DNA of 64,000 nt from Planctomycetota bacterium (GCA_965223845.1 CBDCXR010000004.1:1440001-1504000); one strand, 5' to 3'; counted from the stretch's first letter, positions 1 to 64,000 are shown. The notes: generated by a model from the sequence alone, not told the origin. Translations and numbers: made by a program.

Positions 1-270
1 CTCCGGCGAACGCTCGTCGACGGACTCTCGTGCTTTTGGAGTCGGTCGCGCCAGGAGTTCTGGGTCAAGGGGCTCACGTCGGGGAACACGCAGAAGGTCG
101 TCGGCGTCTACGTCGATTGCGACCAGGACTGTCTGCTCGTTCTCGTCGAGCAGCAGGGGGCGGCCGTGGCTTGCCACACGGGGAAGCGAACGTGCTTCTT
201 CCGGCGACTGGACGAGAAGGCGGCCGATCTCGCGGATGTCGACGCCGATCGGCCGCACTTCCAAAGCTGA
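1..270 (+). CDS. hisI: Phosphoribosyl-AMP cyclohydrolase, 5'-partial (not in ORF track)
   Basis: Frame 1 translates to ...[59 protein letters not shown]..., with the HisI SRSR/WxKGxTSG, DCDxD and CHTG..CF motifs; stop TGA at 268-270. Confidence 0.95.
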
Positions 271-285
271 GGCGCTGCGAGCGCC

Positions 286-1809
286 TCAGCCTCGCAGTTC
301 CTTCCGCAGAATCTTGCCCGTCGATCCCTTCGGCAGATCGTCCAGGATCTCGAAGAGCCGCGGATACTTCGTCGCCCCGAGGTTCGCCTTGCAGTGCGCG
401 AGAAGCTCCTCCTCCGTCACCTCACCCTTCAGCGAGACGAACGCTTTCACCTCTTCGCCGTACTGGTCGTCCGGGACGCCCACGACGGCCGCCTCGCGCA
501 CTGCTCCGTGCGCATAAAGGACTTCCTCGACTTCCCGCGGGTACACGTTGAACCCGCCGCGGATGATCATGTCCTTCTTCCGGTCGACGATATAGAAGTA
601 GCCGTCTTCGTCCATCTTTCCCACGTCGCCGCTGTGAAACCAGCCGCTGCGGAAGGCTTCCGCCGTCGCGTCCGAACGTTTGTAGTACCCCTTCATGATG
701 TTGAAGCCGCGGATGACGACTTCGCCGACTTCGTTCGGGCCGAGTTCGCGATCGTCGGCGTCGAAGATCTTCACCTCGCACCCGTAGATCGCCTGGCCGA
801 TCGAACCCGGCTTCCGGGGTTTGTACGTAACGTTGAACGTAGCGACGGGCGAGGTTTCCGAGAGTCCGTAACCCTCGAGGATCACCACCCCGTACTTCTT
901 CTCGAATTCCTTCATCACCTCGACCGGCATCGCGGCTCCGCCCGAAAAGCAGTAGCGGAGACTCGAGAGGTCGTAGCGGTCTGCATCCGCGAAGTTGAGG
1001 AGCTGAAAGTACATCGTCGGAACGCCGCTGAAAACCGACACGCGATCGCGCTCCATGACGTGGAGGACGCGCTCGGGGTCGAAGCGCTCGACGTACGTGA
1101 GGCGGGATCCGCCGAACACCGAGCTGTTCTGATTCGCGGTCTGTCCGAACGAGTGAAAGAGAGGAAGTGTCGCGAGGATGGTCTCTCCCGGCCCGAGGCT
1201 CACCGGCTTCTCAGGCGACGAGAGCAGCGACTGATTCGAGAGCTGCGCATTCGAGTACATGTTGAAGTGCGTTAGCTCGGCGCCCTTCGGTTGTCCCGTC
1301 GTTCCGGATGTGTAGAGGATGACGGCCGTCTCCTCCGCAGTAGTACGGGCGATGTCGAGGCGCCTAGTCCAATCGACGGGGTCACCGCCGTTCAAAGTGA
1401 GCGGCCCGTCGCTCTCGTCGAAGACGAAGAGGCGGCGACAAGTGTCGACCTCCTCGAAGCCCTCCTTCGCCGCGGCGTGGTAGTCGTGCCACGCAACGAG
1501 TCCGACGGAGTCGGAGTCTTCGAGAAGATAGGCGATCTCGCGCCCGACGGAGAGGAAACTGATGGGGACGACGGTGCAGCCGGCGTGCAGGATGCCGAAA
1601 TAGGCGATGGTGAAGCTGATGCGATTCGGCGACAGCAGCGCGACCTTCTCTCCGGGACGGATGCCCGTCTCGAGGAGGTGGGCAGCGAAGGCCTGGACGC
1701 GGCCTTCGAACTCGCGATACGAAAGTTGCAGGTCGTCGTGAAGGAGGGCGCAGTGATCCGCGTAGCGGAGCGAGGATTGGCGGACGATTTCCGCGAGATT
1801 GAGGCTCAT
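286..1809 (-). CDS. Long-chain fatty acid--CoA ligase (AMP-binding family)
   Basis: YTSGTTGQPKG, GYGLSETSP, GWFHSGD, DRKKDMIIRGG and C-terminal PKGSTGKILR adenylate-forming motifs. Confidence 0.92.
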   Translation of the reverse strand: MSLNLAEIVRQSSLRYADHCALLHDDLQLSYREFEGRVQAFAAHLLETGIRPGEKVALLSPNRISFTIAYFGILHAGCTVVPISFLSVGREIAYLLEDSDSVGLVAWHDYHAAAKEGFEEVDTCRRLFVFDESDGPLTLNGGDPVDWTRRLDIARTTAEETAVILYTSGTTGQPKGAELTHFNMYSNAQLSNQSLLSSPEKPVSLGPGETILATLPLFHSFGQTANQNSSVFGGSRLTYVERFDPERVLHVMERDRVSVFSGVPTMYFQLLNFADADRYDLSSLRYCFSGGAAMPVEVMKEFEKKYGVVILEGYGLSETSPVATFNVTYKPRKPGSIGQAIYGCEVKIFDADDRELGPNEVGEVVIRGFNIMKGYYKRSDATAEAFRSGWFHSGDVGKMDEDGYFYIVDRKKDMIIRGGFNVYPREVEEVLYAHGAVREAAVVGVPDDQYGEEVKAFVSLKGEVTEEELLAHCKANLGATKYPRLFEILDDLPKGSTGKILRKELRG

Positions 1810-2115
1810 CGAGACTCCGTTCGGGGTGATCTCACGTGTTTGAGGGAGATGACTCGGCGGTCATTCGGTCCGCTCAAACCACGACCTCGTCTCGCTTCTC
1901 GCCGCTAGGAGTCGATGCCTCGCGATTCTCTGGCCAGCCGTGATGCCGCCCGGTTGCGAGACTCTTCGACTCCGCGAGAGAGTGCGCGCGCAGAGCGTGC
2001 GCGCGTCGAGACGGACTCCACGAATGGTCGATGAGAGAGCCGTATCGTGTCAAGAACCGGCCGCTGCCGGCCTGCGGCGATGTCCGTCATCGGGGAGGCG
2101 CGGGGGTTCTCGAGC

Positions 2116-3039
2116 TCAGCGGTCCTCGACGGGCGGCGGACCGTCTTCCGGAAGCACGGGACCCACCGGCTCGCTGTTCGCCGCTGCGTTCGCATCCGCC
2201 CCGTCGACGCGATCGACGAGCTCGAGCGAGCGAATGCTCTCGGCGAACGCCTCTTCGTAGCGGCCGAATGCATTCTCAGGAGACGAGTACGTGAGGACGA
2301 ACACCCACTCGTCGCGCCGCGTAAATACCTGGATCTGACGCACGCTCGAGCCCGCGATGCGATTCCTGACTTCGAAGATCCAGCCGGCGAGCGTTTCTCC
2401 GCCGAACGGCTCGTCGCGGACGACGTGAATGTTCTGCGCCTGTTCCGCGTACGACTCCGCGGCGCGGGTCTTGATCGCGCGGATCTTCTCGTCGGAGCGA
2501 TAGGAGAGGACCGTCAGGTTGGCACTCGTCACCGGATGCTCGAAGTAGCCGACGACACTCGAGGAGAGAGCGCCGTCCTTGCGGAGGAACCCCTTCGGCG
2601 GGGCGACGCGGTAACCCGCCTCGGCATGTTTGATCACATCGTCGACGAGATCGTACCGCGGGGGACGAGGAGATCCGTCGCGCATCCGAACTTCTGGAAG
2701 CGCCGGGCCGACGCCCGTCCGGCGATCGACGTCCGTCTCGTCGTCGGATTCCGGCAGCGTCACGTAGTTCGAGGGCGCGCTCGGCTCCGGCGTGCGGACG
2801 TGGGTCTCCAGCTTCCAATCGTTGCCGTCGCGAATGTCCTTTCGGTAGCTGCGAACCTGCGCGACCCGGAAGGAGAGGATCCCGCCACCGTGAAGTCGGA
2901 TCGAGACCTCGCGTTCGTTCGCCCGCAGGATGTCACCGAAGAACACCTCCCCGGTTCGCAGCTCGATCTTGTCGGCACGGCACGGAACCGCAGCGAGGAG
3001 CGTGAAGGAAACGATGCCGAAGACGGTGCGAGCGTTCAT
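2116..3039 (-). CDS. Exported hypothetical protein; possible PsbP/DcrB-like C-terminal domain
   Basis: Signal peptide (..TLLAAVPCRA), then DKIELRTGEVFFGDIL; C-terminal GYRVAPPKGF...VFVLTYSS...FAESIRSLEL resembles PsbP-like folds. Confidence 0.6.
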   Translation of the reverse strand: MNARTVFGIVSFTLLAAVPCRADKIELRTGEVFFGDILRANEREVSIRLHGGGILSFRVAQVRSYRKDIRDGNDWKLETHVRTPEPSAPSNYVTLPESDDETDVDRRTGVGPALPEVRMRDGSPRPPRYDLVDDVIKHAEAGYRVAPPKGFLRKDGALSSSVVGYFEHPVTSANLTVLSYRSDEKIRAIKTRAAESYAEQAQNIHVVRDEPFGGETLAGWIFEVRNRIAGSSVRQIQVFTRRDEWVFVLTYSSPENAFGRYEEAFAESIRSLELVDRVDGADANAAANSEPVGPVLPEDGPPPVEDR

Positions 3040-3427
3040 GGGCGCAGCTCTCGAGCGGCTGAGTTTCGGACCGGGGCGAAGACGGGAACGCGATCTGAGG
3101 ACGCGGCGGACGGGCCGAGAACCCGCAACCGGCTGTGGACGGTCGGGAGTTCACAGGATCGGACCGGCCGCCACCATCCCCCGAAAAGCTTAGGATGCGG
3201 AGTCGAGATCGCCCAGCGAGAGCACCTCCGCGCGACGCAACTCTATCGGACGAAGACAGATAGACGCTGTCGCAACGCCGAGAGCGCGAGTTCTCGGGCG
3301 AAGGATCAGCGGTTCGATCGGTTTGGCACGCGCAAACCGAGATCGGGTCAAGATCGAGGTTTCGATCGACGCGCGCGCTCCGCCTACAGTCGGGCTTCGT
3401 GCCGTTCGTCCCGCCGGACGGAATCGG

Positions 3428-4786
3428 TCAGTGCGCGAGATCTCCCGTCCACCACTTCTGCCAGTCCTCGACCTCGGTTCCGCGCTCTCGCTGCCCGCCG
3501 GATTCCCAGAACGCAGGATTGGTGATCGTGGGCTTGCCCGTTAGCGACACGAGACTCTCCGCGGCGGCGCGGCGGAGGCGTCCGCTCTGGCTTTCGAGAA
3601 GATCGATGAGGAGCGGGATCCATTGCGATCGGTAGACGACGCTCTCTCCGACGAGTCCGACCACCTCGATGCGAAACTCTTCCGGCTCTCTCGCGTCGAG
3701 CACACGCCCCCGCAGCTCGCGCAATGCCTCCTGGATCCAAGGCTCGCCGAAGACGAATGAGAACGGTGTCGACTCGAGGCGCCGGAGAAACGCCGTGTAC
3801 GCCGCGTGCCGTCGCTCACGGCGTGGGTCGTCGAAGAGCGCGCGGAGTCCCCGTAGGATGCGCCGGTCGTCGCGTCCCCGAGGAGAGCCGAGCTCCCTCA
3901 GCGCCCACGCGCCGGTCAATCGGAGCTCGGGAGCGGCCGACCGCGCGAGCTCGAGGAGGTGTCCGGTTCGGTCGAAGCCGCGGAGAAACACGTTCCAACC
4001 GGCTTCGAGCTCGACGAGCTCGTCGTGGCTGAGCCGGAGAAGGTGGCGAATCCGCTCGTCCAGCGGACGCTCGGGGGAGAAGTGGTGCGTGAGGACGTAG
4101 TAGACGAGCGACCACGAGAGCGCGTAGTTGCGCTCCTTCGCGTCGCTCGCGTGAAACTCGCTCCAGCGTTTTTCGACGAGCTCTCTCACGCGGAGTGGCG
4201 ACTCGTTGGCGAACGCTGCACGCGATGCGACCTGGAAGAGCACGGGGTGGAAGAGCGGATACTCGAAGTGGCGCTCGTCGAAGAGCGTCACCTCTAGAGT
4301 TCCCGCGAGTCCTTCGTTCAGCCAGCAGCTACGTCCGGCCTCCGGGTGCACCATCGCGATGAAGTGATGGGCGATCTCGTGAAGAAGAATCTGACCGAGA
4401 ACGCGATCGAGCTCGGGCCAAACGGGATTCGTATCGATGCAGACGTAGTCGAGGAGAGGAACGTAGTACCCGAGAACGTCCGGGGAGTAGCGGTAGTCGA
4501 GAACGTCGGAGTCCGCTCCTTCGAGAACGATCGTCAGGTGATCATAGTCATCGCGCGATAGCGCGAACACGTCGAAATACGCGTTGACGATGTGCTCTAC
4601 ATCGCGTCCGACCGAAGAAACGAACTCCCGGTCGCGATCCGAGTAGATCACGAAACCGTCCGAGCGGTAGCTCTGATCGTAGACGAGCTCGCAGCTCGTA
4701 CCGCCGAACGCGCTCAAGGCGATCGTCGCCAGGGACAAGGCCGCACGCCGATAGCGATGGTCGCGAGACCGACTCCAAACACTCAC
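3428..4786 (-). CDS. Putative lipoprotein zinc metallopeptidase (gluzincin) with C-terminal HEAT-like helices
   Basis: Lipobox-like GGTSC; LLHEIAHH plus downstream WLNEGLA; helical repeats (LIDLLESQSGRLRRAAAESL); GTG start overlaps the upstream stop (GTGA). Confidence 0.7.
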   Translation of the reverse strand: MSVWSRSRDHRYRRAALSLATIALSAFGGTSCELVYDQSYRSDGFVIYSDRDREFVSSVGRDVEHIVNAYFDVFALSRDDYDHLTIVLEGADSDVLDYRYSPDVLGYYVPLLDYVCIDTNPVWPELDRVLGQILLHEIAHHFIAMVHPEAGRSCWLNEGLAGTLEVTLFDERHFEYPLFHPVLFQVASRAAFANESPLRVRELVEKRWSEFHASDAKERNYALSWSLVYYVLTHHFSPERPLDERIRHLLRLSHDELVELEAGWNVFLRGFDRTGHLLELARSAAPELRLTGAWALRELGSPRGRDDRRILRGLRALFDDPRRERRHAAYTAFLRRLESTPFSFVFGEPWIQEALRELRGRVLDAREPEEFRIEVVGLVGESVVYRSQWIPLLIDLLESQSGRLRRAAAESLVSLTGKPTITNPAFWESGGQRERGTEVEDWQKWWTGDLAH

Positions 4787-5214
4787 TGACGAATCCCGCC
4801 CGTCTTGGGATGGAGGATGACCCGAGTCGACGGCTCGTCGCTCAGACCGTCGAAGCGGTAGCGAACGGTGGCGGACTTCGTCCAGTGATCGCTCGGATCG
4901 ACGCTAACGAAGAACTCGAAGCGAACTTCGTAGAGCGGAACGCTCGCGCTGTCGTGTTCCGAGCGTAAGATGCGCTCGATCTCTCGGCGGGCGATTTCGC
5001 GGTAGCCGGCGACGTCGAGCTCGTCCTCGATGTGAACGACGCACTCGAGCACATCTTTGTGGGGGCGCGCGGGCGACGTCTGATAGGACGGAGCTCCGGC
5101 GCAGCCGACGAGCGCGAGCGACCAAAGGGCGGACGCGGTCGCCGCGGCGAATGCGACGCGGTGAAGCGCGTCGGCAACAGAGAGGTGGTTGAAGACGGAG
5201 CGGTGGCGGGACAT
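4783..5214 (-). CDS. Small putative lipoprotein of unknown function
   Basis: Hydrophobic signal with LALVGC lipobox; translationally coupled to the downstream peptidase gene. Confidence 0.65.
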   Translation of the reverse strand: MSRHRSVFNHLSVADALHRVAFAAATASALWSLALVGCAGAPSYQTSPARPHKDVLECVVHIEDELDVAGYREIARREIERILRSEHDSASVPLYEVRFEFFVSVDPSDHWTKSATVRYRFDGLSDEPSTRVILHPKTGGIRQ

Positions 5215-5284
5215 CGGCGCGGGGAGAGCGGGGGGCGGGAGGCCGGGCGACCGGCCGGGGACTCACGCGGACGCATCGCTGAAG

Positions 5285-5301
5285 TGCAGAACCCGTGCCC
5301 A
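5285..5301 (-). promoter_or_regulatory. Putative sigma54 (-24/-12) promoter
   Basis: Minus strand TGGGCACGGGTTCTGCA fits GG-N10-GC with the CACG core, about 70 bp upstream of the lipoprotein start at 5214. Confidence 0.5.
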
Positions 5302-5343
5302 AGCCCGATCGACGCCGTGTCGGAGAGCGAGAGCGACGACGCG

Positions 5344-5802
5344 CTACGGTGAGAGGAGACGGCGAACCTCGGCCGGCGCGGTGGCAATCGCCGTCCGGGC
5401 GCGGTCGTGCGCTTCGAGCCACTCGGCCAGCGATTCCGCGGGCCGCGGACCGTTCTGAATGAGGACGGTGACGAATCCCTCCGGCGCGGCGCCCCGCGCG
5501 ACGTCGAGCGTCCAGTCTTTGGACCATCGGACGATCCCGGCCCCCGCGGGGACGATCGCTTCGCGCCCGGCGGAGCGTGCGGTGACGACGCCGCGCCAGG
5601 GGTCGAAGGACGACTCCGGACTGAGGAGAACGACGACGCGAAGTCGCTCGGAGGACGCGAAGACATCGATGCGTCGGTCGGCAAACTGCGCGGAAACGAG
5701 GAGACGCGCCGGGGGGCGCTCCCAGCGGTCGAGCGAGACCAGGCCCCACCCGAGCGCGGCGAGAAGAGCGAGGACCGTTCCAGCACGAAGCCTACGCGAC
5801 AC
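5344..5802 (-). CDS. Membrane-anchored hypothetical protein
   Basis: N-terminal hydrophobic segment (GTVLALLAALGWGLV); same orientation as its neighbours; no family recognised. Confidence 0.5.
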   Translation of the reverse strand: MSRRLRAGTVLALLAALGWGLVSLDRWERPPARLLVSAQFADRRIDVFASSERLRVVVLLSPESSFDPWRGVVTARSAGREAIVPAGAGIVRWSKDWTLDVARGAAPEGFVTVLIQNGPRPAESLAEWLEAHDRARTAIATAPAEVRRLLSP

Positions 5803-5889
5803 GCCCGTTCTCTCCGATCGATTCGTTCAAGGCCGGTCTCCCTTCGTTCCTCTCTCGACGCTTCTCGTCGATCGAGGACCGGGCCGCGA

Positions 5890-6582
5890 TCAGACCCCGC
5901 GTGCGTCTGGATCCCAGACGAGCTTGTGGAGCTGTAGGTTGAGGCGCACCGGCAGCGCATCCGCGAGGATCCACTCCGCCAGATCGCGCGGCGATAGTTC
6001 GCCGAAGGACGGCGAGAGGTGAACGGGGATCTCCGCCGGCCAGCGATCCCGATTCGCCCGCAGCCACTCCCGCGCCCATTCGTAGTCCGCGCGATCTCGA
6101 ACGACGAGCTTGAGCTCGTCGCCGCCGCGCAGCTCGTCGGGTACGGTCCGGCGGTTGTGCCGCTCCATGCCGCTCCCCGGAGTCTTCCAGTCCACGATCC
6201 GCTTCACGCGCGGGTCGACCGCATCGATCGCCACGGCACCGCTCGTTTCGAGGAGAACCTCGTAGCCAGCGTCTGCGAGGCCGGTCATGAGGGGATGCAC
6301 GGCGCGCTGGAGAAGCGGCTCGCCGCCGGTGACCTCGACGAGATCGCAGCCGGCGCGCTCGACTTCGCCGAGGACGTGGCCGACGGTCATCCGCCGACCG
6401 TCGAAGAAGGAGTACTCGGTGTCGCACCAGACGCACCGCAGGTGACAGCCGGTGAGCCGGACGAAGAAACACGGCCTTCCGGCGTGAGTCGATTCCCCCT
6501 GCACACTGAGAAAGAGCTCGCTCACGAAAAGCTCGTCGGGCGCGAGATCCGCGAGCTCACGCGGAAGGAGCGATGCCTTCAC
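5890..6582 (-). CDS. queE: 7-carboxy-7-deazaguanine synthase (radical SAM)
   Basis: ELFLSVQGES, CxxxCxxC (GCHLRCVWCDT), VTGGEPLLQ, ETSG, QLHK. Confidence 0.92.
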   Translation of the reverse strand: MKASLLPRELADLAPDELFVSELFLSVQGESTHAGRPCFFVRLTGCHLRCVWCDTEYSFFDGRRMTVGHVLGEVERAGCDLVEVTGGEPLLQRAVHPLMTGLADAGYEVLLETSGAVAIDAVDPRVKRIVDWKTPGSGMERHNRRTVPDELRGGDELKLVVRDRADYEWAREWLRANRDRWPAEIPVHLSPSFGELSPRDLAEWILADALPVRLNLQLHKLVWDPDARGV

Positions 6583-7139
6583 GAGGCGACCAACATCCCC
6601 GCTCGCAGCTCGGCAGCGGTGTCCGCGCCGCAGAGCTCCTCGACGAGCGCCAGCGAAAAGTCGAGGGCCGTACCCGGCCCCCGGCTCGTCACGACGTTGC
6701 CGTCGCGGACGACGCGGTCCTCGACGCAGTCTGCGCCGGTGAGCTCACCTTCGAATCCGGGGTAGCTCGTCGCGCGCTTCCCAGTGAGAACTCCCGCCGC
6801 CCCGAGCGCGATCGGGGCCGCGCAGATCGCGGCGACGCGACGCCCGGACGAGTGTTGAGCGCGAAGGAGTCGCTGCACGCCGGCGTCGTCGCGCAGATGG
6901 TGCGCGCCGGGAAGCCCGCCGGGGAGCACGACCAAGTCCCACGTCGATTCTGCGGCCGCAGCGAGCGGCGCGTCCGCCGTGACGACGACCCCGTGACTTC
7001 CGGTCACTCCGAGATCGCCAGCGGAGTCGCCGACGCGAGCGACACAGACCTCGACGCCGGCGCGCCGGAGGACGTCGACAATCGTGATCGCCTCGATCTC
7101 TTCGAATCCATCGGCGAGCGGAACGCAGGCGCGCGGCAT
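6579..7139 (-). CDS. DJ-1/PfpI family protein (YajL/ThiJ-like)
   Basis: LADGFEEIEA, LPGGLPG, AAICAAP (nucleophile Cys), TSRGPGTA; start trimmed to the ATG at 7139; stop overlaps the queE GTG. Confidence 0.9.
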   Translation of the reverse strand: MPRACVPLADGFEEIEAITIVDVLRRAGVEVCVARVGDSAGDLGVTGSHGVVVTADAPLAAAAESTWDLVVLPGGLPGAHHLRDDAGVQRLLRAQHSSGRRVAAICAAPIALGAAGVLTGKRATSYPGFEGELTGADCVEDRVVRDGNVVTSRGPGTALDFSLALVEELCGADTAAELRAGMLVAS

Positions 7140-7228
7140 GGGTTGATCCTCTTTTTGACGCAAAATCGCTTCGGTCGGACGGACTCGCGAGTGTAGCTCT
7201 CCGCGAGAGGTGGATCCACGAAAACCGA

Positions 7229-8467
7229 CTACTCCCCCGCGGGGCGCGTCGACTCGTTCCGTTCGTCTCCGACGGGTTCGACTTCCGCGGCCGACACGAG
7301 CGCGGTCACTTCCGTCTCGATGTCGAACTCGGATTCCGCCTCCTCCAACTGCGCGACGGTCGTCCTCGTTGCGGGATTCGACGGCATCAAGAACGAACAG
7401 CAGTCGTCGTGCGGCTCGATCGATGTTTCGAAGGTACCGATGCGCTTTGCTTCGTTCACGATGTCGACCTTGTCCCACCCGATGAGGGGCCGGAGGATCG
7501 GCCGGTCGCTCGCGGCGTCGATCGAGCGGATATTCTCGAGAGTCTGACTCGCGACTTGCCCGAGGCTCTCCCCGGTAACGAGCGCGTGGGCCCGTTCCTT
7601 CCGCGCGATCGCCGCGCTCGCGCGGACCATGAAGCGGCGGTAGAGGACGACGCGAAGAGGGGGTGGGCAGTCGCTCACGATGCGACGTTGGAGCTCCGCG
7701 AACGGGATCATATAGAGGCGACTGTTCGCACCGGCCGGATGGATGCAGCGGACGAGGTCGCGAACCTTATCCTGACTCTCGATTCCGGTGTGCGGATAGC
7801 TGTGGAAGTGGACGTACACCGGGACCGCGCCACGCTGAAGGAGCCGGTACGCGGCGACGGGTGAGTCGATGCCGCCCGATTGGAGGCAGACCACGCGACC
7901 CGAGACCCCCGTGGGAAGCCCGCCGGGGCCTTCGACGCGTCCGAGCGCGACGAACGCCGTCCGGCCGACGAGATCGATGCGGATGGCGAGCTCCGGCGTC
8001 GCGAGATCGACCGGCCAGCCGGTGAGCTCCTGGACGTGCGCACCGACCGCGCGCTGCACGTCGACGGAGGTGTAGGGCAGATCCTTCGCGCCGCGTTTGC
8101 ACCGTATCGCAAAGCGGAGCGGTCCGTCGATTCCGCTGACGAGCTCTCCAACCGTCGCGTTGATCGCCGGCAGATCGCTGCCGCAGGAGACCGCGGGGAG
8201 GACGTAGGCGACACCGAAGACGCGCGCGAGACGATCCGTAGCATCGCGCCATGCGCTGGGTGAGCCGGGCTCCACTTCGAGTCGTCCGTGGAGACGGCGG
8301 ACTCGCGCTCCGCCGACGGGACGAAGGGCCGCGCGAATGTTCTCGACGAGGCGGTTCTCGAACTGGCCGCGATTCTTGCCCTTGAGACCGATCTCGCCGT
8401 AGTGAACGACGATGCGCGACGGCGGCCGGCGATCGAGGACTGCGGGGAGAGTGGACGGCGAGATCAT
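7229..8467 (-). CDS. thiI: tRNA 4-thiouridine(8) synthase, short form without rhodanese domain
   Basis: HYGEIGLKGKNR, THUMP region, PP-loop SGGIDS, TGESLGQVASQT, DDCC; start position uncertain. Confidence 0.92.
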   Translation of the reverse strand: MISPSTLPAVLDRRPPSRIVVHYGEIGLKGKNRGQFENRLVENIRAALRPVGGARVRRLHGRLEVEPGSPSAWRDATDRLARVFGVAYVLPAVSCGSDLPAINATVGELVSGIDGPLRFAIRCKRGAKDLPYTSVDVQRAVGAHVQELTGWPVDLATPELAIRIDLVGRTAFVALGRVEGPGGLPTGVSGRVVCLQSGGIDSPVAAYRLLQRGAVPVYVHFHSYPHTGIESQDKVRDLVRCIHPAGANSRLYMIPFAELQRRIVSDCPPPLRVVLYRRFMVRASAAIARKERAHALVTGESLGQVASQTLENIRSIDAASDRPILRPLIGWDKVDIVNEAKRIGTFETSIEPHDDCCSFLMPSNPATRTTVAQLEEAESEFDIETEVTALVSAAEVEPVGDERNESTRPAGE

Positions 8468-8811
8468 TGCGTGCGAGTGGTGGTTTCGACGGATTCGAAG
8501 CGACGCGGAAGGGAGGCGCGCCACCTTCTTCTCGCCCTACGATCGAGCCGTTGGGCGCCGACAACCCGACGAGTATCGTTCGCGGGCGAGCACGTGTAAA
8601 CCCCCGCGAAGCTCACGGGTTCGAGCAGCAGAGTGGGTGTCCGAGTTCGCGCCGGAATTCGGTGGGGATTCCCCGCATCGCCCCGCATGATTGCTGGAGT
8701 CGGAAGCGCCGCTCGCGCGCGCTCGACGATTCGGGGCGGGGCTCGATCCTCGTGGATCGTGTGGCGGTCCAGGAAACGAATGATCTCGACTGAGAATGAA
8801 AGGACGGTGAC

Positions 8812-9321
8812 ATGGGAATGGTCGATGCGATGGTCGAGGAGCTGAAGCACGAGGCGACCAGTACTCGACGTCTCCTCGAGAGGGTCCCGGAGGAGCACTT
8901 CGACTGGCAGCCGCACGAGAAGTCGATGTCGCTGCAGGCGTTGGCGTCGCACGTGGTCGACGGAATCTCGTGGGCGCTCCCGACTCTCGCTCAGGACGAG
9001 ATGACGATCGACCCCGAAACGTTTACTCCGTGGATTGGCGGGAGCGTCGCCGAACTGCTGAGCAAGTTCGACGAGAACGTCGAAGCCGCCGTGGAGGCTA
9101 TGAGCGCTGCGAGCGACGAGCGGCTTCTCCAGCCGTGGACGATGAAGGTGGGGGATCAGGTCGCGTTCAGCATGCCCCGAGTGGTGGTCCTTCGATCGTT
9201 CGTCCTCAATCACACGATTCATCATCGCGGACAGCTCGACGTGTACCTGCGATTGAAGGACGTGCCGCTACCGCAGATCTACGGCCCGACGGCGGACGAA
9301 CCGGATATGGTCATGGGCTGA
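8812..9321 (+). CDS. DinB family protein
   Basis: PHEKSMSL..LASHV and NHTIHHRGQLDVYLR..P.IYGP motifs. Confidence 0.88.
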   Translation: MGMVDAMVEELKHEATSTRRLLERVPEEHFDWQPHEKSMSLQALASHVVDGISWALPTLAQDEMTIDPETFTPWIGGSVAELLSKFDENVEAAVEAMSAASDERLLQPWTMKVGDQVAFSMPRVVVLRSFVLNHTIHHRGQLDVYLRLKDVPLPQIYGPTADEPDMVMG

Positions 9322-9373
9322 GACGGCTCGTCGGTCCGCGACCCGCGAAGCGGCGTCGATGGAAGCCCCGACC

Positions 9374-10993
9374 CTACGATCCCGCGCCACTCGAAGCCGG
9401 CGCCGGCTCCTCGCGTAGTCGATGCTCGCGTTCGATAGCGCCGAAGTACCGTTCGCGCGCCGCGGCGAGGTCGCTCGGCACGGACGCGGAGTGCTCTCGA
9501 ATGAGCTCCTCGACGGCGTCGTAGGCGTCGCGTCCGCCATCGGGCGTGAAGCGAAGCGTCGTCCGGCGCGCGAGGAAATCCTCGGGATAGATCACGTGTT
9601 CGGACGCGATCCCGTAGACGACTTCGGCGCGCTGCTCGGCGGTTCCATCCGAGAGCGGCGCGGCGAGCTCGGGTTCGGCGCGCGCGAGTTCGCGGACGCG
9701 TTCGAGCCGGCAGCCGTAGCGCGAGAAGAGCCGCTCGAGCTCGGTGTCGGTCAGGTCGGCGAGCGACGCCTCGCGGCCTCGTCGGTAACGTTCGAGCGGG
9801 CCCGCTTCTCCCCCGGGGAGCGGTGCGGTTCGCGTCGACGATTTCGTTCCGGGGAAGAGGCGATTGCCGACCTCTTCCGCGACCGCTCGGTACGTCGTGT
9901 ACTTGCCGCCGAAAACTGTGAGTAGGCCCGCGTCCTCGACGATGCGGTGGACGCGCGAGACTTGCCCGGTGGCTTTGCTTCGAGACGACTCCGAGCGGGC
10001 GAGGGGGCGGATTCCGGCGAACGTTCCGCGGATGTCGCTTGCGGACACACCGGCGCCCGGGAGTACACGGCGCACTTCGTCGATGAGGTAGCGGACCTCG
10101 TCCGCCTCCACACGGAGCGAGTCGGGGGAATCGTCGAAGACGGTCTCGGTCGTTCCAACGAGCGCGCCGGCGAGCCACGGGATCACGAAAAAGACGCGCT
10201 GGTCGCTCCCGTGCGTGAGGAGGAGGCCGTCCGTCGACGAAAACCGCGGAAGGAGGATGTGAATCCCCTTCGAGCGGACGAGGAGATCGGGATCCGTCCA
10301 CGGCCCGAGCGCGCGCACGACGCGGTGAGCGAAGATGCGCTGCTTCTCGTCCGTGAGTCGGTCGCGCGTGTGGACGACGTTGGGAGTGCCGGGTTCGACT
10401 CCCGTGACTTCGGTGTAGGAGAGTGCCGTGACTCGGCCGTCTCCGGCCTCGACCGCCCCGATGGCGTTTGCGAGAACGATCCGCGCGTCGTCCATGACGA
10501 CGTCGTGGTAGACGCCCGCGCCCCGGAGTCCGTTCGCAGCGAGCTCGGGAAATCGGGCGCGCGCGTCGTCGGGTCCGAGGAAGCGGCTTCGCCCGACCCC
10601 GCGCCCGAGGGCGAGGAGGTCGTAGAGCCAGAGACCGAGTCGGATCCAGAACGGACCGCGACTCGCGCCGGCGTAGACTGGAATCAGGAACGACTGCGGG
10701 CGGGCGAGGTGGGGGGCGAGCTCGAGGACCGTCCGCCGCTCGCGGAGCGATTCGTAGACGAGCCCGAGCCGGAGCTGCTCTAGGTAACGGATTCCACCGT
10801 GGAGCATCTTCGACGATGCGCTGGAGGTCCCGCTGCCGAAGTCGCCCTTTTCGACGAGGACGACCGATCGGCCCCGCTGCGCGACGTCGCGAGCGATGCC
10901 CGCACCGTTGATCCCGCCGCCGATGACGATCACATCGACGGGACCTTCCGGGAGAGGAGCTCGGGGTGACGTTTTCACGATCGAATCGACCAT
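9374..10993 (-). CDS. glpD: FAD-dependent glycerol-3-phosphate dehydrogenase/oxidase
   Basis: GGGINGAG, GTSSASSKMLHGGIRYLE, DDARIV, GGKYTTYR. Confidence 0.88.
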   Translation of the reverse strand: MVDSIVKTSPRAPLPEGPVDVIVIGGGINGAGIARDVAQRGRSVVLVEKGDFGSGTSSASSKMLHGGIRYLEQLRLGLVYESLRERRTVLELAPHLARPQSFLIPVYAGASRGPFWIRLGLWLYDLLALGRGVGRSRFLGPDDARARFPELAANGLRGAGVYHDVVMDDARIVLANAIGAVEAGDGRVTALSYTEVTGVEPGTPNVVHTRDRLTDEKQRIFAHRVVRALGPWTDPDLLVRSKGIHILLPRFSSTDGLLLTHGSDQRVFFVIPWLAGALVGTTETVFDDSPDSLRVEADEVRYLIDEVRRVLPGAGVSASDIRGTFAGIRPLARSESSRSKATGQVSRVHRIVEDAGLLTVFGGKYTTYRAVAEEVGNRLFPGTKSSTRTAPLPGGEAGPLERYRRGREASLADLTDTELERLFSRYGCRLERVRELARAEPELAAPLSDGTAEQRAEVVYGIASEHVIYPEDFLARRTTLRFTPDGGRDAYDAVEELIREHSASVPSDLAAARERYFGAIEREHRLREEPAPASSGAGS

Positions 10994-11202
10994 CGCGGTG
11001 AATCTCTGTGGCGCCGCGAACCGTCCACACTTTGATTCTCGACGTGAGATGCGAAGATCTCCACTGTCGCCGTCGAGGAAACGAGCGCGGTGCGCTAGGC
11101 GAGCGAGAATCGCGCGAATCCGTTACCGGTCGTGTCCGCCGCCGTGAGTGCGACGGGAATCGACCGCTCGCGTCGATCTACCTTAAGAAGAGGCCCATCC
11201 CG

Positions 11203-11219
11203 TGCAGTTGGCGTGCCAG
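11203..11219 (-). promoter_or_regulatory. Putative sigma54 promoter pointing to glpD
   Basis: Minus strand CTGGCACGCCAACTGCA closely matches YTGGCACG-N4-TTGCW. Confidence 0.6.
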
Positions 11220-11221
11220 AA

Positions 11222-11238
11222 AGGGCACCCGGAGTGCT
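11222..11238 (+). promoter_or_regulatory. Putative sigma54 promoter pointing to the DUF4139 operon
   Basis: AGGGCACCCGGAGTGCT fits GG-N10-GC spacing; weaker match than the minus-strand site. Confidence 0.4.
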
Positions 11239-11363
11239 TTCTTCCGGCCCGGTGGCGCGGGTTTTTTTAGCGGAACCGCTAAGTCTCCATCGGGGCCAAT
11301 CGTCTAGGTAGCTGAAGCTTCGACTAAATGCGTCCGTCTACCGAGTCTTTCCTGGAGCTCGCT

Positions 11364-12713
11364 ATGAAACGACCGTCCTTCACCCTCGAGGTTGCCGCGG
11401 CGGCGGTCGCGATCTTCGCGTACGCCGCCCCCCTCACCGCCGACGACGGCATCGACCTCGTCACCCTTCCGGAACGCGCGAGCGTTCAACTGACGATCTA
11501 CAACTCCGCCGATTTGACCCTCGTTCGTGACGTGCGTCGGCTCACGCTTCGGCGGGGACTCAATCGACTGTCGTTCGAGTGGGCCGGGACACTCATCGAC
11601 CCGACATCGCTACAACTGCGCGCCGTCAGCGACCCGACCGCCGTGGAGCTCGTCGAGGTCGCCTATCCTCCCGGTCTCAACACGAAGGCAGTCTGGACCG
11701 TCCAGTCGGAGGTCGAGGGCGAAGTCCCGGTCGAGATTACTTTCTTTACCTCCGGTGTGAGCTGGCGGGCGTTCTACATGGGAACGCTCTCGCCGGACGA
11801 GCGAACGATGCGCCTTCAAAACTACGTGCGGGTACAGAATCAGTCCGGCGAGGAGTACGCCGACGCCGTAACGCGGCTCATCGTCGGAAAGATCCATCTC
11901 CTCGACGAAATCGCTGCTCTCGCTCGGCGGAACGAACCGTACGGTCGACCCGGCGTTCCGGGTGCGCCGCAATCGGGTGTCGACGGTAAGCGGCGCGTCA
12001 TGATGCAGCGTGCCTCCAGATCCCTCGATCTCGCGTCGGCCAAGGCCAAGCAGATCGTGAAGGAGGGCCTCTCCGAGTACTTCCTCTACACGATCGAAGG
12101 AACGGAGACGATTCCGAACGGATGGGCCAAGCGACTGCCCTCGTTCGCCGTCGACGAGGTTCCCGTTGTCAATCTCTACCGCTACGAAGAGGAACGCTTC
12201 GGCCAGAGCGTCGTACGTTTCATTCTGTTCGCGAACGACGACGCGCACCGTCTGGGTGAGACGCCCCTCCCGGGAGGCAACGTCTCGATGTACCGGGCGG
12301 TCGACGACGCGGGGCACCTCTCGTATGTCGGTGCGACGACGATCCAGTACATCCCGGTCGAGCAAAAAGCCGAGCTCGGCTTCGGTGCCGCCCAGGACGT
12401 CCTCGTCACGCCGAAGCAGATCTCGATCGAGTACGAAAACTTCGAGTTTCATTCGAACGGTAACATCCGCGGCTTTGACGAAGAGCAAACCTGGGAGGTT
12501 ACGGTAAAGAATCGCCGGGCGATCCCGATTCGCGTCGAAGTGACGCGAAACTTCCGTCACCAGTCTCACACGCTCACGAATACGGATGTCGCCGCGGGCG
12601 AGTTCGAGAAGATTGATCTCGATACCGCCCGCTACACGTTCGAGATCGCGCCGGGCGCCGAACGGCGATTTGGTTACACCGTGCGGTATCGCGAAGGATC
12701 TCGCGCGAACTGA
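11364..12713 (+). CDS. Exported DUF4139/DUF4140-family protein (paralog A)
   Basis: Signal peptide; VQLTIYNSADLTLVRDVR, SWRAFY, VQNQSGEEY, PLPGGNV; GGAG RBS before ATG 11364. Confidence 0.8.
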   Translation: MKRPSFTLEVAAAAVAIFAYAAPLTADDGIDLVTLPERASVQLTIYNSADLTLVRDVRRLTLRRGLNRLSFEWAGTLIDPTSLQLRAVSDPTAVELVEVAYPPGLNTKAVWTVQSEVEGEVPVEITFFTSGVSWRAFYMGTLSPDERTMRLQNYVRVQNQSGEEYADAVTRLIVGKIHLLDEIAALARRNEPYGRPGVPGAPQSGVDGKRRVMMQRASRSLDLASAKAKQIVKEGLSEYFLYTIEGTETIPNGWAKRLPSFAVDEVPVVNLYRYEEERFGQSVVRFILFANDDAHRLGETPLPGGNVSMYRAVDDAGHLSYVGATTIQYIPVEQKAELGFGAAQDVLVTPKQISIEYENFEFHSNGNIRGFDEEQTWEVTVKNRRAIPIRVEVTRNFRHQSHTLTNTDVAAGEFEKIDLDTARYTFEIAPGAERRFGYTVRYREGSRAN

Positions 12714-12777
12714 GTTTCGCACCCACTACGGTGCGGCTGAACCCTTCCTCTGACTCCCTGACTCGAGAGACTTTCCG

Positions 12778-13920
12778 ATGAAACCGAGACTCCTCAACCG
12801 ACCCGGGTGGCTCCTTCTTCTTCTCGTCGCCGTTTTCGTCCTTCCCCGCACTGCGTCTGCGCGCATCAAGCTCGTCGCTCTTCCCGATCGTGACGCAACC
12901 ATCGTTCGCCTCGATCACCCTTATGCGACGCTCGTCGAGGAAGAGCGAAAGCTCACCCTGCAGAAGGGAATCAACCGCATCGACTTTTCGTGGAAGGGCG
13001 TCTCGATTCTCCCCGATTCGATCCGTCTGCGAATCCTCGGCCACCCGGGAGAGGTCAAGCTTCTCAATGTGAGCTACCCACCGGGCGAGCCCGCGCTCGT
13101 GTGGCAGGTCAGCTCCCCCGAGGCGTACGAGGAAGACGTCCGGATCTCCTATCTCCTCTCCGGGATCGATCGACTCGTGACGTACACGGCGGTCGCCGAG
13201 AAAGACGAATCGAAGCTCCTTCTGAAGAGTCACGTCGTCCTCCGGAATTTCTCGGGCGAGAGCTTCGGCGCCGCGCGCGTTCAGCTCGACTACGGCGAGG
13301 CGTTCGAGCGGTCGATCCGAAATCAAGAGACGAAGCGGCTCCTGTTCTTCTCGAAAGGGGATGTGCCGATCGAAAAGACCTTCACCTGGGACGACCAGCA
13401 GATGCCCTGGGACCCCGAGAAGGAGAGCTCGAACGTCGGGATCCCGGTCTTTTATGCGGTGAAGAACACGACCGCGGGCGGACTGGGCGCGAACGGTCTC
13501 TGGGGCGGGAAGGCCCGCGTCTACCAGAAGGACGGCCACGGCTCGACGATCTTCCTCGGCGAGGACGGCCTTAGGTTTACGCCAGTCGGAGAAGACGCGC
13601 GGGTCCGGATCGGTGACAGCCGCGATATCGTCGTCACGCAGCGAAAGCTCCGCGACGAGAAGATCAACGTAAGAAAGAACCGCGCCGGGAACATCGTCCT
13701 CTACGACACAGACGAAATCCTCGAGGCGAAGATCGAAAACTTCAAGGACAAGCCCGCCGTCCTCTTCGTGACGGAGCACATCCCCGGGCAGTGGGAGATG
13801 GAAGAGGCGAGTCACGAGTTCGTGAAGAAGGACTTCCAGACGCTCGAGTTCCGCATCGAGCTGAAGCCGAAGGAGAAGATCACTCTTCGCCTCCACTATC
13901 ACCGCCGGAACGTGCGTTGA
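12778..13920 (+). CDS. Exported DUF4139-family protein (divergent paralog B)
   Basis: Signal peptide; ATLVEEERKLTLQKGINRIDFSW, SYPPG, LRNFSGESF, GGKARVYQ; collinear with paralog A. Confidence 0.78.
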   Translation: MKPRLLNRPGWLLLLLVAVFVLPRTASARIKLVALPDRDATIVRLDHPYATLVEEERKLTLQKGINRIDFSWKGVSILPDSIRLRILGHPGEVKLLNVSYPPGEPALVWQVSSPEAYEEDVRISYLLSGIDRLVTYTAVAEKDESKLLLKSHVVLRNFSGESFGAARVQLDYGEAFERSIRNQETKRLLFFSKGDVPIEKTFTWDDQQMPWDPEKESSNVGIPVFYAVKNTTAGGLGANGLWGGKARVYQKDGHGSTIFLGEDGLRFTPVGEDARVRIGDSRDIVVTQRKLRDEKINVRKNRAGNIVLYDTDEILEAKIENFKDKPAVLFVTEHIPGQWEMEEASHEFVKKDFQTLEFRIELKPKEKITLRLHYHRRNVR

Positions 13921-13930
13921 GGGGGCTGCG

Positions 13931-15295
13931 ATGACCACGCAGACGCGAAGTCCGCTTCGACCCGCTTCGCTCGCGGTGCTGACGGCAGTCACGTTGCTCG
14001 CGGCGAGCCCGATGCTCGCTGACGGAATCGATCTCGTCACGCTTCCCGAGCGGGAACGGGTGCAGGTCACGGTCTACAACTCAGATGATCTCACCCTCGT
14101 GCGCGACGTGAGGCGGCTCACCTTGCGAAAGGGCACCAATCGACTCTCGTTCGACTGGTCGGGCACTCTGATCGATCCGACGTCGCTCCACCTCGAGGCG
14201 GTCGATCGTCCCGATGCGGTCGAGCTCCTCGACGTGAGCTACCCGCCCGGCGTGCGAGCGAAGGCGGTGTGGACGGTCGAATCGGAGATCGAGGGCGAGG
14301 TTCCCGTGGCGATTTCGTTCTTCACGTCGGGACTCTCGTGGCGGGCGTTCTACGGGGTCACGCTCGCCGCCGACGAGCGCACGATGCGCCTCGACGGCTA
14401 CGTACGGATCGAGAATCAGTCGGGCGAGAACTACGAGAACGCGACGACTCGCGTCCTCGTCGGCAAGGTGAATCTCATCGACCGCATCGCCATGCTCGCC
14501 CAGCGCCAGTTCCCCTACGGTTCACCGATCCCGCGTCCTCGCGTGACGACTGCGACCAGGTTCGCATTGGAAGCCCCGGAAAAAGAGGAAAGCGACGCGT
14601 TCGGGGGCGAGCTCCGAGACCTCAAGGAGATCGCGAAGGAAGCGCTCTCCGAATACGTTCTCTACACGATCGAAGGAACGGAGACGCTCGAGCACGGCTG
14701 GGCGAAGCGCCTCCCCTCGTTTTCCGCGGCAGAGGTTCCTGTCGTCCACCTCTACCGCTTCGAGGAGGAACGCTTCGGGCGGGCCGTGGTGCGCTTCCTC
14801 CGGTTCGCGAACGACGAGGCGAGTGGACTCGGAGAATCTCCGATTCCCGCCGGGAACGCGTCGATCTACCGAACGGTCGACGACGGCGGTCGCCTCGGCT
14901 ACGTCGGCGCCGCTGCGCTCAAGTACATCCCCGTCGGCCAGCGGGCGGAGCTCGAGATCGGGCCGGCGGCGGATGTTCTCGTCGAGCCGATCCTCGCGAA
15001 CCTCGAGATGGAGAACTTCGCGTTCGATCGTCGCGGAAACGTCGCCGGCTTCGAGGAGATCCAGACGTATCGCCTCGAGGTGAGCAACCGAAAGCAGATC
15101 CCCGTCCGCGTCGAGATCCGCCGCAACCTCCGGCATCAGTACCACCGCGCGACGGCGCTCGCGGGAAGCGAGGGCGCCATGGCGACCGAGGATCTCGACA
15201 CGCTCAAGTTCGAGCTCGATCTCGCGCCCGGTGAGACCCGCGAGCTCCGCTACCGCGTGCGGTACCTCGAAGGCGCAAGACGGCGAGCCGACTGA
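13931..15295 (+). CDS. Exported DUF4139/DUF4140-family protein (paralog A')
   Basis: Mature N-terminus nearly identical to paralog A (DGIDLVTLPER..VQ.T.YNS.DLTLVRDVRRLTLR.G.NRLSF.W.GTLIDPTSL). Confidence 0.8.
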   Translation: MTTQTRSPLRPASLAVLTAVTLLAASPMLADGIDLVTLPERERVQVTVYNSDDLTLVRDVRRLTLRKGTNRLSFDWSGTLIDPTSLHLEAVDRPDAVELLDVSYPPGVRAKAVWTVESEIEGEVPVAISFFTSGLSWRAFYGVTLAADERTMRLDGYVRIENQSGENYENATTRVLVGKVNLIDRIAMLAQRQFPYGSPIPRPRVTTATRFALEAPEKEESDAFGGELRDLKEIAKEALSEYVLYTIEGTETLEHGWAKRLPSFSAAEVPVVHLYRFEEERFGRAVVRFLRFANDEASGLGESPIPAGNASIYRTVDDGGRLGYVGAAALKYIPVGQRAELEIGPAADVLVEPILANLEMENFAFDRRGNVAGFEEIQTYRLEVSNRKQIPVRVEIRRNLRHQYHRATALAGSEGAMATEDLDTLKFELDLAPGETRELRYRVRYLEGARRRAD

Positions 15296-15500
15296 CCGCA
15301 GAACGGCTATCCTGTGAGGGGACGTGAGCGAAGCCCCCTCCTCGGTCACGGTCTTCGGCTCGTCTGAGCCCGAGGATTCGACGGACTCGCCCCGGGAGAA
15401 GCGCGGCGCCGACCCTCGGCGGGGAAGCGAAGCGCGAGCTCCGAATCATTCGAGGCAAGGCGGCGATCCTGCCGATAAGACGGGGAGAAGGAGAGCTGCG

Positions 15501-16436
15501 ATGGAAGAGGCACAGCGCGTAGCCACCGATCCCGACATGTTCCGGCGTCTCTACGGGACGGGAGAAAACTTTCCGCCGGACCGTGCCTCGGTGATGCGAG
15601 CGGCGTTCGTCGTCGATCCGACGGGGTTTCGGGTAAACGAAGACTCGGCGACGGACAATCACTACATGGAGTGCGGCGTCCGGGTGGATCTCGAGCGCGC
15701 GCACGCCCAGCACGCGGAAGTCGTCGCGACGCTGACTCGAATCGGAGTTCCGGCCATCGTCTTTCCCGGACGCGAGGGGCTCGACGACGGCGTCTACCCG
15801 AACAACGTGTTCGGGACGATCCCGCGCCGATTCATCGTCGGCCGCATGTTGCACCCGGTCCGTCAGCGCGAGGCGGAACGGGCGGACGTGCGTGAACTCT
15901 TCACGACGACGTTCGGCTACGAGCTCTGGGATCTCTCGGCGCAGTCGCTTGTCGCCGAGCTCACCGGCCCCCTCGTCATCGATCGAGCGCGCGGAATCGG
16001 GTGGTGCGGCCGGACGCGTCGCGTCGACGACGCCGGCGTCCGTGCGCTTCACCAAGCCTTCGACCTGCGCATCACGCTCTCGTTCGACCTCGTCCCGACC
16101 GAGTACCACACGAATCTCGTCCTCAGCGTCCTCGCCGGCCGCGGTTGCGTCGCGCATCGAGCCTCGTTCGGGGATCCCGAAGTCGTCGACGCGCTCCGCA
16201 CGGTCTACCCCGATCACACGCTGCTTCTCTCCGACGAAGAAAAGGACGCGTTCGCAGGGAACTGCCTCGCGGTGACGGAGAGCGATCTCGTCTTCAGCGA
16301 ATCCGCCGCGCGTGCCCTGAGACCGGCGTCGCGCCGGACGCTCGAATCCTGGGGCTTTCGCCTCCATCCGGTGGCCGTCGACGAGCTCGAGAAAGGCGGC
16401 GGCAGTCTTCGCTGTCTGATCGCGGAGGTCTTCTGA
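15501..16436 (+). CDS. Amidinotransferase-superfamily hydrolase, CtlX (citrulline utilisation)-like
   Basis: PTGFRVNEDSATDNHYM, DGVYPNN, YHTNLVL, ELEKGGGSLRCLIAE; start chosen after the AAGGAGAG RBS. Confidence 0.8.
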   Translation: MEEAQRVATDPDMFRRLYGTGENFPPDRASVMRAAFVVDPTGFRVNEDSATDNHYMECGVRVDLERAHAQHAEVVATLTRIGVPAIVFPGREGLDDGVYPNNVFGTIPRRFIVGRMLHPVRQREAERADVRELFTTTFGYELWDLSAQSLVAELTGPLVIDRARGIGWCGRTRRVDDAGVRALHQAFDLRITLSFDLVPTEYHTNLVLSVLAGRGCVAHRASFGDPEVVDALRTVYPDHTLLLSDEEKDAFAGNCLAVTESDLVFSESAARALRPASRRTLESWGFRLHPVAVDELEKGGGSLRCLIAEVF

Positions 16437-16437
16437 C

Positions 16438-17718
16438 GTGACGCTCCACGTCGACTCGGAGATCGGTACGCTGCGCGAGGTGCTCGTCCATCTTCCGGGC
16501 CCCGAGGTCGATTCGATGCCGCCGGAACTCATGGGCGAGTTTCTCTTCGATGACATTCTCTACGGACCGGGAGCGCGGAGCGAGCACGCGCGCTTCACCG
16601 CCGTGTTGCGCTGCCTTGGGGCGAAGGTGACGGATTTCTCCGATTTGCTCGTCGGCGCGCTCGAGCACGCCGGCGACGCTCGGCGCGAGCTCCTCGATAC
16701 GGTCGCTCGCTTCGAGGAGCTTCCGCGGAGCACCTCCGCCGAGCTCGCCGCGCTCGGCCCCTCCGAGCTCGCCGAAGTCCTCATCGCAGGGCAGCGCGTA
16801 GATCGACGGGATCTCTCGCCCGAGAATCTCTTCCGTATCCTTCCCGTGCCCAATCTTCTCTTCTCGCGCGACGCTCAGGTCGTCCTCGGCGACGGGGTCG
16901 TCATCAGCGGGATGAGTCGCCGCGCGCGCCAGCGCGAGGCCCTCCTGAGCCGCTTCGTCTTTACTCATCACCCGCGCTTCGGCCCCGAGACGATCCGGGC
17001 CGACTTCGCCGCACCGCTTCGGCGTGCGTCATCGCGGACGCCGGCCCTGCCGACGCTTGAGGGCGGAGACATCCTCGTCTTTCGCGAGGGTGTCGTCGTC
17101 GCCGGAGTGAGCGAGCGGACGATGGAGCGCGGCGTCGACCGCTTGACCGAGACTCTTCGCTCGCTCGACCGGTTTCGGGCGCTCGTCATGGTGCCGCTCC
17201 CGCGACAGCGGAGCGCGATGCACCTCGATACGATCTTCACGCGCACCTCCGAGGACGACTGTCTCGTCTACGCGCCGCTGATCCTTCCCGGTGGTCCGGA
17301 GACGTTGAGCGTCATCACGATCGACCTCGCCCGAGCGGGCGACTGGGGGCGACGGCGCCCGTCCCTCCTCGAGGCGCTGCGTGAGCTCGGCGTCGATCTC
17401 CGTCCGATCTCCTGCGGCGGCGAGGACGACTACATCCAGCAGGCCCGCGAGCAGTGGACGGACGGCGCGAACTCGTTCGCGCAGCGACCGGGCCTCGTCT
17501 ACCTCTACGCTCGCAACACCAGAACGGCCGAAGAACTGGAGAAGCGCGGGTACCACGTGCTTTCCGTCGACGAGATGGACTTCGGCCCCGACGGCGAGTG
17601 CCGGTACGCGTTCACCGAAGGGACGCGCTACGCGATCCTCGTCGCCGGCCACGAGCTCTCGCGGGCGCGCGGCGGTCCGCGCTGCATGACGATGCCGCTC
17701 GTTCGCGCGCCCGCGTGA
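16438..17718 (+). CDS. arcA: Arginine deiminase
   Basis: VDSEIGTLREVLVH.PG.E, LFDDI, PNLLFSRD, LEGGD, MHLDT, EQWTDGAN, ELSRARGGPRCMTMPL. Confidence 0.9.
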   Translation: MTLHVDSEIGTLREVLVHLPGPEVDSMPPELMGEFLFDDILYGPGARSEHARFTAVLRCLGAKVTDFSDLLVGALEHAGDARRELLDTVARFEELPRSTSAELAALGPSELAEVLIAGQRVDRRDLSPENLFRILPVPNLLFSRDAQVVLGDGVVISGMSRRARQREALLSRFVFTHHPRFGPETIRADFAAPLRRASSRTPALPTLEGGDILVFREGVVVAGVSERTMERGVDRLTETLRSLDRFRALVMVPLPRQRSAMHLDTIFTRTSEDDCLVYAPLILPGGPETLSVITIDLARAGDWGRRRPSLLEALRELGVDLRPISCGGEDDYIQQAREQWTDGANSFAQRPGLVYLYARNTRTAEELEKRGYHVLSVDEMDFGPDGECRYAFTEGTRYAILVAGHELSRARGGPRCMTMPLVRAPA

Positions 17719-17775
17719 TCGCCGTTTCGGCCGCGGGAGAACGTCGCGCTCCTCACTGGTCGCCGGCCGATCGGG

Positions 17776-17784
17776 TGGTACAAT
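17776..17784 (+). promoter_or_regulatory. Putative extended -10 promoter for typA
   Basis: TGGTACAAT (TGnTAcAAT) about 50 bp upstream of the typA start. Confidence 0.4.
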
Positions 17785-17832
17785 CCCCGGCTCCGCTTTT
17801 CTGGCCCCGGACGCACTGAGACCGACTTCGAC

Positions 17833-19689
17833 GTGACCACGACCCCTACCTCGAGCATGCAGCAGACTGGCACTCAGGCGATCCGCAACGTCGCCATCAT
17901 CGCCCACGTCGATCACGGGAAGACGACGCTCGTCGACCGCTTCCTCGCCGCCACCGGATCGATCCCGTCTCACCAGGATCTCGGCGAACGGATTCTCGAT
18001 TCGAACGACCTCGAGCGCGAGCGCGGGATCACGATCCTCGCGAAGAACATCTCGCTTTACTACCGGGACGCCAAGATCAACATCATCGATACGCCCGGGC
18101 ACGCGGACTTCGGCGGGGAAGTCGAACGCGTGCTCCAGATGGCCGACGGGGCGATCGTCCTCGTCGACGCGGCCGAGGGGCCGATGCCGCAGACGCGCTT
18201 CGTCCTGCGAAAGGCGTTCGAGCAAAAGCTCGTGCCGGTCGTCGTCGTGAACAAGATCGACCGGAAGGACGCGCGTGCGGACGAAGTCGTCCACGAGATC
18301 GGCGATCTCTTTCTCGAACTCGCCGAAGAGGTGGACGTCGGCGACGAGCTCGACGTCCTCGACTTCCCGGTCGTCTACGCTTCGGCGCGCGAAGGTTACG
18401 CGGCATCGGAGCCGAACGGCGAGAGAGCGGGTGTCGAGCTCATCCTCGACCTCGTTCTCGATCGCGTACCCGCGCCGACCGATTCGGCGGACGGTCCGCT
18501 CGCGTTTCAGGTGACGACGCTCGACTACAGCGACTACGTCGGTCGGATCGGGATCGGTCGCGTCTACGGCGGCCGGCTCGAGAACGGGGCGCGCGTCCTC
18601 GTCTGCGGGCGAGACGGTGACCGGTCGGCGCGAGTCAAGGAGCTCTATCTCTTCGACAAGCTCGGCAAGATCGGGATTCCGTCGGTCGCCGCCGGCGACA
18701 TCTGTGCCGTGACGGGGATCGACGACCTCCAGATCGGCGAGACGCTCACCGATCCCGAGCATCCGGTTCGCCGCCCGTTCACCGAGGTCGATCGCCCGAC
18801 CGTTTCGATGCTGTTTTGCGTGAACGACAGTCCGTTCGCGGGGCAGGACGGGCGCTTCGTGACCTCGCGTCAGCTTCGCGCGCGGCTCTTCAAGGAGCTC
18901 GAGGCGAACGTCGCGCTCCGTGTCGAGGACACGTCCGACGCGGGCGTGTTCGAGGTCTCCGGGCGCGGAACTCTTCACCTCGGCATCCTCATCGAGACGA
19001 TGCGCCGCGAAGGCTACGAATTCCAGGTCGGCAAGCCGACGGTGATTCTCCGCGAAGAGCAGGGCGTTCGCCTCGAACCGGTCGAGCACCTCGTCGTTCA
19101 GACTCCGGAGAGCTCCGCCGGGAAAGTGATCGAGCTCATCGGTGCACGGCGAGGCGAGATGACTCGCTACGAGCCGCAGGGAGAACGGATGCTCATCGAG
19201 TTCCGGGTGCCTGCGCGCGGCCTCATCGGAATCGGGTCTCGCCTGATGACTCTCACCGCGGGCGAGGCCGTCGTGTTTCACAGCTTCTCGGGCTACGAGC
19301 CGTACAAGGGCTCGGTGCCGGGGCGGACGCAGGGAGTGATGGTCTCGAGTGAAAGTGGAGCGGCGATTCCGTACGCACTCTTCAGTCTGCGGGACCGCGG
19401 CCCGTTTTTCATCGAGCCCAATCAGCCCGTCTACAAGGGCATGGTCGTCGGCGAGCACTGTAAGGAAGACGACATCACGGTGAATGTCTGCCGTACGAAG
19501 AAGCTGACGAACATCCGCGCCGCGGGCTCCGACAAGAATGTGATCCTCTCGCCTCCGCGGCAGATGTCGATCGAGGAGGCGCTCGAGTACATCGAGGAAG
19601 ATGAGCTTCTCGAAGTGACGCCCAAGATCTACCGCCTCCGGAAGAAAGCCCTCGACCCGAAGGCGCGTCGGCGCGAATCGCGGCGCTGA
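17833..19689 (+). CDS. typA: Translational GTPase TypA/BipA
   Basis: [61 protein letters not shown]. Confidence 0.97.
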
Positions 19690-19712
19690 GGTGCCGCTAA
19701 GGCCTTCGGATT

Positions 19713-19753
19713 CGCCGAGGTCCGCGGGCGGAGAGGTCGAGGCGACCTCGGCG
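19713..19753 (+). terminator. Stem-loop downstream of typA (possible terminator)
   Basis: CGCCGAGGTC...GACCTCGGCG 10-bp inverted repeat; no U-tract. Confidence 0.3.
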
Positions 19754-20030
19754 TCCGGGTCGTCGCGCGACTAGCTGGCGGGGGTGGACTCTGGTCGTCG
19801 ACCGTCGGCGCCGGGGACGCCGACGTTACGCGCGGGCGTTCATCTTGAACGTCTCACCTCTAGCCGCGGTACTCCCCCCGCGTCGGATCGGCGTTCGAGA
19901 CCGGCTCCCAAGCGGCTCTGCGAACGGTTGTCGCTCGTCATTCTCGTCCCGACGCGGGCGCGCCGGTCGTGTCGAGCTCTGCGCGAGGAGAGGACTTACG
20001 ACTCGAGGCGGCAACGGGAGCGCTTCGCTC

Positions 20031-20036
20031 TATAAT
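20031..20036 (+). promoter_or_regulatory. Putative -10 box upstream of the TPR-ExbB-ExbD operon
   Basis: Perfect TATAAT in GC-rich intergenic DNA; no convincing -35. Confidence 0.35.
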
Positions 20037-20147
20037 GATCCAGCGCGCGAGCGGCAAAGGGTGACATCGCCGGGACCGGTGGGTTCCGCCGATGGGGAGT
20101 GCTAGAGCTCGTCCCTTCTCGGGTTCGAGCCAGAGAAGGAGAGGGTC

Positions 20148-23100
20148 ATGGCATCACGCTGCATGCGGAGCCGATGTCGTGCGCGCGGAGTCCGTGTGCG
20201 CACGTCTCGGGTGCGACGATCGATCCCCGTACGGGGGAGACGGGGGCCATCCCGCGGGGAAGTCGCGAAGCTTGTTTTCGCGGGTCTTGTCGCCGGTTGC
20301 TTCGTGCTCGCTCCCGAGCGCGAAGTGCGTGCGCAGGACCGCGAGGCGACGCTTCGCTTCAACACCGCCGGCCGGCTCTACCGGCAGGAGAACTGGGCGG
20401 AAGCGCGGGTCGCGTTCGACGAGTTTCTCACCAAGTTCGGCCGTCACGAGAAGGCCGGAGAAGCGCGATTCGCTCGCGGCTACTGTCATCTCCGCCTCGA
20501 GCGGTACGCCGACGCCGTGCGCGACTTCGATTCGGCGGTGCGGGCACCGAACGCGTCGGGGTCGGCTTGGTTCGCGGACGCGTACTTCTACGCGGGGGAG
20601 GCCCGGGACGCGCTCGCTGCGAGCGGAGACGCCGATTCGGCCCGGCGCGCAGCGTTGCTGCGGGCGGCGGCGAAGAGCTATGGCGAGGCCGCCGCCGTTT
20701 GGGATCGGGTGAATTCGTCCGACTCGCGCGAGCGAGCTCGGGTGACGAGCCGGCGCGCGAGCGCGCTCGCCGCGCAGGGGGAGGCGCTCTATCACGCCGG
20801 CGACATCGCGCGGGCCCGGGAGACTCTGAAACCGTTTCTCGACGACGTCCGTGCGGGCGGTCGCCCCGCGCGATCGGCGGTTGGAGACGCGCAGGGGCGC
20901 GCTCTCTACTTCTTGGCCCTCGCCGAGTACTCGGGCGCGCGCGGGACGGAGCGGCCGAATTACACCGTCGCTCTTGCGGCGCTGAGTGTGCTGACCGAGG
21001 CCGGTCGCGAGCGGACGCCACTTTGGGAGGAGGCGGCCTTTCTCGCGGCGCAGATTCACGCGCTTGCGGGCGATCGTGACCGCGCACTCGCACTCTACGG
21101 CCGTGTTGTCGAGCGCAGGGGGCCGCGAGCCGAAGAGGCTGGCTATCGCCTCGCTCTCACTCGCTACGACTCGGGCACGCGAACGGATCTCCAGGCGGCG
21201 GCGAAGAGACTCTCCGAGTTTCGGCAGCGCTCGCCGGACCATCCGCTCGCGATCGAGGCACTCCACTTCGAAGGCTTGGCGCTGTTTCGTCTTCAGCGGT
21301 TCGAGGAAGCGGCCGAGCGTCTTTCCGATCTCGTCTCCGACGGGGCGACTCCGAAGGCGATCCGCGCGTCGGCGGGCTTGACACTCGGGCAGGCGCTTCT
21401 CCTCGCGCGGAAGGCGGATCCCGCGCGGGCGGAAAAAGTGCTCGATCGAGCGGCTCGGGACGCTCCGCCCGGCTCGAAAGAGCACGCTCAGATTTCCTTC
21501 TGGCGCGGGGAAGCACTGCTCGCCGTGAACGACGTCGATTCGGCGCGAGCCGCAGCGAGGGTGCTCGGTGCCGTCGCTGCTTCGGCTCGAACGGTCTCGC
21601 CCCGCATCGCCGAGGAGGCCTTGTTCAAGCAGGCGGAAGCGGCGTACCGCGCGGGCGAACACGCCGAGTGCGCGGCGCTAGGAGAGCGCTACCGGCGTGC
21701 GTATCCGCGCGCTCGCGCGCGGTTCTACGTCGAGTCGCTGAAGCTGTCTGGCCAGAACGCACTCTACGCGCCAGAGGATGCACTCGCCGATTCTGTCCGC
21801 GCCGTCGCCGCCGAGCATTACGAGGAGGCCGCGGCGCTCATCGACGATCCGGCCCAGGCGGCCGAGCTCCGGTATTTCGCGGGCATAGCACACTACCGCG
21901 CCGGAAAGTTCACTCAGGCGGCCGAGACGTTGGCCGGCGTCGATCGCGCGCGCGCGGATCTCGAACGAGAACCGGCAGCGTTCGCTGAGCTCGGCTTCTA
22001 CCTCGCGGATTCGCTCGCTCAAATCCCGCGCCGGTCGCCGCCGAGTCCGGAGGACGTCGCGCGTGCGGAAACCGCCGCGAAGCGATTCGAGGATTACCTT
22101 CGCGTGCCGAATCGGCAGCATGCCGAAACCGCACGGGTGCAGCAGGGCCTCCTCTACGAAGAGCTCGGGCAGATCGATCGGGCGCGCGATGCGTATCGGC
22201 GATTTCTCGCCGACCACCCGCGCAGCGAACGGGCGGCGACGATCCGCTTCGCTCTCGCCGACGCGCACCTAGCGCTCGAGGAGTTCGAGCGCGCTGCGGA
22301 AGCCTACCGCGTCGCCGCCGAGAGCGGCGGCGAGCCGGCGCTGCGCGCCCGCGCGTATCTCCAAGCCGCGACTCTCGAGCGGCGTCTTTCGCGCGGAACC
22401 GAGGCGCTCGCGCTGATCGAGCGGGCGTCGGCGCTCGCGCGCGACCTCGGACGAGTCGCGGGGGACGGACTGCGCGCTCGGATCGCGTTCGACCGAGCAT
22501 CGACGCTGCTCGACCTCGGACGCGACGCCGACGCAAAGACCGCCTACGCGCGCTACTTGAAAGAGTACGCCGGCGGCGAGCACGAATCCGAGTGCCGCGT
22601 GCAGCTCGGCTATCTCCACGTCGAGGCCGGCGACGGAGACGAGGCGATGCGCGTTGTCGAGCCGCTCGTGCGCGGACCTAAATCGGATGAACGCCGCCCC
22701 GACGCTCTCTATGTTCGTGCCTGGGCACTGAGTGACGCTGCGGCGGCGAGCGGCGACCCAAAGGTCGCGACCGCACTCGATCGACGCCGGGAGGCGGACT
22801 ATCAAACGATTCTTCGCGATCATCCCAGAGCGAAGATCGCGAGCGAGGCGCGGCTCGAGCTGGCTCAGCTCTTCTTCAACCGCGGCGAGTGGGACGTCGC
22901 GAAGCGCGAGTTTGGCCGCGTTGTCGAAGCGTTCGAGTCGGAGGACGCGACGCCGCGCCCCGATCTCCACCTTCAGGGCCAGCTCGGCCTCGCGTTCGTT
23001 CACTTTCAGACCGAGGACTATTCTTCGGCGCGTTCGCTGTTCGATCGCGTCGCCGGAGCGGCCGAAGACGACGCGGAGCTGCTCGTCCGCGCGACGTTCT

Positions 23101-23690
23101 ACGCGGGCCGCTCGTGGATGCTCAGCCGCGGGGTCCGGCAGGCGCGGCGCCGCTTCGAGCGTGTCGTCGGGGAGCTCAAGGAGAGCGCCGGCGAGCTCCT
23201 CGAGGAAGCGCTCCTCCGGCTCGGCGAGTGCTGTCACCGCGTCGAGGACTACACGGCGGCGGCCAAAACGTACCGGCGGCAGCTCGACGAGATCCCGGAC
23301 GGCCGGCGACGCCACGAAGCGCGCTTCGGGCTCGGACTCGCGTACCAGTTCCTCGATCGCCCGGATGATGCCGTCGAGCTCTTCACGGAAGTCACCCGCG
23401 CGACCACCGCGCCGATCGCCGCGCGGGCGCAGTATCACATCGGTGAGTGCTACATGGACGGCGAGAAGCACCGCGAAGCTGCGCGGGCGTTTCTGGCGGT
23501 AGTAGCGAGTTTCGACTTCGAAGGCGACTACCGTCCGTGGCTCCGCCGCGCACTTCTCGCCGCCGGAATCGCCTACGCCGCGGCGGGTGACTCCGCCGCG
23601 GCGGAAACACAGTGGAAGGAACTCGTCGCGCGCTTCCCGGGCTCGGACGAAGCAGCGGCGGCTAAGACAAGACTGGAGGAGGTGAAGTGA
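20148..23690 (+). CDS. Large exported tetratricopeptide-repeat protein with CpoB/YbgF-like repeats
   Basis: Hydrophobic signal (LVFAGLVAGCFVLA); many TPR-like units (ARFARGYC, AYRRFLADHPRSERA, WKELVARFPGSDEA); start uncertain. Confidence 0.85.
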   Translation: MASRCMRSRCRARGVRVRTSRVRRSIPVRGRRGPSRGEVAKLVFAGLVAGCFVLAPEREVRAQDREATLRFNTAGRLYRQENWAEARVAFDEFLTKFGRHEKAGEARFARGYCHLRLERYADAVRDFDSAVRAPNASGSAWFADAYFYAGEARDALAASGDADSARRAALLRAAAKSYGEAAAVWDRVNSSDSRERARVTSRRASALAAQGEALYHAGDIARARETLKPFLDDVRAGGRPARSAVGDAQGRALYFLALAEYSGARGTERPNYTVALAALSVLTEAGRERTPLWEEAAFLAAQIHALAGDRDRALALYGRVVERRGPRAEEAGYRLALTRYDSGTRTDLQAAAKRLSEFRQRSPDHPLAIEALHFEGLALFRLQRFEEAAERLSDLVSDGATPKAIRASAGLTLGQALLLARKADPARAEKVLDRAARDAPPGSKEHAQISFWRGEALLAVNDVDSARAAARVLGAVAASARTVSPRIAEEALFKQAEAAYRAGEHAECAALGERYRRAYPRARARFYVESLKLSGQNALYAPEDALADSVRAVAAEHYEEAAALIDDPAQAAELRYFAGIAHYRAGKFTQAAETLAGVDRARADLEREPAAFAELGFYLADSLAQIPRRSPPSPEDVARAETAAKRFEDYLRVPNRQHAETARVQQGLLYEELGQIDRARDAYRRFLADHPRSERAATIRFALADAHLALEEFERAAEAYRVAAESGGEPALRARAYLQAATLERRLSRGTEALALIERASALARDLGRVAGDGLRARIAFDRASTLLDLGRDADAKTAYARYLKEYAGGEHESECRVQLGYLHVEAGDGDEAMRVVEPLVRGPKSDERRPDALYVRAWALSDAAAASGDPKVATALDRRREADYQTILRDHPRAKIASEARLELAQLFFNRGEWDVAKREFGRVVEAFESEDATPRPDLHLQGQLGLAFVHFQTEDYSSARSLFDRVAGAAEDDAELLVRATFYAGRSWMLSRGVRQARRRFERVVGELKESAGELLEEALLRLGECCHRVEDYTAAAKTYRRQLDEIPDGRRRHEARFGLGLAYQFLDRPDDAVELFTEVTRATTAPIAARAQYHIGECYMDGEKHREAARAFLAVVASFDFEGDYRPWLRRALLAAGIAYAAAGDSAAAETQWKELVARFPGSDEAAAAKTRLEEVK

Positions 23691-24523
23691 TGATTCGATC
23701 CCAGAAGCAGTCGAAGCGAATGTCGAGCGGTGCGCGAACGGCCATCGTCGCCACCTCACTCGTTCTCGTCGCGGCGCTCGGGCTGCAGGTCCGCGCCCAA
23801 GTCGAGACTGAATCGGCACCGGCCGAGAGCGCCGCTTCTGCCACTCGAGTTCCTCCGCCTCCGCCAGCGGGAACAATCCTCCCGACCGAGGAACACCCCG
23901 AGTCGTATCTCGAATTCGCACTCGCGGGCGGCTACCTGATGATTCCGATCGCGCTCCTCAGCGTCGTATGGCTGACGTTTCTGATCGAGCGGCTCACGGC
24001 GCTCCGCCGCGCGCGGGTGTTTCCGCGGGCGCTCGCGTCCGATCTCTCGATGCTCCAGCCGGGCAAGACGGACGGAGACGCGGTCGAGCGCATCCTCACC
24101 GAGCGGGATTCGAGTTGCGCGCGGATCGTTCGGACGGCAGCGAAGCACCTCGGTTCCGATCGCGAGAACATCGAGTTCTACGTCAACGATGCCGCGCAGC
24201 GCGAGGTCCACAAGCTGCGCCGATTCATCGGCGTCTTCGCCGTGATCGCCTCGGTGGCGCCGCTACTCGGACTCCTCGGGACGGTGACGGGAATGATTCA
24301 GGCGTTCCGCGAGGTGGCGCTCGAAGGACTCGGCTCCGGTCAAGCGCTCGCGCCGGGAATCTACCAGGCACTCGTCACGACCGCCGCGGGACTCATCGTC
24401 GCGATTCCTGCGCTCGTGACCTACCACTGGCTTCACTCGCGCATCGATAACTACCTTCATTCGATCAACGCGCTCGTCGTCGATTTCGTCGAAGCCCGCG
24501 GGCTCAGAGGAGCGGCGTCATGA
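23687..24523 (+). CDS. MotA/TolQ/ExbB proton channel protein
   Basis: GGYLMIPI, APLLGLLGTVTGMIQAF, GIYQALVTTAAGLIVAIP; start overlaps the TPR stop. Confidence 0.95.
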   Translation: MMIRSQKQSKRMSSGARTAIVATSLVLVAALGLQVRAQVETESAPAESAASATRVPPPPPAGTILPTEEHPESYLEFALAGGYLMIPIALLSVVWLTFLIERLTALRRARVFPRALASDLSMLQPGKTDGDAVERILTERDSSCARIVRTAAKHLGSDRENIEFYVNDAAQREVHKLRRFIGVFAVIASVAPLLGLLGTVTGMIQAFREVALEGLGSGQALAPGIYQALVTTAAGLIVAIPALVTYHWLHSRIDNYLHSINALVVDFVEARGLRGAAS

Positions 24524-24942
24524 TTCACATCGAATCGCAGCGCGAGCGACTTCAGCTCAATATGGCGCCGATGGTCGACATGATTTTCCTCCTCGTGATC
24601 TTCTTCCTCACGACGACGTCCTTCACGGACAAGGAGCGTGAGCAGGACGTCTTGCTGCCGGCGAATCGAACGCCGGGGAGTCTCAGCCGGAACGCCGACA
24701 ATCACCTCATCGTCAACGTCCTCGCTGAAGGCGGCGTACGAGTCTACGGCGACGACGTCGACCGAACCGAGCTCGCGGCGATCATTCGCGAGCGACGCGA
24801 GCGTGCGCGGCGCCCGCTGAAGGTGCAGGTGCGCGCTGATCGCCGCGCGGCTTACGGTCACGTCGCTCTCGCGCTCGAGTCGATCGAGCGGGGCGGTGTC
24901 GCCCGGCCGTACATCGTGACGAAGCTCGTCGAGCTCGAATGA
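24520..24942 (+). CDS. ExbD/TolR biopolymer transport protein
   Basis: LNMAPMVDMIFLLVIFF with the conserved Asp, and VRADRRAAYGHV; ATGA overlap with the ExbB gene. Confidence 0.95.
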   Translation: MIHIESQRERLQLNMAPMVDMIFLLVIFFLTTTSFTDKEREQDVLLPANRTPGSLSRNADNHLIVNVLAEGGVRVYGDDVDRTELAAIIRERRERARRPLKVQVRADRRAAYGHVALALESIERGGVARPYIVTKLVELE

Positions 24943-25035
24943 GCGGCGAGCGCGGCCGCGTGGAGCGCCGCGGTCGCCGTAGTGCACTCCGTCGGGCGAA
25001 CGGGAAGACGTCGAGCGAGAAGACGAGGGACGAAC

Positions 25036-28000
25036 ATGGGCTCAGATCGAAAAAGTACGCAGCGAAGCAGGAACGGGTCGCGAATTCGGTGGGGGTGGCT
25101 CGGCATCGCCGCGATCGCCGTCGCGGTGGCGCTCCCGTTTATCGTCCACCGAACGATGTCGTACTACACCGATGGTGACCGACTGCGGGAGGACGCGGAC
25201 CTCGCCGAAGATGCACTGCGATCGATCCTCTGGGAACCGTCGCGTCCCCTCGAGCCGCTCCTCAGCTCACCCCAATCCGACGAGTACGAACCGCGGGTGA
25301 GTCCATTCGGCGACGAGTTGATCTTCACTCGCCGGCGTCCGGGCCAGAACGCCGATCTTTGGTCGAGCGTGCGGCGACGCGGACGCTGGATGGAGCCGCG
25401 TCCAGTCGACGGCGTGAACACCGATGCGGACGAGCTCGGCGCCGCGTTTAGCGCCGACGGCGAACGCCTCTACTTCTACTCGAACCGCGAGGGTGGACTC
25501 GGCGGCTACGACATCTGGTCCAGCCGGCGAGAAGATGACGGAAGCTGGGGGCCTGCGACCAATCTCGGTCCCGCGGTCAACTCACCGTGGAACGAGATGA
25601 GCCCGGCTCCCGATGATCGCCGCCGGCGTCTCTTCTTTACGAGCGACCGCCGTGCGGGCGCCGAAACCTCGCCGCCGTGGACCGCGACGATTCGCGCGCG
25701 CCTGAACGCCGCGGAATACGACATCTACGTCGCCAGGCGTCCGAACGAGTCGACAGCGGACGGCGGAGGTGGAAACTCCGCCGATGAAACGGATGCGAGC
25801 GAACTCGCGTTCGCGCCGGCCGAGCCGTTCTCCGCGCTCAACCGTCCCGGCTCCGCCGAAGGCGCCGTCGCCGTGTCGCCGCTCGACGATTTTCTCTACT
25901 TCTCGAGCAATCGACACGGCGGAGAGGGCGGATTCGACCTCTACCGCGTGCGGATCAACCGCGAAGAGCCCGGTCCGATCGAGTCTCTGGGGCCGCAGGT
26001 GAACACGACGTCGGACGAGATCGATCCCGCGCTCGCCACCGGCGGCTACGAGCTCTACTTCGCGCGGGCCGTCGACGGTCAGGAGGATCTCTTCGTCTCG
26101 CTCTCCCGCGAGGTCTACATGGACCGAGAGAGCGGAGATCCGTACTGGAGCATCGGTGCGGTGCTGCGATTCCTCTCTGAGCTCTTGCGTCTAATTCCTT
26201 TCGATGTTCTCGCGTTTCTCGTTTGTCTCCTCCTCGCCGCGCTACTCTACGCGCTCGTTCGAAAGCTCCTCCGGCGACCGAGTCTTCTTCTGCGTGCGCT
26301 CTTGGTTGCGGTCCTTCTGCACCTGTGCACGGCGCTTTGGATGCACCGACACGATGTCGAGCGCATGCTCTTCGACGGTGTCGCCGATGAGGAAGAGTTC
26401 GACGCGTTCGAGGTCACGGTCGAGGGGCTGCCCGAAGAGTCGGTCGGAGTCGCGATCCGCGAAGCGACGGCGAGTCCTCTCGAATCGGAGGAGCACGTCG
26501 CGCTCGCACTCTCTCGCGAACGTCCGGAGGAAGCGGACCGTGAAGCGGCCGAAGGAAGCACTCCGGAACCGCTCGCTCCGGAGTTCACCGCAGGCGAAGT
26601 GCGAGATCTTCCCCCGCCCGAATTCGCGGCGACTGCGCTCGCGGACGCCGAGCTTCCCGACGCGCCGCTTCGCGGTTCCGAACCTCGGAGTGACATCGCC
26701 GCCGCGGCCGAAGACGACGCGGCGCCCGAGATCGCGGCGCAATCGGTCACGCCAGAAGAGTCGGCGGCGCCGGCGTCTGTCACTCGACTCGAGTCGCCGA
26801 GCCGCCGGTCGGTACGGGATCGAACGTCGGGTGAGGGGGTGGGGGAAGAGTTCGCGCCCCTTGCGGTCGAAGTGAACATCGCCGCTCGTTCGGCCCCCGA
26901 AGGCGCGCCGCGCGCTACCGTTCCGCGTGCCTCGCCGTCCGTAGCTACCCGGGCGACCGCTCCGCCCGACGTGTCCACCGCAACCGCACCGCCTCGCCGA
27001 AGCCGAAGCGAAGCTCCGTCGCCGCCTTCCCCGATCGCGAGCGTCGCCCCCCGGCCGGGCCCCGCTCCGACAGCGAGCGCGCCGCGACTCGAGTCCCGTC
27101 GACGCGGCGTCCGGCGAGACGCGGAGGACGAGCGACCGCGGGCGCTCGATTCGCTGGCTCCCCGCCTCGAGCGCCGCGAGGACGCGCGACAGCGCTTGCC
27201 CCGGGCCGCGGACTTGCCGCGCGTCGCGCGAAGGCTCGACGAACGGTCGAGAGCGGAAGCCGCGTCGCAGGCTGCCTCCGCGCTCGAGCGCGCGCCTTCG
27301 AGGCGCGATCGCGTAGAGCTCGCGGTGCCCTCTTCGCCGAGCACGGTTCGCACGGAGCCCGCACCGACGCTCACCCGCGAAACCCTCGCTCGTACGGAAG
27401 AAGACACGCTTCCCAGCACCCCGAAGGGGAGTGAGGTCGCCGCTCGCGACGAGGGAGCGACCGTCGCCAGCGCGAGAGCGGCGGAGTCGAATCCGTCAAG
27501 TCAGGTGAAACTTCGGCGTGATCGTCGACGCCGGGCCTCGCGGGACCCGCACCGGGAACTGCGCAGCCTCGGTGTGCGCGCGCGAACGGCCACCGCCCCT
27601 CTCGATCGGTCGAAGCCGGCACCGGCGACGTCCCGCGAAGAGCTCGCGGCCAAGGTGGAGCTGCCGAAGCCGAGTGCGAGCGTCGCGACTCCGATCGTCA
27701 CTCGCATCCGACCCGCCGAACCGGAGCGAGAGCGTCCGCAGATCTACGAGCTGAGAGCGAAGGATCGGCGCGAAACGGCACTCGCTCGCGGGGGTGGGAG
27801 TGAACGGACCGAGCGCGCAGTGGAGGACGGGCTCGATTGGCTCGTTCGACACCAATCGCCCGATGGCCGGTGGCGACTCGATCGCTACACCGATCATCTG
27901 CCTTCGACGTCTCTCCGCGATCTTCAGCACCCCGGATGGAACGGCCGCGGGCGGACGTCGAGTCGCGGCGGGCGCGGAAAGGCTGCGAAGGGCGACGCCG

Positions 28001-28887
28001 CAGCGACCGGACTCGCTCTCCTCGCCTTTCTCGGTCACGGCGATTCGCACCTCGAAGTCGGGCCGCGTCGAGAGGCCGTCGCACGCGGACTAGCATGGCT
28101 GCTCCGCGTCCAGCGCCCGAACGGCGACCTCCGCGGCGGCGGCAACCTCTACGTCCACGGAATCGCCGCGTTCGCGCTCTGCGAGGCGTACGCATTCACG
28201 CGCGACCCGAATCTTCGCGATCCGGCGCAGCGAGCGATTGACTTTACGGTTGCGAGTCAGCATCCCGGGAAGGGAGGGTGGCGTTACGAGCCACACCCCC
28301 GGAGCGGAGAGGTCGACACGAGCGTCTTCGGTTGGATGCTGATGGCACTGAAGAGCGGACGGCTCGGTGGCCTCGACGTCGATGACGACTGCTTGCGCCG
28401 AGGGGCGGCGTATCTCGACAGTGTGCGCTTTGGGCGCGCGGGAGGACGCTATCGCTATCAACCGGGAAGGACGCGATCATCCCTCGCGATGACGGCTCAG
28501 GGGTATTTCTCGCATCTCATGCTCGCCGACACGCTGCTCGAGGGCGAGAGCCGATCGGCCGAAGCGATCCTTCGCGCCGAGAGGGAATCCGCCGAATTTC
28601 TCGTCCAGAACCTGCCGCGCGCAGAGGACATGGAAGGCGTCAACTTCTACTACTGGTACTACGCGACGCTCGCGATGTTCCAAACCGGCGGTGAACCGTG
28701 GCGCGTTTGGAACGAAAACCTGACGCGCGTACTCCTCGAGCACCAGGTTGGGGACGAGCACGGGTCGGCGCACGGGAGTTGGGATCCTCGCGGCTACCGC
28801 GCGGAGATCGGCGGGCGCGTGTACTCGACGGCGCTCAGTATTCTCTGTCTGGAGGTCTACTACCGGTACGCTCGACTCGAGCGCTGA
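25036..28887 (+). CDS. Multidomain membrane protein: TM, PD40 (TolB-like) propeller, 2 TM, low-complexity linker, prenyltransferase/squalene-cyclase-like barrel
   Basis: Five PD40-like repeats (e.g. AFSADGERLYFYSNREGGLGGYDIW); TM pair around RKLLRRP; Pro/Ala/Glu/Arg-rich linker; QW-like motifs LVRHQSPDGRW, LLRVQRPNG, SQHPGKGGW; NFYYWYYATLAMF; GGRVYSTA. Confidence 0.85.
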   Translation: MGSDRKSTQRSRNGSRIRWGWLGIAAIAVAVALPFIVHRTMSYYTDGDRLREDADLAEDALRSILWEPSRPLEPLLSSPQSDEYEPRVSPFGDELIFTRRRPGQNADLWSSVRRRGRWMEPRPVDGVNTDADELGAAFSADGERLYFYSNREGGLGGYDIWSSRREDDGSWGPATNLGPAVNSPWNEMSPAPDDRRRRLFFTSDRRAGAETSPPWTATIRARLNAAEYDIYVARRPNESTADGGGGNSADETDASELAFAPAEPFSALNRPGSAEGAVAVSPLDDFLYFSSNRHGGEGGFDLYRVRINREEPGPIESLGPQVNTTSDEIDPALATGGYELYFARAVDGQEDLFVSLSREVYMDRESGDPYWSIGAVLRFLSELLRLIPFDVLAFLVCLLLAALLYALVRKLLRRPSLLLRALLVAVLLHLCTALWMHRHDVERMLFDGVADEEEFDAFEVTVEGLPEESVGVAIREATASPLESEEHVALALSRERPEEADREAAEGSTPEPLAPEFTAGEVRDLPPPEFAATALADAELPDAPLRGSEPRSDIAAAAEDDAAPEIAAQSVTPEESAAPASVTRLESPSRRSVRDRTSGEGVGEEFAPLAVEVNIAARSAPEGAPRATVPRASPSVATRATAPPDVSTATAPPRRSRSEAPSPPSPIASVAPRPGPAPTASAPRLESRRRGVRRDAEDERPRALDSLAPRLERREDARQRLPRAADLPRVARRLDERSRAEAASQAASALERAPSRRDRVELAVPSSPSTVRTEPAPTLTRETLARTEEDTLPSTPKGSEVAARDEGATVASARAAESNPSSQVKLRRDRRRRASRDPHRELRSLGVRARTATAPLDRSKPAPATSREELAAKVELPKPSASVATPIVTRIRPAEPERERPQIYELRAKDRRETALARGGGSERTERAVEDGLDWLVRHQSPDGRWRLDRYTDHLPSTSLRDLQHPGWNGRGRTSSRGGRGKAAKGDAAATGLALLAFLGHGDSHLEVGPRREAVARGLAWLLRVQRPNGDLRGGGNLYVHGIAAFALCEAYAFTRDPNLRDPAQRAIDFTVASQHPGKGGWRYEPHPRSGEVDTSVFGWMLMALKSGRLGGLDVDDDCLRRGAAYLDSVRFGRAGGRYRYQPGRTRSSLAMTAQGYFSHLMLADTLLEGESRSAEAILRAERESAEFLVQNLPRAEDMEGVNFYYWYYATLAMFQTGGEPWRVWNENLTRVLLEHQVGDEHGSAHGSWDPRGYRAEIGGRVYSTALSILCLEVYYRYARLER

Positions 28888-29053
28888 CCGAGTCTCGTTT
28901 TTGGCCGCGCCCGAGTTCTCGACTCCGAACCCGGACCCGCGGCTCGACTCGAATCCGAACGCCGACGACCTCGGCAGAGCGAGTCGAAATCGCGACCGAG
29001 CGGATCGCGCCCTCTCGCGGCCGAGCCGGAATCGCCGGAAGGCCCGCGCTCGC

Positions 29054-30958
29054 CTAGAAGCGCCGGCGCCGCGGTGCGCGCGAACCGAGCCAGCCTTCGC
29101 GCCGCTCCGCTGCGTCGGCATCGAGAACCTTGCCGCGGGCTTCGAAGGTCACGAGTTCGAGGCGGGGATCTTCGGCGAGAACGATCTCCCCCGAGCGGCG
29201 CTCGCCGCGCTGAACGAACTCTATGGGGATGCGATCTCCCGGTGAGCGCTCGGCGACGAGGTCACGGAGCGCGTCGGGATCCTTCACGGAAGTCCCGCCG
29301 GCGCGGACGATCGTGTCTCCTCGTTCGACGCCCGCACGATAGAGAGGAGACCCGACGCGAGTTGCGCTGAGGACGCGGAGTCCGTCATCCGCGGCGTCGA
29401 GCCGGGCGAAACCGATGAATGCGCGTCCGGCGTGTCGTCTCCCGAGCTCGAGCCCGAAGGCCGCGAGGAGAGGAGTGTAGTCGATCACTTCACGGCCGTA
29501 CACGAAGCGCGCGAAGAATCGTTTGGCAAAGGTCGAATCGCCCGTCAGCTCGCCGAGGATCCGTTCGAGGTCTTCGTTTCGGTACGGGATCTCCTCGACG
29601 CCGTGCTTCCGCCACACCGCGCGCAGATAGGCGTCGAGCGTCGCCGGGGCGTGCTCCGTTCGAAGGAGGAGATCGAGTCCCAGCGCGATCGCCGCGCCGT
29701 GCGTGTAGTACGAAAGAAACGTGTTCACAAAATTGTGCCGATCGATCGAAGTCGCAGCATCGACCAGCGGCGCCTGGAGACTCATTTCGACGGCGGAATG
29801 GTAGCGCGTCGCGGGGGAGAGGAGGACTCGCTCGATGGTCCGTCCGAAGCTCGCTGCGAGCGCGTCGAGCGACAGTTGGCCGGCGCGGTGTGCGGTCAGT
29901 CGATCGAAGTAGCTCGTGAATCCCTCGGCGAACCAGAGCTCTCCGCAGGGGTTGGCGCGCTCGAAGCGAAAGGGCTCGATCGAGGCCGGACGGATGCGCT
30001 CGACGTTCCACGCATGAAAGAATTCGTGAGAGAGCGTGAGGAGAAGCTGCGCCGCGTTTCCTTCGAGCGGTCGGCTGCTCGTGAGGATCGTCGAGTTGCG
30101 ATGCTCCATGCCGTCGCCGCTCGCGTAGGGATGGTAGTCGGCGATGAAGGTGTACCGCCCTCCCTCGAAGCGCGGGAGCTCGCCGAAGATCGCGATCTGC
30201 TCACGGACGACGGCCTCTGCCGCGCGAGCGTAGTCGACGACCGCCTGCGGTGTGCCGGGATGGTGCACGGCGAGACGGATTTCCTGTCGGTTGTCGCCCT
30301 CTCCTGCGTGAAACGAGTGCACATGGTGCGCACTCACTTCGGTGGGGCTATCGAGAAAGTAGTCGAGGTCGGGGGCCGTGAAGACTTCCGGATCGCCGGT
30401 GGGGAGAAGCTGCGTGGCGACTCGCCACTCGGGAACCGGACGGCGAAAGCGAATCCGTATCGCGCGCTCTTCCGTGCCTCCGATCCATGCGAACGTGGCG
30501 GGCATGTTGAGATGCGCGTGATTCGAGTCGATCGCGGCGTACGTGCCGTCGCAGCGATCGCCGAAGAGCGTGTAGCGAACCGTTAGCGTGCCGTCATGAC
30601 CGCCGGCTATCGTCCAGCGGTAAGTTCCGTCGCGCGTGACGGCGAGCGGTCGATCGTTGCCGTCGGTCGCCCTCACCGAGTACACGTTCTTCACGAATTC
30701 GTGGAGCGCGTAGCGTCCGGGTGAGCTTCGGCTCATGTGAAGCTTTGCCGGCCCCTCCGGAAGCGCGCTCACGCGAATCGCGACCTCTGCTTCGTGGTGG
30801 GCGCGATTCGGAAAGGCGATCGAGTATTCGATCGGCTCCGAGGCGAGCAGCGAGGGAGCGATCAGTGCCGCCAGCGCAGTCGCCCATCGCACGACCGCTC
30901 GGGGCCGATGGGGGCGCCTCTCGCACGGAGGCTGGAGTCGATTCGGTAGGCGAGACAT
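29054..30958 (-). CDS. M61 family metallopeptidase (glycyl aminopeptidase-like) with PDZ domain
   Basis: SSPGRY, GMEHRNST, SHEFFHAWNVERIRP, LWFAEGFTSY; C-terminal GSPLYRAGVERGD PDZ. Confidence 0.92.
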   Translation of the reverse strand: MSRLPNRLQPPCERRPHRPRAVVRWATALAALIAPSLLASEPIEYSIAFPNRAHHEAEVAIRVSALPEGPAKLHMSRSSPGRYALHEFVKNVYSVRATDGNDRPLAVTRDGTYRWTIAGGHDGTLTVRYTLFGDRCDGTYAAIDSNHAHLNMPATFAWIGGTEERAIRIRFRRPVPEWRVATQLLPTGDPEVFTAPDLDYFLDSPTEVSAHHVHSFHAGEGDNRQEIRLAVHHPGTPQAVVDYARAAEAVVREQIAIFGELPRFEGGRYTFIADYHPYASGDGMEHRNSTILTSSRPLEGNAAQLLLTLSHEFFHAWNVERIRPASIEPFRFERANPCGELWFAEGFTSYFDRLTAHRAGQLSLDALAASFGRTIERVLLSPATRYHSAVEMSLQAPLVDAATSIDRHNFVNTFLSYYTHGAAIALGLDLLLRTEHAPATLDAYLRAVWRKHGVEEIPYRNEDLERILGELTGDSTFAKRFFARFVYGREVIDYTPLLAAFGLELGRRHAGRAFIGFARLDAADDGLRVLSATRVGSPLYRAGVERGDTIVRAGGTSVKDPDALRDLVAERSPGDRIPIEFVQRGERRSGEIVLAEDPRLELVTFEARGKVLDADAAERREGWLGSRAPRRRRF

Positions 30959-31142
30959 AGCGAAGAACTCTCAACGAAGTCCGAACTCTACCACGAGCGA
31001 ATCGATCCTGCGCCTCGACTTTTTCGGCCCCTGCTCGCGGGAGGTGGAGACTGAAAGTTGAAGGTCGACGCGGCGCGATTCCGAGAATACCGGTGATCAG
31101 GATCTCGCCCGCGTGACCTACGACCGAGAGGAACCAAGAATC

Positions 31143-31565
31143 ATGCCGAAGCGAACCAAACCCCACTCCCCGAAATCCGCCGCGACCCTTGCGGCGTCCG
31201 ATCCGCCCGCTAGCACCCGCGGCGAATCGCGCGAGCGTCTTCAGATCCACTACGAGAAGAGCTCACAGTTCCGCACGGTCTACATGACCGGTGCGATTGG
31301 CGGCGTCACGCCGGACGGAACGATCCGAGCCGCGCTGTACAACCAGCGCCTCCCGCTTCCGCGGCGAACACTGAGCGAAATGAGCGACGGCCGCGCGTTC
31401 GAGATTCCCGAGGAACGTGAAGTCGATTCAGGTTTCGTGCGCGAGATCGAAGCCGACGTCGTCATGGACCTCACGACGGCGAAGTCGTTTCGCGACTGGC
31501 TGAGCCACCGGATCCACCAGCTCGAAAACGCGATCGCGACACCGAGCGGACCGGATCGGCAGTAG
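31143..31565 (+). CDS. Small hypothetical protein (DUF3467-like)
   Basis: YEKSSQFRTVYMTGAIGGVTPDG...REIEADVVMDLTTAKSFRDWL; RBS GAGAGGA. Confidence 0.65.
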   Translation: MPKRTKPHSPKSAATLAASDPPASTRGESRERLQIHYEKSSQFRTVYMTGAIGGVTPDGTIRAALYNQRLPLPRRTLSEMSDGRAFEIPEEREVDSGFVREIEADVVMDLTTAKSFRDWLSHRIHQLENAIATPSGPDRQ

Positions 31566-31762
31566 ATCGCACCCGGACAGGCGCTCTCGCGGCAATCGCC
31601 AGCCGCGATGCCCGTACGAAACGGTCCATCTTCTGGACACCTATCCGTTGCGGGTCGATCGGCCGCGTTGAACGGCGGACGACGCTCGGTCCGCGTTCGG
31701 ACCGCGCGGTGATGGAGGGATTCGACCGCACCCGAGTCTCGTCGGCGACGGCCGGCGGCTCA

Positions 31763-31796
31763 GGTGGAGCTCGAACTTTGACCGTCGAGCTCCACC
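31763..31796. repeat. 12-bp perfect inverted repeat (stem-loop)
   Basis: GGTGGAGCTCGA-N10-TCGAGCTCCACC in the intergenic region upstream of the PhoD-like gene. Confidence 0.5.
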
Positions 31797-31919
31797 GCGC
31801 CCGTTGGGATCGTCCGGCGATCTCGTAGAATGACCGTCGATCCGCCGCCCTGCGGGCGCGTCGCAGCGACGGGACGCGATCGCAACGCTCAGCGAAAACG
31901 ACGAGGAATCACGCGAACG

Positions 31920-34487
31920 ATGATGGATCTTGCTATCGAACTCCGGGCTCGGCGGATCGAAGTCGTGCGCCTCGGACTCTTCTGCGGGCTCACTTTCGCG
32001 TTCGGAGCCGGAGGCGACCTCCAGAGTGCGGATCTCTTCGCCGAGCTCCCCGCAACTGGGCAGCGGGTTTGGATCGGGCCGGCGTTCTGGGCCAATCGGC
32101 TTCAAGATTGGCAACTGAGCTCCGGGCGCATCGAGTGCGTGGAGGGACGGCAGGCTAAGCCGATGCGGACGGTGCACGTTCTTACGCATCGGGTGGGCGA
32201 CCAGAGCGGCTCGCTGCGACTGGAGGTCGTCACGGGGGAAGTCGAAGCGTCGAATGCCCGTGCCGGCACGGCGGCGGCGGGATTCCTCATCGGCGCTGGA
32301 GGGAACAGTCTCGACTACCGAGCCGCCGCGCTCGTTCACCACAGTCCGGGTCCGGGGGCCGGAGTCTTTTGCGGGGTCGATCGCGCGGGGCGTACCTTCA
32401 TTCGCGACCACTCCGCACCATCGCCGCCGCCGGATCGCACCGCCGCGCGTGCGCTAGCGTCGGTGCGTCTCGTACTCGATCTCGAACCCGCCGGAGATGC
32501 CTATCGCGTGACACTCCGCGGTCTCGATTCGGCGAGCGGAGAACCACTCAGCGAAACGACGGCAACGATTGAGGCTGCGCGCGCGGTGGGTGGGATCGCC
32601 CTCGTTTCCCATCCGGGCGAAGAACGAGCGCGCTTTTGGTTCCGCGGCCTCGAGGTGAGCGGTACGAAGCTCGACATCGACGCCTCCCGCACGGCCGGTC
32701 CGGTTCTCTCGACTCAGTACACTCTCTCGCGCGGGATCCTCAAGCTCACCGCGCAGCTCATGCCGATCGGACTCGCGCAGGACCGGAGCGTCACGCTCGA
32801 AGTGAACGCAGGCGACGGCTGGAAGAACATCGCCACGGCGGAAGTCATCGCGCCCGGCTGGACCGCGACGTTCCGCCTGCCGGGGTGGGACGACAGCCGC
32901 GATCTCCCGTACCGAGTGACGCACGAAGGACGTTCGTGGGGCGGAACGATCCGGCGCGACCCGGTGGACAAGCGGACGATCGTCGTCGCCGGCTTCACCG
33001 GGAATCACAACTGTCGCCGGGGAGTCGACCGGCGCGGTCCCTACTACTGGCTGCGCGGCTTGTGGTTTCCGCACGACGATCTCGTCGCGAATCTCGTTCG
33101 GCACGAACCCGACGTCCTCTTCTTCAGCGGTGATCAGGTTTACGAGGGGGCGAGTCCGACGGGCGTCGACCGCGCGAACGTCTATCTCGATTATCTCTAT
33201 AAGTGGTACCTCTGGTGCTGGGCGTTCCGCGATCTTTCGCGAGACATTCCGACGGTGACGATCCCCGACGACCACGACGTCTACCAAGGGAATCTCTGGG
33301 GCGAAGGTGGACGCAAGACCGACAAGGACGACAAGGGAGGCTACGTCTGGCCCGCACCATTCGTCCGCATGGTCGAGCGCACGCAGACGGCGAACCTTCC
33401 CGATCCGTACGATCCGACCCCGATCGCGCAGGAGATCGGAGTCTACTACACCGGAATGACGTACGGACGGATCAGCTTCGCGGTGCTCGAGGACCGGAAG
33501 TTTAAGAGCGGTTGCTCGGGACGCGTGCCGCCGTCGGGAAGTCGTCGCGCCGACCACATCGTCGACGAGGAGTTTGACGTCATGAAGGCGGACGTGCCGG
33601 GAGTTCAGCTCCTCGGACGGCGTCAGCTCGACTTTCTCGCAGACTGGGCGGCCGACTGGCGCGGCGCCGACATGAAGGTCGCGCTTTCCCAGACCGTGTT
33701 CGGTGGTATGGCCACGCACCACGGCGGAAACTTGCAGTACCTGCGCGCCGACCTCGACTCGAACGGCTGGCCGCAGTCCGGTCGGAGACGAGCGCTCGAG
33801 GAGCTACGGCGCGGGTTCGCGTTCCATCTCGCGGGCGATCAACACCTCGCGACGATCGTTCACCACGGAATCGACGATTGGGAGGACGCCGGGTGGTCGT
33901 TTGCGGTGCCGTCGATCGCGAACTTCTATCCGCGCAAGTGGGAGCCGAAGACGGCCGGGGAGAACCGCGAGCCCGGAGCGCCGGAGTACACCGGTCGCCA
34001 TCGTGACGGACTCATGAACCGAGTCACCGTGTTCGGCGCGTCGAATCCGGGTCGATCGACGGGGCGCGAGCCGAAAGATCTCCACGATAGCATGCCCGGG
34101 TACGGGATCCTGCGGCTCGACAAGGAGACGCGAACCATCCGCGTCGAGTGCTGGCCGCGCTACGCCGTTCCCGGCCGCGATGCGCAGTACGAGGGTTGGC
34201 CGCGCGTAGTGACTCAGCAGTCGAACTACGGTCGCGCCGCCCGCGCTTATTTGCCGCGGCTGGAGATCTCCGGCATGGAGGATCCGGTGGTGCAGGTCAT
34301 CGCGGAAGCGACGGGCGAGGTGGTGTACACGATTCGTATCCGCGGTCGCGAGTTTCACCCCTGGGTGTTCGCGCCGGGACGCTACCGCGTCGCCGTCGGC
34401 GAGCCCGGGACGCGCCGATGGAAATCACTCCCCGATCTCGAGGCCGCTTCGCGCGAGTCGGCCGGCGAGCTGCGAGTCGATCTGTGA
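31920..34487 (+). CDS. PhoD-like alkaline phosphatase D family protein with extra N- and C-terminal domains
   Basis: FSGDQVYE, IPDDHDVYQGN, LEDRKFK, DSNGWP, LAGDQH metallophosphoesterase motifs; start uncertain. Confidence 0.82.
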   Translation: MMDLAIELRARRIEVVRLGLFCGLTFAFGAGGDLQSADLFAELPATGQRVWIGPAFWANRLQDWQLSSGRIECVEGRQAKPMRTVHVLTHRVGDQSGSLRLEVVTGEVEASNARAGTAAAGFLIGAGGNSLDYRAAALVHHSPGPGAGVFCGVDRAGRTFIRDHSAPSPPPDRTAARALASVRLVLDLEPAGDAYRVTLRGLDSASGEPLSETTATIEAARAVGGIALVSHPGEERARFWFRGLEVSGTKLDIDASRTAGPVLSTQYTLSRGILKLTAQLMPIGLAQDRSVTLEVNAGDGWKNIATAEVIAPGWTATFRLPGWDDSRDLPYRVTHEGRSWGGTIRRDPVDKRTIVVAGFTGNHNCRRGVDRRGPYYWLRGLWFPHDDLVANLVRHEPDVLFFSGDQVYEGASPTGVDRANVYLDYLYKWYLWCWAFRDLSRDIPTVTIPDDHDVYQGNLWGEGGRKTDKDDKGGYVWPAPFVRMVERTQTANLPDPYDPTPIAQEIGVYYTGMTYGRISFAVLEDRKFKSGCSGRVPPSGSRRADHIVDEEFDVMKADVPGVQLLGRRQLDFLADWAADWRGADMKVALSQTVFGGMATHHGGNLQYLRADLDSNGWPQSGRRRALEELRRGFAFHLAGDQHLATIVHHGIDDWEDAGWSFAVPSIANFYPRKWEPKTAGENREPGAPEYTGRHRDGLMNRVTVFGASNPGRSTGREPKDLHDSMPGYGILRLDKETRTIRVECWPRYAVPGRDAQYEGWPRVVTQQSNYGRAARAYLPRLEISGMEDPVVQVIAEATGEVVYTIRIRGREFHPWVFAPGRYRVAVGEPGTRRWKSLPDLEAASRESAGELRVDL

Positions 34488-37400
34488 AGCGCTGCGTCAC
34501 ACCGGCGAGTGCGACGAACCGCACGCTTCTCTGGAGCGCCGCGCTGTGCTCGGCCGCGATCCTCGCGCTGCCGCTGCGAGCCGCCACGTTCGAAGCGGAC
34601 GCGGACGGGAAAGGATCCGAGTCGAGGAAGATCGTCCTCATCGCCGGTCCGATCACGGGTCACCCGAAAGATACGCACGAGTACGAGAAGAGCGTCGTCT
34701 TGCTCAAGCATCTGCTCGATCGTGCGCCGAATCTGCGCGGTCTCCTGGTCGAGGCGCACTTCGGAGGCTGGCCGCGAGACGAGTCTACCCTCGATGACGC
34801 CGACTCGATCGTCTTGATCTCCGACGGAGGAGACCGGAACGAAGAGAGCCACCCCCTCTACGTCGGCAATCGAATGGAGACCATCGCACGGCAGATGAAT
34901 CGGGGCTGCGGCTTCGTGAACTTTCACTGGACGACTTTCCATCCCGCGCGCGAGCACGACCGGATCACCGAGTGGGTCGGCGGGTACTTCGACTACGAGA
35001 CCGGACCCGCGCCGCGCAAGTGGTACTCGGCGATCGAGACGAAGGAGTGGCCGGTCGCGCTGCCGTCTCCGCGTCACCCCATCGCGCGGGGGGTTCGACC
35101 GTTCCGAGTCCGCGAGGAGTTCTACTACCGCATCCGTTTTCGCGACGTGGATCCACGGCTCGTTCCGCTCGCCGCGGTGGCCGATGGCCGCGAGGGGGTC
35201 GTGGGGTGGGCCGTCGAACGAGACGACGGCGGCCGCGGATTCGGTTTCACCGGGGGACACTTCTACGCGAACTGGTGGAACACCGACTTTCGCCGATTCA
35301 TCCTGAACGCGATCGTGTGGTCGAGCGGCGCCGAAGTGCCGCCGGGCGGGGTCGAGTCGAACTTGGAAGAACGATTCCGAACCCTCGTCGTGACGGGTCA
35401 TAACCATCCCGCGCACGACTGGCGATCGGTCACGGAAGCACTCATCGGAGTCATCGAGCAAGATCCTCGTGCGATCGTCCATGTCACGGAGAATCCCGAG
35501 CGCCTCGGCGAATCTGGCCTCGAGGCGTACCGAACCCTCGTCTTCAATTATTCGAATTGGGAGCGTCCGGGCCTCAGCGACCGCGCGAAGAAGGGACTCG
35601 TGGACTACCTCTCGTCGGGCGGGGGATTGACGGTAGTTCACTTCGCGAACGGCGCGTTTCATTACTCGCTTCCCCGAAAGGATTCCGATTGGGAGGAGTA
35701 CCGCACTCGCATCGTGCGGCGCGTCTGGGTTCACGGCGAGGGAAAGAGCGGACACGATCCGTACGGTCCTTTTCGCGTCGAGATCGCGGACGTCGAGCAC
35801 GAGGTGACGCGAGGCCTCGAATCGTTCGACACCGTGGACGAGCTGTACTTTCGCCAGGAGGGCCCCCTTCCCGTTGTTCCGCTCGCAAACGCGCGATCCA
35901 AAGTGACCGGGAACGTCGAGCCACTCGCGTGGACCTACGACTACGGACGTGGGCGAGTGTTTCAGACTCTGCTCGGACATGCGGCGGAGTCGGTTCGGCG
36001 CGCCGGCGCGCTCATCCGCCGCGGGACCGTCTGGTCGGCGCGGTCTTCTCCGCTCGGATTCGATCCACCGCCCGAGATCGTCGAGGGCATGCTCTTTCGC
36101 GCGGGAAGTCCGTGGACTGCGGCGGAATCGCGAGCGCGTGCCGAGGCGAACGAAGCGAAAGGCGAGGAGCCGGTGCGCGAGAAAGCGGACGAGCCCGCAG
36201 AAGACGGTTCTGAGTCGGCCGGTGGAGACAAGAGCGCGTCCGAGGGAGTGTTGCCGCCGAACCCCGGGCTCGACGGTGGTCTCGGTGGGCACTGGGGAAT
36301 CAAGAACGATGGCGACTGGAAAGACGGGCGTTGGAATCAAATGGACGTCGGCTCGCTCGTGAGCTCGTCGCTTCGCACGCCCGCCGGCCTCGCTCTCAAG
36401 TCTCTGGCGCTTCGCCTCGGCGACGACGCATCCGCTGCGGCGGCCTTCGATACGGCCGATCTCGCGTATCGGGTTGCGTGGACGGGCGAGTTCATTTCGT
36501 TCGACCCGCAGCGGTTTGGGGTGATCGCGATGCCGAGGATCGCGGGAACGATCGAGCTCATCGGCGCCGAAGGGAAGGCGTGGGGAGATGCCGCCACTCG
36601 CTATCGTCGACTCTACCGAGGTGCGCGGCCCGTGCTCGAGTACGAGGTGAACGGGATTCGCATCCGCGACGCGCCGTGGGCGGATCACCTCGGAGAGCTG
36701 CGAGCATTCACGCGAGACTTCGCTGTCGCCCCGCGCGATCGGAGTCTCGCGACCGTTTTGTGTACGGGAACGGCAGCCGCGAAACTGAACTCGAGGCACT
36801 TTCAGCGCGCCCTCGTCCCCGCGAAGGGCGATCACGTCAACGCGATCGCACTCCTCGGGGCGGAAGCTGCGGAGGCGTGGCTTCGGGTCGACGGACCGAA
36901 AGTGATTCTCGAGTTCGGTCCAGCGACGAAGCCGACTTCGTGTCGCGTCGTTCTCGCTCGCGTGCCGCGTGCCGGCGTCGACGAGTTTTTCCGATCCGCC
37001 GCGGAACTCTCTCGCCCGTCTCCCTCGACGGCGATCGCGGCGGCCATGATGCCGTCGCGCCCTCGCTGGAAGACGCTCAAGACGTCAGGGCGGCTCGGTG
37101 CGGGCTCGGGTGCCTACGTCATCGATACGATCGATCTCCCACTCGAGAATCCCTACCGCGCGCTCTTCTTCCTGAGCGGTCACGATTTCTTCCGCGACGG
37201 TAGAGCGGCCGTGAGCACTCTTCACGGCGACGTGTGGATCGCGAGCGGGCTCGACGCGGATCTCGGAGAGATCGAGTGGCGGCGTTTCGCAACCGGCCTC
37301 TACCAGCCGCTCGGACTGAAGATCGTTCGCGACGAAGTGTACGTGCGCGGTCGCGATCAGATCACTCGACTCTCCGATCGCAACGGCGACGGTGAAGCGG

Positions 37401-40400
37401 ATTTGTACGAGGCGTTTTCCCACACGACGAAGACGACCGCGAACGGACACGATTACGTCTCCTCTCTCGAGACCGATGCGAGCGGGAACTTCTACTACGT
37501 GAGCCCGCGTGGTCTTCACCGCGTGGCGCCGGACGGATCGAGTGAACAAGTCATCGCCACCGGTTGGCGGAACCCGAACGGGCTTTCCGTCAGCGCGGAG
37601 GGCGTGATCACCGTCGCCCCGCAGGAGGGCGAGTGGACTCCGGCATCGCAGATCGTCGAAGTAAAGCTCGGCGGCTACTACGGCTATCCGGGGCCGCGAC
37701 CCGACGTGTCGAGGCCGCGCGGATACGATCTTCCGCTCTGCTATCTGCCGCGCGGCGTGGACAACTCGACCGGCGGTCAGGTGTGGGTCGAACGAGTTGA
37801 CTGGGGGCCGCTCTCCGGACAACTGCTCAGCTTTTCGTTCGGAACGAGCTCGATGCAGCTCATTCTTCGCGACCGCGTCGGCGATCAGCCGCAAGGCGCA
37901 GTCGTCAAGCTCGACGGACGATTCCGATCCGGCGCGATGCGTGGCCGGTTTCATCCACGGACGGGCGATCTCTACGTCAGTGGCATGCAGGGCTGGGTAA
38001 CGAACGCGGTCGAAGACGGTTGCCTTGAGCGTGTCCGCTACACTGGGGCGCCACTCGCGCTTCCGACCGACTACCGCGTGCACGAGAACGGCCTCTGGCT
38101 TCGCTTCAGCGAGCCGCTCGACGCCGCGACCGCTGGAGATGCGGGGAGCTACCGGCTCGAAGCGTGGAATTACGAGTACGCGAAGACCTACGGTTCGAAG
38201 GAGTACTCCGCCCGTCACCCGAAGCGAGAGGGACACGATCCCGTGTCGCTTCGTTCGGTCCGCGTATTCGACGGCGGTCGAGAGATCTTCCTCGAGGTTC
38301 CCGCGCTCGAACCCGTCGATCAGCTTTCGGTGAGCGCGTTTTTGGATGCGGCAGACGGTCGGGATGCTTCGATCGATCTCGTCGCGACGGTCCACGCGCT
38401 CCATCCCCCGTTCGAGCTCGAGCCGGCTCCGGCGCCGGGGGCGACCGGCGCGCGGCCGACCGCGGAAGCAGGTTCGCGAGACGACGCTCGCTCGGGGCTC
38501 GAGCTCACACTCAGACCGCTCGCGGGTGGAGAACCGGATCATCGCCGAGCTCGCCGCGCCGCGCTCTTCGTCGGCGCGGGAGAGTCGCCGAGCCCGTTCA
38601 TCGAGCCGGGCCCATTCCTCGCCGTGTTTCGCGGGGAGCTCGTTCTTCCGCAACGAGACAAAGTTCGCTTTCGTGTCCGGGGGAGTGGGCGCGCGCAGCT
38701 CGAGCTCGATGGCCGCGTCGTGTTCGAGTCGGAGAGCGACGAAAGCTCTCGCCTCGCCGAAGGCTGGAGTCCTCCCGTCCGGGTGCGCGCCGGACGGACA
38801 GCGATCGTCCTCTCCTACCGATCGCCGGACCGAGGCGACGCGACGCTTCGCCTCTACTGGGAGGGGCGGGAGTTTCGGGAAGAGACCGTGTCGGCGGAGT
38901 TTCTGTCCCATTCGCCTTCGCTCGACCTCCGACGCGCCGAGCGAGTAAGGCGCGGACGCGAGCTCGTCGCGCGTCACCGCTGCCTCGACTGTCACCGGGC
39001 GGACGCCGCCGAGCTTCGCCGGGGAATGCCCGAGCTCTCGTTCGGCGGGCCGACGCTCGACGGCATCGGGTCGCGGCTGCGTGAGGAATGGCTCGCGCGA
39101 TGGATCGAGCATCCCGCGCGCGAGCGGCCCGGCGCGACGATGCCCCGCGTGCTCGCGCCTCGCGGCGTCCTCGATGACGTTTCTCCGACGGCGACCGTGT
39201 CGATCGATCGCCGAGCGCTCGATATCGCGGCGTACCTTTCGACTCTCCGTGCCGAGGTGACTCGACGCCACGGGGGCGCTCCGCCGCGAGCGAGCGCCCG
39301 CGCGGGCGGCGATCTCTTCGCGCGTCTCGGGTGCTTCGCTTGTCACACGTTCGACTCGGACACCGCCGACGGCGAGCTCACGCCGCTCACTCACGTCGCG
39401 GCTAAGTGGCAGCCCGGTGCACTCCGAGAGTATCTCCTCGAACCGCACAGTCACTTTCCCGCGACTCGCATGCCGGACTTCGATCTGTCGGGCGCCGAAG
39501 CGGATCAGCTCGCGGCGTTTCTCCTCGCACGAACGGCAGCTTCCCCGGTCGGCGACCGGCAGCCACCGATCCGCGTTCCGGCGTCGGCCCTTCGCGGGGA
39601 CCGCGAACGAGGTCGGTCCCTCGCCGAAGCGAACGGATGCGCGAACTGTCACGAAATCCCTGGTGTCGCGCCGCAACCGGCCGCACCGTTCGAGAAGATC
39701 GCACGCCTCGATTGGTCGAAGCGAGGCTGCGCGGCGCCGCCGTCGACTCGGCGGTCGGCCGCACCTCGGCTCGAGCTCGGAGATCGCGATCGACGTGCGA
39801 TCGCGCAGTTTGGGCGCCATGCGCACAGCCTCTTTCGCCGGTCGATGGCGGAGGCGGCGGAGCGCACCGTGCGGGGGTTCGCTTGCACCGCGTGTCACGC
39901 GCGCGACGGCGAAGCGGCGCGCTGGGACGAGCGTGAAGCGGCGTTCGAGCATCTACGGATTCCGCGAGAGTCGCGGATCTCCGTCCAGACGCGACCTGCG
40001 CTCTCGTTTTTCGGGGAGCAGCTCCGCGTCCAGTGGATCGCGCGGCTCCTCGGGGGAGATCTCGGGTACCGTCTTCGCCCGTGGCTCGACGCGCGGATGC
40101 CGTCGTTCGGTCCGCTTGCTGCGAGCCTCGCGGACGGATTCGCTCACGCCGACGGATTCTCGGCTCGTCCGCGTCCGCAGCGGTCCGCGACATCGGCCGC
40201 GCGAGACTCCGCCCGAGAGGGCAAGACGCTCCTTGGCTCGGCGAGCGGACTCAGCTGCACTTCGTGCCATCCCGTTGGCTCGAGGCCGGCGGAGAACGAT
40301 CTTCACTTCGGAGTCGTGAACCTCGCGCACAGCGCGGAGCGCCTTCGTCCGGAGTTCTTCCGGCGATGGATGCTGAATCCGCAGCGCATCGCACCGGGGA

Positions 40401-40570
40401 CGGCGATGCCCGCCTACGCGGACCGCGACGGCCTGTCGGTCCTGGCAAGCGCCTTCGAGGGCGACGCCGAGCGTCAGTTTGCCGCAATTTGGGCCTACCT
40501 GTGTGATCGACCGGAGACACCCGACGCGGGTGGCGGTGAGTCGGGTCCGGCTCCCGAATCGGCGCGATGA
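34484..40570 (+). CDS. Giant exported protein: 2 ThuA-like domains, DUF6797-like region, beta-propeller, PA14-like domain, 5 c-type hemes
   Basis: GTG start overlapping the PhoD stop; ThuA-like HEY, EEFYY, GGHF and HDW..DELYF..LLGH; CxxCH motifs CLDCH, CFACH, CANCH, CTACH, CTSCH. Confidence 0.85.
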   Translation: MKRCVTPASATNRTLLWSAALCSAAILALPLRAATFEADADGKGSESRKIVLIAGPITGHPKDTHEYEKSVVLLKHLLDRAPNLRGLLVEAHFGGWPRDESTLDDADSIVLISDGGDRNEESHPLYVGNRMETIARQMNRGCGFVNFHWTTFHPAREHDRITEWVGGYFDYETGPAPRKWYSAIETKEWPVALPSPRHPIARGVRPFRVREEFYYRIRFRDVDPRLVPLAAVADGREGVVGWAVERDDGGRGFGFTGGHFYANWWNTDFRRFILNAIVWSSGAEVPPGGVESNLEERFRTLVVTGHNHPAHDWRSVTEALIGVIEQDPRAIVHVTENPERLGESGLEAYRTLVFNYSNWERPGLSDRAKKGLVDYLSSGGGLTVVHFANGAFHYSLPRKDSDWEEYRTRIVRRVWVHGEGKSGHDPYGPFRVEIADVEHEVTRGLESFDTVDELYFRQEGPLPVVPLANARSKVTGNVEPLAWTYDYGRGRVFQTLLGHAAESVRRAGALIRRGTVWSARSSPLGFDPPPEIVEGMLFRAGSPWTAAESRARAEANEAKGEEPVREKADEPAEDGSESAGGDKSASEGVLPPNPGLDGGLGGHWGIKNDGDWKDGRWNQMDVGSLVSSSLRTPAGLALKSLALRLGDDASAAAAFDTADLAYRVAWTGEFISFDPQRFGVIAMPRIAGTIELIGAEGKAWGDAATRYRRLYRGARPVLEYEVNGIRIRDAPWADHLGELRAFTRDFAVAPRDRSLATVLCTGTAAAKLNSRHFQRALVPAKGDHVNAIALLGAEAAEAWLRVDGPKVILEFGPATKPTSCRVVLARVPRAGVDEFFRSAAELSRPSPSTAIAAAMMPSRPRWKTLKTSGRLGAGSGAYVIDTIDLPLENPYRALFFLSGHDFFRDGRAAVSTLHGDVWIASGLDADLGEIEWRRFATGLYQPLGLKIVRDEVYVRGRDQITRLSDRNGDGEADLYEAFSHTTKTTANGHDYVSSLETDASGNFYYVSPRGLHRVAPDGSSEQVIATGWRNPNGLSVSAEGVITVAPQEGEWTPASQIVEVKLGGYYGYPGPRPDVSRPRGYDLPLCYLPRGVDNSTGGQVWVERVDWGPLSGQLLSFSFGTSSMQLILRDRVGDQPQGAVVKLDGRFRSGAMRGRFHPRTGDLYVSGMQGWVTNAVEDGCLERVRYTGAPLALPTDYRVHENGLWLRFSEPLDAATAGDAGSYRLEAWNYEYAKTYGSKEYSARHPKREGHDPVSLRSVRVFDGGREIFLEVPALEPVDQLSVSAFLDAADGRDASIDLVATVHALHPPFELEPAPAPGATGARPTAEAGSRDDARSGLELTLRPLAGGEPDHRRARRAALFVGAGESPSPFIEPGPFLAVFRGELVLPQRDKVRFRVRGSGRAQLELDGRVVFESESDESSRLAEGWSPPVRVRAGRTAIVLSYRSPDRGDATLRLYWEGREFREETVSAEFLSHSPSLDLRRAERVRRGRELVARHRCLDCHRADAAELRRGMPELSFGGPTLDGIGSRLREEWLARWIEHPARERPGATMPRVLAPRGVLDDVSPTATVSIDRRALDIAAYLSTLRAEVTRRHGGAPPRASARAGGDLFARLGCFACHTFDSDTADGELTPLTHVAAKWQPGALREYLLEPHSHFPATRMPDFDLSGAEADQLAAFLLARTAASPVGDRQPPIRVPASALRGDRERGRSLAEANGCANCHEIPGVAPQPAAPFEKIARLDWSKRGCAAPPSTRRSAAPRLELGDRDRRAIAQFGRHAHSLFRRSMAEAAERTVRGFACTACHARDGEAARWDEREAAFEHLRIPRESRISVQTRPALSFFGEQLRVQWIARLLGGDLGYRLRPWLDARMPSFGPLAASLADGFAHADGFSARPRPQRSATSAARDSAREGKTLLGSASGLSCTSCHPVGSRPAENDLHFGVVNLAHSAERLRPEFFRRWMLNPQRIAPGTAMPAYADRDGLSVLASAFEGDAERQFAAIWAYLCDRPETPDAGGGESGPAPESAR

Positions 40571-40631
40571 GCCGCGAGGATCTGGAATCGGAGCAAGGGT
40601 TCTCCCTACAATCGCCGCGATCGCCCATCGT

Positions 40632-40716
40632 GCGAGAGTGGCGGAACTGGCAGACGCGCAAGATTTAGGTTCTTGTCCCTTCGGGGGTATGGGTTCGAGT
40701 CCCATCTCTCGCACCA
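40632..40716 (+). tRNA. tRNA-Leu (anticodon TAG), type II with variable arm and encoded CCA
   Basis: Acceptor stem GCGAGAG/CTCTCGC + ACCA; D-loop GGAACTGGCAGAC; anticodon arm CAAGA-TTTAGGT-TCTTG; T-loop GTTCGAGT; TACAAT at 40607-40612. Confidence 0.97.
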
Positions 40717-40803
40717 ATTCAATTCTCTACGCGGACGGCGTTCGCTCCGATCGGAGCCCGCGGTCAGCCTCCGGAAGCCGCAGCTCGAAGTGTCCTCGAT
40801 CCC

Positions 40804-41712
40804 GTGACGACCGCCGCCGTACAGCGCATCGGCGCGAGCCTTCGCGCCGCGTTCCTCGAGGGCGACGCGGCGGACTCGGGCCTCGACGATCTCCTCGCGG
40901 AGACCGGGGCGCGAGCCGCCGGGCTCTGGCGGCGAGCTTCCGGTGAAGATCGACTCGCTCTAGTCGGCTTCCGCGCGGTGCCCGACATGCCGAGAGACGT
41001 GAGCGACGGATTCGCCGAGGCGATGCGAGCACCTTCGCTTCGGGAAACGGGACTCGCATGTGTGGCGGCAGTCGTCCTCCGAGAGACGCAGATGGGGACG
41101 CTCGACGCCGCCGAAAGTGGCCTTCCGGGTTCGGCGAGCTGGCTCGCTCGATTCGCGGCTCGGCAGTCCGTCGCGGTTCCGTTCTCCGGTCGAGGTGGCG
41201 CCGAGGGGGTCGTCGCGATCTCGACGGCGGTTCCGCTCCGGCGCGGAGACTCGGTTTGGACGCTCATGCACGCGGTGGCGACCGTGCTTGCGGGCACGGA
41301 TGGTTCAGGTGTCAGCGCCGAACCCGACCGCGAGGCGCAGCGTTCGATCGCGGAAACTCTCGGGATCGGTGCGCTCCGTCGGCATGTATTTCTCTGCTGC
41401 GACCAGGCGAAGCCGAAGTGCTGCGACCGTTCACGCTCCGTCGTCGCGTGGAATCACCTGAAGCGTCGACTCAAAGAGCTCGGTCTCGTCGACCGAGGCG
41501 GGGTGCAGCGGACAAAGGCGAACTGTCTCCGCATCTGTGCCGGCGGCCCGATCGCGGTCGTGTATCCGGACGGCGCCTGGTACGGAGAATGCGACCCTCC
41601 GGTCATCGACCGGATCATCGAGGAGCACCTCATCGGTGGCCGGCCGGTGAAGGAGCATCTCATCGCACTGGAGCCGCTCACCGGAGAAGCTCTCGGCCGG
41701 CGGACCGAGTAG
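40804..41712 (+). CDS. GAF-like domain fused to a thioredoxin-like [2Fe-2S] ferredoxin
   Basis: C-terminal [16 protein letters not shown]...[25 protein letters not shown]; N-terminal AAGLWR..LALVGF..SVAVPF..GVVAIS GAF-like pattern. Confidence 0.75.
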
Positions 41713-41713
41713 C

Positions 41714-42026
41714 GCTCGCTCGTCGGGGTGAAGTCGGCGCGGCGTCGCCGCGTCGGCGAGGGGGCTTCGCGAAAGCGCCCTCACAAGGACGTCTTAGTTT
41801 CAAGACAAGCGCAACGCGCTTGCTTGAGATCGCCCTCCCGGTCGCGAAAGGTACCTAGGACCAGTTTGGACCGGCGCCCGTGGGCGCGAACGAGCCGAAG
41901 GCTCGCTCGTCGGGGTGAAGTCGGCGCGGCGTCGCCGCGTCGGCGAGGGGGTTTCGCGAAAGCGCCCTCACAAGGACGTCTTAGTTTCAACAGAAGCGCA
42001 ACGCGCTTGTGTTGAAACTAAGACGT
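41714..42026. repeat. Structured ~109-bp direct repeat, 2 copies (41714-41822 and 41901-42009); REP/MITE-like
   Basis: Three mismatches between copies by eye; each copy is a chain of hairpins; copy 2 extends into ACGTCTTAGTTTCAACA...TGTTGAAACTAAGACGT. Confidence 0.9.
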
Positions 42027-42614
42027 ACGCTTGTTCGCGCGGGCGATCTCCTCGGGGGCGTACTTCTGCAGCTTTCGCTGCAGCGATCGCCGATGGATGT
42101 TCAGCCGGCGCGCCGCTTCGCTGATGTTTCCGCCGCAATCGGAGAGTACGCGATGGATGTGTTCCCACTCCGCGCGCGCGAGCGTCGGCGCCTGGTACGT
42201 CTTCGGCGATGGCTCGAGCGCGGGCGTCTCGCCGCGCGCGAACGCCGAAATGATGTCGTCGACGTCGGCCGGCTTGGGGAGGTAGTTGGACGCGCCCAGC
42301 TTCACCGCGTCGACGGCGGTTGCGATGCTGCCGTACCCGGTGAGAACGAGGACCATCGTCGCGGAATCGATCTTCCGGAGGTCGCGGACGACCTCGAGCC
42401 CCGATTTTCCGGGCATCTTCAGGTCGACGACGGCGAACTCGGGCGAGTCCGCCTCGGCTTCGGCGATCGCCTCGTCGTAGGTGCTCGCGACGCGGACGTC
42501 GTATCCGCGGAGCTGAAACGAGCGGGCGAGACGATCGCGAAAGATTCGATCGTCGTCGACGAGCAGAATCGAGTGAGGATGGTCGTCGCTGCGGGTCTCT
42601 TCTGGGTCCGCCAT
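42018..42614 (-). CDS. regA: RegA/PrrA/ActR family response regulator
   Basis: Receiver motifs LVDDD, VVDLKMP, LTGYGSIATAV; Fis-type HTH EWEHIHRVL..CGGNISEAARRLNIHRRSLQRKL. Confidence 0.92.
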   Translation of the reverse strand: MADPEETRSDDHPHSILLVDDDRIFRDRLARSFQLRGYDVRVASTYDEAIAEAEADSPEFAVVDLKMPGKSGLEVVRDLRKIDSATMVLVLTGYGSIATAVDAVKLGASNYLPKPADVDDIISAFARGETPALEPSPKTYQAPTLARAEWEHIHRVLSDCGGNISEAARRLNIHRRSLQRKLQKYAPEEIARANKRTS

Positions 42615-42717
42615 CGCCTGAGCATCTCCCGGCCAGCCCCTGAGCGTAACGAGCCGCATCGCAGAGATCCAGCTCTTCTCACGTGCCGGCGCCGCGACAC
42701 TCGAGCGCAGTATCGAG

Positions 42718-44121
42718 CTAGCTCGCCTCAGGCTCGCGCTCGGTCGGGAGCGTGATCGTGACCGTCGTCCCGGTACCTACGGTCGACTCGAAGTCGAGCT
42801 CGCCGCCGAGTTTCTCGACGACGGTGCGGGTGAGAAAAAGGCCGAGGCCCATCCCACGGCCGGGATCCTTCGTCGTGAAGAACGGATTTCCCACGCGGCG
42901 GAGCATGTCGGAGTCCATGCCGGCCCCGCGATCCGTGACTTCGAAGACGACGCTCTCGCGGCGTCCGGAGCATGTGAGGTCGACGTGTGAATCGGGCGGC
43001 GCCGCGTCGAGAGCGTTCTTCACGATGGCCCGGAGTGCGCGCGAGAGCGGTCCGAGGGGCGCGAACAGCCGATGCTCGGTCGTCGTTTCGAGTCCGAAGA
43101 CGTGGACGCGCGTGCGATCGACGATGCCGTCGAGCACTTCCTCGACAAGATCGTCGATCGTCACGCGCACGAGCGTGTCGCCCGTCCCCTGGCCGGCCTC
43201 GGCGGCCATCTCATCGAGGATGGCGCGGCAGCGTCCGACCTCCGCGCGAATGAGTCGAGAGTCCTCGACGGCGTCGTCGAGGGGAGCGCCGCGTTCGAGC
43301 TGTACTTCGAGGTCCTTTGCGATGACCGCGATCGTCGAGAGTGGCGAAGCCAACTCGTGGGCCGCCCCGGCCGCGAGCGTCGCGAGTGCTTCGAGCTTTT
43401 CGCTGTGGGCGCGCTGTTGGCGCACGCCGCGGAGATCGTCTTCGCGCCGGGCGAGCTCGCTCGACACGCGGAGAATGAACGACACGACGATGAGGGCCGA
43501 CGCGCCGAACGCGACCACGGTGGCGATCAGATAGAGCCGGACGGGCGGGATGGGACCCTCGCGACCCGGCCATTCGAGCGTCATGGTCGTGATGTCGCCG
43601 AGAGCGGGCAGCGGCTGGTGAAAAAAGAAGAGGAGCGTGAAGCACGAAAATACGAGCACGCTTAGGGTGTAAGCCCAACGCTCTCGGAGTAGGACCGCGC
43701 CTAGCGTCAGATTGACGAGATAGAACACGCTGAACGGGTTGGTGGGGCCTCCCGAGAAGTAGAGAAGACCGGAGAGGAGGAGGACGTCGATCACCATGAT
43801 CGCAGTCATGATGCGAGTTTCGAGATCCCGAGTCTCGCCGGCCGGCCGGGTGAGCAGTCGGCGGCGAAACCAGACCAGGAAGCCAATGTTCGTCGCGGCT
43901 GCAAACACGATGAGCGACACCAGTTCCGCGAGAGGGAGCTCGACTCGAAACACGACCGCGGCGGTGAACACCGTCGCGATCTGACCGCACACGGCAGCCC
44001 AGCGGAGCTTGAGGAGCCACGCGAATGCGATGCGGTTCCGACTGAGGACGATGCCGGGCGGAAGTTTCGCGTCGGATGAGCGTTCGATCGGCGGGGGAGA
44101 TTCGAAATCGTCGCGGGTCAT
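42718..44121 (-). CDS. regB: RegB/PrrB/ActS family redox-sensing histidine kinase
   Basis: [17 protein letters not shown] (GGxxNPF), H-box [12 protein letters not shown] cysteine, DRGAGM, PFFTTK, GMGLGL; start uncertain. Confidence 0.9.
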
Positions 44122-44397
44122 TTCGGTCGGGGCGAACGGTTGGCCTGGGGACGGGGCGTTGAAAACAGCCTCTACAACCGGGGCGAGCGCTCGATGCGAT
44201 CGAGCGCCGCTCCCGGGAGGGGAACGATCACGATACTTAGGGTGCACCTCTCTCACGAGAGGCTTTCCGACCTTTGGAGCGGTTGCTACCATGTCGGGCT
44301 CGTTTCTCCCCAAGTGAGACACGCGGACGACCGATCACGAGACAGCGGGAGGCCGTCGGCCTCCGCGATTCAGCCCCTTCGGAGTGACAGAAAGACG

Positions 44398-47300
44398 ATG
44401 GCGCCAGCGAGCGAGAGGAACGGAGGCGATCCCGAGACCTCCTGGCGGTACTCGGCGACGCTCGCCACCCGCATCGAGTCGAAGTGGCAGGACCGCTGGG
44501 AAGCGGAGAAAACGTTCCACGCCCCGAATCCCGGCGAGCCGGGCTTCGACCCGGCGAAGCCGAAGCGGTTCATCATGGATATGTTTCCGTATCCATCGGG
44601 AGTCGGTCTCCACGTCGGACATCCGCTCGGATACATCGCGACCGACGTCTACGCTCGCTATCTCCGGATGCGCGGCTGCAACGTCCTCCATCCGATGGGA
44701 TTCGATGCCTTTGGCCTCCCGGCGGAGCAGTACGCGATCCAGACGGGTCAGCATCCGCGCGTCACGACCGACAGCAACATCGCGAACATGCGCGCGCAGA
44801 TGCGTCGTCTCGGCCTCGGCCACGACCCCGATCGATTCGTCGCCACCACGGACGTCGACTTCTACAAGTGGACCCAGTGGATTTTTCTCCAGATCTACGG
44901 CGCGTGGTACGACCGCGATGCGGATCGCGCTCGTCCGATCGCCGAGCTCGTCGCGGAGCTCGAATCGGGTGAGCGAGCCCCGGGAGACGAGGCAACGAAC
45001 CCGGCCGGAACTGCGTGGGCGAAGCTCACGGACGCCGAGCGGCGCGCGATTGTCGACAGCCACCGGCTCGCGTACGTCGCCGAGCTCCCAGTGAACTGGT
45101 GCCCAGAGCTCGGGACCGTGCTCGCGAACGAAGAGGTCACGGCCGAGGGTCGAAGCGAGCGCGGAGATTTCCCGGTCTACAAGCGTCCCCTCCGCCAGTG
45201 GATGATGCGCATCACGGCGTATTGCGAGCGGCTTCTCGCCGACCTCGAAGCGCTCGAGTGGCCCGAGCCGATCAAGCTCATGCAGCGGAACTGGATCGGG
45301 CGGAGCGAGGGGGCGGAGGTCGACTTTCTCGCCGAGGTCCCCGGCCGCGCCGTCGATTCGGACGGATGGTTCGAGGAACGAGCGGGATCCGAGTGGCGTT
45401 CGATGGCGCCCGACGAAGATCACGTCATTCGAGTGTTCACCACGCGCCCCGACACGCTCTACGGCGCGACCTACATGGTGCTCGCACCGGAGCATCCGCT
45501 TGTCGATCGACTCGTCGCGGACTCGTGGCCGAACGAATCGCCTGAGGTTTGGCGCGGACGCTTTCCCGGTCGACCGCAGGACGCCGATCCGCGCGCCCTC
45601 GTCCGCGCGTACCGCGAGTACGCCTCCGGTCGATCGGACGTCGAGCGCCAGGTCGAGACCAAAGAGAAGACTGGAGTCTTCCTCGGCGCCTACGCGATCA
45701 ATCCGGTCTCGCGCGTGCGCATTCCGATCTTCATCGCGGACTACGTCCTCATGGGGTACGGCACCGGTGCGATCATGGCAGTCCCTGCGCACGACGAGCG
45801 CGACTTCGAGTTCGCGACGCAGTTCGGACTCGAGACGCCGGTCGTGGTGTTGCCGCCGGAGTCTTGGCTTAGAGACGCCATCGCTCCGCAGCTCGCCGAG
45901 GCGGGAATTCACGTCGGCGACGTCGATACGCTCGCTTCGGCGTATCGAAATGCAGGTGATTCCGATCATCCGGAGGGACGAGCTTGCTCGCTCGCCGTCT
46001 TCTCGGGAGAGGGAACCGCGATCGCGTCCGAAGCGATCGAAGGCCTTCCGAGCGTGGAGGCCAAGCCGGCGATCACTCGTTGGCTCGAGGAGCGGGGTCT
46101 CGGCTGCGGCACGGTGAACTTTCGCCTCCGCGATTGGCTCTTCAGTCGCCAGCGTTACTGGGGAGAGCCGTTTCCGGTGCTCTTCGCCGACGATGACGGA
46201 AGCGTCCGCACGGTACCTGTCGAGGAGTTGCCGCTCGAGCTTCCAGAAATGGAAGACTACCGCCCGGCGGTGAACGCGGATCCGGACTCCGAACCGCAGC
46301 CGCCTCTCGGCCGCGCGAAGGAATGGGCGCGCGTCGAAATCGACGGGCGATCGTATTCGCGCGAGCTGAACACGATGCCGAACTGGGCCGGCTCCTGCTG
46401 GTACTACCTAAGGTATCTCGACCCGCGGAACGATGACGCCCTCGCGGGGTCGAACGTCGAGTCCTACTGGATGCTGCGCGCGAAGGAGGGAGAGGATCGT
46501 CCGGAGCGCTACGACCCGGAAACGGCGAGGCTCGGCGGCGTCGACCTCTACGTCGGCGGCGCGGAGCACGCGGTTCTCCACCTCCTCTACGCGCGCTTCT
46601 GGCACAAGGTCCTGTTCGATCTCGGGCACGTTTCGACTCCCGAGCCGTTTCACCGGCTCTTCAACCAAGGGTACGTGCAGGCTGCGGCCTACAAGGACGC
46701 GCGCGGCGTCTACGTCGAGGCGTCGCGAGTCGAGGAGAAGGACGACGAGTTCTTCTTCGCCGGCGAACCCGTGACGCGAGAGTTCGGGAAGATGGGAAAG
46801 AGCCTCAAGAACGCGGTCACGCCGGACGAGATCTGTGCGGAGTACGGCGCCGATACGCTCCGCCTCTACGAGATGGCGATGGGGCCGCTCGAGATGTCGA
46901 AGCCGTGGAACACGCGCGATATCATCGGCGTCCATCGTTTCCTGCAGCGGCTCTGGCGAAACCTCGTCGACGAGCGAACGGGTCGCCTCCTCGTCTCGCA
47001 CGAACCTCCGAGCGACGAGCTGCGGCGCGCGCTTCACAAGACGATCGACGGGGTCACTCGCGACATGGAGGCGCTCGGGTTCAACACGGCGATCGCCAAG
47101 CTGATCGAACTCAACAACCAGCTCGTCTCACTCGAGGCCGTCCCGAGTGAAGTCGCCTACGCCCTCGTGAAGATGATCGCTCCGCTCGCGCCGCACTTCG
47201 CCGAAGAACTCTGGGAGAAGCTCGAGCACAGTGAAACGATCGCGTACGAACCGTACCCGGAATTCGATCCCGCGCTTCTCATCGAGGATCGGATCGAGAT

Positions 47301-47475
47301 TCCGGTGCAGGTAAACGGCAAGGTGCGGGCCAAGATCGAGATTCCGTCGAACGCGGAACGAGGCGACTATGAATCCTTCGCGCGCGGAGACGAAAAGGTC
47401 GCGGCGCTCCTCGACGGAAAGACGGTTCGCAAGGTCATCGCAGTTCCGGGGAAACTGGTGAACTTTGTCATCTAG
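44398..47475 (+). CDS. leuS: Leucine--tRNA ligase
   Basis: [66 protein letters not shown]. Confidence 0.98.
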
Positions 47476-47583
47476 ACCGGGCGTTGTGTGAATCGGGCGC
47501 ACGAGGAGCTCGCTCGACGACATCGTCGAAGGAATCGATTGCGGCACCGGCTCGGTCCGGTGTGGATAAAAGGAGGGTAGATC

Positions 47584-49752
47584 TTGAACTCACGAAACTG
47601 CGCGGTTCTAGGCGCCGCGTCCCGCTCGCTGTTTGGATCGTTCTCGTTTGGGTTCGTTCTCTGTGCGCTTCTCGCGCTGGGAAGCGAATCGTTTGGCGCA
47701 GTTCAGTCGCTTTCTCTCGTGAAGTTCCGCGATGACTTCAGCGCCGGCGAGAAGGCTCGACTTCTCCGCGACGCCTACGAAATCGCCGCGAGAGACGAGC
47801 GAGTCCTGGGATTCCAGTGGGGGACGAACAACAGCCCCGAGGGGTTGACGAAGGGATTCACCCACGGCTTCGTCGTGACGTACGCCAGCGCCGAGGCGCG
47901 CGCGGAGTACCTCGAGAGCGACGCGTTCCAGGCCGTGGCCGGCAAGCTCGAGGAGGGGATCGCCGATCTCTTCTCCTTCTCATTCGAAGTCGAGGAGGCA
48001 CCGCCGGCGGCGGAGGTCGGCCGCGTCCATCACCTGGTGTTTTTTCGCTTCAAGGAGGACGCCGAAGCGGCCGCCGTTCAGGGCGTCGTCGACGCGTTCG
48101 CCACCTTGCCGCAGAAGATCTCCGGCCTCCTCCGCTACCAAGCCGGAACGAACGTGGGCTCGACCGAGCTCGCTCGCGGATTTACGCACGCGTTCCTACT
48201 CACCTTCGTGAACGAGCGGGCGCGAAACGATTACCTGCCGCATCCTGCGCACAAGGCGTTCGTCTCTGTGGTGGGTCCGGTCCTCGCCGAACCCCTCGTC
48301 GTCGACTTCACCGTCACGCCTGCGGATCGCTCCCTCTTCGTGACGAGCGGGCTCGAACCCTACCGCGTGTATCAACGTTCGGCAGACGGGACCGCGTCGA
48401 TCGAGTTCGGAGGCGTGTGCTCCGCGGACGGCAAGATCGAGGCGCGTCTCCGCGGTGGACGGCGAACCGTTCCGGGCTTTGACTGGCGCGAAGTCGGAGC
48501 GGCGGTGGATGGAGCGTTCACGGCCGTTCTCGCCGAAGTCCCGACTGGCGGTGAGTACACGGTCGAAGTTCGGCGGCGGGATCGATTCGGAAACATCGCT
48601 GCGCACACCGAAGTCGCCAATGTTTTGGTCGGGGACCTCTGGATTCTCGCCGGGCAGTCGAACATGGAAGGCGTCGGCGACCTCGATGGCGTTACGGAGT
48701 CAAGCCCGCTCGTTCACTGCTTCACCATGGCCCACCGCTGGGAGATCGCGCGCGAGCCGCTTCACTGGCTCGTCGATTCTCCGGATCCCGTTCACAGCCA
48801 TCACTGGCTTCGCGATCTCGACGAAGCCGGACGGCGGAAGAAGCGTGCCGAGGTGCGCCGCCACCGGAGAAAGGGGGCCGGTCTCGGACTTCCCTTCGCC
48901 GTCGAGCTCGTCCGTAGAACGGGCGTTCCCATCGGACTGATCGCTTCGGCTCACGGCGGAACGTCGATGACGCAGTGGGATCCCACCCGGCGCGACGACG
49001 GCGGATCGTCTCTCTACGGCTCGATGTTCAAGCAGGTGAAGAACGCGGGCGGCGCCGTCAAAGGAGTCCTTTGGTACCAGGGGGAGTCGGACGCGCTCGA
49101 TCCCGCGGCGGTACCGCTTTTTGAGGAGCGGTTTGAGAAGCTCGTCGCCGCGTTTCGGCGCGACTTCGAGCAGCCGGAGCTTCCGTTCTACAGCGTGCAG
49201 CTCGGTCGCTTCGTCGTTTTGCGCGACTCCGGCGACGATTGGAACCGCGTGCAGGATTCCCAGCGCATCCTGGCCACGAGGATTCCTCACACGGCAGTCG
49301 TCGCGGCGGTCGATCTGCCACTCGATGACCTCATTCATATCGGGACGGACGGACTCAAGAGGCTCGGCAGGCGACTCGCGCTTACGGCCCACCGAAATTT
49401 GTACGGCGGCGCTGGGATCGAAAGCGGCCCGCAATTGGCGAAGGTCTCTGCCGGTCCGCGCGGTTTCAGCGTACGCGTCGAGTACTCGGGCGTGAACGGT
49501 CGATTGACGCCCGAGCGAAAGATCGACGGTTTTTCCCTCCACGCGAAGGACGGAAAGGATCTCAAGCTGATCTACCGCGCGAGCGTCGATCCGAGCGACG
49601 GGAACACGGTCGTGTTGAAGCTGCGTTCGAAACTCGGCGAGGAGACGTACCTTCGCTACGGGGCCGGACTCGACCCGGTGTGCACCCTCGCCGACGAGAG
49701 CGACATGTCCGCTCCGGTCTTCGGCCCGATTCGAGTCGGGCCGTCGAACTGA
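47584..49752 (+). CDS. Two Dabb (stress-responsive A/B barrel) domains fused to a sialate O-acetylesterase (SASA/SGNH)
   Basis: WGTNNSPEGLTKGFTHGF and RNDYLPHPAHKAF (Dabb); LAGQSNMEG, HGGT, WYQGESD, DDLIH (SGNH); AGGAGG RBS before TTG. Confidence 0.85.
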   Translation: MNSRNCAVLGAASRSLFGSFSFGFVLCALLALGSESFGAVQSLSLVKFRDDFSAGEKARLLRDAYEIAARDERVLGFQWGTNNSPEGLTKGFTHGFVVTYASAEARAEYLESDAFQAVAGKLEEGIADLFSFSFEVEEAPPAAEVGRVHHLVFFRFKEDAEAAAVQGVVDAFATLPQKISGLLRYQAGTNVGSTELARGFTHAFLLTFVNERARNDYLPHPAHKAFVSVVGPVLAEPLVVDFTVTPADRSLFVTSGLEPYRVYQRSADGTASIEFGGVCSADGKIEARLRGGRRTVPGFDWREVGAAVDGAFTAVLAEVPTGGEYTVEVRRRDRFGNIAAHTEVANVLVGDLWILAGQSNMEGVGDLDGVTESSPLVHCFTMAHRWEIAREPLHWLVDSPDPVHSHHWLRDLDEAGRRKKRAEVRRHRRKGAGLGLPFAVELVRRTGVPIGLIASAHGGTSMTQWDPTRRDDGGSSLYGSMFKQVKNAGGAVKGVLWYQGESDALDPAAVPLFEERFEKLVAAFRRDFEQPELPFYSVQLGRFVVLRDSGDDWNRVQDSQRILATRIPHTAVVAAVDLPLDDLIHIGTDGLKRLGRRLALTAHRNLYGGAGIESGPQLAKVSAGPRGFSVRVEYSGVNGRLTPERKIDGFSLHAKDGKDLKLIYRASVDPSDGNTVVLKLRSKLGEETYLRYGAGLDPVCTLADESDMSAPVFGPIRVGPSN

Positions 49753-49798
49753 CGGTCCCCGGCTCTCGAATGAGCCGAACGGGACGAACGAGCTGGAG

Positions 49799-49848
49799 CC
49801 CGCAGGTTCATCGCCCGCTCCGATAAAGCGCGTCGATGAACCTGCGGG
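49799..49848. repeat. 15-bp perfect inverted repeat between the esterase gene and purU
   Basis: CCCGCAGGTTCATCG-N20-CGATGAACCTGCGGG. Confidence 0.6.
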
Positions 49849-49960
49849 ACTCCGCCGAGCTGGGAATTCTCGCGTCGTTTCCCATCCGCTCGTCGCGTGC
49901 GATCGCTCTCTCCTATCGGAGAACAGCTTCCGCGTGCGTCCGGCCGAAACTCTAAGAGAC

Positions 49961-50821
49961 ATGCAAGCCATCATCACCGCGGTCGGACCCGACAACGTTC
50001 GGTTGGCCGATCCGATCGTTCACTACGTAACCAACGCCGGCGCGAACATCCGCGAGATCCAGATGTACGATCGCGACGATGAACGCGTCTTCGCGATGAT
50101 GTTGCGTCTGTGGATCGACACGGTGACGCTCGACGACTTGCGTGAGGGGCTCGATCGAATCGCGGCCGACACCGGTCTTTCGATCCGCGCCTGGGCCCGC
50201 GGCACCGACCCCGCGCGCCTCGCGATTTGTACTACGTATCGCCAAGAGCCGGTCCGAGCCGTACTCGACGCGATTCGAGTCGGACGACTCGACGCGGTCC
50301 CGGCCGTTCTCATCGGGAATCGGCCGCAGTGCGAATCCGTCGCGAAGGAATTCGGCGTTCCGTGGGAGTGCGTCGGCGACGACCGAGGCGAAGTCGACAA
50401 TCTTCGCATGGTCGAGCTCTTCGACGAGCACCGCGTCGACTACATCGTGCTTGCGCGCTACATGCGCGTCTTGCCGGCGGCGACGTGCTGGCAGTTCGCG
50501 GGGGGGCGCATCATCAACCTCCACCACGGACTGCTGCCGCCGTTTCCGGGGCTACGTCCGTATCGCGACGCCTTTGCGAGTCGCATGCTGACCTACGGCG
50601 CGACGGTTCATTTCATCGTGCCGGAGCTCGACGCGGGAAATCAGATCATCCACCAGTCGGCGTTCAGCGTAGCCCCGGGGACATCGCTCGAGGACATCCG
50701 CGCGCGCGGGCAAGTCGAGCACGAACCGGGCTGCCTCGTCGAAGGACTTCGCCGTGTGCTCGACCGCGAGGTGGAGCTCCACTTCCATCGCGTCGTCGCG
50801 GCGGACCGAACCGGCGACTGA
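49961..50821 (+). CDS. purU: Formyltetrahydrofolate deformylase (ACT + formyltransferase)
   Basis: N-terminal ACT (ITAVGPDN); VLARYMRVL, INLHHGLLPPFPG, GATVHFI.PELDAG. Confidence 0.85.
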   Translation: MQAIITAVGPDNVRLADPIVHYVTNAGANIREIQMYDRDDERVFAMMLRLWIDTVTLDDLREGLDRIAADTGLSIRAWARGTDPARLAICTTYRQEPVRAVLDAIRVGRLDAVPAVLIGNRPQCESVAKEFGVPWECVGDDRGEVDNLRMVELFDEHRVDYIVLARYMRVLPAATCWQFAGGRIINLHHGLLPPFPGLRPYRDAFASRMLTYGATVHFIVPELDAGNQIIHQSAFSVAPGTSLEDIRARGQVEHEPGCLVEGLRRVLDREVELHFHRVVAADRTGD

Positions 50822-51134
50822 ACCTGTCGGCACCGGAGAACCTCGTGGGGCGCGCGAAGACGCTCTGCGGCGGTTCTCGTAAGCGTTTCCGCGTGGACGA
50901 CTTTCGACGCTCGGTTCGGCTCGGGTTCGTGCTCGAAGCGTGCGCCGATTGGTCGCGGGCGTTGCCGCCCCCGGAGTGCCGCTTCCTCACCGTTTCTCCC
51001 GCGCTTTCCGGGTAGAATGGAGCGCGGTCCGTTCGACCGATCGGACGACGCCGAGCTGGACCCGGTTCGGCGATCACACCCGGGGGAGGCGCGTGGGTAC
51101 GGGGCGTAAGCCGCGCCCATTCGAGATTCCCTCC

Positions 51135-54100
51135 ATGACGCCTCGTCTCTCCGACATCCCTCTTCCTCCCGCGACTCGTGATTCGCGCTGTCTTCTCCGC
51201 GCGGTCACGCTCGCGTTCGCCACGCTCGGTCTCCCGGCGGTCGCGTCGGCGTTCAAGGTGGTGATCAACGAGATTCACTACCACCCTTCGAGCGGGGGAT
51301 CGTCGAGAGAGTTCGTCGAGATCTACAACTTCGACTCGGACGAAGTCGAGCTCTCCGGCGCTTTTCTCCGCGGTGGAATCGACTACGTCTTTCCTCACGG
51401 GACGGTGGTTCCGGCCGGCGGCTACGTGCTCCTCGCGAACGACCGAGATGCGCTCGCGGAGGCCTACGGGCTCGCGGCGGATGCGGTTTTCGGTCAGTTT
51501 GCGGGAAATCTATCGAACGACGGCGAGCGCGTGGAGCTGCTCAGTCGCGATGGGTACCTGATTTCGTTCGTCGAGTTCGACGATTCCTCGCCTTGGCCGG
51601 AGACCGCCGACGGGCTGGGGCCAACGCTCGAGCGGGTTTCGCCCATCCGCGAGGAAGCGGACGCACTCGCGTGGGCGGCGTCGATCGTGCCCGGAGGAAC
51701 CCCGGGTGGACCGAACTCGGCGGCGGTCGCGGAGCCATCCGGTCCCGCGGACACGGACGACATCATCGCACCGGGCGCGGACTGGAGATTCTTCCGCGGC
51801 GAGAGCGAACCGCCGGCCGACTGGAACGAGATCGAGTTCGACGACGCGGCGTGGGAGCTCGGTCCGGCGGGATTCGGTTTCGACGATGGTGACGACGCGA
51901 CGATTCTCGACGACATGCAGGGGAACTACACCACCGTCTACGTGCGTCGCGAGTTCCTCATCGAGGATCCGAGCCGAGTCCAAGCGCTTCGTTTCGAGAT
52001 TTCGTTCGACGATGGGTACGTCGCGTACTTAAACGGCGTGGAGATCGGTCGAGAGAACGCTCCGGGACCGACGGGTTCGTTCGTCGCGCACGATGACATC
52101 GCTTCGGAGGGGACGGTGCCCGCTCTCGTCGACATCGTCGATCTCGGCGGTCGTCTCGATCTCCTCGAGACGGGCCCGAACGTGCTCAGCGCCATCGGTC
52201 TCAACCGCAGCGTGCAGAGCGGAGACTTCTCGCTTCACCCGCAGCTCGAAGGAACGATCGCACCGGACGATCCGGACCCGCCGCCGGAGGCCCTCACACG
52301 GCCGCGGCGCGACGTCGTGATCAACGAGATCGCTCCGGAAGGAAACGGGGACGGCTGGGTCGAGCTCTACAACCCAGGACCCGACGCGGTGGATGTTTCG
52401 GGTCGCCGACTCCGGGTGTTTCCGGCGTCGCAGGGCGACTACGCTCTCCCCGCCGACGCGATCATTCCGCCGAACGAGACGCTCGTCGTCGACGAAGCCG
52501 CGCTCGGCTTCGAGCTCGAGTTCATCACCGTGCTCATGTTCACGACGAGCGCGGGAGCGTGGATCGACGCCCTGAATCCGTTCAATACCGGGCCGGGGCA
52601 GTCGACTGGGCGTTACCCCGACGGCGACGGGAACCGCTATCTCTTCTCGGCGCACTCGCGCGACGCGGCGAACATGACCGATCCCGAGCGGAGAGTCGTC
52701 ATCAACGAGATTCAGTACCATCCGAGCGACATGGATGCGGGTGGCGAGTGGATCGAGTTCTTCAATCGATCGGACGAGGCCGTGGATCTTTCGGGGTGGG
52801 CGATCGCGCGTGGAATCAATTACTCGTTTCTGCCGGGCACGGAGATCGCCGCGGGAGACTATCTCGTCGTCGCGTCCGATCCGGCGGCCGTCGAAGCGAA
52901 GCACGAGATCGCGGGCGTGCTCGGGCCGTACACCGGGCGCCTCGACAACGACGCCGAGACGGTGATCCTGCGCGACTTCCTCGGCAACGTCGCTGATCGC
53001 GTGCGCTTTGCCGACGAGGGGTCGTGGCCGCCGGAACCAGACGGGCTCGGACCTTCCGCGGAGCTCGTCCATCCCGACCTCGACAATCGCTACGGACCCG
53101 CGTGGCGAGCGAGCGACGGCGAGGGGACACCGGGAGCGGTGAACTCGCGTCTCGCCGCCGATCCCACGCCGATCGTCGCAGGAGTCCGGCACGCACCCGC
53201 GGTGCCGACCCCCGACGACTCCGTTCGCGTGCTCGCATCGGTCTCGGACGACCAAGCCGTCACCGAGGCGACCCTCTTCTATGAGGTCGACCGCGGGCCC
53301 GGGCCGTTTTCCGTCGACATGGAGGACGACGGGGTGGCCGACGACGGCATCGCCGGGAACGGGATCTTCGGCGCGACGATTCCCCCGTTCGGCGATCGAG
53401 CGATCATCGCGTTTTGGATCCGGGCCCGAGCCGACGGCGGGCAAGAGACGACGGTACCGAACGGCGCGCCGCGACCTTCATTTCTTTATCAGGTCGAGTC
53501 TCCCGAGAGTGCGCGAGTCCGTCCCCTCTACCGCGTCGTCATGCGCGACTCCGACCTCGACGAGCTCGAGAGTCGAAGCGTGAATAGCAATGTCCTCCTC
53601 GATGCGACCTTCGTCGCGGCGGGCGAGGCCTACTACAACCGAGGAATCCGCTACCGTGGGAGCTCGGCCCGATCCTGTGACCCCCTCAGTTACCGCATCC
53701 AGTTCGATCACGACCGATCGTTCCACGGCATCAAGCGTCTCAACTTGAACGGTTGCAATCGTCAGCGCCAATGGATCGGACTCGACTTCCTTCGTCGAAC
53801 GGGTGTGCCAACGCCGCAGTCATGGTTTCGCGTTCTGTCGCTCAACGGTGAGCGGGAGACGCGCGCGCATCTCCGCGTCGAGGCGATCGACGACTCTTTT
53901 CTGACGCGCACGATGCCGTTCGACGACGATGGCAATCTCTATCGCGGCGTGTCTCGCGCGAATTTCGACTACCGGGGCGAGGATCCCGACGACTACCGCC
54001 AGCACTTTCAAAAGCGGACGAACGAAGCGCTCGACGACTATTCGGACGTCATCGATATTTGCGACCGGATGACGAACTCGTCCGATGAGGAGTTTCCCGC

Positions 54101-56123
54101 CGCGGTCGAGGAACGGGTCGACGTTCGGCAATGGGCGAACTACTTCGCGGCCTTCGCGCTCCTCGGTTCAACCGAGAACAGCATCGTTCTCAATAACGGG
54201 GATGACTACTTTTGCTACCGGCGGTTCTCCGACGACCGCTGGATTCTGCTCCCGTGGGATCTCGACAGCTGCTTCGATTCGGAGACCCAGGAGCTCTTCC
54301 GGCCTCGCGTCGAGGCGATCATGCGATTCCTGCGCCATCCGCGCTACGCTCCGGACTACTGGTGCGACGTGGAAGCGCTACTCGAATCAGCGTTTCTGCT
54401 CGATCTGACGAACGATCGCATCGACCACCTCGTACCCCTCTTCTCCGAAAACGTGACCGGTCAGCTTCGGCAGTTCGCTGCCGCTCGGCGCGACTTCATC
54501 TCCGCTCGAATTCAGTCGGACCTCGTGGCAAGTGTCGACCAAGGCGGTTCGATCTGCGGTGGCACGCTCACGCGAACCGCCGGGAACGTCAGCCTGAGCG
54601 GACTCGCGCCCGGTTGCGGGACCACGGAAGTCCTCGTGGCCGGCCTCCCGGCGGGCTTCAACCCGGTGTCGAACGCTTGGTCGGCGACGCGGGATCTGAG
54701 CGAGGTCGACCTGCTCGAGATCGTTGCGCGGTACCGCGACGGGACGGAGGTGGCGCGGCTCGAATATCCGGTCGTCGCGACCGGCGGGACGACCCCCGTG
54801 CCGAATCCGATCAGCTCCGATACGGTGCTCACTCGCGAGGGCAGTCCGTACCGCGCGGGCAGCACGATCGTCGTCGAGAGCGGGGCGACGCTTTCGATCG
54901 AGCCGGGCGTCGAAGTGTGGTTCGATGCGGACGCGGGCCTCGAGATTGCAGGACGCTTGCTCGCCGAGGGAACGGCGGACGAACCGATTCGTTTTCGCGA
55001 GGATGACTGCGGCGAGAGATGGGAAGGGATCGCGTTTCTCGGATCCTCTTCCGGCAGCCGCCTCGAGCACTGCGAGCTCACTCGACTGACCGACGCGCAA
55101 GGATTCAGCGGCGGTGTGGTGATCGACGGCGGTGAAGCGACGATCGTCGACACCGCGATCGAGACGACCGCGACCTCCTCGATCCGCGTTCGGTCGGACG
55201 GCGAGCTGTCGCTCGAGAGGTCGGTTCTCGAGAGCACCGAGGATGGCGTCCGCATCGCCGATGCGGGGGCGACGATCACCGCGGTCGCCTTTGTCGATCT
55301 TCCGGGGACGGCGGTTCAGAGCTCGGGCGCGTCGGAAGTCCCCCTCATCGTCCGTGACTCGAGCGTCGAGCGCTGCGGCGAGGGCGTCGTCGGCGCGGCT
55401 CAATCGGTCGAGTGCTCCGGCGTGGACGTTCACGACGTCACGGGATCGGCCTTCGCGCTTCGCGGTCCGGGGCAGCTCACCGGGACGCGACTCGTGGTGC
55501 GTACGGCCGGAATCGGCCTCGAAGTGACCGACACGGGAAGTGCTGCAATCGATCACGCGACGTTCTACGACGTGACGACCGGCCTTCGCGCGGACAGCGG
55601 CGGCGACCTGAACGGCCACAGCCTCATCGTCTGGAACTCCGCGAGCGCCCAGGAGACCGGCGGCGGAGGAACGATCGCTCTTTCGACGTCCAACACGCAA
55701 GGTGGGGCCGCAGTCGGCCCGGGCAACATCGCTCTCGACCCGGTGTTCGTCGACGCGCCTGCGGATCTGCGTCTTCGCTTCGCGTCGCCGTGCCGTGGGA
55801 CGGGGAGCGACGGCACCGACATGGGAGCCTTTGCGTACGAGCCGCTCGGGGAGACTCATCGGTTTACGCTGTGCGATGCGAACTCCGACGGCAACGTCGA
55901 CGTCTCCGACGCGATTTTCCTCCTGCTCTCGCTCTTCGGAGACGGCTCCGCTCCGCTCTGCGACGCTGCGGTCGATTGCAATTCGGACGGCCCCACGAAC
56001 ATCGCGGACGCGGTGTTCCTCCTCGACCATCTCTTCGTCGGCGCACAGTCGCCGATCGAGCCGTACCCGGCGTGCGACGAAGTGCTCGTCGAAAGCTGCG
56101 CGGTGGACTCCTGCGCCGAGTGA
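51135..56123 (+). CDS. Secreted lamin-tail / CotH-kinase / beta-helix / dockerin-like protein
   Basis: Three VVINEI lamin-tail starts; CotH-like GIRYRGSSAR and LLPWDLD; GTADEPIRF beta-helix entry; duplicated DANSDG..DVSD / DCNSDG..NIAD dockerin-like motif. Confidence 0.82.
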   Translation: MTPRLSDIPLPPATRDSRCLLRAVTLAFATLGLPAVASAFKVVINEIHYHPSSGGSSREFVEIYNFDSDEVELSGAFLRGGIDYVFPHGTVVPAGGYVLLANDRDALAEAYGLAADAVFGQFAGNLSNDGERVELLSRDGYLISFVEFDDSSPWPETADGLGPTLERVSPIREEADALAWAASIVPGGTPGGPNSAAVAEPSGPADTDDIIAPGADWRFFRGESEPPADWNEIEFDDAAWELGPAGFGFDDGDDATILDDMQGNYTTVYVRREFLIEDPSRVQALRFEISFDDGYVAYLNGVEIGRENAPGPTGSFVAHDDIASEGTVPALVDIVDLGGRLDLLETGPNVLSAIGLNRSVQSGDFSLHPQLEGTIAPDDPDPPPEALTRPRRDVVINEIAPEGNGDGWVELYNPGPDAVDVSGRRLRVFPASQGDYALPADAIIPPNETLVVDEAALGFELEFITVLMFTTSAGAWIDALNPFNTGPGQSTGRYPDGDGNRYLFSAHSRDAANMTDPERRVVINEIQYHPSDMDAGGEWIEFFNRSDEAVDLSGWAIARGINYSFLPGTEIAAGDYLVVASDPAAVEAKHEIAGVLGPYTGRLDNDAETVILRDFLGNVADRVRFADEGSWPPEPDGLGPSAELVHPDLDNRYGPAWRASDGEGTPGAVNSRLAADPTPIVAGVRHAPAVPTPDDSVRVLASVSDDQAVTEATLFYEVDRGPGPFSVDMEDDGVADDGIAGNGIFGATIPPFGDRAIIAFWIRARADGGQETTVPNGAPRPSFLYQVESPESARVRPLYRVVMRDSDLDELESRSVNSNVLLDATFVAAGEAYYNRGIRYRGSSARSCDPLSYRIQFDHDRSFHGIKRLNLNGCNRQRQWIGLDFLRRTGVPTPQSWFRVLSLNGERETRAHLRVEAIDDSFLTRTMPFDDDGNLYRGVSRANFDYRGEDPDDYRQHFQKRTNEALDDYSDVIDICDRMTNSSDEEFPAAVEERVDVRQWANYFAAFALLGSTENSIVLNNGDDYFCYRRFSDDRWILLPWDLDSCFDSETQELFRPRVEAIMRFLRHPRYAPDYWCDVEALLESAFLLDLTNDRIDHLVPLFSENVTGQLRQFAAARRDFISARIQSDLVASVDQGGSICGGTLTRTAGNVSLSGLAPGCGTTEVLVAGLPAGFNPVSNAWSATRDLSEVDLLEIVARYRDGTEVARLEYPVVATGGTTPVPNPISSDTVLTREGSPYRAGSTIVVESGATLSIEPGVEVWFDADAGLEIAGRLLAEGTADEPIRFREDDCGERWEGIAFLGSSSGSRLEHCELTRLTDAQGFSGGVVIDGGEATIVDTAIETTATSSIRVRSDGELSLERSVLESTEDGVRIADAGATITAVAFVDLPGTAVQSSGASEVPLIVRDSSVERCGEGVVGAAQSVECSGVDVHDVTGSAFALRGPGQLTGTRLVVRTAGIGLEVTDTGSAAIDHATFYDVTTGLRADSGGDLNGHSLIVWNSASAQETGGGGTIALSTSNTQGGAAVGPGNIALDPVFVDAPADLRLRFASPCRGTGSDGTDMGAFAYEPLGETHRFTLCDANSDGNVDVSDAIFLLLSLFGDGSAPLCDAAVDCNSDGPTNIADAVFLLDHLFVGAQSPIEPYPACDEVLVESCAVDSCAE

Positions 56124-56132
56124 GCGAGCGGT

Positions 56133-58055
56133 TCAGTCCTCTCCTGGGCCGGCTTTCTGCGTCGCCGCGTCCTCCATCAGCGTGTGCATTCGCCGCACGA
56201 GCTCGTGGGGATCGGTCAGGTAGCCGTCGGCGAGCATCGCGCCCTCGAAGATCTGCTCGCACACGCGCTCCACGAACTGGGGCTCTTCGTCTCGTTCGAC
56301 GAGTCGCTCGAGACTGCGGATCAGCGCGTGCTTCGGGTTCAGCTCGAGCGTTTTCTTCGGGAGCGTCACATCCTTGTTCATCAGTCGGAGCATCTTGTCC
56401 ATGTGTCCGGACACCTGATCGCCGACGAGGCAGGCGGGAGAGTCGACGAGACGCTCACTCGTACGGATGTCCTCGACTCGCTCGCCGAGAATCGACTTGA
56501 AGCGGTCGATCAGCTTGGTGACGTCCGGGGAGTCCGCGGAGACCGAGGTATCGTCTCCCTCGTCCGTCGACGGACTCTCGCCGTCGCCACCGAGCTCTTT
56601 CAAGTCCTCCGGCTTCACCTGGTCGGCCGAGACGAGCTCCTTCTCCTCGAATCGGCCGAGATTGCCGAGCACGAACTCGTCGGCGAGATCGCTTAGATAG
56701 AGCACTTCTACGCCGCGCTTTCGAAAGATCTCGAGTCGCGGATCCCGAACGAGCGCATCCCGCGACGGACCCGAGAGATAGTAGATCGCCTTCTGCCCTT
56801 CCGGCATTCGTCCCACGTAGTCGGCGAGGCTGTAGAGATCGTCCCCCTTCTCGGAGTGAGAGCTGTCGAAGCGAAGGAGCGCGACGATCGATTCGCGGTG
56901 AGCGAAGTCCGAGTGACCTTCCTTGATGAAGCGGCCGAAGGTCTGCCAAAACTCGCCGTATTTCTCCCGGTCGTTCGCCGCGAGATCGGCGAACTGCTTG
57001 AGCAGTTTTTTCGTGAGCGTGTCACGGATCTTGGCAACGAGAGGATTCTCCTGGAGCGTCTCGCGCGAGACGTTGAGTGGGAGGTCCTCGCACTCGACGA
57101 CCCCCTGTACGAAACGCAGGTAGGACGGGAGAAGATTCTCATTCTCGCCGTCGATCAGCACGCGCTTCACGTAAAGCTGTAGGCTGACCTTCCGCTCGCC
57201 GAAGCCGAGGACCTCGGTGTTCGTCTTCGGAACGAAGAGGAGCGCCGAGAACTGAAGCGGTGCGTCCACCGACAGGTGGAGATGGAGCAGGGGGTCCTCG
57301 TACGCGTGGTTCGCGAACTTGTGGAACTCCGTGTACTGCTCGGCCTTCACTTGGTGAGGAGGCTCGCGCCAGAGAGCCGAGGTCTGGTTGACCTGCTCGT
57401 CCTCGAGCCGGATCGCGAACGGAATGAAGTTCGAATACTTGCGGATCGCTTGTTCGATCGTGGATTTCTCGGCGAAGCGCTCTTCATCCTTCTTGAGTCG
57501 GATCTCGATCCGCGTTCCGCGTGGGGTGTCGGTCGGCGCGTCGGAGACGGCGTAGGAGCCGAGTCCATCGCTCGACCAGCGGACGGGGGCGGCCGCGGGA
57601 TTCGCCGAACGCGACGTGACGACGACTTCGTCCGCGACCATGAACACCGAATAGAAACCGACGCCGAAACGTCCGATGAGGCTCAGGTCCTTCTTCGTTT
57701 CACCCTTGAGCTCGTCGAGAAACGCCGTGGCGCCGCTGTGAGCGATCGTTCCGAGATTGGTCCGGATTTCGTCCTCCGACATGCCGATTCCGCGGTCGGC
57801 GATGACGAGCGTCTTTCGCTCTCCTTCGCCGCCGATCGAGATCGTCACCTCGAGCGGTGCATCGGGATCGGCGAGCTCCTCTTCTCTCACCTGCCTGAAG
57901 CGCACCTTCTCGAGCGCATCGGCCGCGTTCGAAAGGAGCTCGCGAATGAAGATGTCCTTCGCCGTGTAGACCGAGTGGATGAGGATATCGAGGAGCTGTT
58001 TGACCTCGGCCTTGAACTCGTAGCTGCGAGTTTCGTCTTGGGTCTCTTGGTTCAT
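56133..58055 (-). CDS. htpG: Molecular chaperone HtpG (Hsp90)
   Basis: FKAEVKQLL, FIRELLSNAADA, DRGIGM, LGTIAHSG, IGRFGVGFYS, DLPLNVSRETLQ. Confidence 0.97.
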   Translation of the reverse strand: MNQETQDETRSYEFKAEVKQLLDILIHSVYTAKDIFIRELLSNAADALEKVRFRQVREEELADPDAPLEVTISIGGEGERKTLVIADRGIGMSEDEIRTNLGTIAHSGATAFLDELKGETKKDLSLIGRFGVGFYSVFMVADEVVVTSRSANPAAAPVRWSSDGLGSYAVSDAPTDTPRGTRIEIRLKKDEERFAEKSTIEQAIRKYSNFIPFAIRLEDEQVNQTSALWREPPHQVKAEQYTEFHKFANHAYEDPLLHLHLSVDAPLQFSALLFVPKTNTEVLGFGERKVSLQLYVKRVLIDGENENLLPSYLRFVQGVVECEDLPLNVSRETLQENPLVAKIRDTLTKKLLKQFADLAANDREKYGEFWQTFGRFIKEGHSDFAHRESIVALLRFDSSHSEKGDDLYSLADYVGRMPEGQKAIYYLSGPSRDALVRDPRLEIFRKRGVEVLYLSDLADEFVLGNLGRFEEKELVSADQVKPEDLKELGGDGESPSTDEGDDTSVSADSPDVTKLIDRFKSILGERVEDIRTSERLVDSPACLVGDQVSGHMDKMLRLMNKDVTLPKKTLELNPKHALIRSLERLVERDEEPQFVERVCEQIFEGAMLADGYLTDPHELVRRMHTLMEDAATQKAGPGED

Positions 58056-58254
58056 GGTCTTCGTGAATCGAGAGTGTCGGGTCTCCGTTCCCGCTCCGGC
58101 GCGCGGTTCCCTGGCCGCGACCGTCATGAGAATTCGGAACGTATCGTCCGTCGGAAGAAAACTGGGGGTTGCCCGAAGAATCGTAGCCCGGGACAAGATG
58201 CCGCGACGAACCTTCTCCGGCAAGAGGCTCGTTGCGCGCGTGAGCGACGGCCGG

Positions 58255-60087
58255 TCAGTAGAGCCCGTGGAGCGGCCCGCCGGCCGCCGCGAGCGCCTCG
58301 ACTCGCGTCGTCACCTCGGGATCCTCCTCGAGCGGCGGCGCGTGATGCGGTTTTGAACGCGCGTCGATCACGAGCGAGCCGTGGCAGCCCCAGTGCTTGT
58401 CTTCGCTGAAGGCGCGAATCCCGTGGACGTCGTGGGACGGGTTCGATCGCGTAAAGGTCACCCAGAGGAAGTTGCGGAGGTCGCGGGCGGTGAACACGCT
58501 GTCGTCGACGAGAACGACAAGCGGAAAGTCCGTGAGCAACTCGACCTCGGACCAGGGCGCGGTGAGGCGCTCGATCGCGGCGAGAGCGGACTGGCGATCG
58601 GCGTACGCGGGGGCTCCGACGACGAGGACGCCGGGAAGCGCGATCGCCGCGTCGCGGAATCCGTCCGGGAGTTGAAGCGTGGGGGGAACCCGTGTGCCGA
58701 GTGTCCTCCGCGCGGGACCCGCCGCCGCGACGACAAGCTTCGATCCTGAGTTCAGCCCGGTCCCGGAGTAGTCGAGCGTGTCGATCGTGGTTCTCGTTTG
58801 GAAGTGGAGATCTCGTGCCCAGTCGACGCGTTCGAGCACGTGCCGAAAGAACGCGGGAATATCGTTCGCGTCGAGTGCGGTGTCGTCCTCTCCGGCGGCG
58901 ATCCAAAGGTACTTCGCGAGCGAGCACTGACCGAAGCCGAGGATCGCGTTGGCGATCGTGAGGAGCTCCTGAGGCACGCGCTCCCCATAAGGAACGTAGC
59001 GTTCGCTCCCGATCGCGAGAAGAAGGGGATGAACTCCCGCCGCGTCGACCGCATGGAGCGCGCGGACACCGGGAATCGAGCGCGGCACCATCGGCCCGGT
59101 GATCTCGTGAATGAGCTCGCCGAAGCACGTGTCCTCCTGCGGCGGTCGCCCGACGACCGTAAACGGCCAGATGGCGTCGCGGCGGTGGTCAATCGACTCC
59201 ACTCGGAGAACCGGAAACTCGTGCTGGAGGCTGTAGTAGCCGAGATGGTCGCCGAACGGGCCCTCGGGAAGAGTGCGTTCGGGATCGACGGTTCCCGTCA
59301 GACAGAAGTCCGCGTCGGCCGAAATCACCCAGCCGTCGCGGCGCACGTAGCGAAAGCGCCGTCCTCCGAGCATCCCGGCGAAGAGAAGCTCCGAGAGTCC
59401 TTCAGGAAGAGGCATAACGGCGGCGAAGGTGTGCGCGGGCGGGCCGCCGACGAACACGCTCACCCGGAGCGGAGTCCCGGCCTCGACCGCGCGCGTGTGG
59501 TGGACGCCGATGCCGCGGTGGATCTGGTAGTGGAGTCCGATCTCGCGCTCGGGCTCGTAGTCGTTTCCGGAGAGTTGAATTCGATACATACCGAGGTTCG
59601 ACCGTATCACGCTCGGCTGGGAAGGATCCTCGGTAAAGACCTGGGGAAGAGTGATGAAGGGGCCGCCGTCGAGCGGCCACGAGCGAATCTGAGGGAGCTC
59701 GCTCACGTTGCAAGTGGACTCGAGCACGGGGCCGCTCCGAACTCGGCGGGGGAGACCCGTGAGCGCCGTCCAGGACGCGCCCGCGGATCGAAGGGGAGAT
59801 GCTCTCCACGATCCGGGATCGGCGCGGAGCGAAATCACGTGCCGGAGCCGCTCGAGTGTGTGACGGAAGAGGAAGCGACAGCGATCGAGCGTCCCGAAAA
59901 GGTTCGCAACCGCGGGGAACGCGCACCCGCGAACGTTTTCGAAGAGCACGGCCGGTCCGCCGGCGGCGAACAGTCGTCGCTGCACCGCGGCGATCTCGAG
60001 ATCGGGATCGATCTCGGCCGCAACGCGGCGAAGGTCGCCGTTCGCCTCGAGATCTTCGACGCACTCCCGGAGACTGCGGTAGGTCAT
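58255..60087 (-). CDS. UbiD-family (prFMN-dependent) decarboxylase, long form
   Basis: GGPAVLFENV, ANLFGT, DGGPFITLP, NLGMYRIQ, EGPFGDHLGYYS, VGRPPQED. Confidence 0.9.
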   Translation of the reverse strand: MTYRSLRECVEDLEANGDLRRVAAEIDPDLEIAAVQRRLFAAGGPAVLFENVRGCAFPAVANLFGTLDRCRFLFRHTLERLRHVISLRADPGSWRASPLRSAGASWTALTGLPRRVRSGPVLESTCNVSELPQIRSWPLDGGPFITLPQVFTEDPSQPSVIRSNLGMYRIQLSGNDYEPEREIGLHYQIHRGIGVHHTRAVEAGTPLRVSVFVGGPPAHTFAAVMPLPEGLSELLFAGMLGGRRFRYVRRDGWVISADADFCLTGTVDPERTLPEGPFGDHLGYYSLQHEFPVLRVESIDHRRDAIWPFTVVGRPPQEDTCFGELIHEITGPMVPRSIPGVRALHAVDAAGVHPLLLAIGSERYVPYGERVPQELLTIANAILGFGQCSLAKYLWIAAGEDDTALDANDIPAFFRHVLERVDWARDLHFQTRTTIDTLDYSGTGLNSGSKLVVAAAGPARRTLGTRVPPTLQLPDGFRDAAIALPGVLVVGAPAYADRQSALAAIERLTAPWSEVELLTDFPLVVLVDDSVFTARDLRNFLWVTFTRSNPSHDVHGIRAFSEDKHWGCHGSLVIDARSKPHHAPPLEEDPEVTTRVEALAAAGGPLHGLY

Positions 60088-60145
60088 GCCTGCGCTTCTC
60101 CGATGTGCAGTGCGCCGGCGGCGCGTGTCGGCGAACGGTGAACGG

Positions 60146-61039
60146 TCACCTTCGAGCGTCCGGATCTTCTTGCCGGCGAGGAACGACGAACTCGAGCGTC
60201 CGCGCGCGGATCCAGGAGCGGCTGCCGTCGAGCAGCGAAACTTCGAGCCACTCGCCGCGGCGCGTCCCGGTGAGCGACACCTCCGTGCCCGGCGGGAACG
60301 GACGCGAGTGGGACTCGCCGTAGGTCTCGCCGTCACCTCGCCGACCCTGAGTGGCGACGACGACGACGGCCTCGTCGGTCAGCGCACCACTCGCGGCGTC
60401 GAGACCGAGGGAAACACCGAGTGCCAGTGACGGCACGATGAGGAGAACGCCGAGCGCGACGAATGGACGGCGTTTCACTCGCCCGATCGCGAACGCGAGG
60501 AACGCCAACGGCACGAGGACCATGCAGAGAGCTCTTCGCGTCGAGAACGAGAGCGCGTCGTGCCAAAAGAAGAGCGCGTTTGCGAGGGAGGTGGCGGTTC
60601 CGGCGGCGCGCGACCGGATCGGCATTCGAAGGCGCAAATGATCGAGACCCGAGCGCGCCCGCGAATTGCCGCCGTCGACGAGGAGCGCGCGGCGATACCA
60701 GAGGATCGCTTGTCCCGCTCGATCGGCGAACGCAAACGAGTTCGCGGCGTTCGTTGCCACTTCGCTCGTCGTTGCCCCGGCCTCCCAGGAGGCCGCGAAC
60801 GCAAGTGCCGACTCGAGGTACTTCGCGTGAGTTGCGGCGGCGTCGGTCGGATGCTCGCGCTGGTGGGCTCGCGCCGCGTCGAAGAGGGAGAGCCCGGCGG
60901 TGAATCGGTCCGCCGCGTTCCCAGCGCGCGAGAGCGAGTCTTCTGCGGTCGATCGCGGCGAAGCGATCACGAGGGCAACGGCGAACCCGACCGTGAGCCT
61001 CGCTGTTCTCGGCCGGCCCGGTTCGACTAGCGAAGACAA
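60146..61039 (-). CDS. BatE-like protein (TPR, TM hairpin, SH3-like C-terminus)
   Basis: GQAILWYRRALLVDG TPR; two TM segments; PGTEVSL...WLEVSLLDGSRSWI SH3b-like; start uncertain. Confidence 0.7.
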   Translation of the reverse strand: MSSLVEPGRPRTARLTVGFAVALVIASPRSTAEDSLSRAGNAADRFTAGLSLFDAARAHQREHPTDAAATHAKYLESALAFAASWEAGATTSEVATNAANSFAFADRAGQAILWYRRALLVDGGNSRARSGLDHLRLRMPIRSRAAGTATSLANALFFWHDALSFSTRRALCMVLVPLAFLAFAIGRVKRRPFVALGVLLIVPSLALGVSLGLDAASGALTDEAVVVVATQGRRGDGETYGESHSRPFPPGTEVSLTGTRRGEWLEVSLLDGSRSWIRARTLEFVVPRRQEDPDARR

Positions 61040-63015
61040 GCTTGGATCTCCCGGAGTAAGGTCCCCGCCCGTTGCGAGAGCTCGCCGATTTCACGGCCAT
61101 CACCCGCGAAGCGTGCGGAGAGGAATCCGTCGAGAAGCTCGACCGCGCGCTCGACCGCTCCGTCGTCGACGGCGCGTTCGCGGAGCGAGCGGCGGAGATC
61201 GCCCGGAGTGATCTCACCGCTACCGAGCTGCAGCTTCTCGCGAAAGAAGTTCTGGTAAGCGGCGGACGCGATCTCGGCGTCCCCGCCGGCGCTTCCGAGC
61301 CCCGCGAGGGCCCGCGCGAGCGCTCGTCCTTGCGCGCTCCGCTCCGCGCGGCGAGGATCCCGGCGCCGCCGAAGATAGACGAGCAAGAACGCGTAGAGTA
61401 CCGGCGGGGCGAAGACGGAAACGAGAAACGCAGGGCTCGCCAGTTGGTCGCGCGGGTCGACCGACCCTCGTGGCTCGCCCATCCGCTGGAAGTTCGCCGC
61501 AATTCCGTCGAGCTGCGCGATCGAGGGGGCGATCGCCGACGGCGCCTCGCCGCTCCCCTCGATCGTGCGAGTCGAGCGGATCGCATCGGTAGGGTCCACG
61601 GTCTCGACGGCCCGAACGACGATCGGGATCACGTCGCCCTTCGCGATCTCGTAGCGCTTCGAGTCCGGGTTGTAGTAGGGAAAAGGGATTGCTGGAATTT
61701 GAGTGACGTGGTCGCCGATCGGACGGAGACGCTGAGTGAAGACGACGACATCGTCTTCCACGACTCCCGCGCGGACTTCATTCGAAACGCGGAACTGCTC
61801 GGTGAGACTCGACTCTTCCGACCAGCGCGGCGCTGAGAGGTTCTCGAGGAGCGCCTTCTTCACGTCCGGTCGAAACGGGCTCGTGCAGCGGACCCGAGCC
61901 GTGACGGTGATCGGCGCGAACGCGTCGACCTCCGTCGGCGCGGCGGAGACCTCGACCGAGAATCGACCGACTGCACCGTTGAAACTCGGGGGCCGGCCCG
62001 CATCGGGCGGAGAGTCTACGCGATAGCGATTCGGCGCGGATTTCGCAGAGAAGGTCTCTCTCACGGGCGCGTTTACCGCGCGGCTTCCGAATAAGTCTCG
62101 CCGTACGCGTCGCTCGAACTTCGTCACGAGCTCGAGGCTCGCGCTTGCCGGCGGGAGATCGAGCGGCCCCGCGCGGAGAGGAAAGACGTCGAACCCGAAG
62201 ACGAGCGTTCGGTAGCCGTAGCCACCATCCCGCTGAGTCGTCGATTCTTGGACGAACACCCGATGCTCCTTGCCGATTTGCAGGCTCGAGCCATCGACAC
62301 CGGAAAGAACGCGGAGCGGGAAGATCAGCGCCTCCTTGCGCTCGAGGAGCGGGAGGCTGAGGCTCCGGAGCCCGAAGTTCGAGCTCCGTCCGACGCTGAG
62401 AAGGTCGCGAGAGCGAACCTCGTCCGCTCGCTTGCCCGAATAGAGGATCGTGTAGAGCACGCGAAAGGGCTGGAGAACGGCGCCGTTCGGCCGGTCGATG
62501 GTTCGCTCGAATCGGATGCCCGGTTCCGGCTTGAGAACGACGCTGAGTTCGACGGGTTGCGCGGTCAGCGCGGCCCCTCCGTGCCGAGTCACCGAAACCG
62601 GTCCGATCCGGTACTTCCCGCGCTCCGATTTCGTCGGCGTGACGACGTACTGGTACGAGACGGTGGACGTCACGCGGTTGTTCGCTTGGTAGGGATGCGA
62701 CTGCGGGCCGTACGGCCCCTCGATCTCGAGCCCCTCGACCGGCGGAATGTCGATGCGGGTCGGCCGAGACGACCTGCCTTCGATCTCGACCCAGAGTGCG
62801 GTCTTCTCGCCTGGATAGACCTGCGGAGGATCGAGTCGGAGACGGACCGACTGAGCTCGAATGTCCGAGGAAACGATTGCGAGAAGGATGAGGCCCCGAG
62901 CGAGCGCGTTGCGACACCATCCCCTAGGTTCGGGGACGAGCGCGCGCGCCCATCGCCGGGATTCGAACGCCGCTCCTCGCGCGCGCGAGCTACCAGTCTT
63001 TTTCAACCGTGACAC
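61027..63015 (-). CDS. BatD family protein
   Basis: Ig-like repeats (GKYRIGPVSV, PLRAGPLDLPPAS), FNGAVGRFSV, IPAIPFPYYNP; C-terminal TM. Confidence 0.8.
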   Translation of the reverse strand: MSRLKKTGSSRARGAAFESRRWARALVPEPRGWCRNALARGLILLAIVSSDIRAQSVRLRLDPPQVYPGEKTALWVEIEGRSSRPTRIDIPPVEGLEIEGPYGPQSHPYQANNRVTSTVSYQYVVTPTKSERGKYRIGPVSVTRHGGAALTAQPVELSVVLKPEPGIRFERTIDRPNGAVLQPFRVLYTILYSGKRADEVRSRDLLSVGRSSNFGLRSLSLPLLERKEALIFPLRVLSGVDGSSLQIGKEHRVFVQESTTQRDGGYGYRTLVFGFDVFPLRAGPLDLPPASASLELVTKFERRVRRDLFGSRAVNAPVRETFSAKSAPNRYRVDSPPDAGRPPSFNGAVGRFSVEVSAAPTEVDAFAPITVTARVRCTSPFRPDVKKALLENLSAPRWSEESSLTEQFRVSNEVRAGVVEDDVVVFTQRLRPIGDHVTQIPAIPFPYYNPDSKRYEIAKGDVIPIVVRAVETVDPTDAIRSTRTIEGSGEAPSAIAPSIAQLDGIAANFQRMGEPRGSVDPRDQLASPAFLVSVFAPPVLYAFLLVYLRRRRDPRRAERSAQGRALARALAGLGSAGGDAEIASAAYQNFFREKLQLGSGEITPGDLRRSLRERAVDDGAVERAVELLDGFLSARFAGDGREIGELSQRAGTLLREIQACLR

Positions 63016-64000
63016 TCGCGCCTCCGCTGAAGATCTTCGCCTGCTCCTCGCGTCGCTTCTGGTCCATCTTCTCGCGCTCTTCCTTCGCCTTCGCGGCGCT
63101 CAGACGATACATGCTGCGCGGTTGGTTCTGCTCGCCGTCGTCGCCGGAGTCCTGATTCTGGTCCGCTCCGGACTGATTCGGATCCGACTGCGAGGAGTCC
63201 GGCTGTTGCGGTTGATTTTGCTCGTCTTCGCCCTCGTTCTGATCCTCGCCGCGAAGGATTTTGAGAGCTTCCGTTAGGTGCGCGAGATCGCGATCGATCG
63301 CGGCGACCGTATCGGGAAAGATGCTCCGCCGGAGAGCCTCGGCCGACGAAAAAATCTCCCGCTCGCCGGAGCGCACTTCCGCGGCGGCTCGCGTCGCGCG
63401 CTCGTCGCCTTCGCGCGTCTCGAGCTCGGACGCGATCTCTCCGGCGCGGACGCCGTCGCGGCCTTGACTCTCGACGAGCGCTCCGGCGGGTCCGGCGCGC
63501 TCGTCCTCCGCGAGCGATTCGAGTGAGCTCGCCGCGGTGCGCGCTTCGTGCTGCTTTCCGATGAGCTCGGCGAGCTGTTCCTCGACAGTCTTCGGCCGCT
63601 GCGGGAGGAGGTCGCGCGCACGCTCGAGGGCCGCGAGAGCACTACGTCCGCGCTCCGCCGCCGCGGCGAGCGCGACGGCGCGCAGCTCGCGACTTGCCGC
63701 CTGCGCCGACTCGAGCGCGGACGTGCCCTCACGCCGGAGCGCCTCGCTCAGCTCGCGCGCCTCGGCCTCGTCGAGAGGCGGCGGCGCGTTCGGCCCGGGA
63801 GGCGGTCCGCCTTCCGGTTGAGGAGGAGTGGGGGGGATTTCGACCTGAGTGAGAATCGTGCTGATCCACACGACCTCCTCTTCCTCATCGGCGAGCGCCT
63901 CGGCTTCGTCGACCGGCTTCGGAGTGAGGAACTTCGCGATGGGGCTCAAGACCTTGCTCTTCAGCGCGTCGAGAACCATCTCTCCGACTCCGATCGGCGT
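62990..64000 (-). CDS. 5'-partial helical protein with a Gln/Asp-rich linker ending in EKDW (BatC-like C-terminus)
   Basis: Frame stays open to the window edge; EQNQPQQPDSSQSDPNQ linker; terminal VEKDW typical of BatB/BatC-type proteins upstream of batD. Confidence 0.6.
   Translation of the reverse strand, partial: TPIGVGEMVLDALKSKVLSPIAKFLTPKPVDEAEALADEEEEVVWISTILTQVEIPPTPPQPEGGPPPGPNAPPPLDEAEARELSEALRREGTSALESAQAASRELRAVALAAAAERGRSALAALERARDLLPQRPKTVEEQLAELIGKQHEARTAASSLESLAEDERAGPAGALVESQGRDGVRAGEIASELETREGDERATRAAAEVRSGEREIFSSAEALRRSIFPDTVAAIDRDLAHLTEALKILRGEDQNEGEDEQNQPQQPDSSQSDPNQSGADQNQDSGDDGEQNQPRSMYRLSAAKAKEEREKMDQKRREEQAKIFSGGASVTVEKDW

Follow-up and report, generated by a model that had tools for sequence, protein, structure and literature searches.

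A four-gene ExbB/ExbD cassette of a planctomycete encodes a candidate force transducer with a toroid head

What might an ExbB/ExbD motor pull on when it is encoded together with a giant TPR protein and a membrane protein that combines a propeller, a long linker and a terpenoid-cyclase-like barrel? This question is raised by four tightly packed same-strand (+) ORFs at positions 20148-28887 of a 64,000-nt stretch from Planctomycetota bacterium GCA_965223845.1 (CBDCXR010000004.1:1440001-1504000; this whole stretch is called the window, and positions are counted within it). Their order is TPR, ExbB-like, ExbD-like, and a fourth gene, hereafter g4. We consider that the cassette is probably a self-contained envelope system of the Ton/Tol kind, driven by the proton-motive force and provided with an undescribed transducer, g4; no description of the cassette was found in the literature searched.

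The TPR gene (20148..23690), whose ATG is preceded by AAGGAG at 8 nt, ends with the TGA at 23688-23690. The exbB-like gene (23687..24523) may start with GTG 23687 or ATG 23690, with GGAGGAGG just upstream; since both codons run into the stop of the TPR gene, the two genes overlap in either case, and ATG 23690 is the probable start. The exbB-like and exbD-like (24520..24942) genes overlap by 4 nt (ATGA). Reading these junctions confirmed the four-gene operon with overlaps among the first three genes that had been postulated in the initial annotation. The longest frame of g4 (24982..28887) opens with GTG 24982 and encodes 1301 aa; ATG 25036, which has GAGGGA 7 nt upstream and is the start of a 1283-aa database copy (P0005), is probably the true start, so the gap between the exbD-like gene and g4 is 39-93 nt depending on the start used. 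The flanking genes, for BipA/TypA (458 nt upstream) and for a convergent M61 peptidase (downstream), are unrelated to the cassette. In a profile search of the genome, the Plug/TBDT matches and the OmpA/Pal-type matches all fell outside the window, in agreement with the original remark that it holds neither Pal nor a TonB-dependent receptor.

The motor subunits are recognisable by domain and by residue. The ExbB/TolQ-like proton-channel subunit, which carries a signal-like segment at its N-terminus as well as an extension in the periplasm, matches Pfam MotA_ExbB (1.7e-32), and the ExbD/TolR-like subunit matches ExbD (8.3e-21). The key residues accompany these domains: the two pore threonines (Thr199 and Thr232) and the proline of TM3 (Pro241) occur in the window and in 50/50 linked ExbBs, Asp20 of the ExbD TM helix is invariant in 46/46 rows, and Ser92 of ExbB was read alongside them in alignment and translation. 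The motor motifs described earlier as intact are therefore so. Thr199 and Thr232 correspond to E. coli T148 and T181. The Trp in TM1 of E. coli ExbB (W38/W32) contacts TonB/TolA; it is replaced by Leu in 35/50 linked ExbBs (Leu96 in the window, with an adjacent Trp95). Since this Trp is not kept, any g4–ExbB interface would differ to some extent from that of Ton/Tol.

Among NCBIfam models, the top matches of the two subunits are TolQ (TIGR02796, 89.8 bits, cut-off 221) and TolR (TIGR02801, 46.6 bits, cut-off 127.3), and the ExbB model gives 71.9 bits, below its cut-off. In a tree made by a quick method without bootstraps and with long outgroup branches, the 50 linked ExbBs fall into a single clade (SH-aLRT 97). 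This clade is separate from the TonB-linked ExbBs and the secretin-linked ExbB of the same genome and from E. coli TolQ and ExbB; the grouping with canonical TonB systems, named beforehand as a refuting outcome, was not seen for the TonB-linked ExbBs of this genome. Given these scores and the separation from E. coli TolQ, we rejected the assignment of the subunits to the TolQ and TolR equivalogs of Tol-Pal.

The g4 protein is the proposed force transducer of this motor. It had been given a single anchor; an anchor is indeed there, but hydropathy reveals three hydrophobic segments, TM1 and a TM2-TM3 hairpin, and this layout is seen again in g4 homologues. TM1 (residues 39-57, 25096..25152) is a signal anchor behind a strongly basic N-terminus, and an N-terminal hydrophobic segment occurs in most of the 121 homologue rows. 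In the hairpin (residues 403-455, 26188..26346), His447 of TM3 (codon 26320-26322) takes the TonB/TolA-like position in S-x3-H, the anchor-helix motif of TonB and TolA, and is kept in 117/120 homologues and 48/48 syntenic copies. The Ser at -4 from this His is found in 101/120 homologues, and the window's g4 has Ala443 there.

Residues 61-395, between TM1 and TM2 (25162..26166), match Pfam PD40 (3.7e-16), and five PD40-like repeats were counted in the sequence. When the AF2 model of this periplasmic β-propeller (pLDDT 84.8, pTM 0.86) was used in a structural search (VIA-wide), ranks 1-40 went to GH43/GH32/GH62-type and related carbohydrate-active enzymes (Z 17-21), the top-ranked glycoside hydrolase families being presumably five-bladed, and TolB (1c5k) followed at rank 41 (Z 16.9 over 211 residues). 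The propeller is thus predicted to possess five blades, and it lacks the TolB N-domain; of the TolB-type propeller claimed for g4 the PD40 repeats stand, while the TolB identity is not supported.

Behind TM3 lies the strand DAFEVTVEGLP (residues 474-484, 26401..26433), a candidate "motor box" in which Val478 is shared by 99/120 homologues. Complex prediction for two copies of ExbD(42-140) with g4(454-520) gave ipSAE values of 0.60, 0.67 and 0.64, against 0.22 for the best control pairing. Between runs, 47% or more of the contacts are shared; the predicted interface joins g4 474-484 with residues 119-123 and 128-135 of both ExbD copies. The ipSAE mark is reached by 58/80 solved complexes and 2/110 mismatched pairs; for the ExbD–g4 score this calibration is rough, because our own alignments were used and the fold of the g4 partner is uncertain (pLDDT 40-45). 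TonB–ExbD and TolA–TolR complexes have already been solved, and the score may echo likeness to such structures. In the canonical systems, according to 10.1101/2024.10.08.617233, TonB Ser16/His20 touch ExbB TM1 and a membrane-near TolA motif is predicted to bind TolR. The strand is followed by a disordered tether rich in Ala, Arg, Pro, Glu and Ser (26434..27741); from TM3 to the head it measures 466 aa in the window, with a median of 450 and a range of 252-1217 among 119 homologues.

At its C-terminus g4 ends in an (α/α)6 toroid head with QW-like repeats (residues 921-1301, 27742..28887), modelled by AF2 as a single barrel of 381 aa (pLDDT 90.3, pTM 0.92). The match to Pfam SQHop_cyclase_C (5.5e-6) lies exactly at the Pfam cut-off. 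Squalene-hopene cyclase (SHC) is the best relative both by profile against PDB (1gsz, 1.4e-17, through the QW-like repeats) and by structure (VIA; 1gsz and 8paj, Z 24.6), although Z declines smoothly from 24.6 to 20-23 for epimerases and GH76, and a toroid fold by itself would indicate no function. Pfam profile search of g4 gave no match to TonB_C (PF03544), TolA-type or vWA domains. The initial annotation is thereby supported in its main architecture: ExbB and ExbD form a dedicated motor, and in its partner a TM helix bearing His is followed by a long linker and by a barrel, like that of terpenoid cyclases, which replaces the TonB/TolA C-domain. The same head is also found on plain TonB-like anchors, since all of 17 short single-TM forms that were read have S-x3-H, and a 537-aa copy in this genome has the motif at residues 33-37.

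The first gene encodes a secreted 1180-aa TPR scaffold with YbgF/BamD-type units behind an N-terminal Sec-type signal. It matches Pfam TPR_16 (1.8e-35) and passes the NCBIfam model tol_pal_ybgF (190 bits over 7 repeated stretches, cut-off 90.1). Its suggested identity with CpoB appears overstated in view of its length, its Sec signal and the score of 44 bits against the CpoB equivalog (cut-off 383).

Conservation of the operon, another check set in advance, proved nearly complete. Among loci with enough upstream DNA, g4 is accompanied by ExbD in 44/44 and by ExbB in 43/43. In 40/41 loci with at least 5 kb of upstream DNA, the same position is held by a TPR orthologue that has a signal peptide and a length of about 1040-1100 aa, and in the single negative locus (L011) an ORF of 1071 aa occupies that place. 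Conservation of the cassette extends to related phyla, and within the phylum it was found in 58/401 sampled genomes. A second, paralogous TPR-ExbB-ExbD-g4 cassette lies at ~2.01 Mb of the same genome, and L024 likewise has two copies per genome. Since copies from Sumerlaeota retain the TPR-ExbB-ExbD-hairpin-head arrangement and lack the propeller, the motor and the toroid arm appear as the core of the system.

In our judgement, the cassette represents a further head type among non-TonB/TolA transducers of PVC bacteria, of which the vWA-headed "motor-driven force transducers" (Williams-Jones et al. 2025, Mol Biol Evol, PMC12204202) are the closest published precedent. As presented in the main text of that paper, they occur in Planctomycetes and Verrucomicrobia and combine a TonB/TolA-like TM helix, in which a His is conserved, with a globular non-TonB head and a disordered linker whose box lies close to the motor, in the gene order TPR, tolQ-like, tolR-like gene(s), transducer. 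The SHLS-type TM helix, the disordered linker and the place behind TPR and tolQ/tolR-like genes are all matched by g4, its box by prediction only. The differences are that the head of g4 is an (α/α)6 toroid and not vWA, that one ExbD gene replaces their heterologous pair, that a TM1-propeller-TM2 module is added ahead of the His helix, and that the linker has ~450 aa compared to their ~100 (PMC12204202). PD40 and prenyl have 0 mentions in the main text of PMC12204202, whose supplementary tables might list more families. Because such transducers behind TPR-tolQ-tolR are already in PMC12204202, the notion of a "third type" of ExbBD machine put forward for this locus appears overstated.

The head invites a reading of g4 as chiefly a membrane-bound periplasmic terpenoid cyclase or prenyl-lipid processor, with ExbBD merely co-located or serving another protein. 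The SHC matches of the head agree with it, as does an invariant D-T-S-V-x-G-W block (75 rows) which recalls DDTA within the DIDDTA stretch of the true SHC in this genome. However, the head, which shares the (α/α)6 barrel and QW-like repeats with SHC and other class II cyclases, is one barrel and not a β-γ didomain, sits on a periplasmic tether, scores only 24.2 bits with hopene_cyclase (TIGR01507, cut-off 431), and aligns by hhalign to the genome's own SHC in the QW region only. A conserved DxDD is absent from the 75 rows (the string is in 5, at differing places), and Gly precedes the invariant Asp in 62/75. The head was therefore rejected as an SHC or class II cyclase; the enzyme reading would also fail to account for the near-absolute ExbBD synteny, for the invariance of the TM3 His and for the contact predicted with ExbD, and we hold it to be extremely improbable. 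An apparatus for surface motility or secretion like the Agl-Glt or type IX systems, with TolQR-like motors, a large TPR protein and PorE-like propeller proteins, is very unlikely too. The Agl-Glt motor works together with large TPR proteins, and the propeller matches CHU_0125 (118 bits) and PorE (107 bits) as the TPR protein matches PorW/SprE (57 bits), but these scores are far under the cut-offs of 620, 600 and 250, respectively, and other Glt or type IX components are not conserved beside the cassette.

Two further readings borrow the biology of the canonical systems. In a planctomycete Tol-Pal, ExbB and ExbD would be TolQ and TolR, g4 a TolA-TolB fusion and the TPR protein a giant CpoB, acting in outer-membrane stabilising and constriction at division, with a Pal equivalent elsewhere. 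The ranking of TolQ and TolR, the YbgF-type match and the joint coding of a PD40 propeller, a TPR protein, a motor and a His-helix transducer fit this; a substitute for TolB is conceivable because TolB_N was not found in this 91.7% complete genome and is found in just 19/401 sampled genomes of the phylum. Yet the motor scores are far under the Tol cut-offs, the window has no Pal/OmpA gene, and none of the genome's three OmpA-family matches adjoins a motor. Unlike TolQ-TolR-TolA-TolB-Pal-CpoB, the cassette fuses propeller and transducer into one chain, whose head differs from TolA domain III and whose propeller lacks the N-terminal α/β domain of TolB and is predicted to have five blades instead of six; its TPR protein has four to five times the length of CpoB and a Sec signal. 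Occurring in 58/401 genomes, 4 of them with TolB_N too, the cassette is not universal and shows no complementarity with TolB, and the two copies per genome here and in L024 are likewise against Tol-Pal, which we regard as unlikely. It is quite unlikely that the toroid head opens a non-classical outer-membrane transporter or pore for nutrient or macromolecule import, as in Ton-kind uptake. Here the likeness lies in the motor families with their Thr ring and Asp, the S-x3-H logic of the anchor helix, with Ala for Ser in the window, the flexible periplasmic linker and the membrane-near strand predicted to contact ExbD. The short single-TM TonB-like forms with the same head also occur as orphan genes, like TonB paralogues. 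Moreover, 28/46 full-length loci have a BlaR1-like M56 sensor immediately upstream, and in 17/46 a BlaI-like repressor is encoded upstream in addition, which suggests inducible expression, common for uptake systems. Against uptake, g4 has no TonB_C domain, and clustering of 46 loci revealed no conserved neighbour of the cassette that encodes a TBDT, a porin or another barrel; together with the Plug/TBDT and OmpA/Pal searches, it linked no outer-membrane partner gene to it. The cassette also departs from the E. coli Ton system in that g4 crosses the membrane three times and uses the last crossing as anchor, in that the TM1 Trp of ExbB is not conserved, and in that the ExbB clade is separate from the TonB-linked ExbBs of the genome. 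The cassette motor is not needed for canonical Ton systems, since separate ExbB-ExbD-TonB_C-TBDT sets are located at ~5.07 and 6.62-6.63 Mb.

Returning to a self-contained motor with g4 as its own transducer, we suppose that ExbB and ExbD would form the inner-membrane stator, presumably in the 5:2 stoichiometry of their family. The g4 chain would be anchored by TM1, expose the five-bladed PD40 propeller to the periplasm, re-enter the membrane via TM2 and leave it via TM3, whose His, at the position of TonB His20 and TolA His22, may dock on the rim of the ExbB ring. The ExbD dimer would hold the strand 474-484 with its periplasmic domains, and the disordered tether of ~450 residues may transmit force from the motor to the toroid head. 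The head is possibly a non-catalytic SHC relative which would attach to some target, either in the outer membrane or in the wall; that this target is an isoprenoid lipid or a glycan is a guess, as are the lipid or hopanoid handling and the macromolecule uptake suggested in the initial annotation. The propeller at the motor base and the secreted 1180-aa TPR protein would serve as accessory binding or scaffold parts, resembling TolB and CpoB by role and not by descent.

Going beyond this, one can suggest, as a possible but doubtful extension, that the cassette represents a class of its own among PMF-driven envelope machines, confined to the PVC group. Via a tether of sufficient length for the enlarged periplasm of planctomycetes, the ExbBD motor would pull on a toroid head recognising an outer-membrane isoprenoid lipid (e.g., hopanoid) or wall glycan, while the propeller and the giant TPR scaffold would organise the pulling site, and the system, inducible and under BlaI/BlaR1-type control in Phycisphaerae, would remodel or hold the outer membrane. 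If this is true, the cassette would provide for holding or remodelling of the outer membrane in bacteria which are mostly without a detectable TolB.

The four-gene cassette at 20148-28887, whose ORFs all lie on one strand, is best explained as a Ton/Tol-type machine in which the product of the fourth gene (g4) would act as the transducer. The first gene (g1, 20148-23690, + strand) encodes a 1180-aa protein built of TPR units (Pfam TPR_16, 1.8e-35), which scored 190 bits over seven stretches with the NCBIfam model tol_pal_ybgF and 92.6 bits with BamD. It is followed by g2 (23687-24523, +; Pfam MotA_ExbB, 1.7e-32), g3 (24520-24942, +; Pfam ExbD, 8.3e-21) and g4 (24982-28887, +; PD40 repeats, 3.7e-16, and a C-terminal SQHop_cyclase_C match exactly at the cut-off). 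The operon with overlapping stop and start codons in its first three genes, as proposed in the initial annotation, was borne out by the junctions TGATG/GTGA (g1/g2) and ATGA (g2/g3), each preceded by a Shine-Dalgarno-like run. Most likely, g4 starts at ATG 25036, judging from GAGGGA 7 nt upstream and from the same start in the identical 1283-aa database copy P0005; residues of g4 are nevertheless numbered here from GTG 24982. The spacer between g3 and g4 (24943-25035) is G+C-rich and has a GCGGCCGC core with complementary runs on both sides; it might fold and so tune g4 translation. A simple scan for promoter and terminator signals gave none above shuffled sequences. The flanking genes, BipA/TypA 458 nt upstream and an M61 peptidase in convergent orientation downstream, are unrelated to the cassette. 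Elsewhere in the window there are very large ORFs at 34148-40570 (2140 aa), 44140-47475 (1111 aa) and 50940-56123 (1727 aa).

Conservation of the operon, which the initial annotation had named as a check, was confirmed across genomes. Among 8000 scored candidates, 234 relatives of g4 were found at E <= 1e-3, nearly all of them from Planctomycetota MAGs and either unnamed or annotated as "PD40 domain-containing". Scanning with one genome per species gave 410 confirmed stretches; the 79 loci retained represent Phycisphaerae, Planctomycetia, Verrucomicrobiota (Opitutales) and Sumerlaeota. According to tblastn with the window's proteins, the propeller is present in 49 of the 79 loci; in these, ExbD lies directly upstream in all 44 having at least 700 nt of upstream sequence, ExbB occurs in all 43 having at least 1.5 kb, and a TPR homologue in 40 of the 41 having at least 5 kb, the lone exception (L011) carrying a 1071-aa ORF at that position. 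The TPR orthologues are of about 1040-1100 aa and have ordinary Sec-type signal peptides without a consistent lipobox Cys, and the possibility that g1 is a lipoprotein, raised by VAGC in its signal, was rejected on this ground. Within the phylum, the hairpin-plus-strand profile of g4 matches at least 58 of the 401 genomes sampled, a lower bound because nine first-look candidates were scored per genome, and at least 44 of 244 high-quality ones; it also matches both other members of the window's family.

In the remaining 30 loci, the head alone is present, and nine of these loci are truncated at the 5' end. In Sumerlaeota, two loci (L008 and L017) carry TPR-ExbB-ExbD upstream of a hairpin-plus-head protein without a propeller, and a similar protein in the Verrucomicrobiota locus L051 is preceded by ExbB and a more distant TPR match, with no ExbD match. 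Short single-TM Planctomycetia proteins account for 17 head-only loci, and S-x3-H is present in the TM segment of all 17; these are TonB-like orphans with a toroid head. In locus L079 (7321-11613), a 1431-aa ORF fuses a BlaR1-like M56 module with an HExxH-type motif to the toroid, which suggests that the toroid can act as a module for sensing or binding that faces outwards.

The motor subunits retain their key residues. Alignment of 50 ExbBs adjoining a g4 homologue with E. coli ExbB and TolQ demonstrated that the pore threonines (Thr199 and Thr232 in the window) and the TM3 proline (Pro241) are kept in 50/50, and Asp20 of ExbD is invariant in 46/46 rows; the earlier description of intact ExbB Thr motifs and ExbD Asp holds for the window and for these aligned copies. 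The TM1 serine (Ser92), which in E. coli makes contact with TonB/TolA, is kept in 49/50. The position of the E. coli TM1 tryptophan (W38/W32) is Leu in 35/50; the window's ExbB has Leu96 there and Trp95 adjacent to it. By hydropathy, the g2 product begins with a signal-like segment and a periplasmic extension ahead of TM1. The nearest NCBIfam models are TolQ for g2 (89.8 bits, cut-off 221) and TolR for g3 (46.6 bits, cut-off 127.3), both scores being far below the cut-offs.

A tree of 60 ExbBs, made with a quick method and SH-aLRT support only and with one long ORF trimmed to its last 280 residues, joined all 50 g4-linked ExbBs into one clade (support 97). Outside it were the TonB-linked ExbBs of this genome (one at 5.07 Mb and two at 6.63 Mb), a secretin-linked ExbB at 2.74 Mb grouping with the ExbBs of loci L062 and L063, the second ExbB of L005, one of L057, and E. 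coli TolQ and ExbB. Since the outgroup branches are long, we read from this tree only the separation and not the deeper relations. The possibility that this motor belongs to a canonical TonB system whose TonB is encoded elsewhere, which according to the initial annotation would refute its proposal, does not agree with the grouping: the window's ExbB stands apart from the TonB-linked ExbBs of its own genome.

The g4 protein has a candidate anchor for a transducer of this type. The topology predicted from hydropathy and charge pattern places its basic N-terminus in the cytoplasm; TM1 (residues 39-57) leads to a domain in the periplasm (about 61-395), and TM2 (405-427) is joined to TM3 (434-455) by the short basic loop RKLLRRPS. 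Then follow an acidic stretch, a tether of 466 residues with abundant Ala, Arg, Pro, Glu and Ser, and the C-terminal domain (921-1301). This pattern is repeated in the listed homologues. In the hairpin alignment of 120 homologues (P0004 and P0006-P0124, the identical P0005 being omitted), His447 of TM3 is kept in 117, and it is invariant in 48 copies cut from genome loci. Ser at -4 from this His occurs in 101/120 and Cys at position 439 in 113/120, the window having Ala at both; Val478 is kept in 99/120. In TonB and TolA, S-x3-H forms the first half of the SHLS motif, and its Ser and His contact TM1 of ExbB/TolQ in cryo-EM structures (10.1101/2024.10.08.617233). The Ala/Ala combination in TM3 is restricted to the window's clade (the window, L002 and L005), and the ExbBs of the same clade have Trp one position ahead of the usual Leu (3/50). 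This coincidence may be a sign of contact between the two helices, although it gives a small hint and represents one evolutionary event at most.

Contacts between TonB and ExbD and between TolA and TolR of a similar kind have already been solved or predicted. When two copies of ExbD 42-140 and g4 454-520, each entered as an alignment, were predicted as a complex, the scores were 0.60, 0.67 and 0.64 (median 0.64), and the best of three controls attained 0.22. Of 80 solved complexes, 58 attain the score mark used, as do 2 of 110 mismatched pairs; these counts give only a rough calibration because the input alignments were self-built. The runs share at least 47% of contacts, with a partner pLDDT of 40-45. 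The confident part of the predicted interface pairs g4 474-484 (DAFEVTVEGLP, a conserved strand) with ExbD 119-123 and 128-135 in both copies. The model supports, but does not show, binding of the post-TM strand of g4 to the ExbD dimer, and the pass may partly reflect likeness to the TonB-ExbD and TolA-TolR contacts already solved or predicted.

The propeller had been considered TolB-like, and of this only the PD40 repeat type stands. Five PD40-like repeats were counted in its sequence, and the model obtained from a 35-row alignment (pLDDT 84.8, pTM 0.86) has as its structural neighbours 1-40 glycoside hydrolases or related enzymes active on carbohydrates, of the GH43/GH32/GH62/GH130 type (Z 17-21), families that we take to be five-bladed propellers. 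TolB (1c5k) is ranked 41st (Z 16.9, rmsd 3.7 over 211 residues) and shows, at 18%, the highest identity; no TolB_N domain was found in this genome, which is 91.7% complete. The likeness to TolB is therefore one of repeat type only. Another reading, that the cassette is complementary to TolB, was also rejected: TolB_N occurs in 19 of the 401 sampled genomes (10 of the 244 high-quality ones), neither is present in most of the sampled genomes, and four carry TolB_N together with the cassette, which argues that it is not a simple stand-in for Tol-Pal.

The C-terminal head is, by its AF2 model from a 75-row alignment (pLDDT 90.3, pTM 0.92), a predicted (alpha/alpha)6 toroid. Its profile matches squalene-hopene cyclase (SHC) chains (1.4e-17) via repeated QW-like hairpins, and a structural search of 48,161 chains placed SHC 1gsz (Z 24.6, rmsd 3.1 over 287 residues) and 8paj, a cyclase with a single barrel (Z 24.6, rmsd 3.5 over 293 residues), jointly at the top. 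Other toroids, among them epimerases and GH76, come next at Z 20-23 with no break in the scores, forming a continuum, and Foldseek gave fold-level matches only (TM 0.5-0.6). The sequence of the head does not suggest an active class II cyclase. The hopene_cyclase model gives 24 bits on g4 against a cut-off of 431. Assessed by string and column counts over the 75 rows, DxDD occurs in five, in differing places, and the window's DVDD is non-conserved. The invariant block is D-T-S-V-x-G-W, preceded by Gly in 62/75, while the true SHC of this genome carries DIDDTA; hhalign of the head with this SHC aligned only the QW region and did not place the DxDD position. In a protein atlas, many clusters of similar single toroids are present, most frequently in Planctomycetota.

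The genome of the window contains six ExbB, six ExbD, three TonB_C and five Plug matches, including canonical ExbB-ExbD-TonB-TBDT sets at about 5.07 and 6.62-6.63 Mb; none of its three OmpA-family matches adjoins a motor. A full, diverged second cassette lies at about 2.01 Mb of the same contig, C4 (locus L081, C4:2008000-2022000, minus strand, 2971-11865 in the locus), and encodes a 1169-aa TPR protein, a 335-aa ExbB, a 137-aa ExbD and a 1310-aa g4 paralogue. Its junctions overlap and the copy is about 33-38% identical to that of the window; the 648-aa and 141-aa ORFs upstream of it have no Pfam match. Two cassettes are arranged in tandem in locus L024. Short toroid-headed paralogues are encoded in this genome at C4:3402641-3406212 (a tandem pair of 575 and 537 aa, one of which has a TonB-like S-A-V-V-H helix at residues 33-37) and at C4:1087737-1088795.

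Two further motor loci of this genome deserve description. An orphan cluster (L080, C4:2736000-2750000, minus strand) encodes a TPR protein of 351 aa, ExbB of 268 aa and two ExbDs of 171 and 198 aa, and continues with a 906-aa TPR + STN + secretin protein; a 1003-aa ORF without a Pfam family lies upstream. Its ExbB groups with those of L062 and L063, each of which is encoded about 3 kb ahead of a gene for a short toroid-headed protein. At C4:6627754-6628092, a TonB-linked MotA_ExbB match lies within a 672-aa open frame (631 aa from the first start codon), well above the usual ExbB length, which suggests an N-terminal fusion.

Apart from the four core genes, clustering of the flanking ORFs of 46 full-length loci and the window returned only an M56 sensor and a BlaI-like repressor; as for an outer-membrane partner, no barrel, Pal-like or lipoprotein gene was recurrent in these flanks. 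A BlaR1-like M56 membrane protease gene lies directly upstream of the TPR gene in 28/46 loci (for example, L001:150-3460) and a BlaI/Penicillinase_R-type repressor gene precedes it in 17/46, counts in which many loci end short of that position. The C-terminal halves of the M56 sensors share a conserved motif and have no Pfam family beyond M56/M48. The window's clade is without both genes. Their position upstream of the cassette points to inducible control in Phycisphaerae, as judged from gene order.

The proposed machine has the logic of motor and transducer anchor in common with TonB/TolA; not shared with them are its toroid head, its propeller insertion, its very long tether and its giant TPR partner. 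Among published systems, the closest are the transducers with a vWA head that were predicted in 2025 for PVC bacteria (PMC12204202), which have a different head on the same gene order and His helix, and which indicate, by prediction, that heads other than TonB's can sit on the same anchor. The main text of that paper makes no mention of PD40 or prenyl-type domains, nor is a propeller inserted between two membrane passes at the base of the motor described there. No toroid-headed or PD40-bearing transducer is described in the open-access main texts searched.

Ton and Tol are the two textbook routes by which energy is carried to the energy-less outer membrane of Gram-negative bacteria. Beside the vWA head, the cassette adds a second, widespread head type, the terpenoid-cyclase-like toroid, together with tethers that are 250-1200 residues long. 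About one in seven of the sampled Planctomycetota genomes has the cassette, which is also present in Verrucomicrobiota and Sumerlaeota and often duplicated, and the same toroid head is found on plain TonB-like anchors. Canonical TolB was detected in few of the genomes sampled from the phylum, the planctomycete periplasm is unusually large, and the target of the head would show how the two membranes are coupled.
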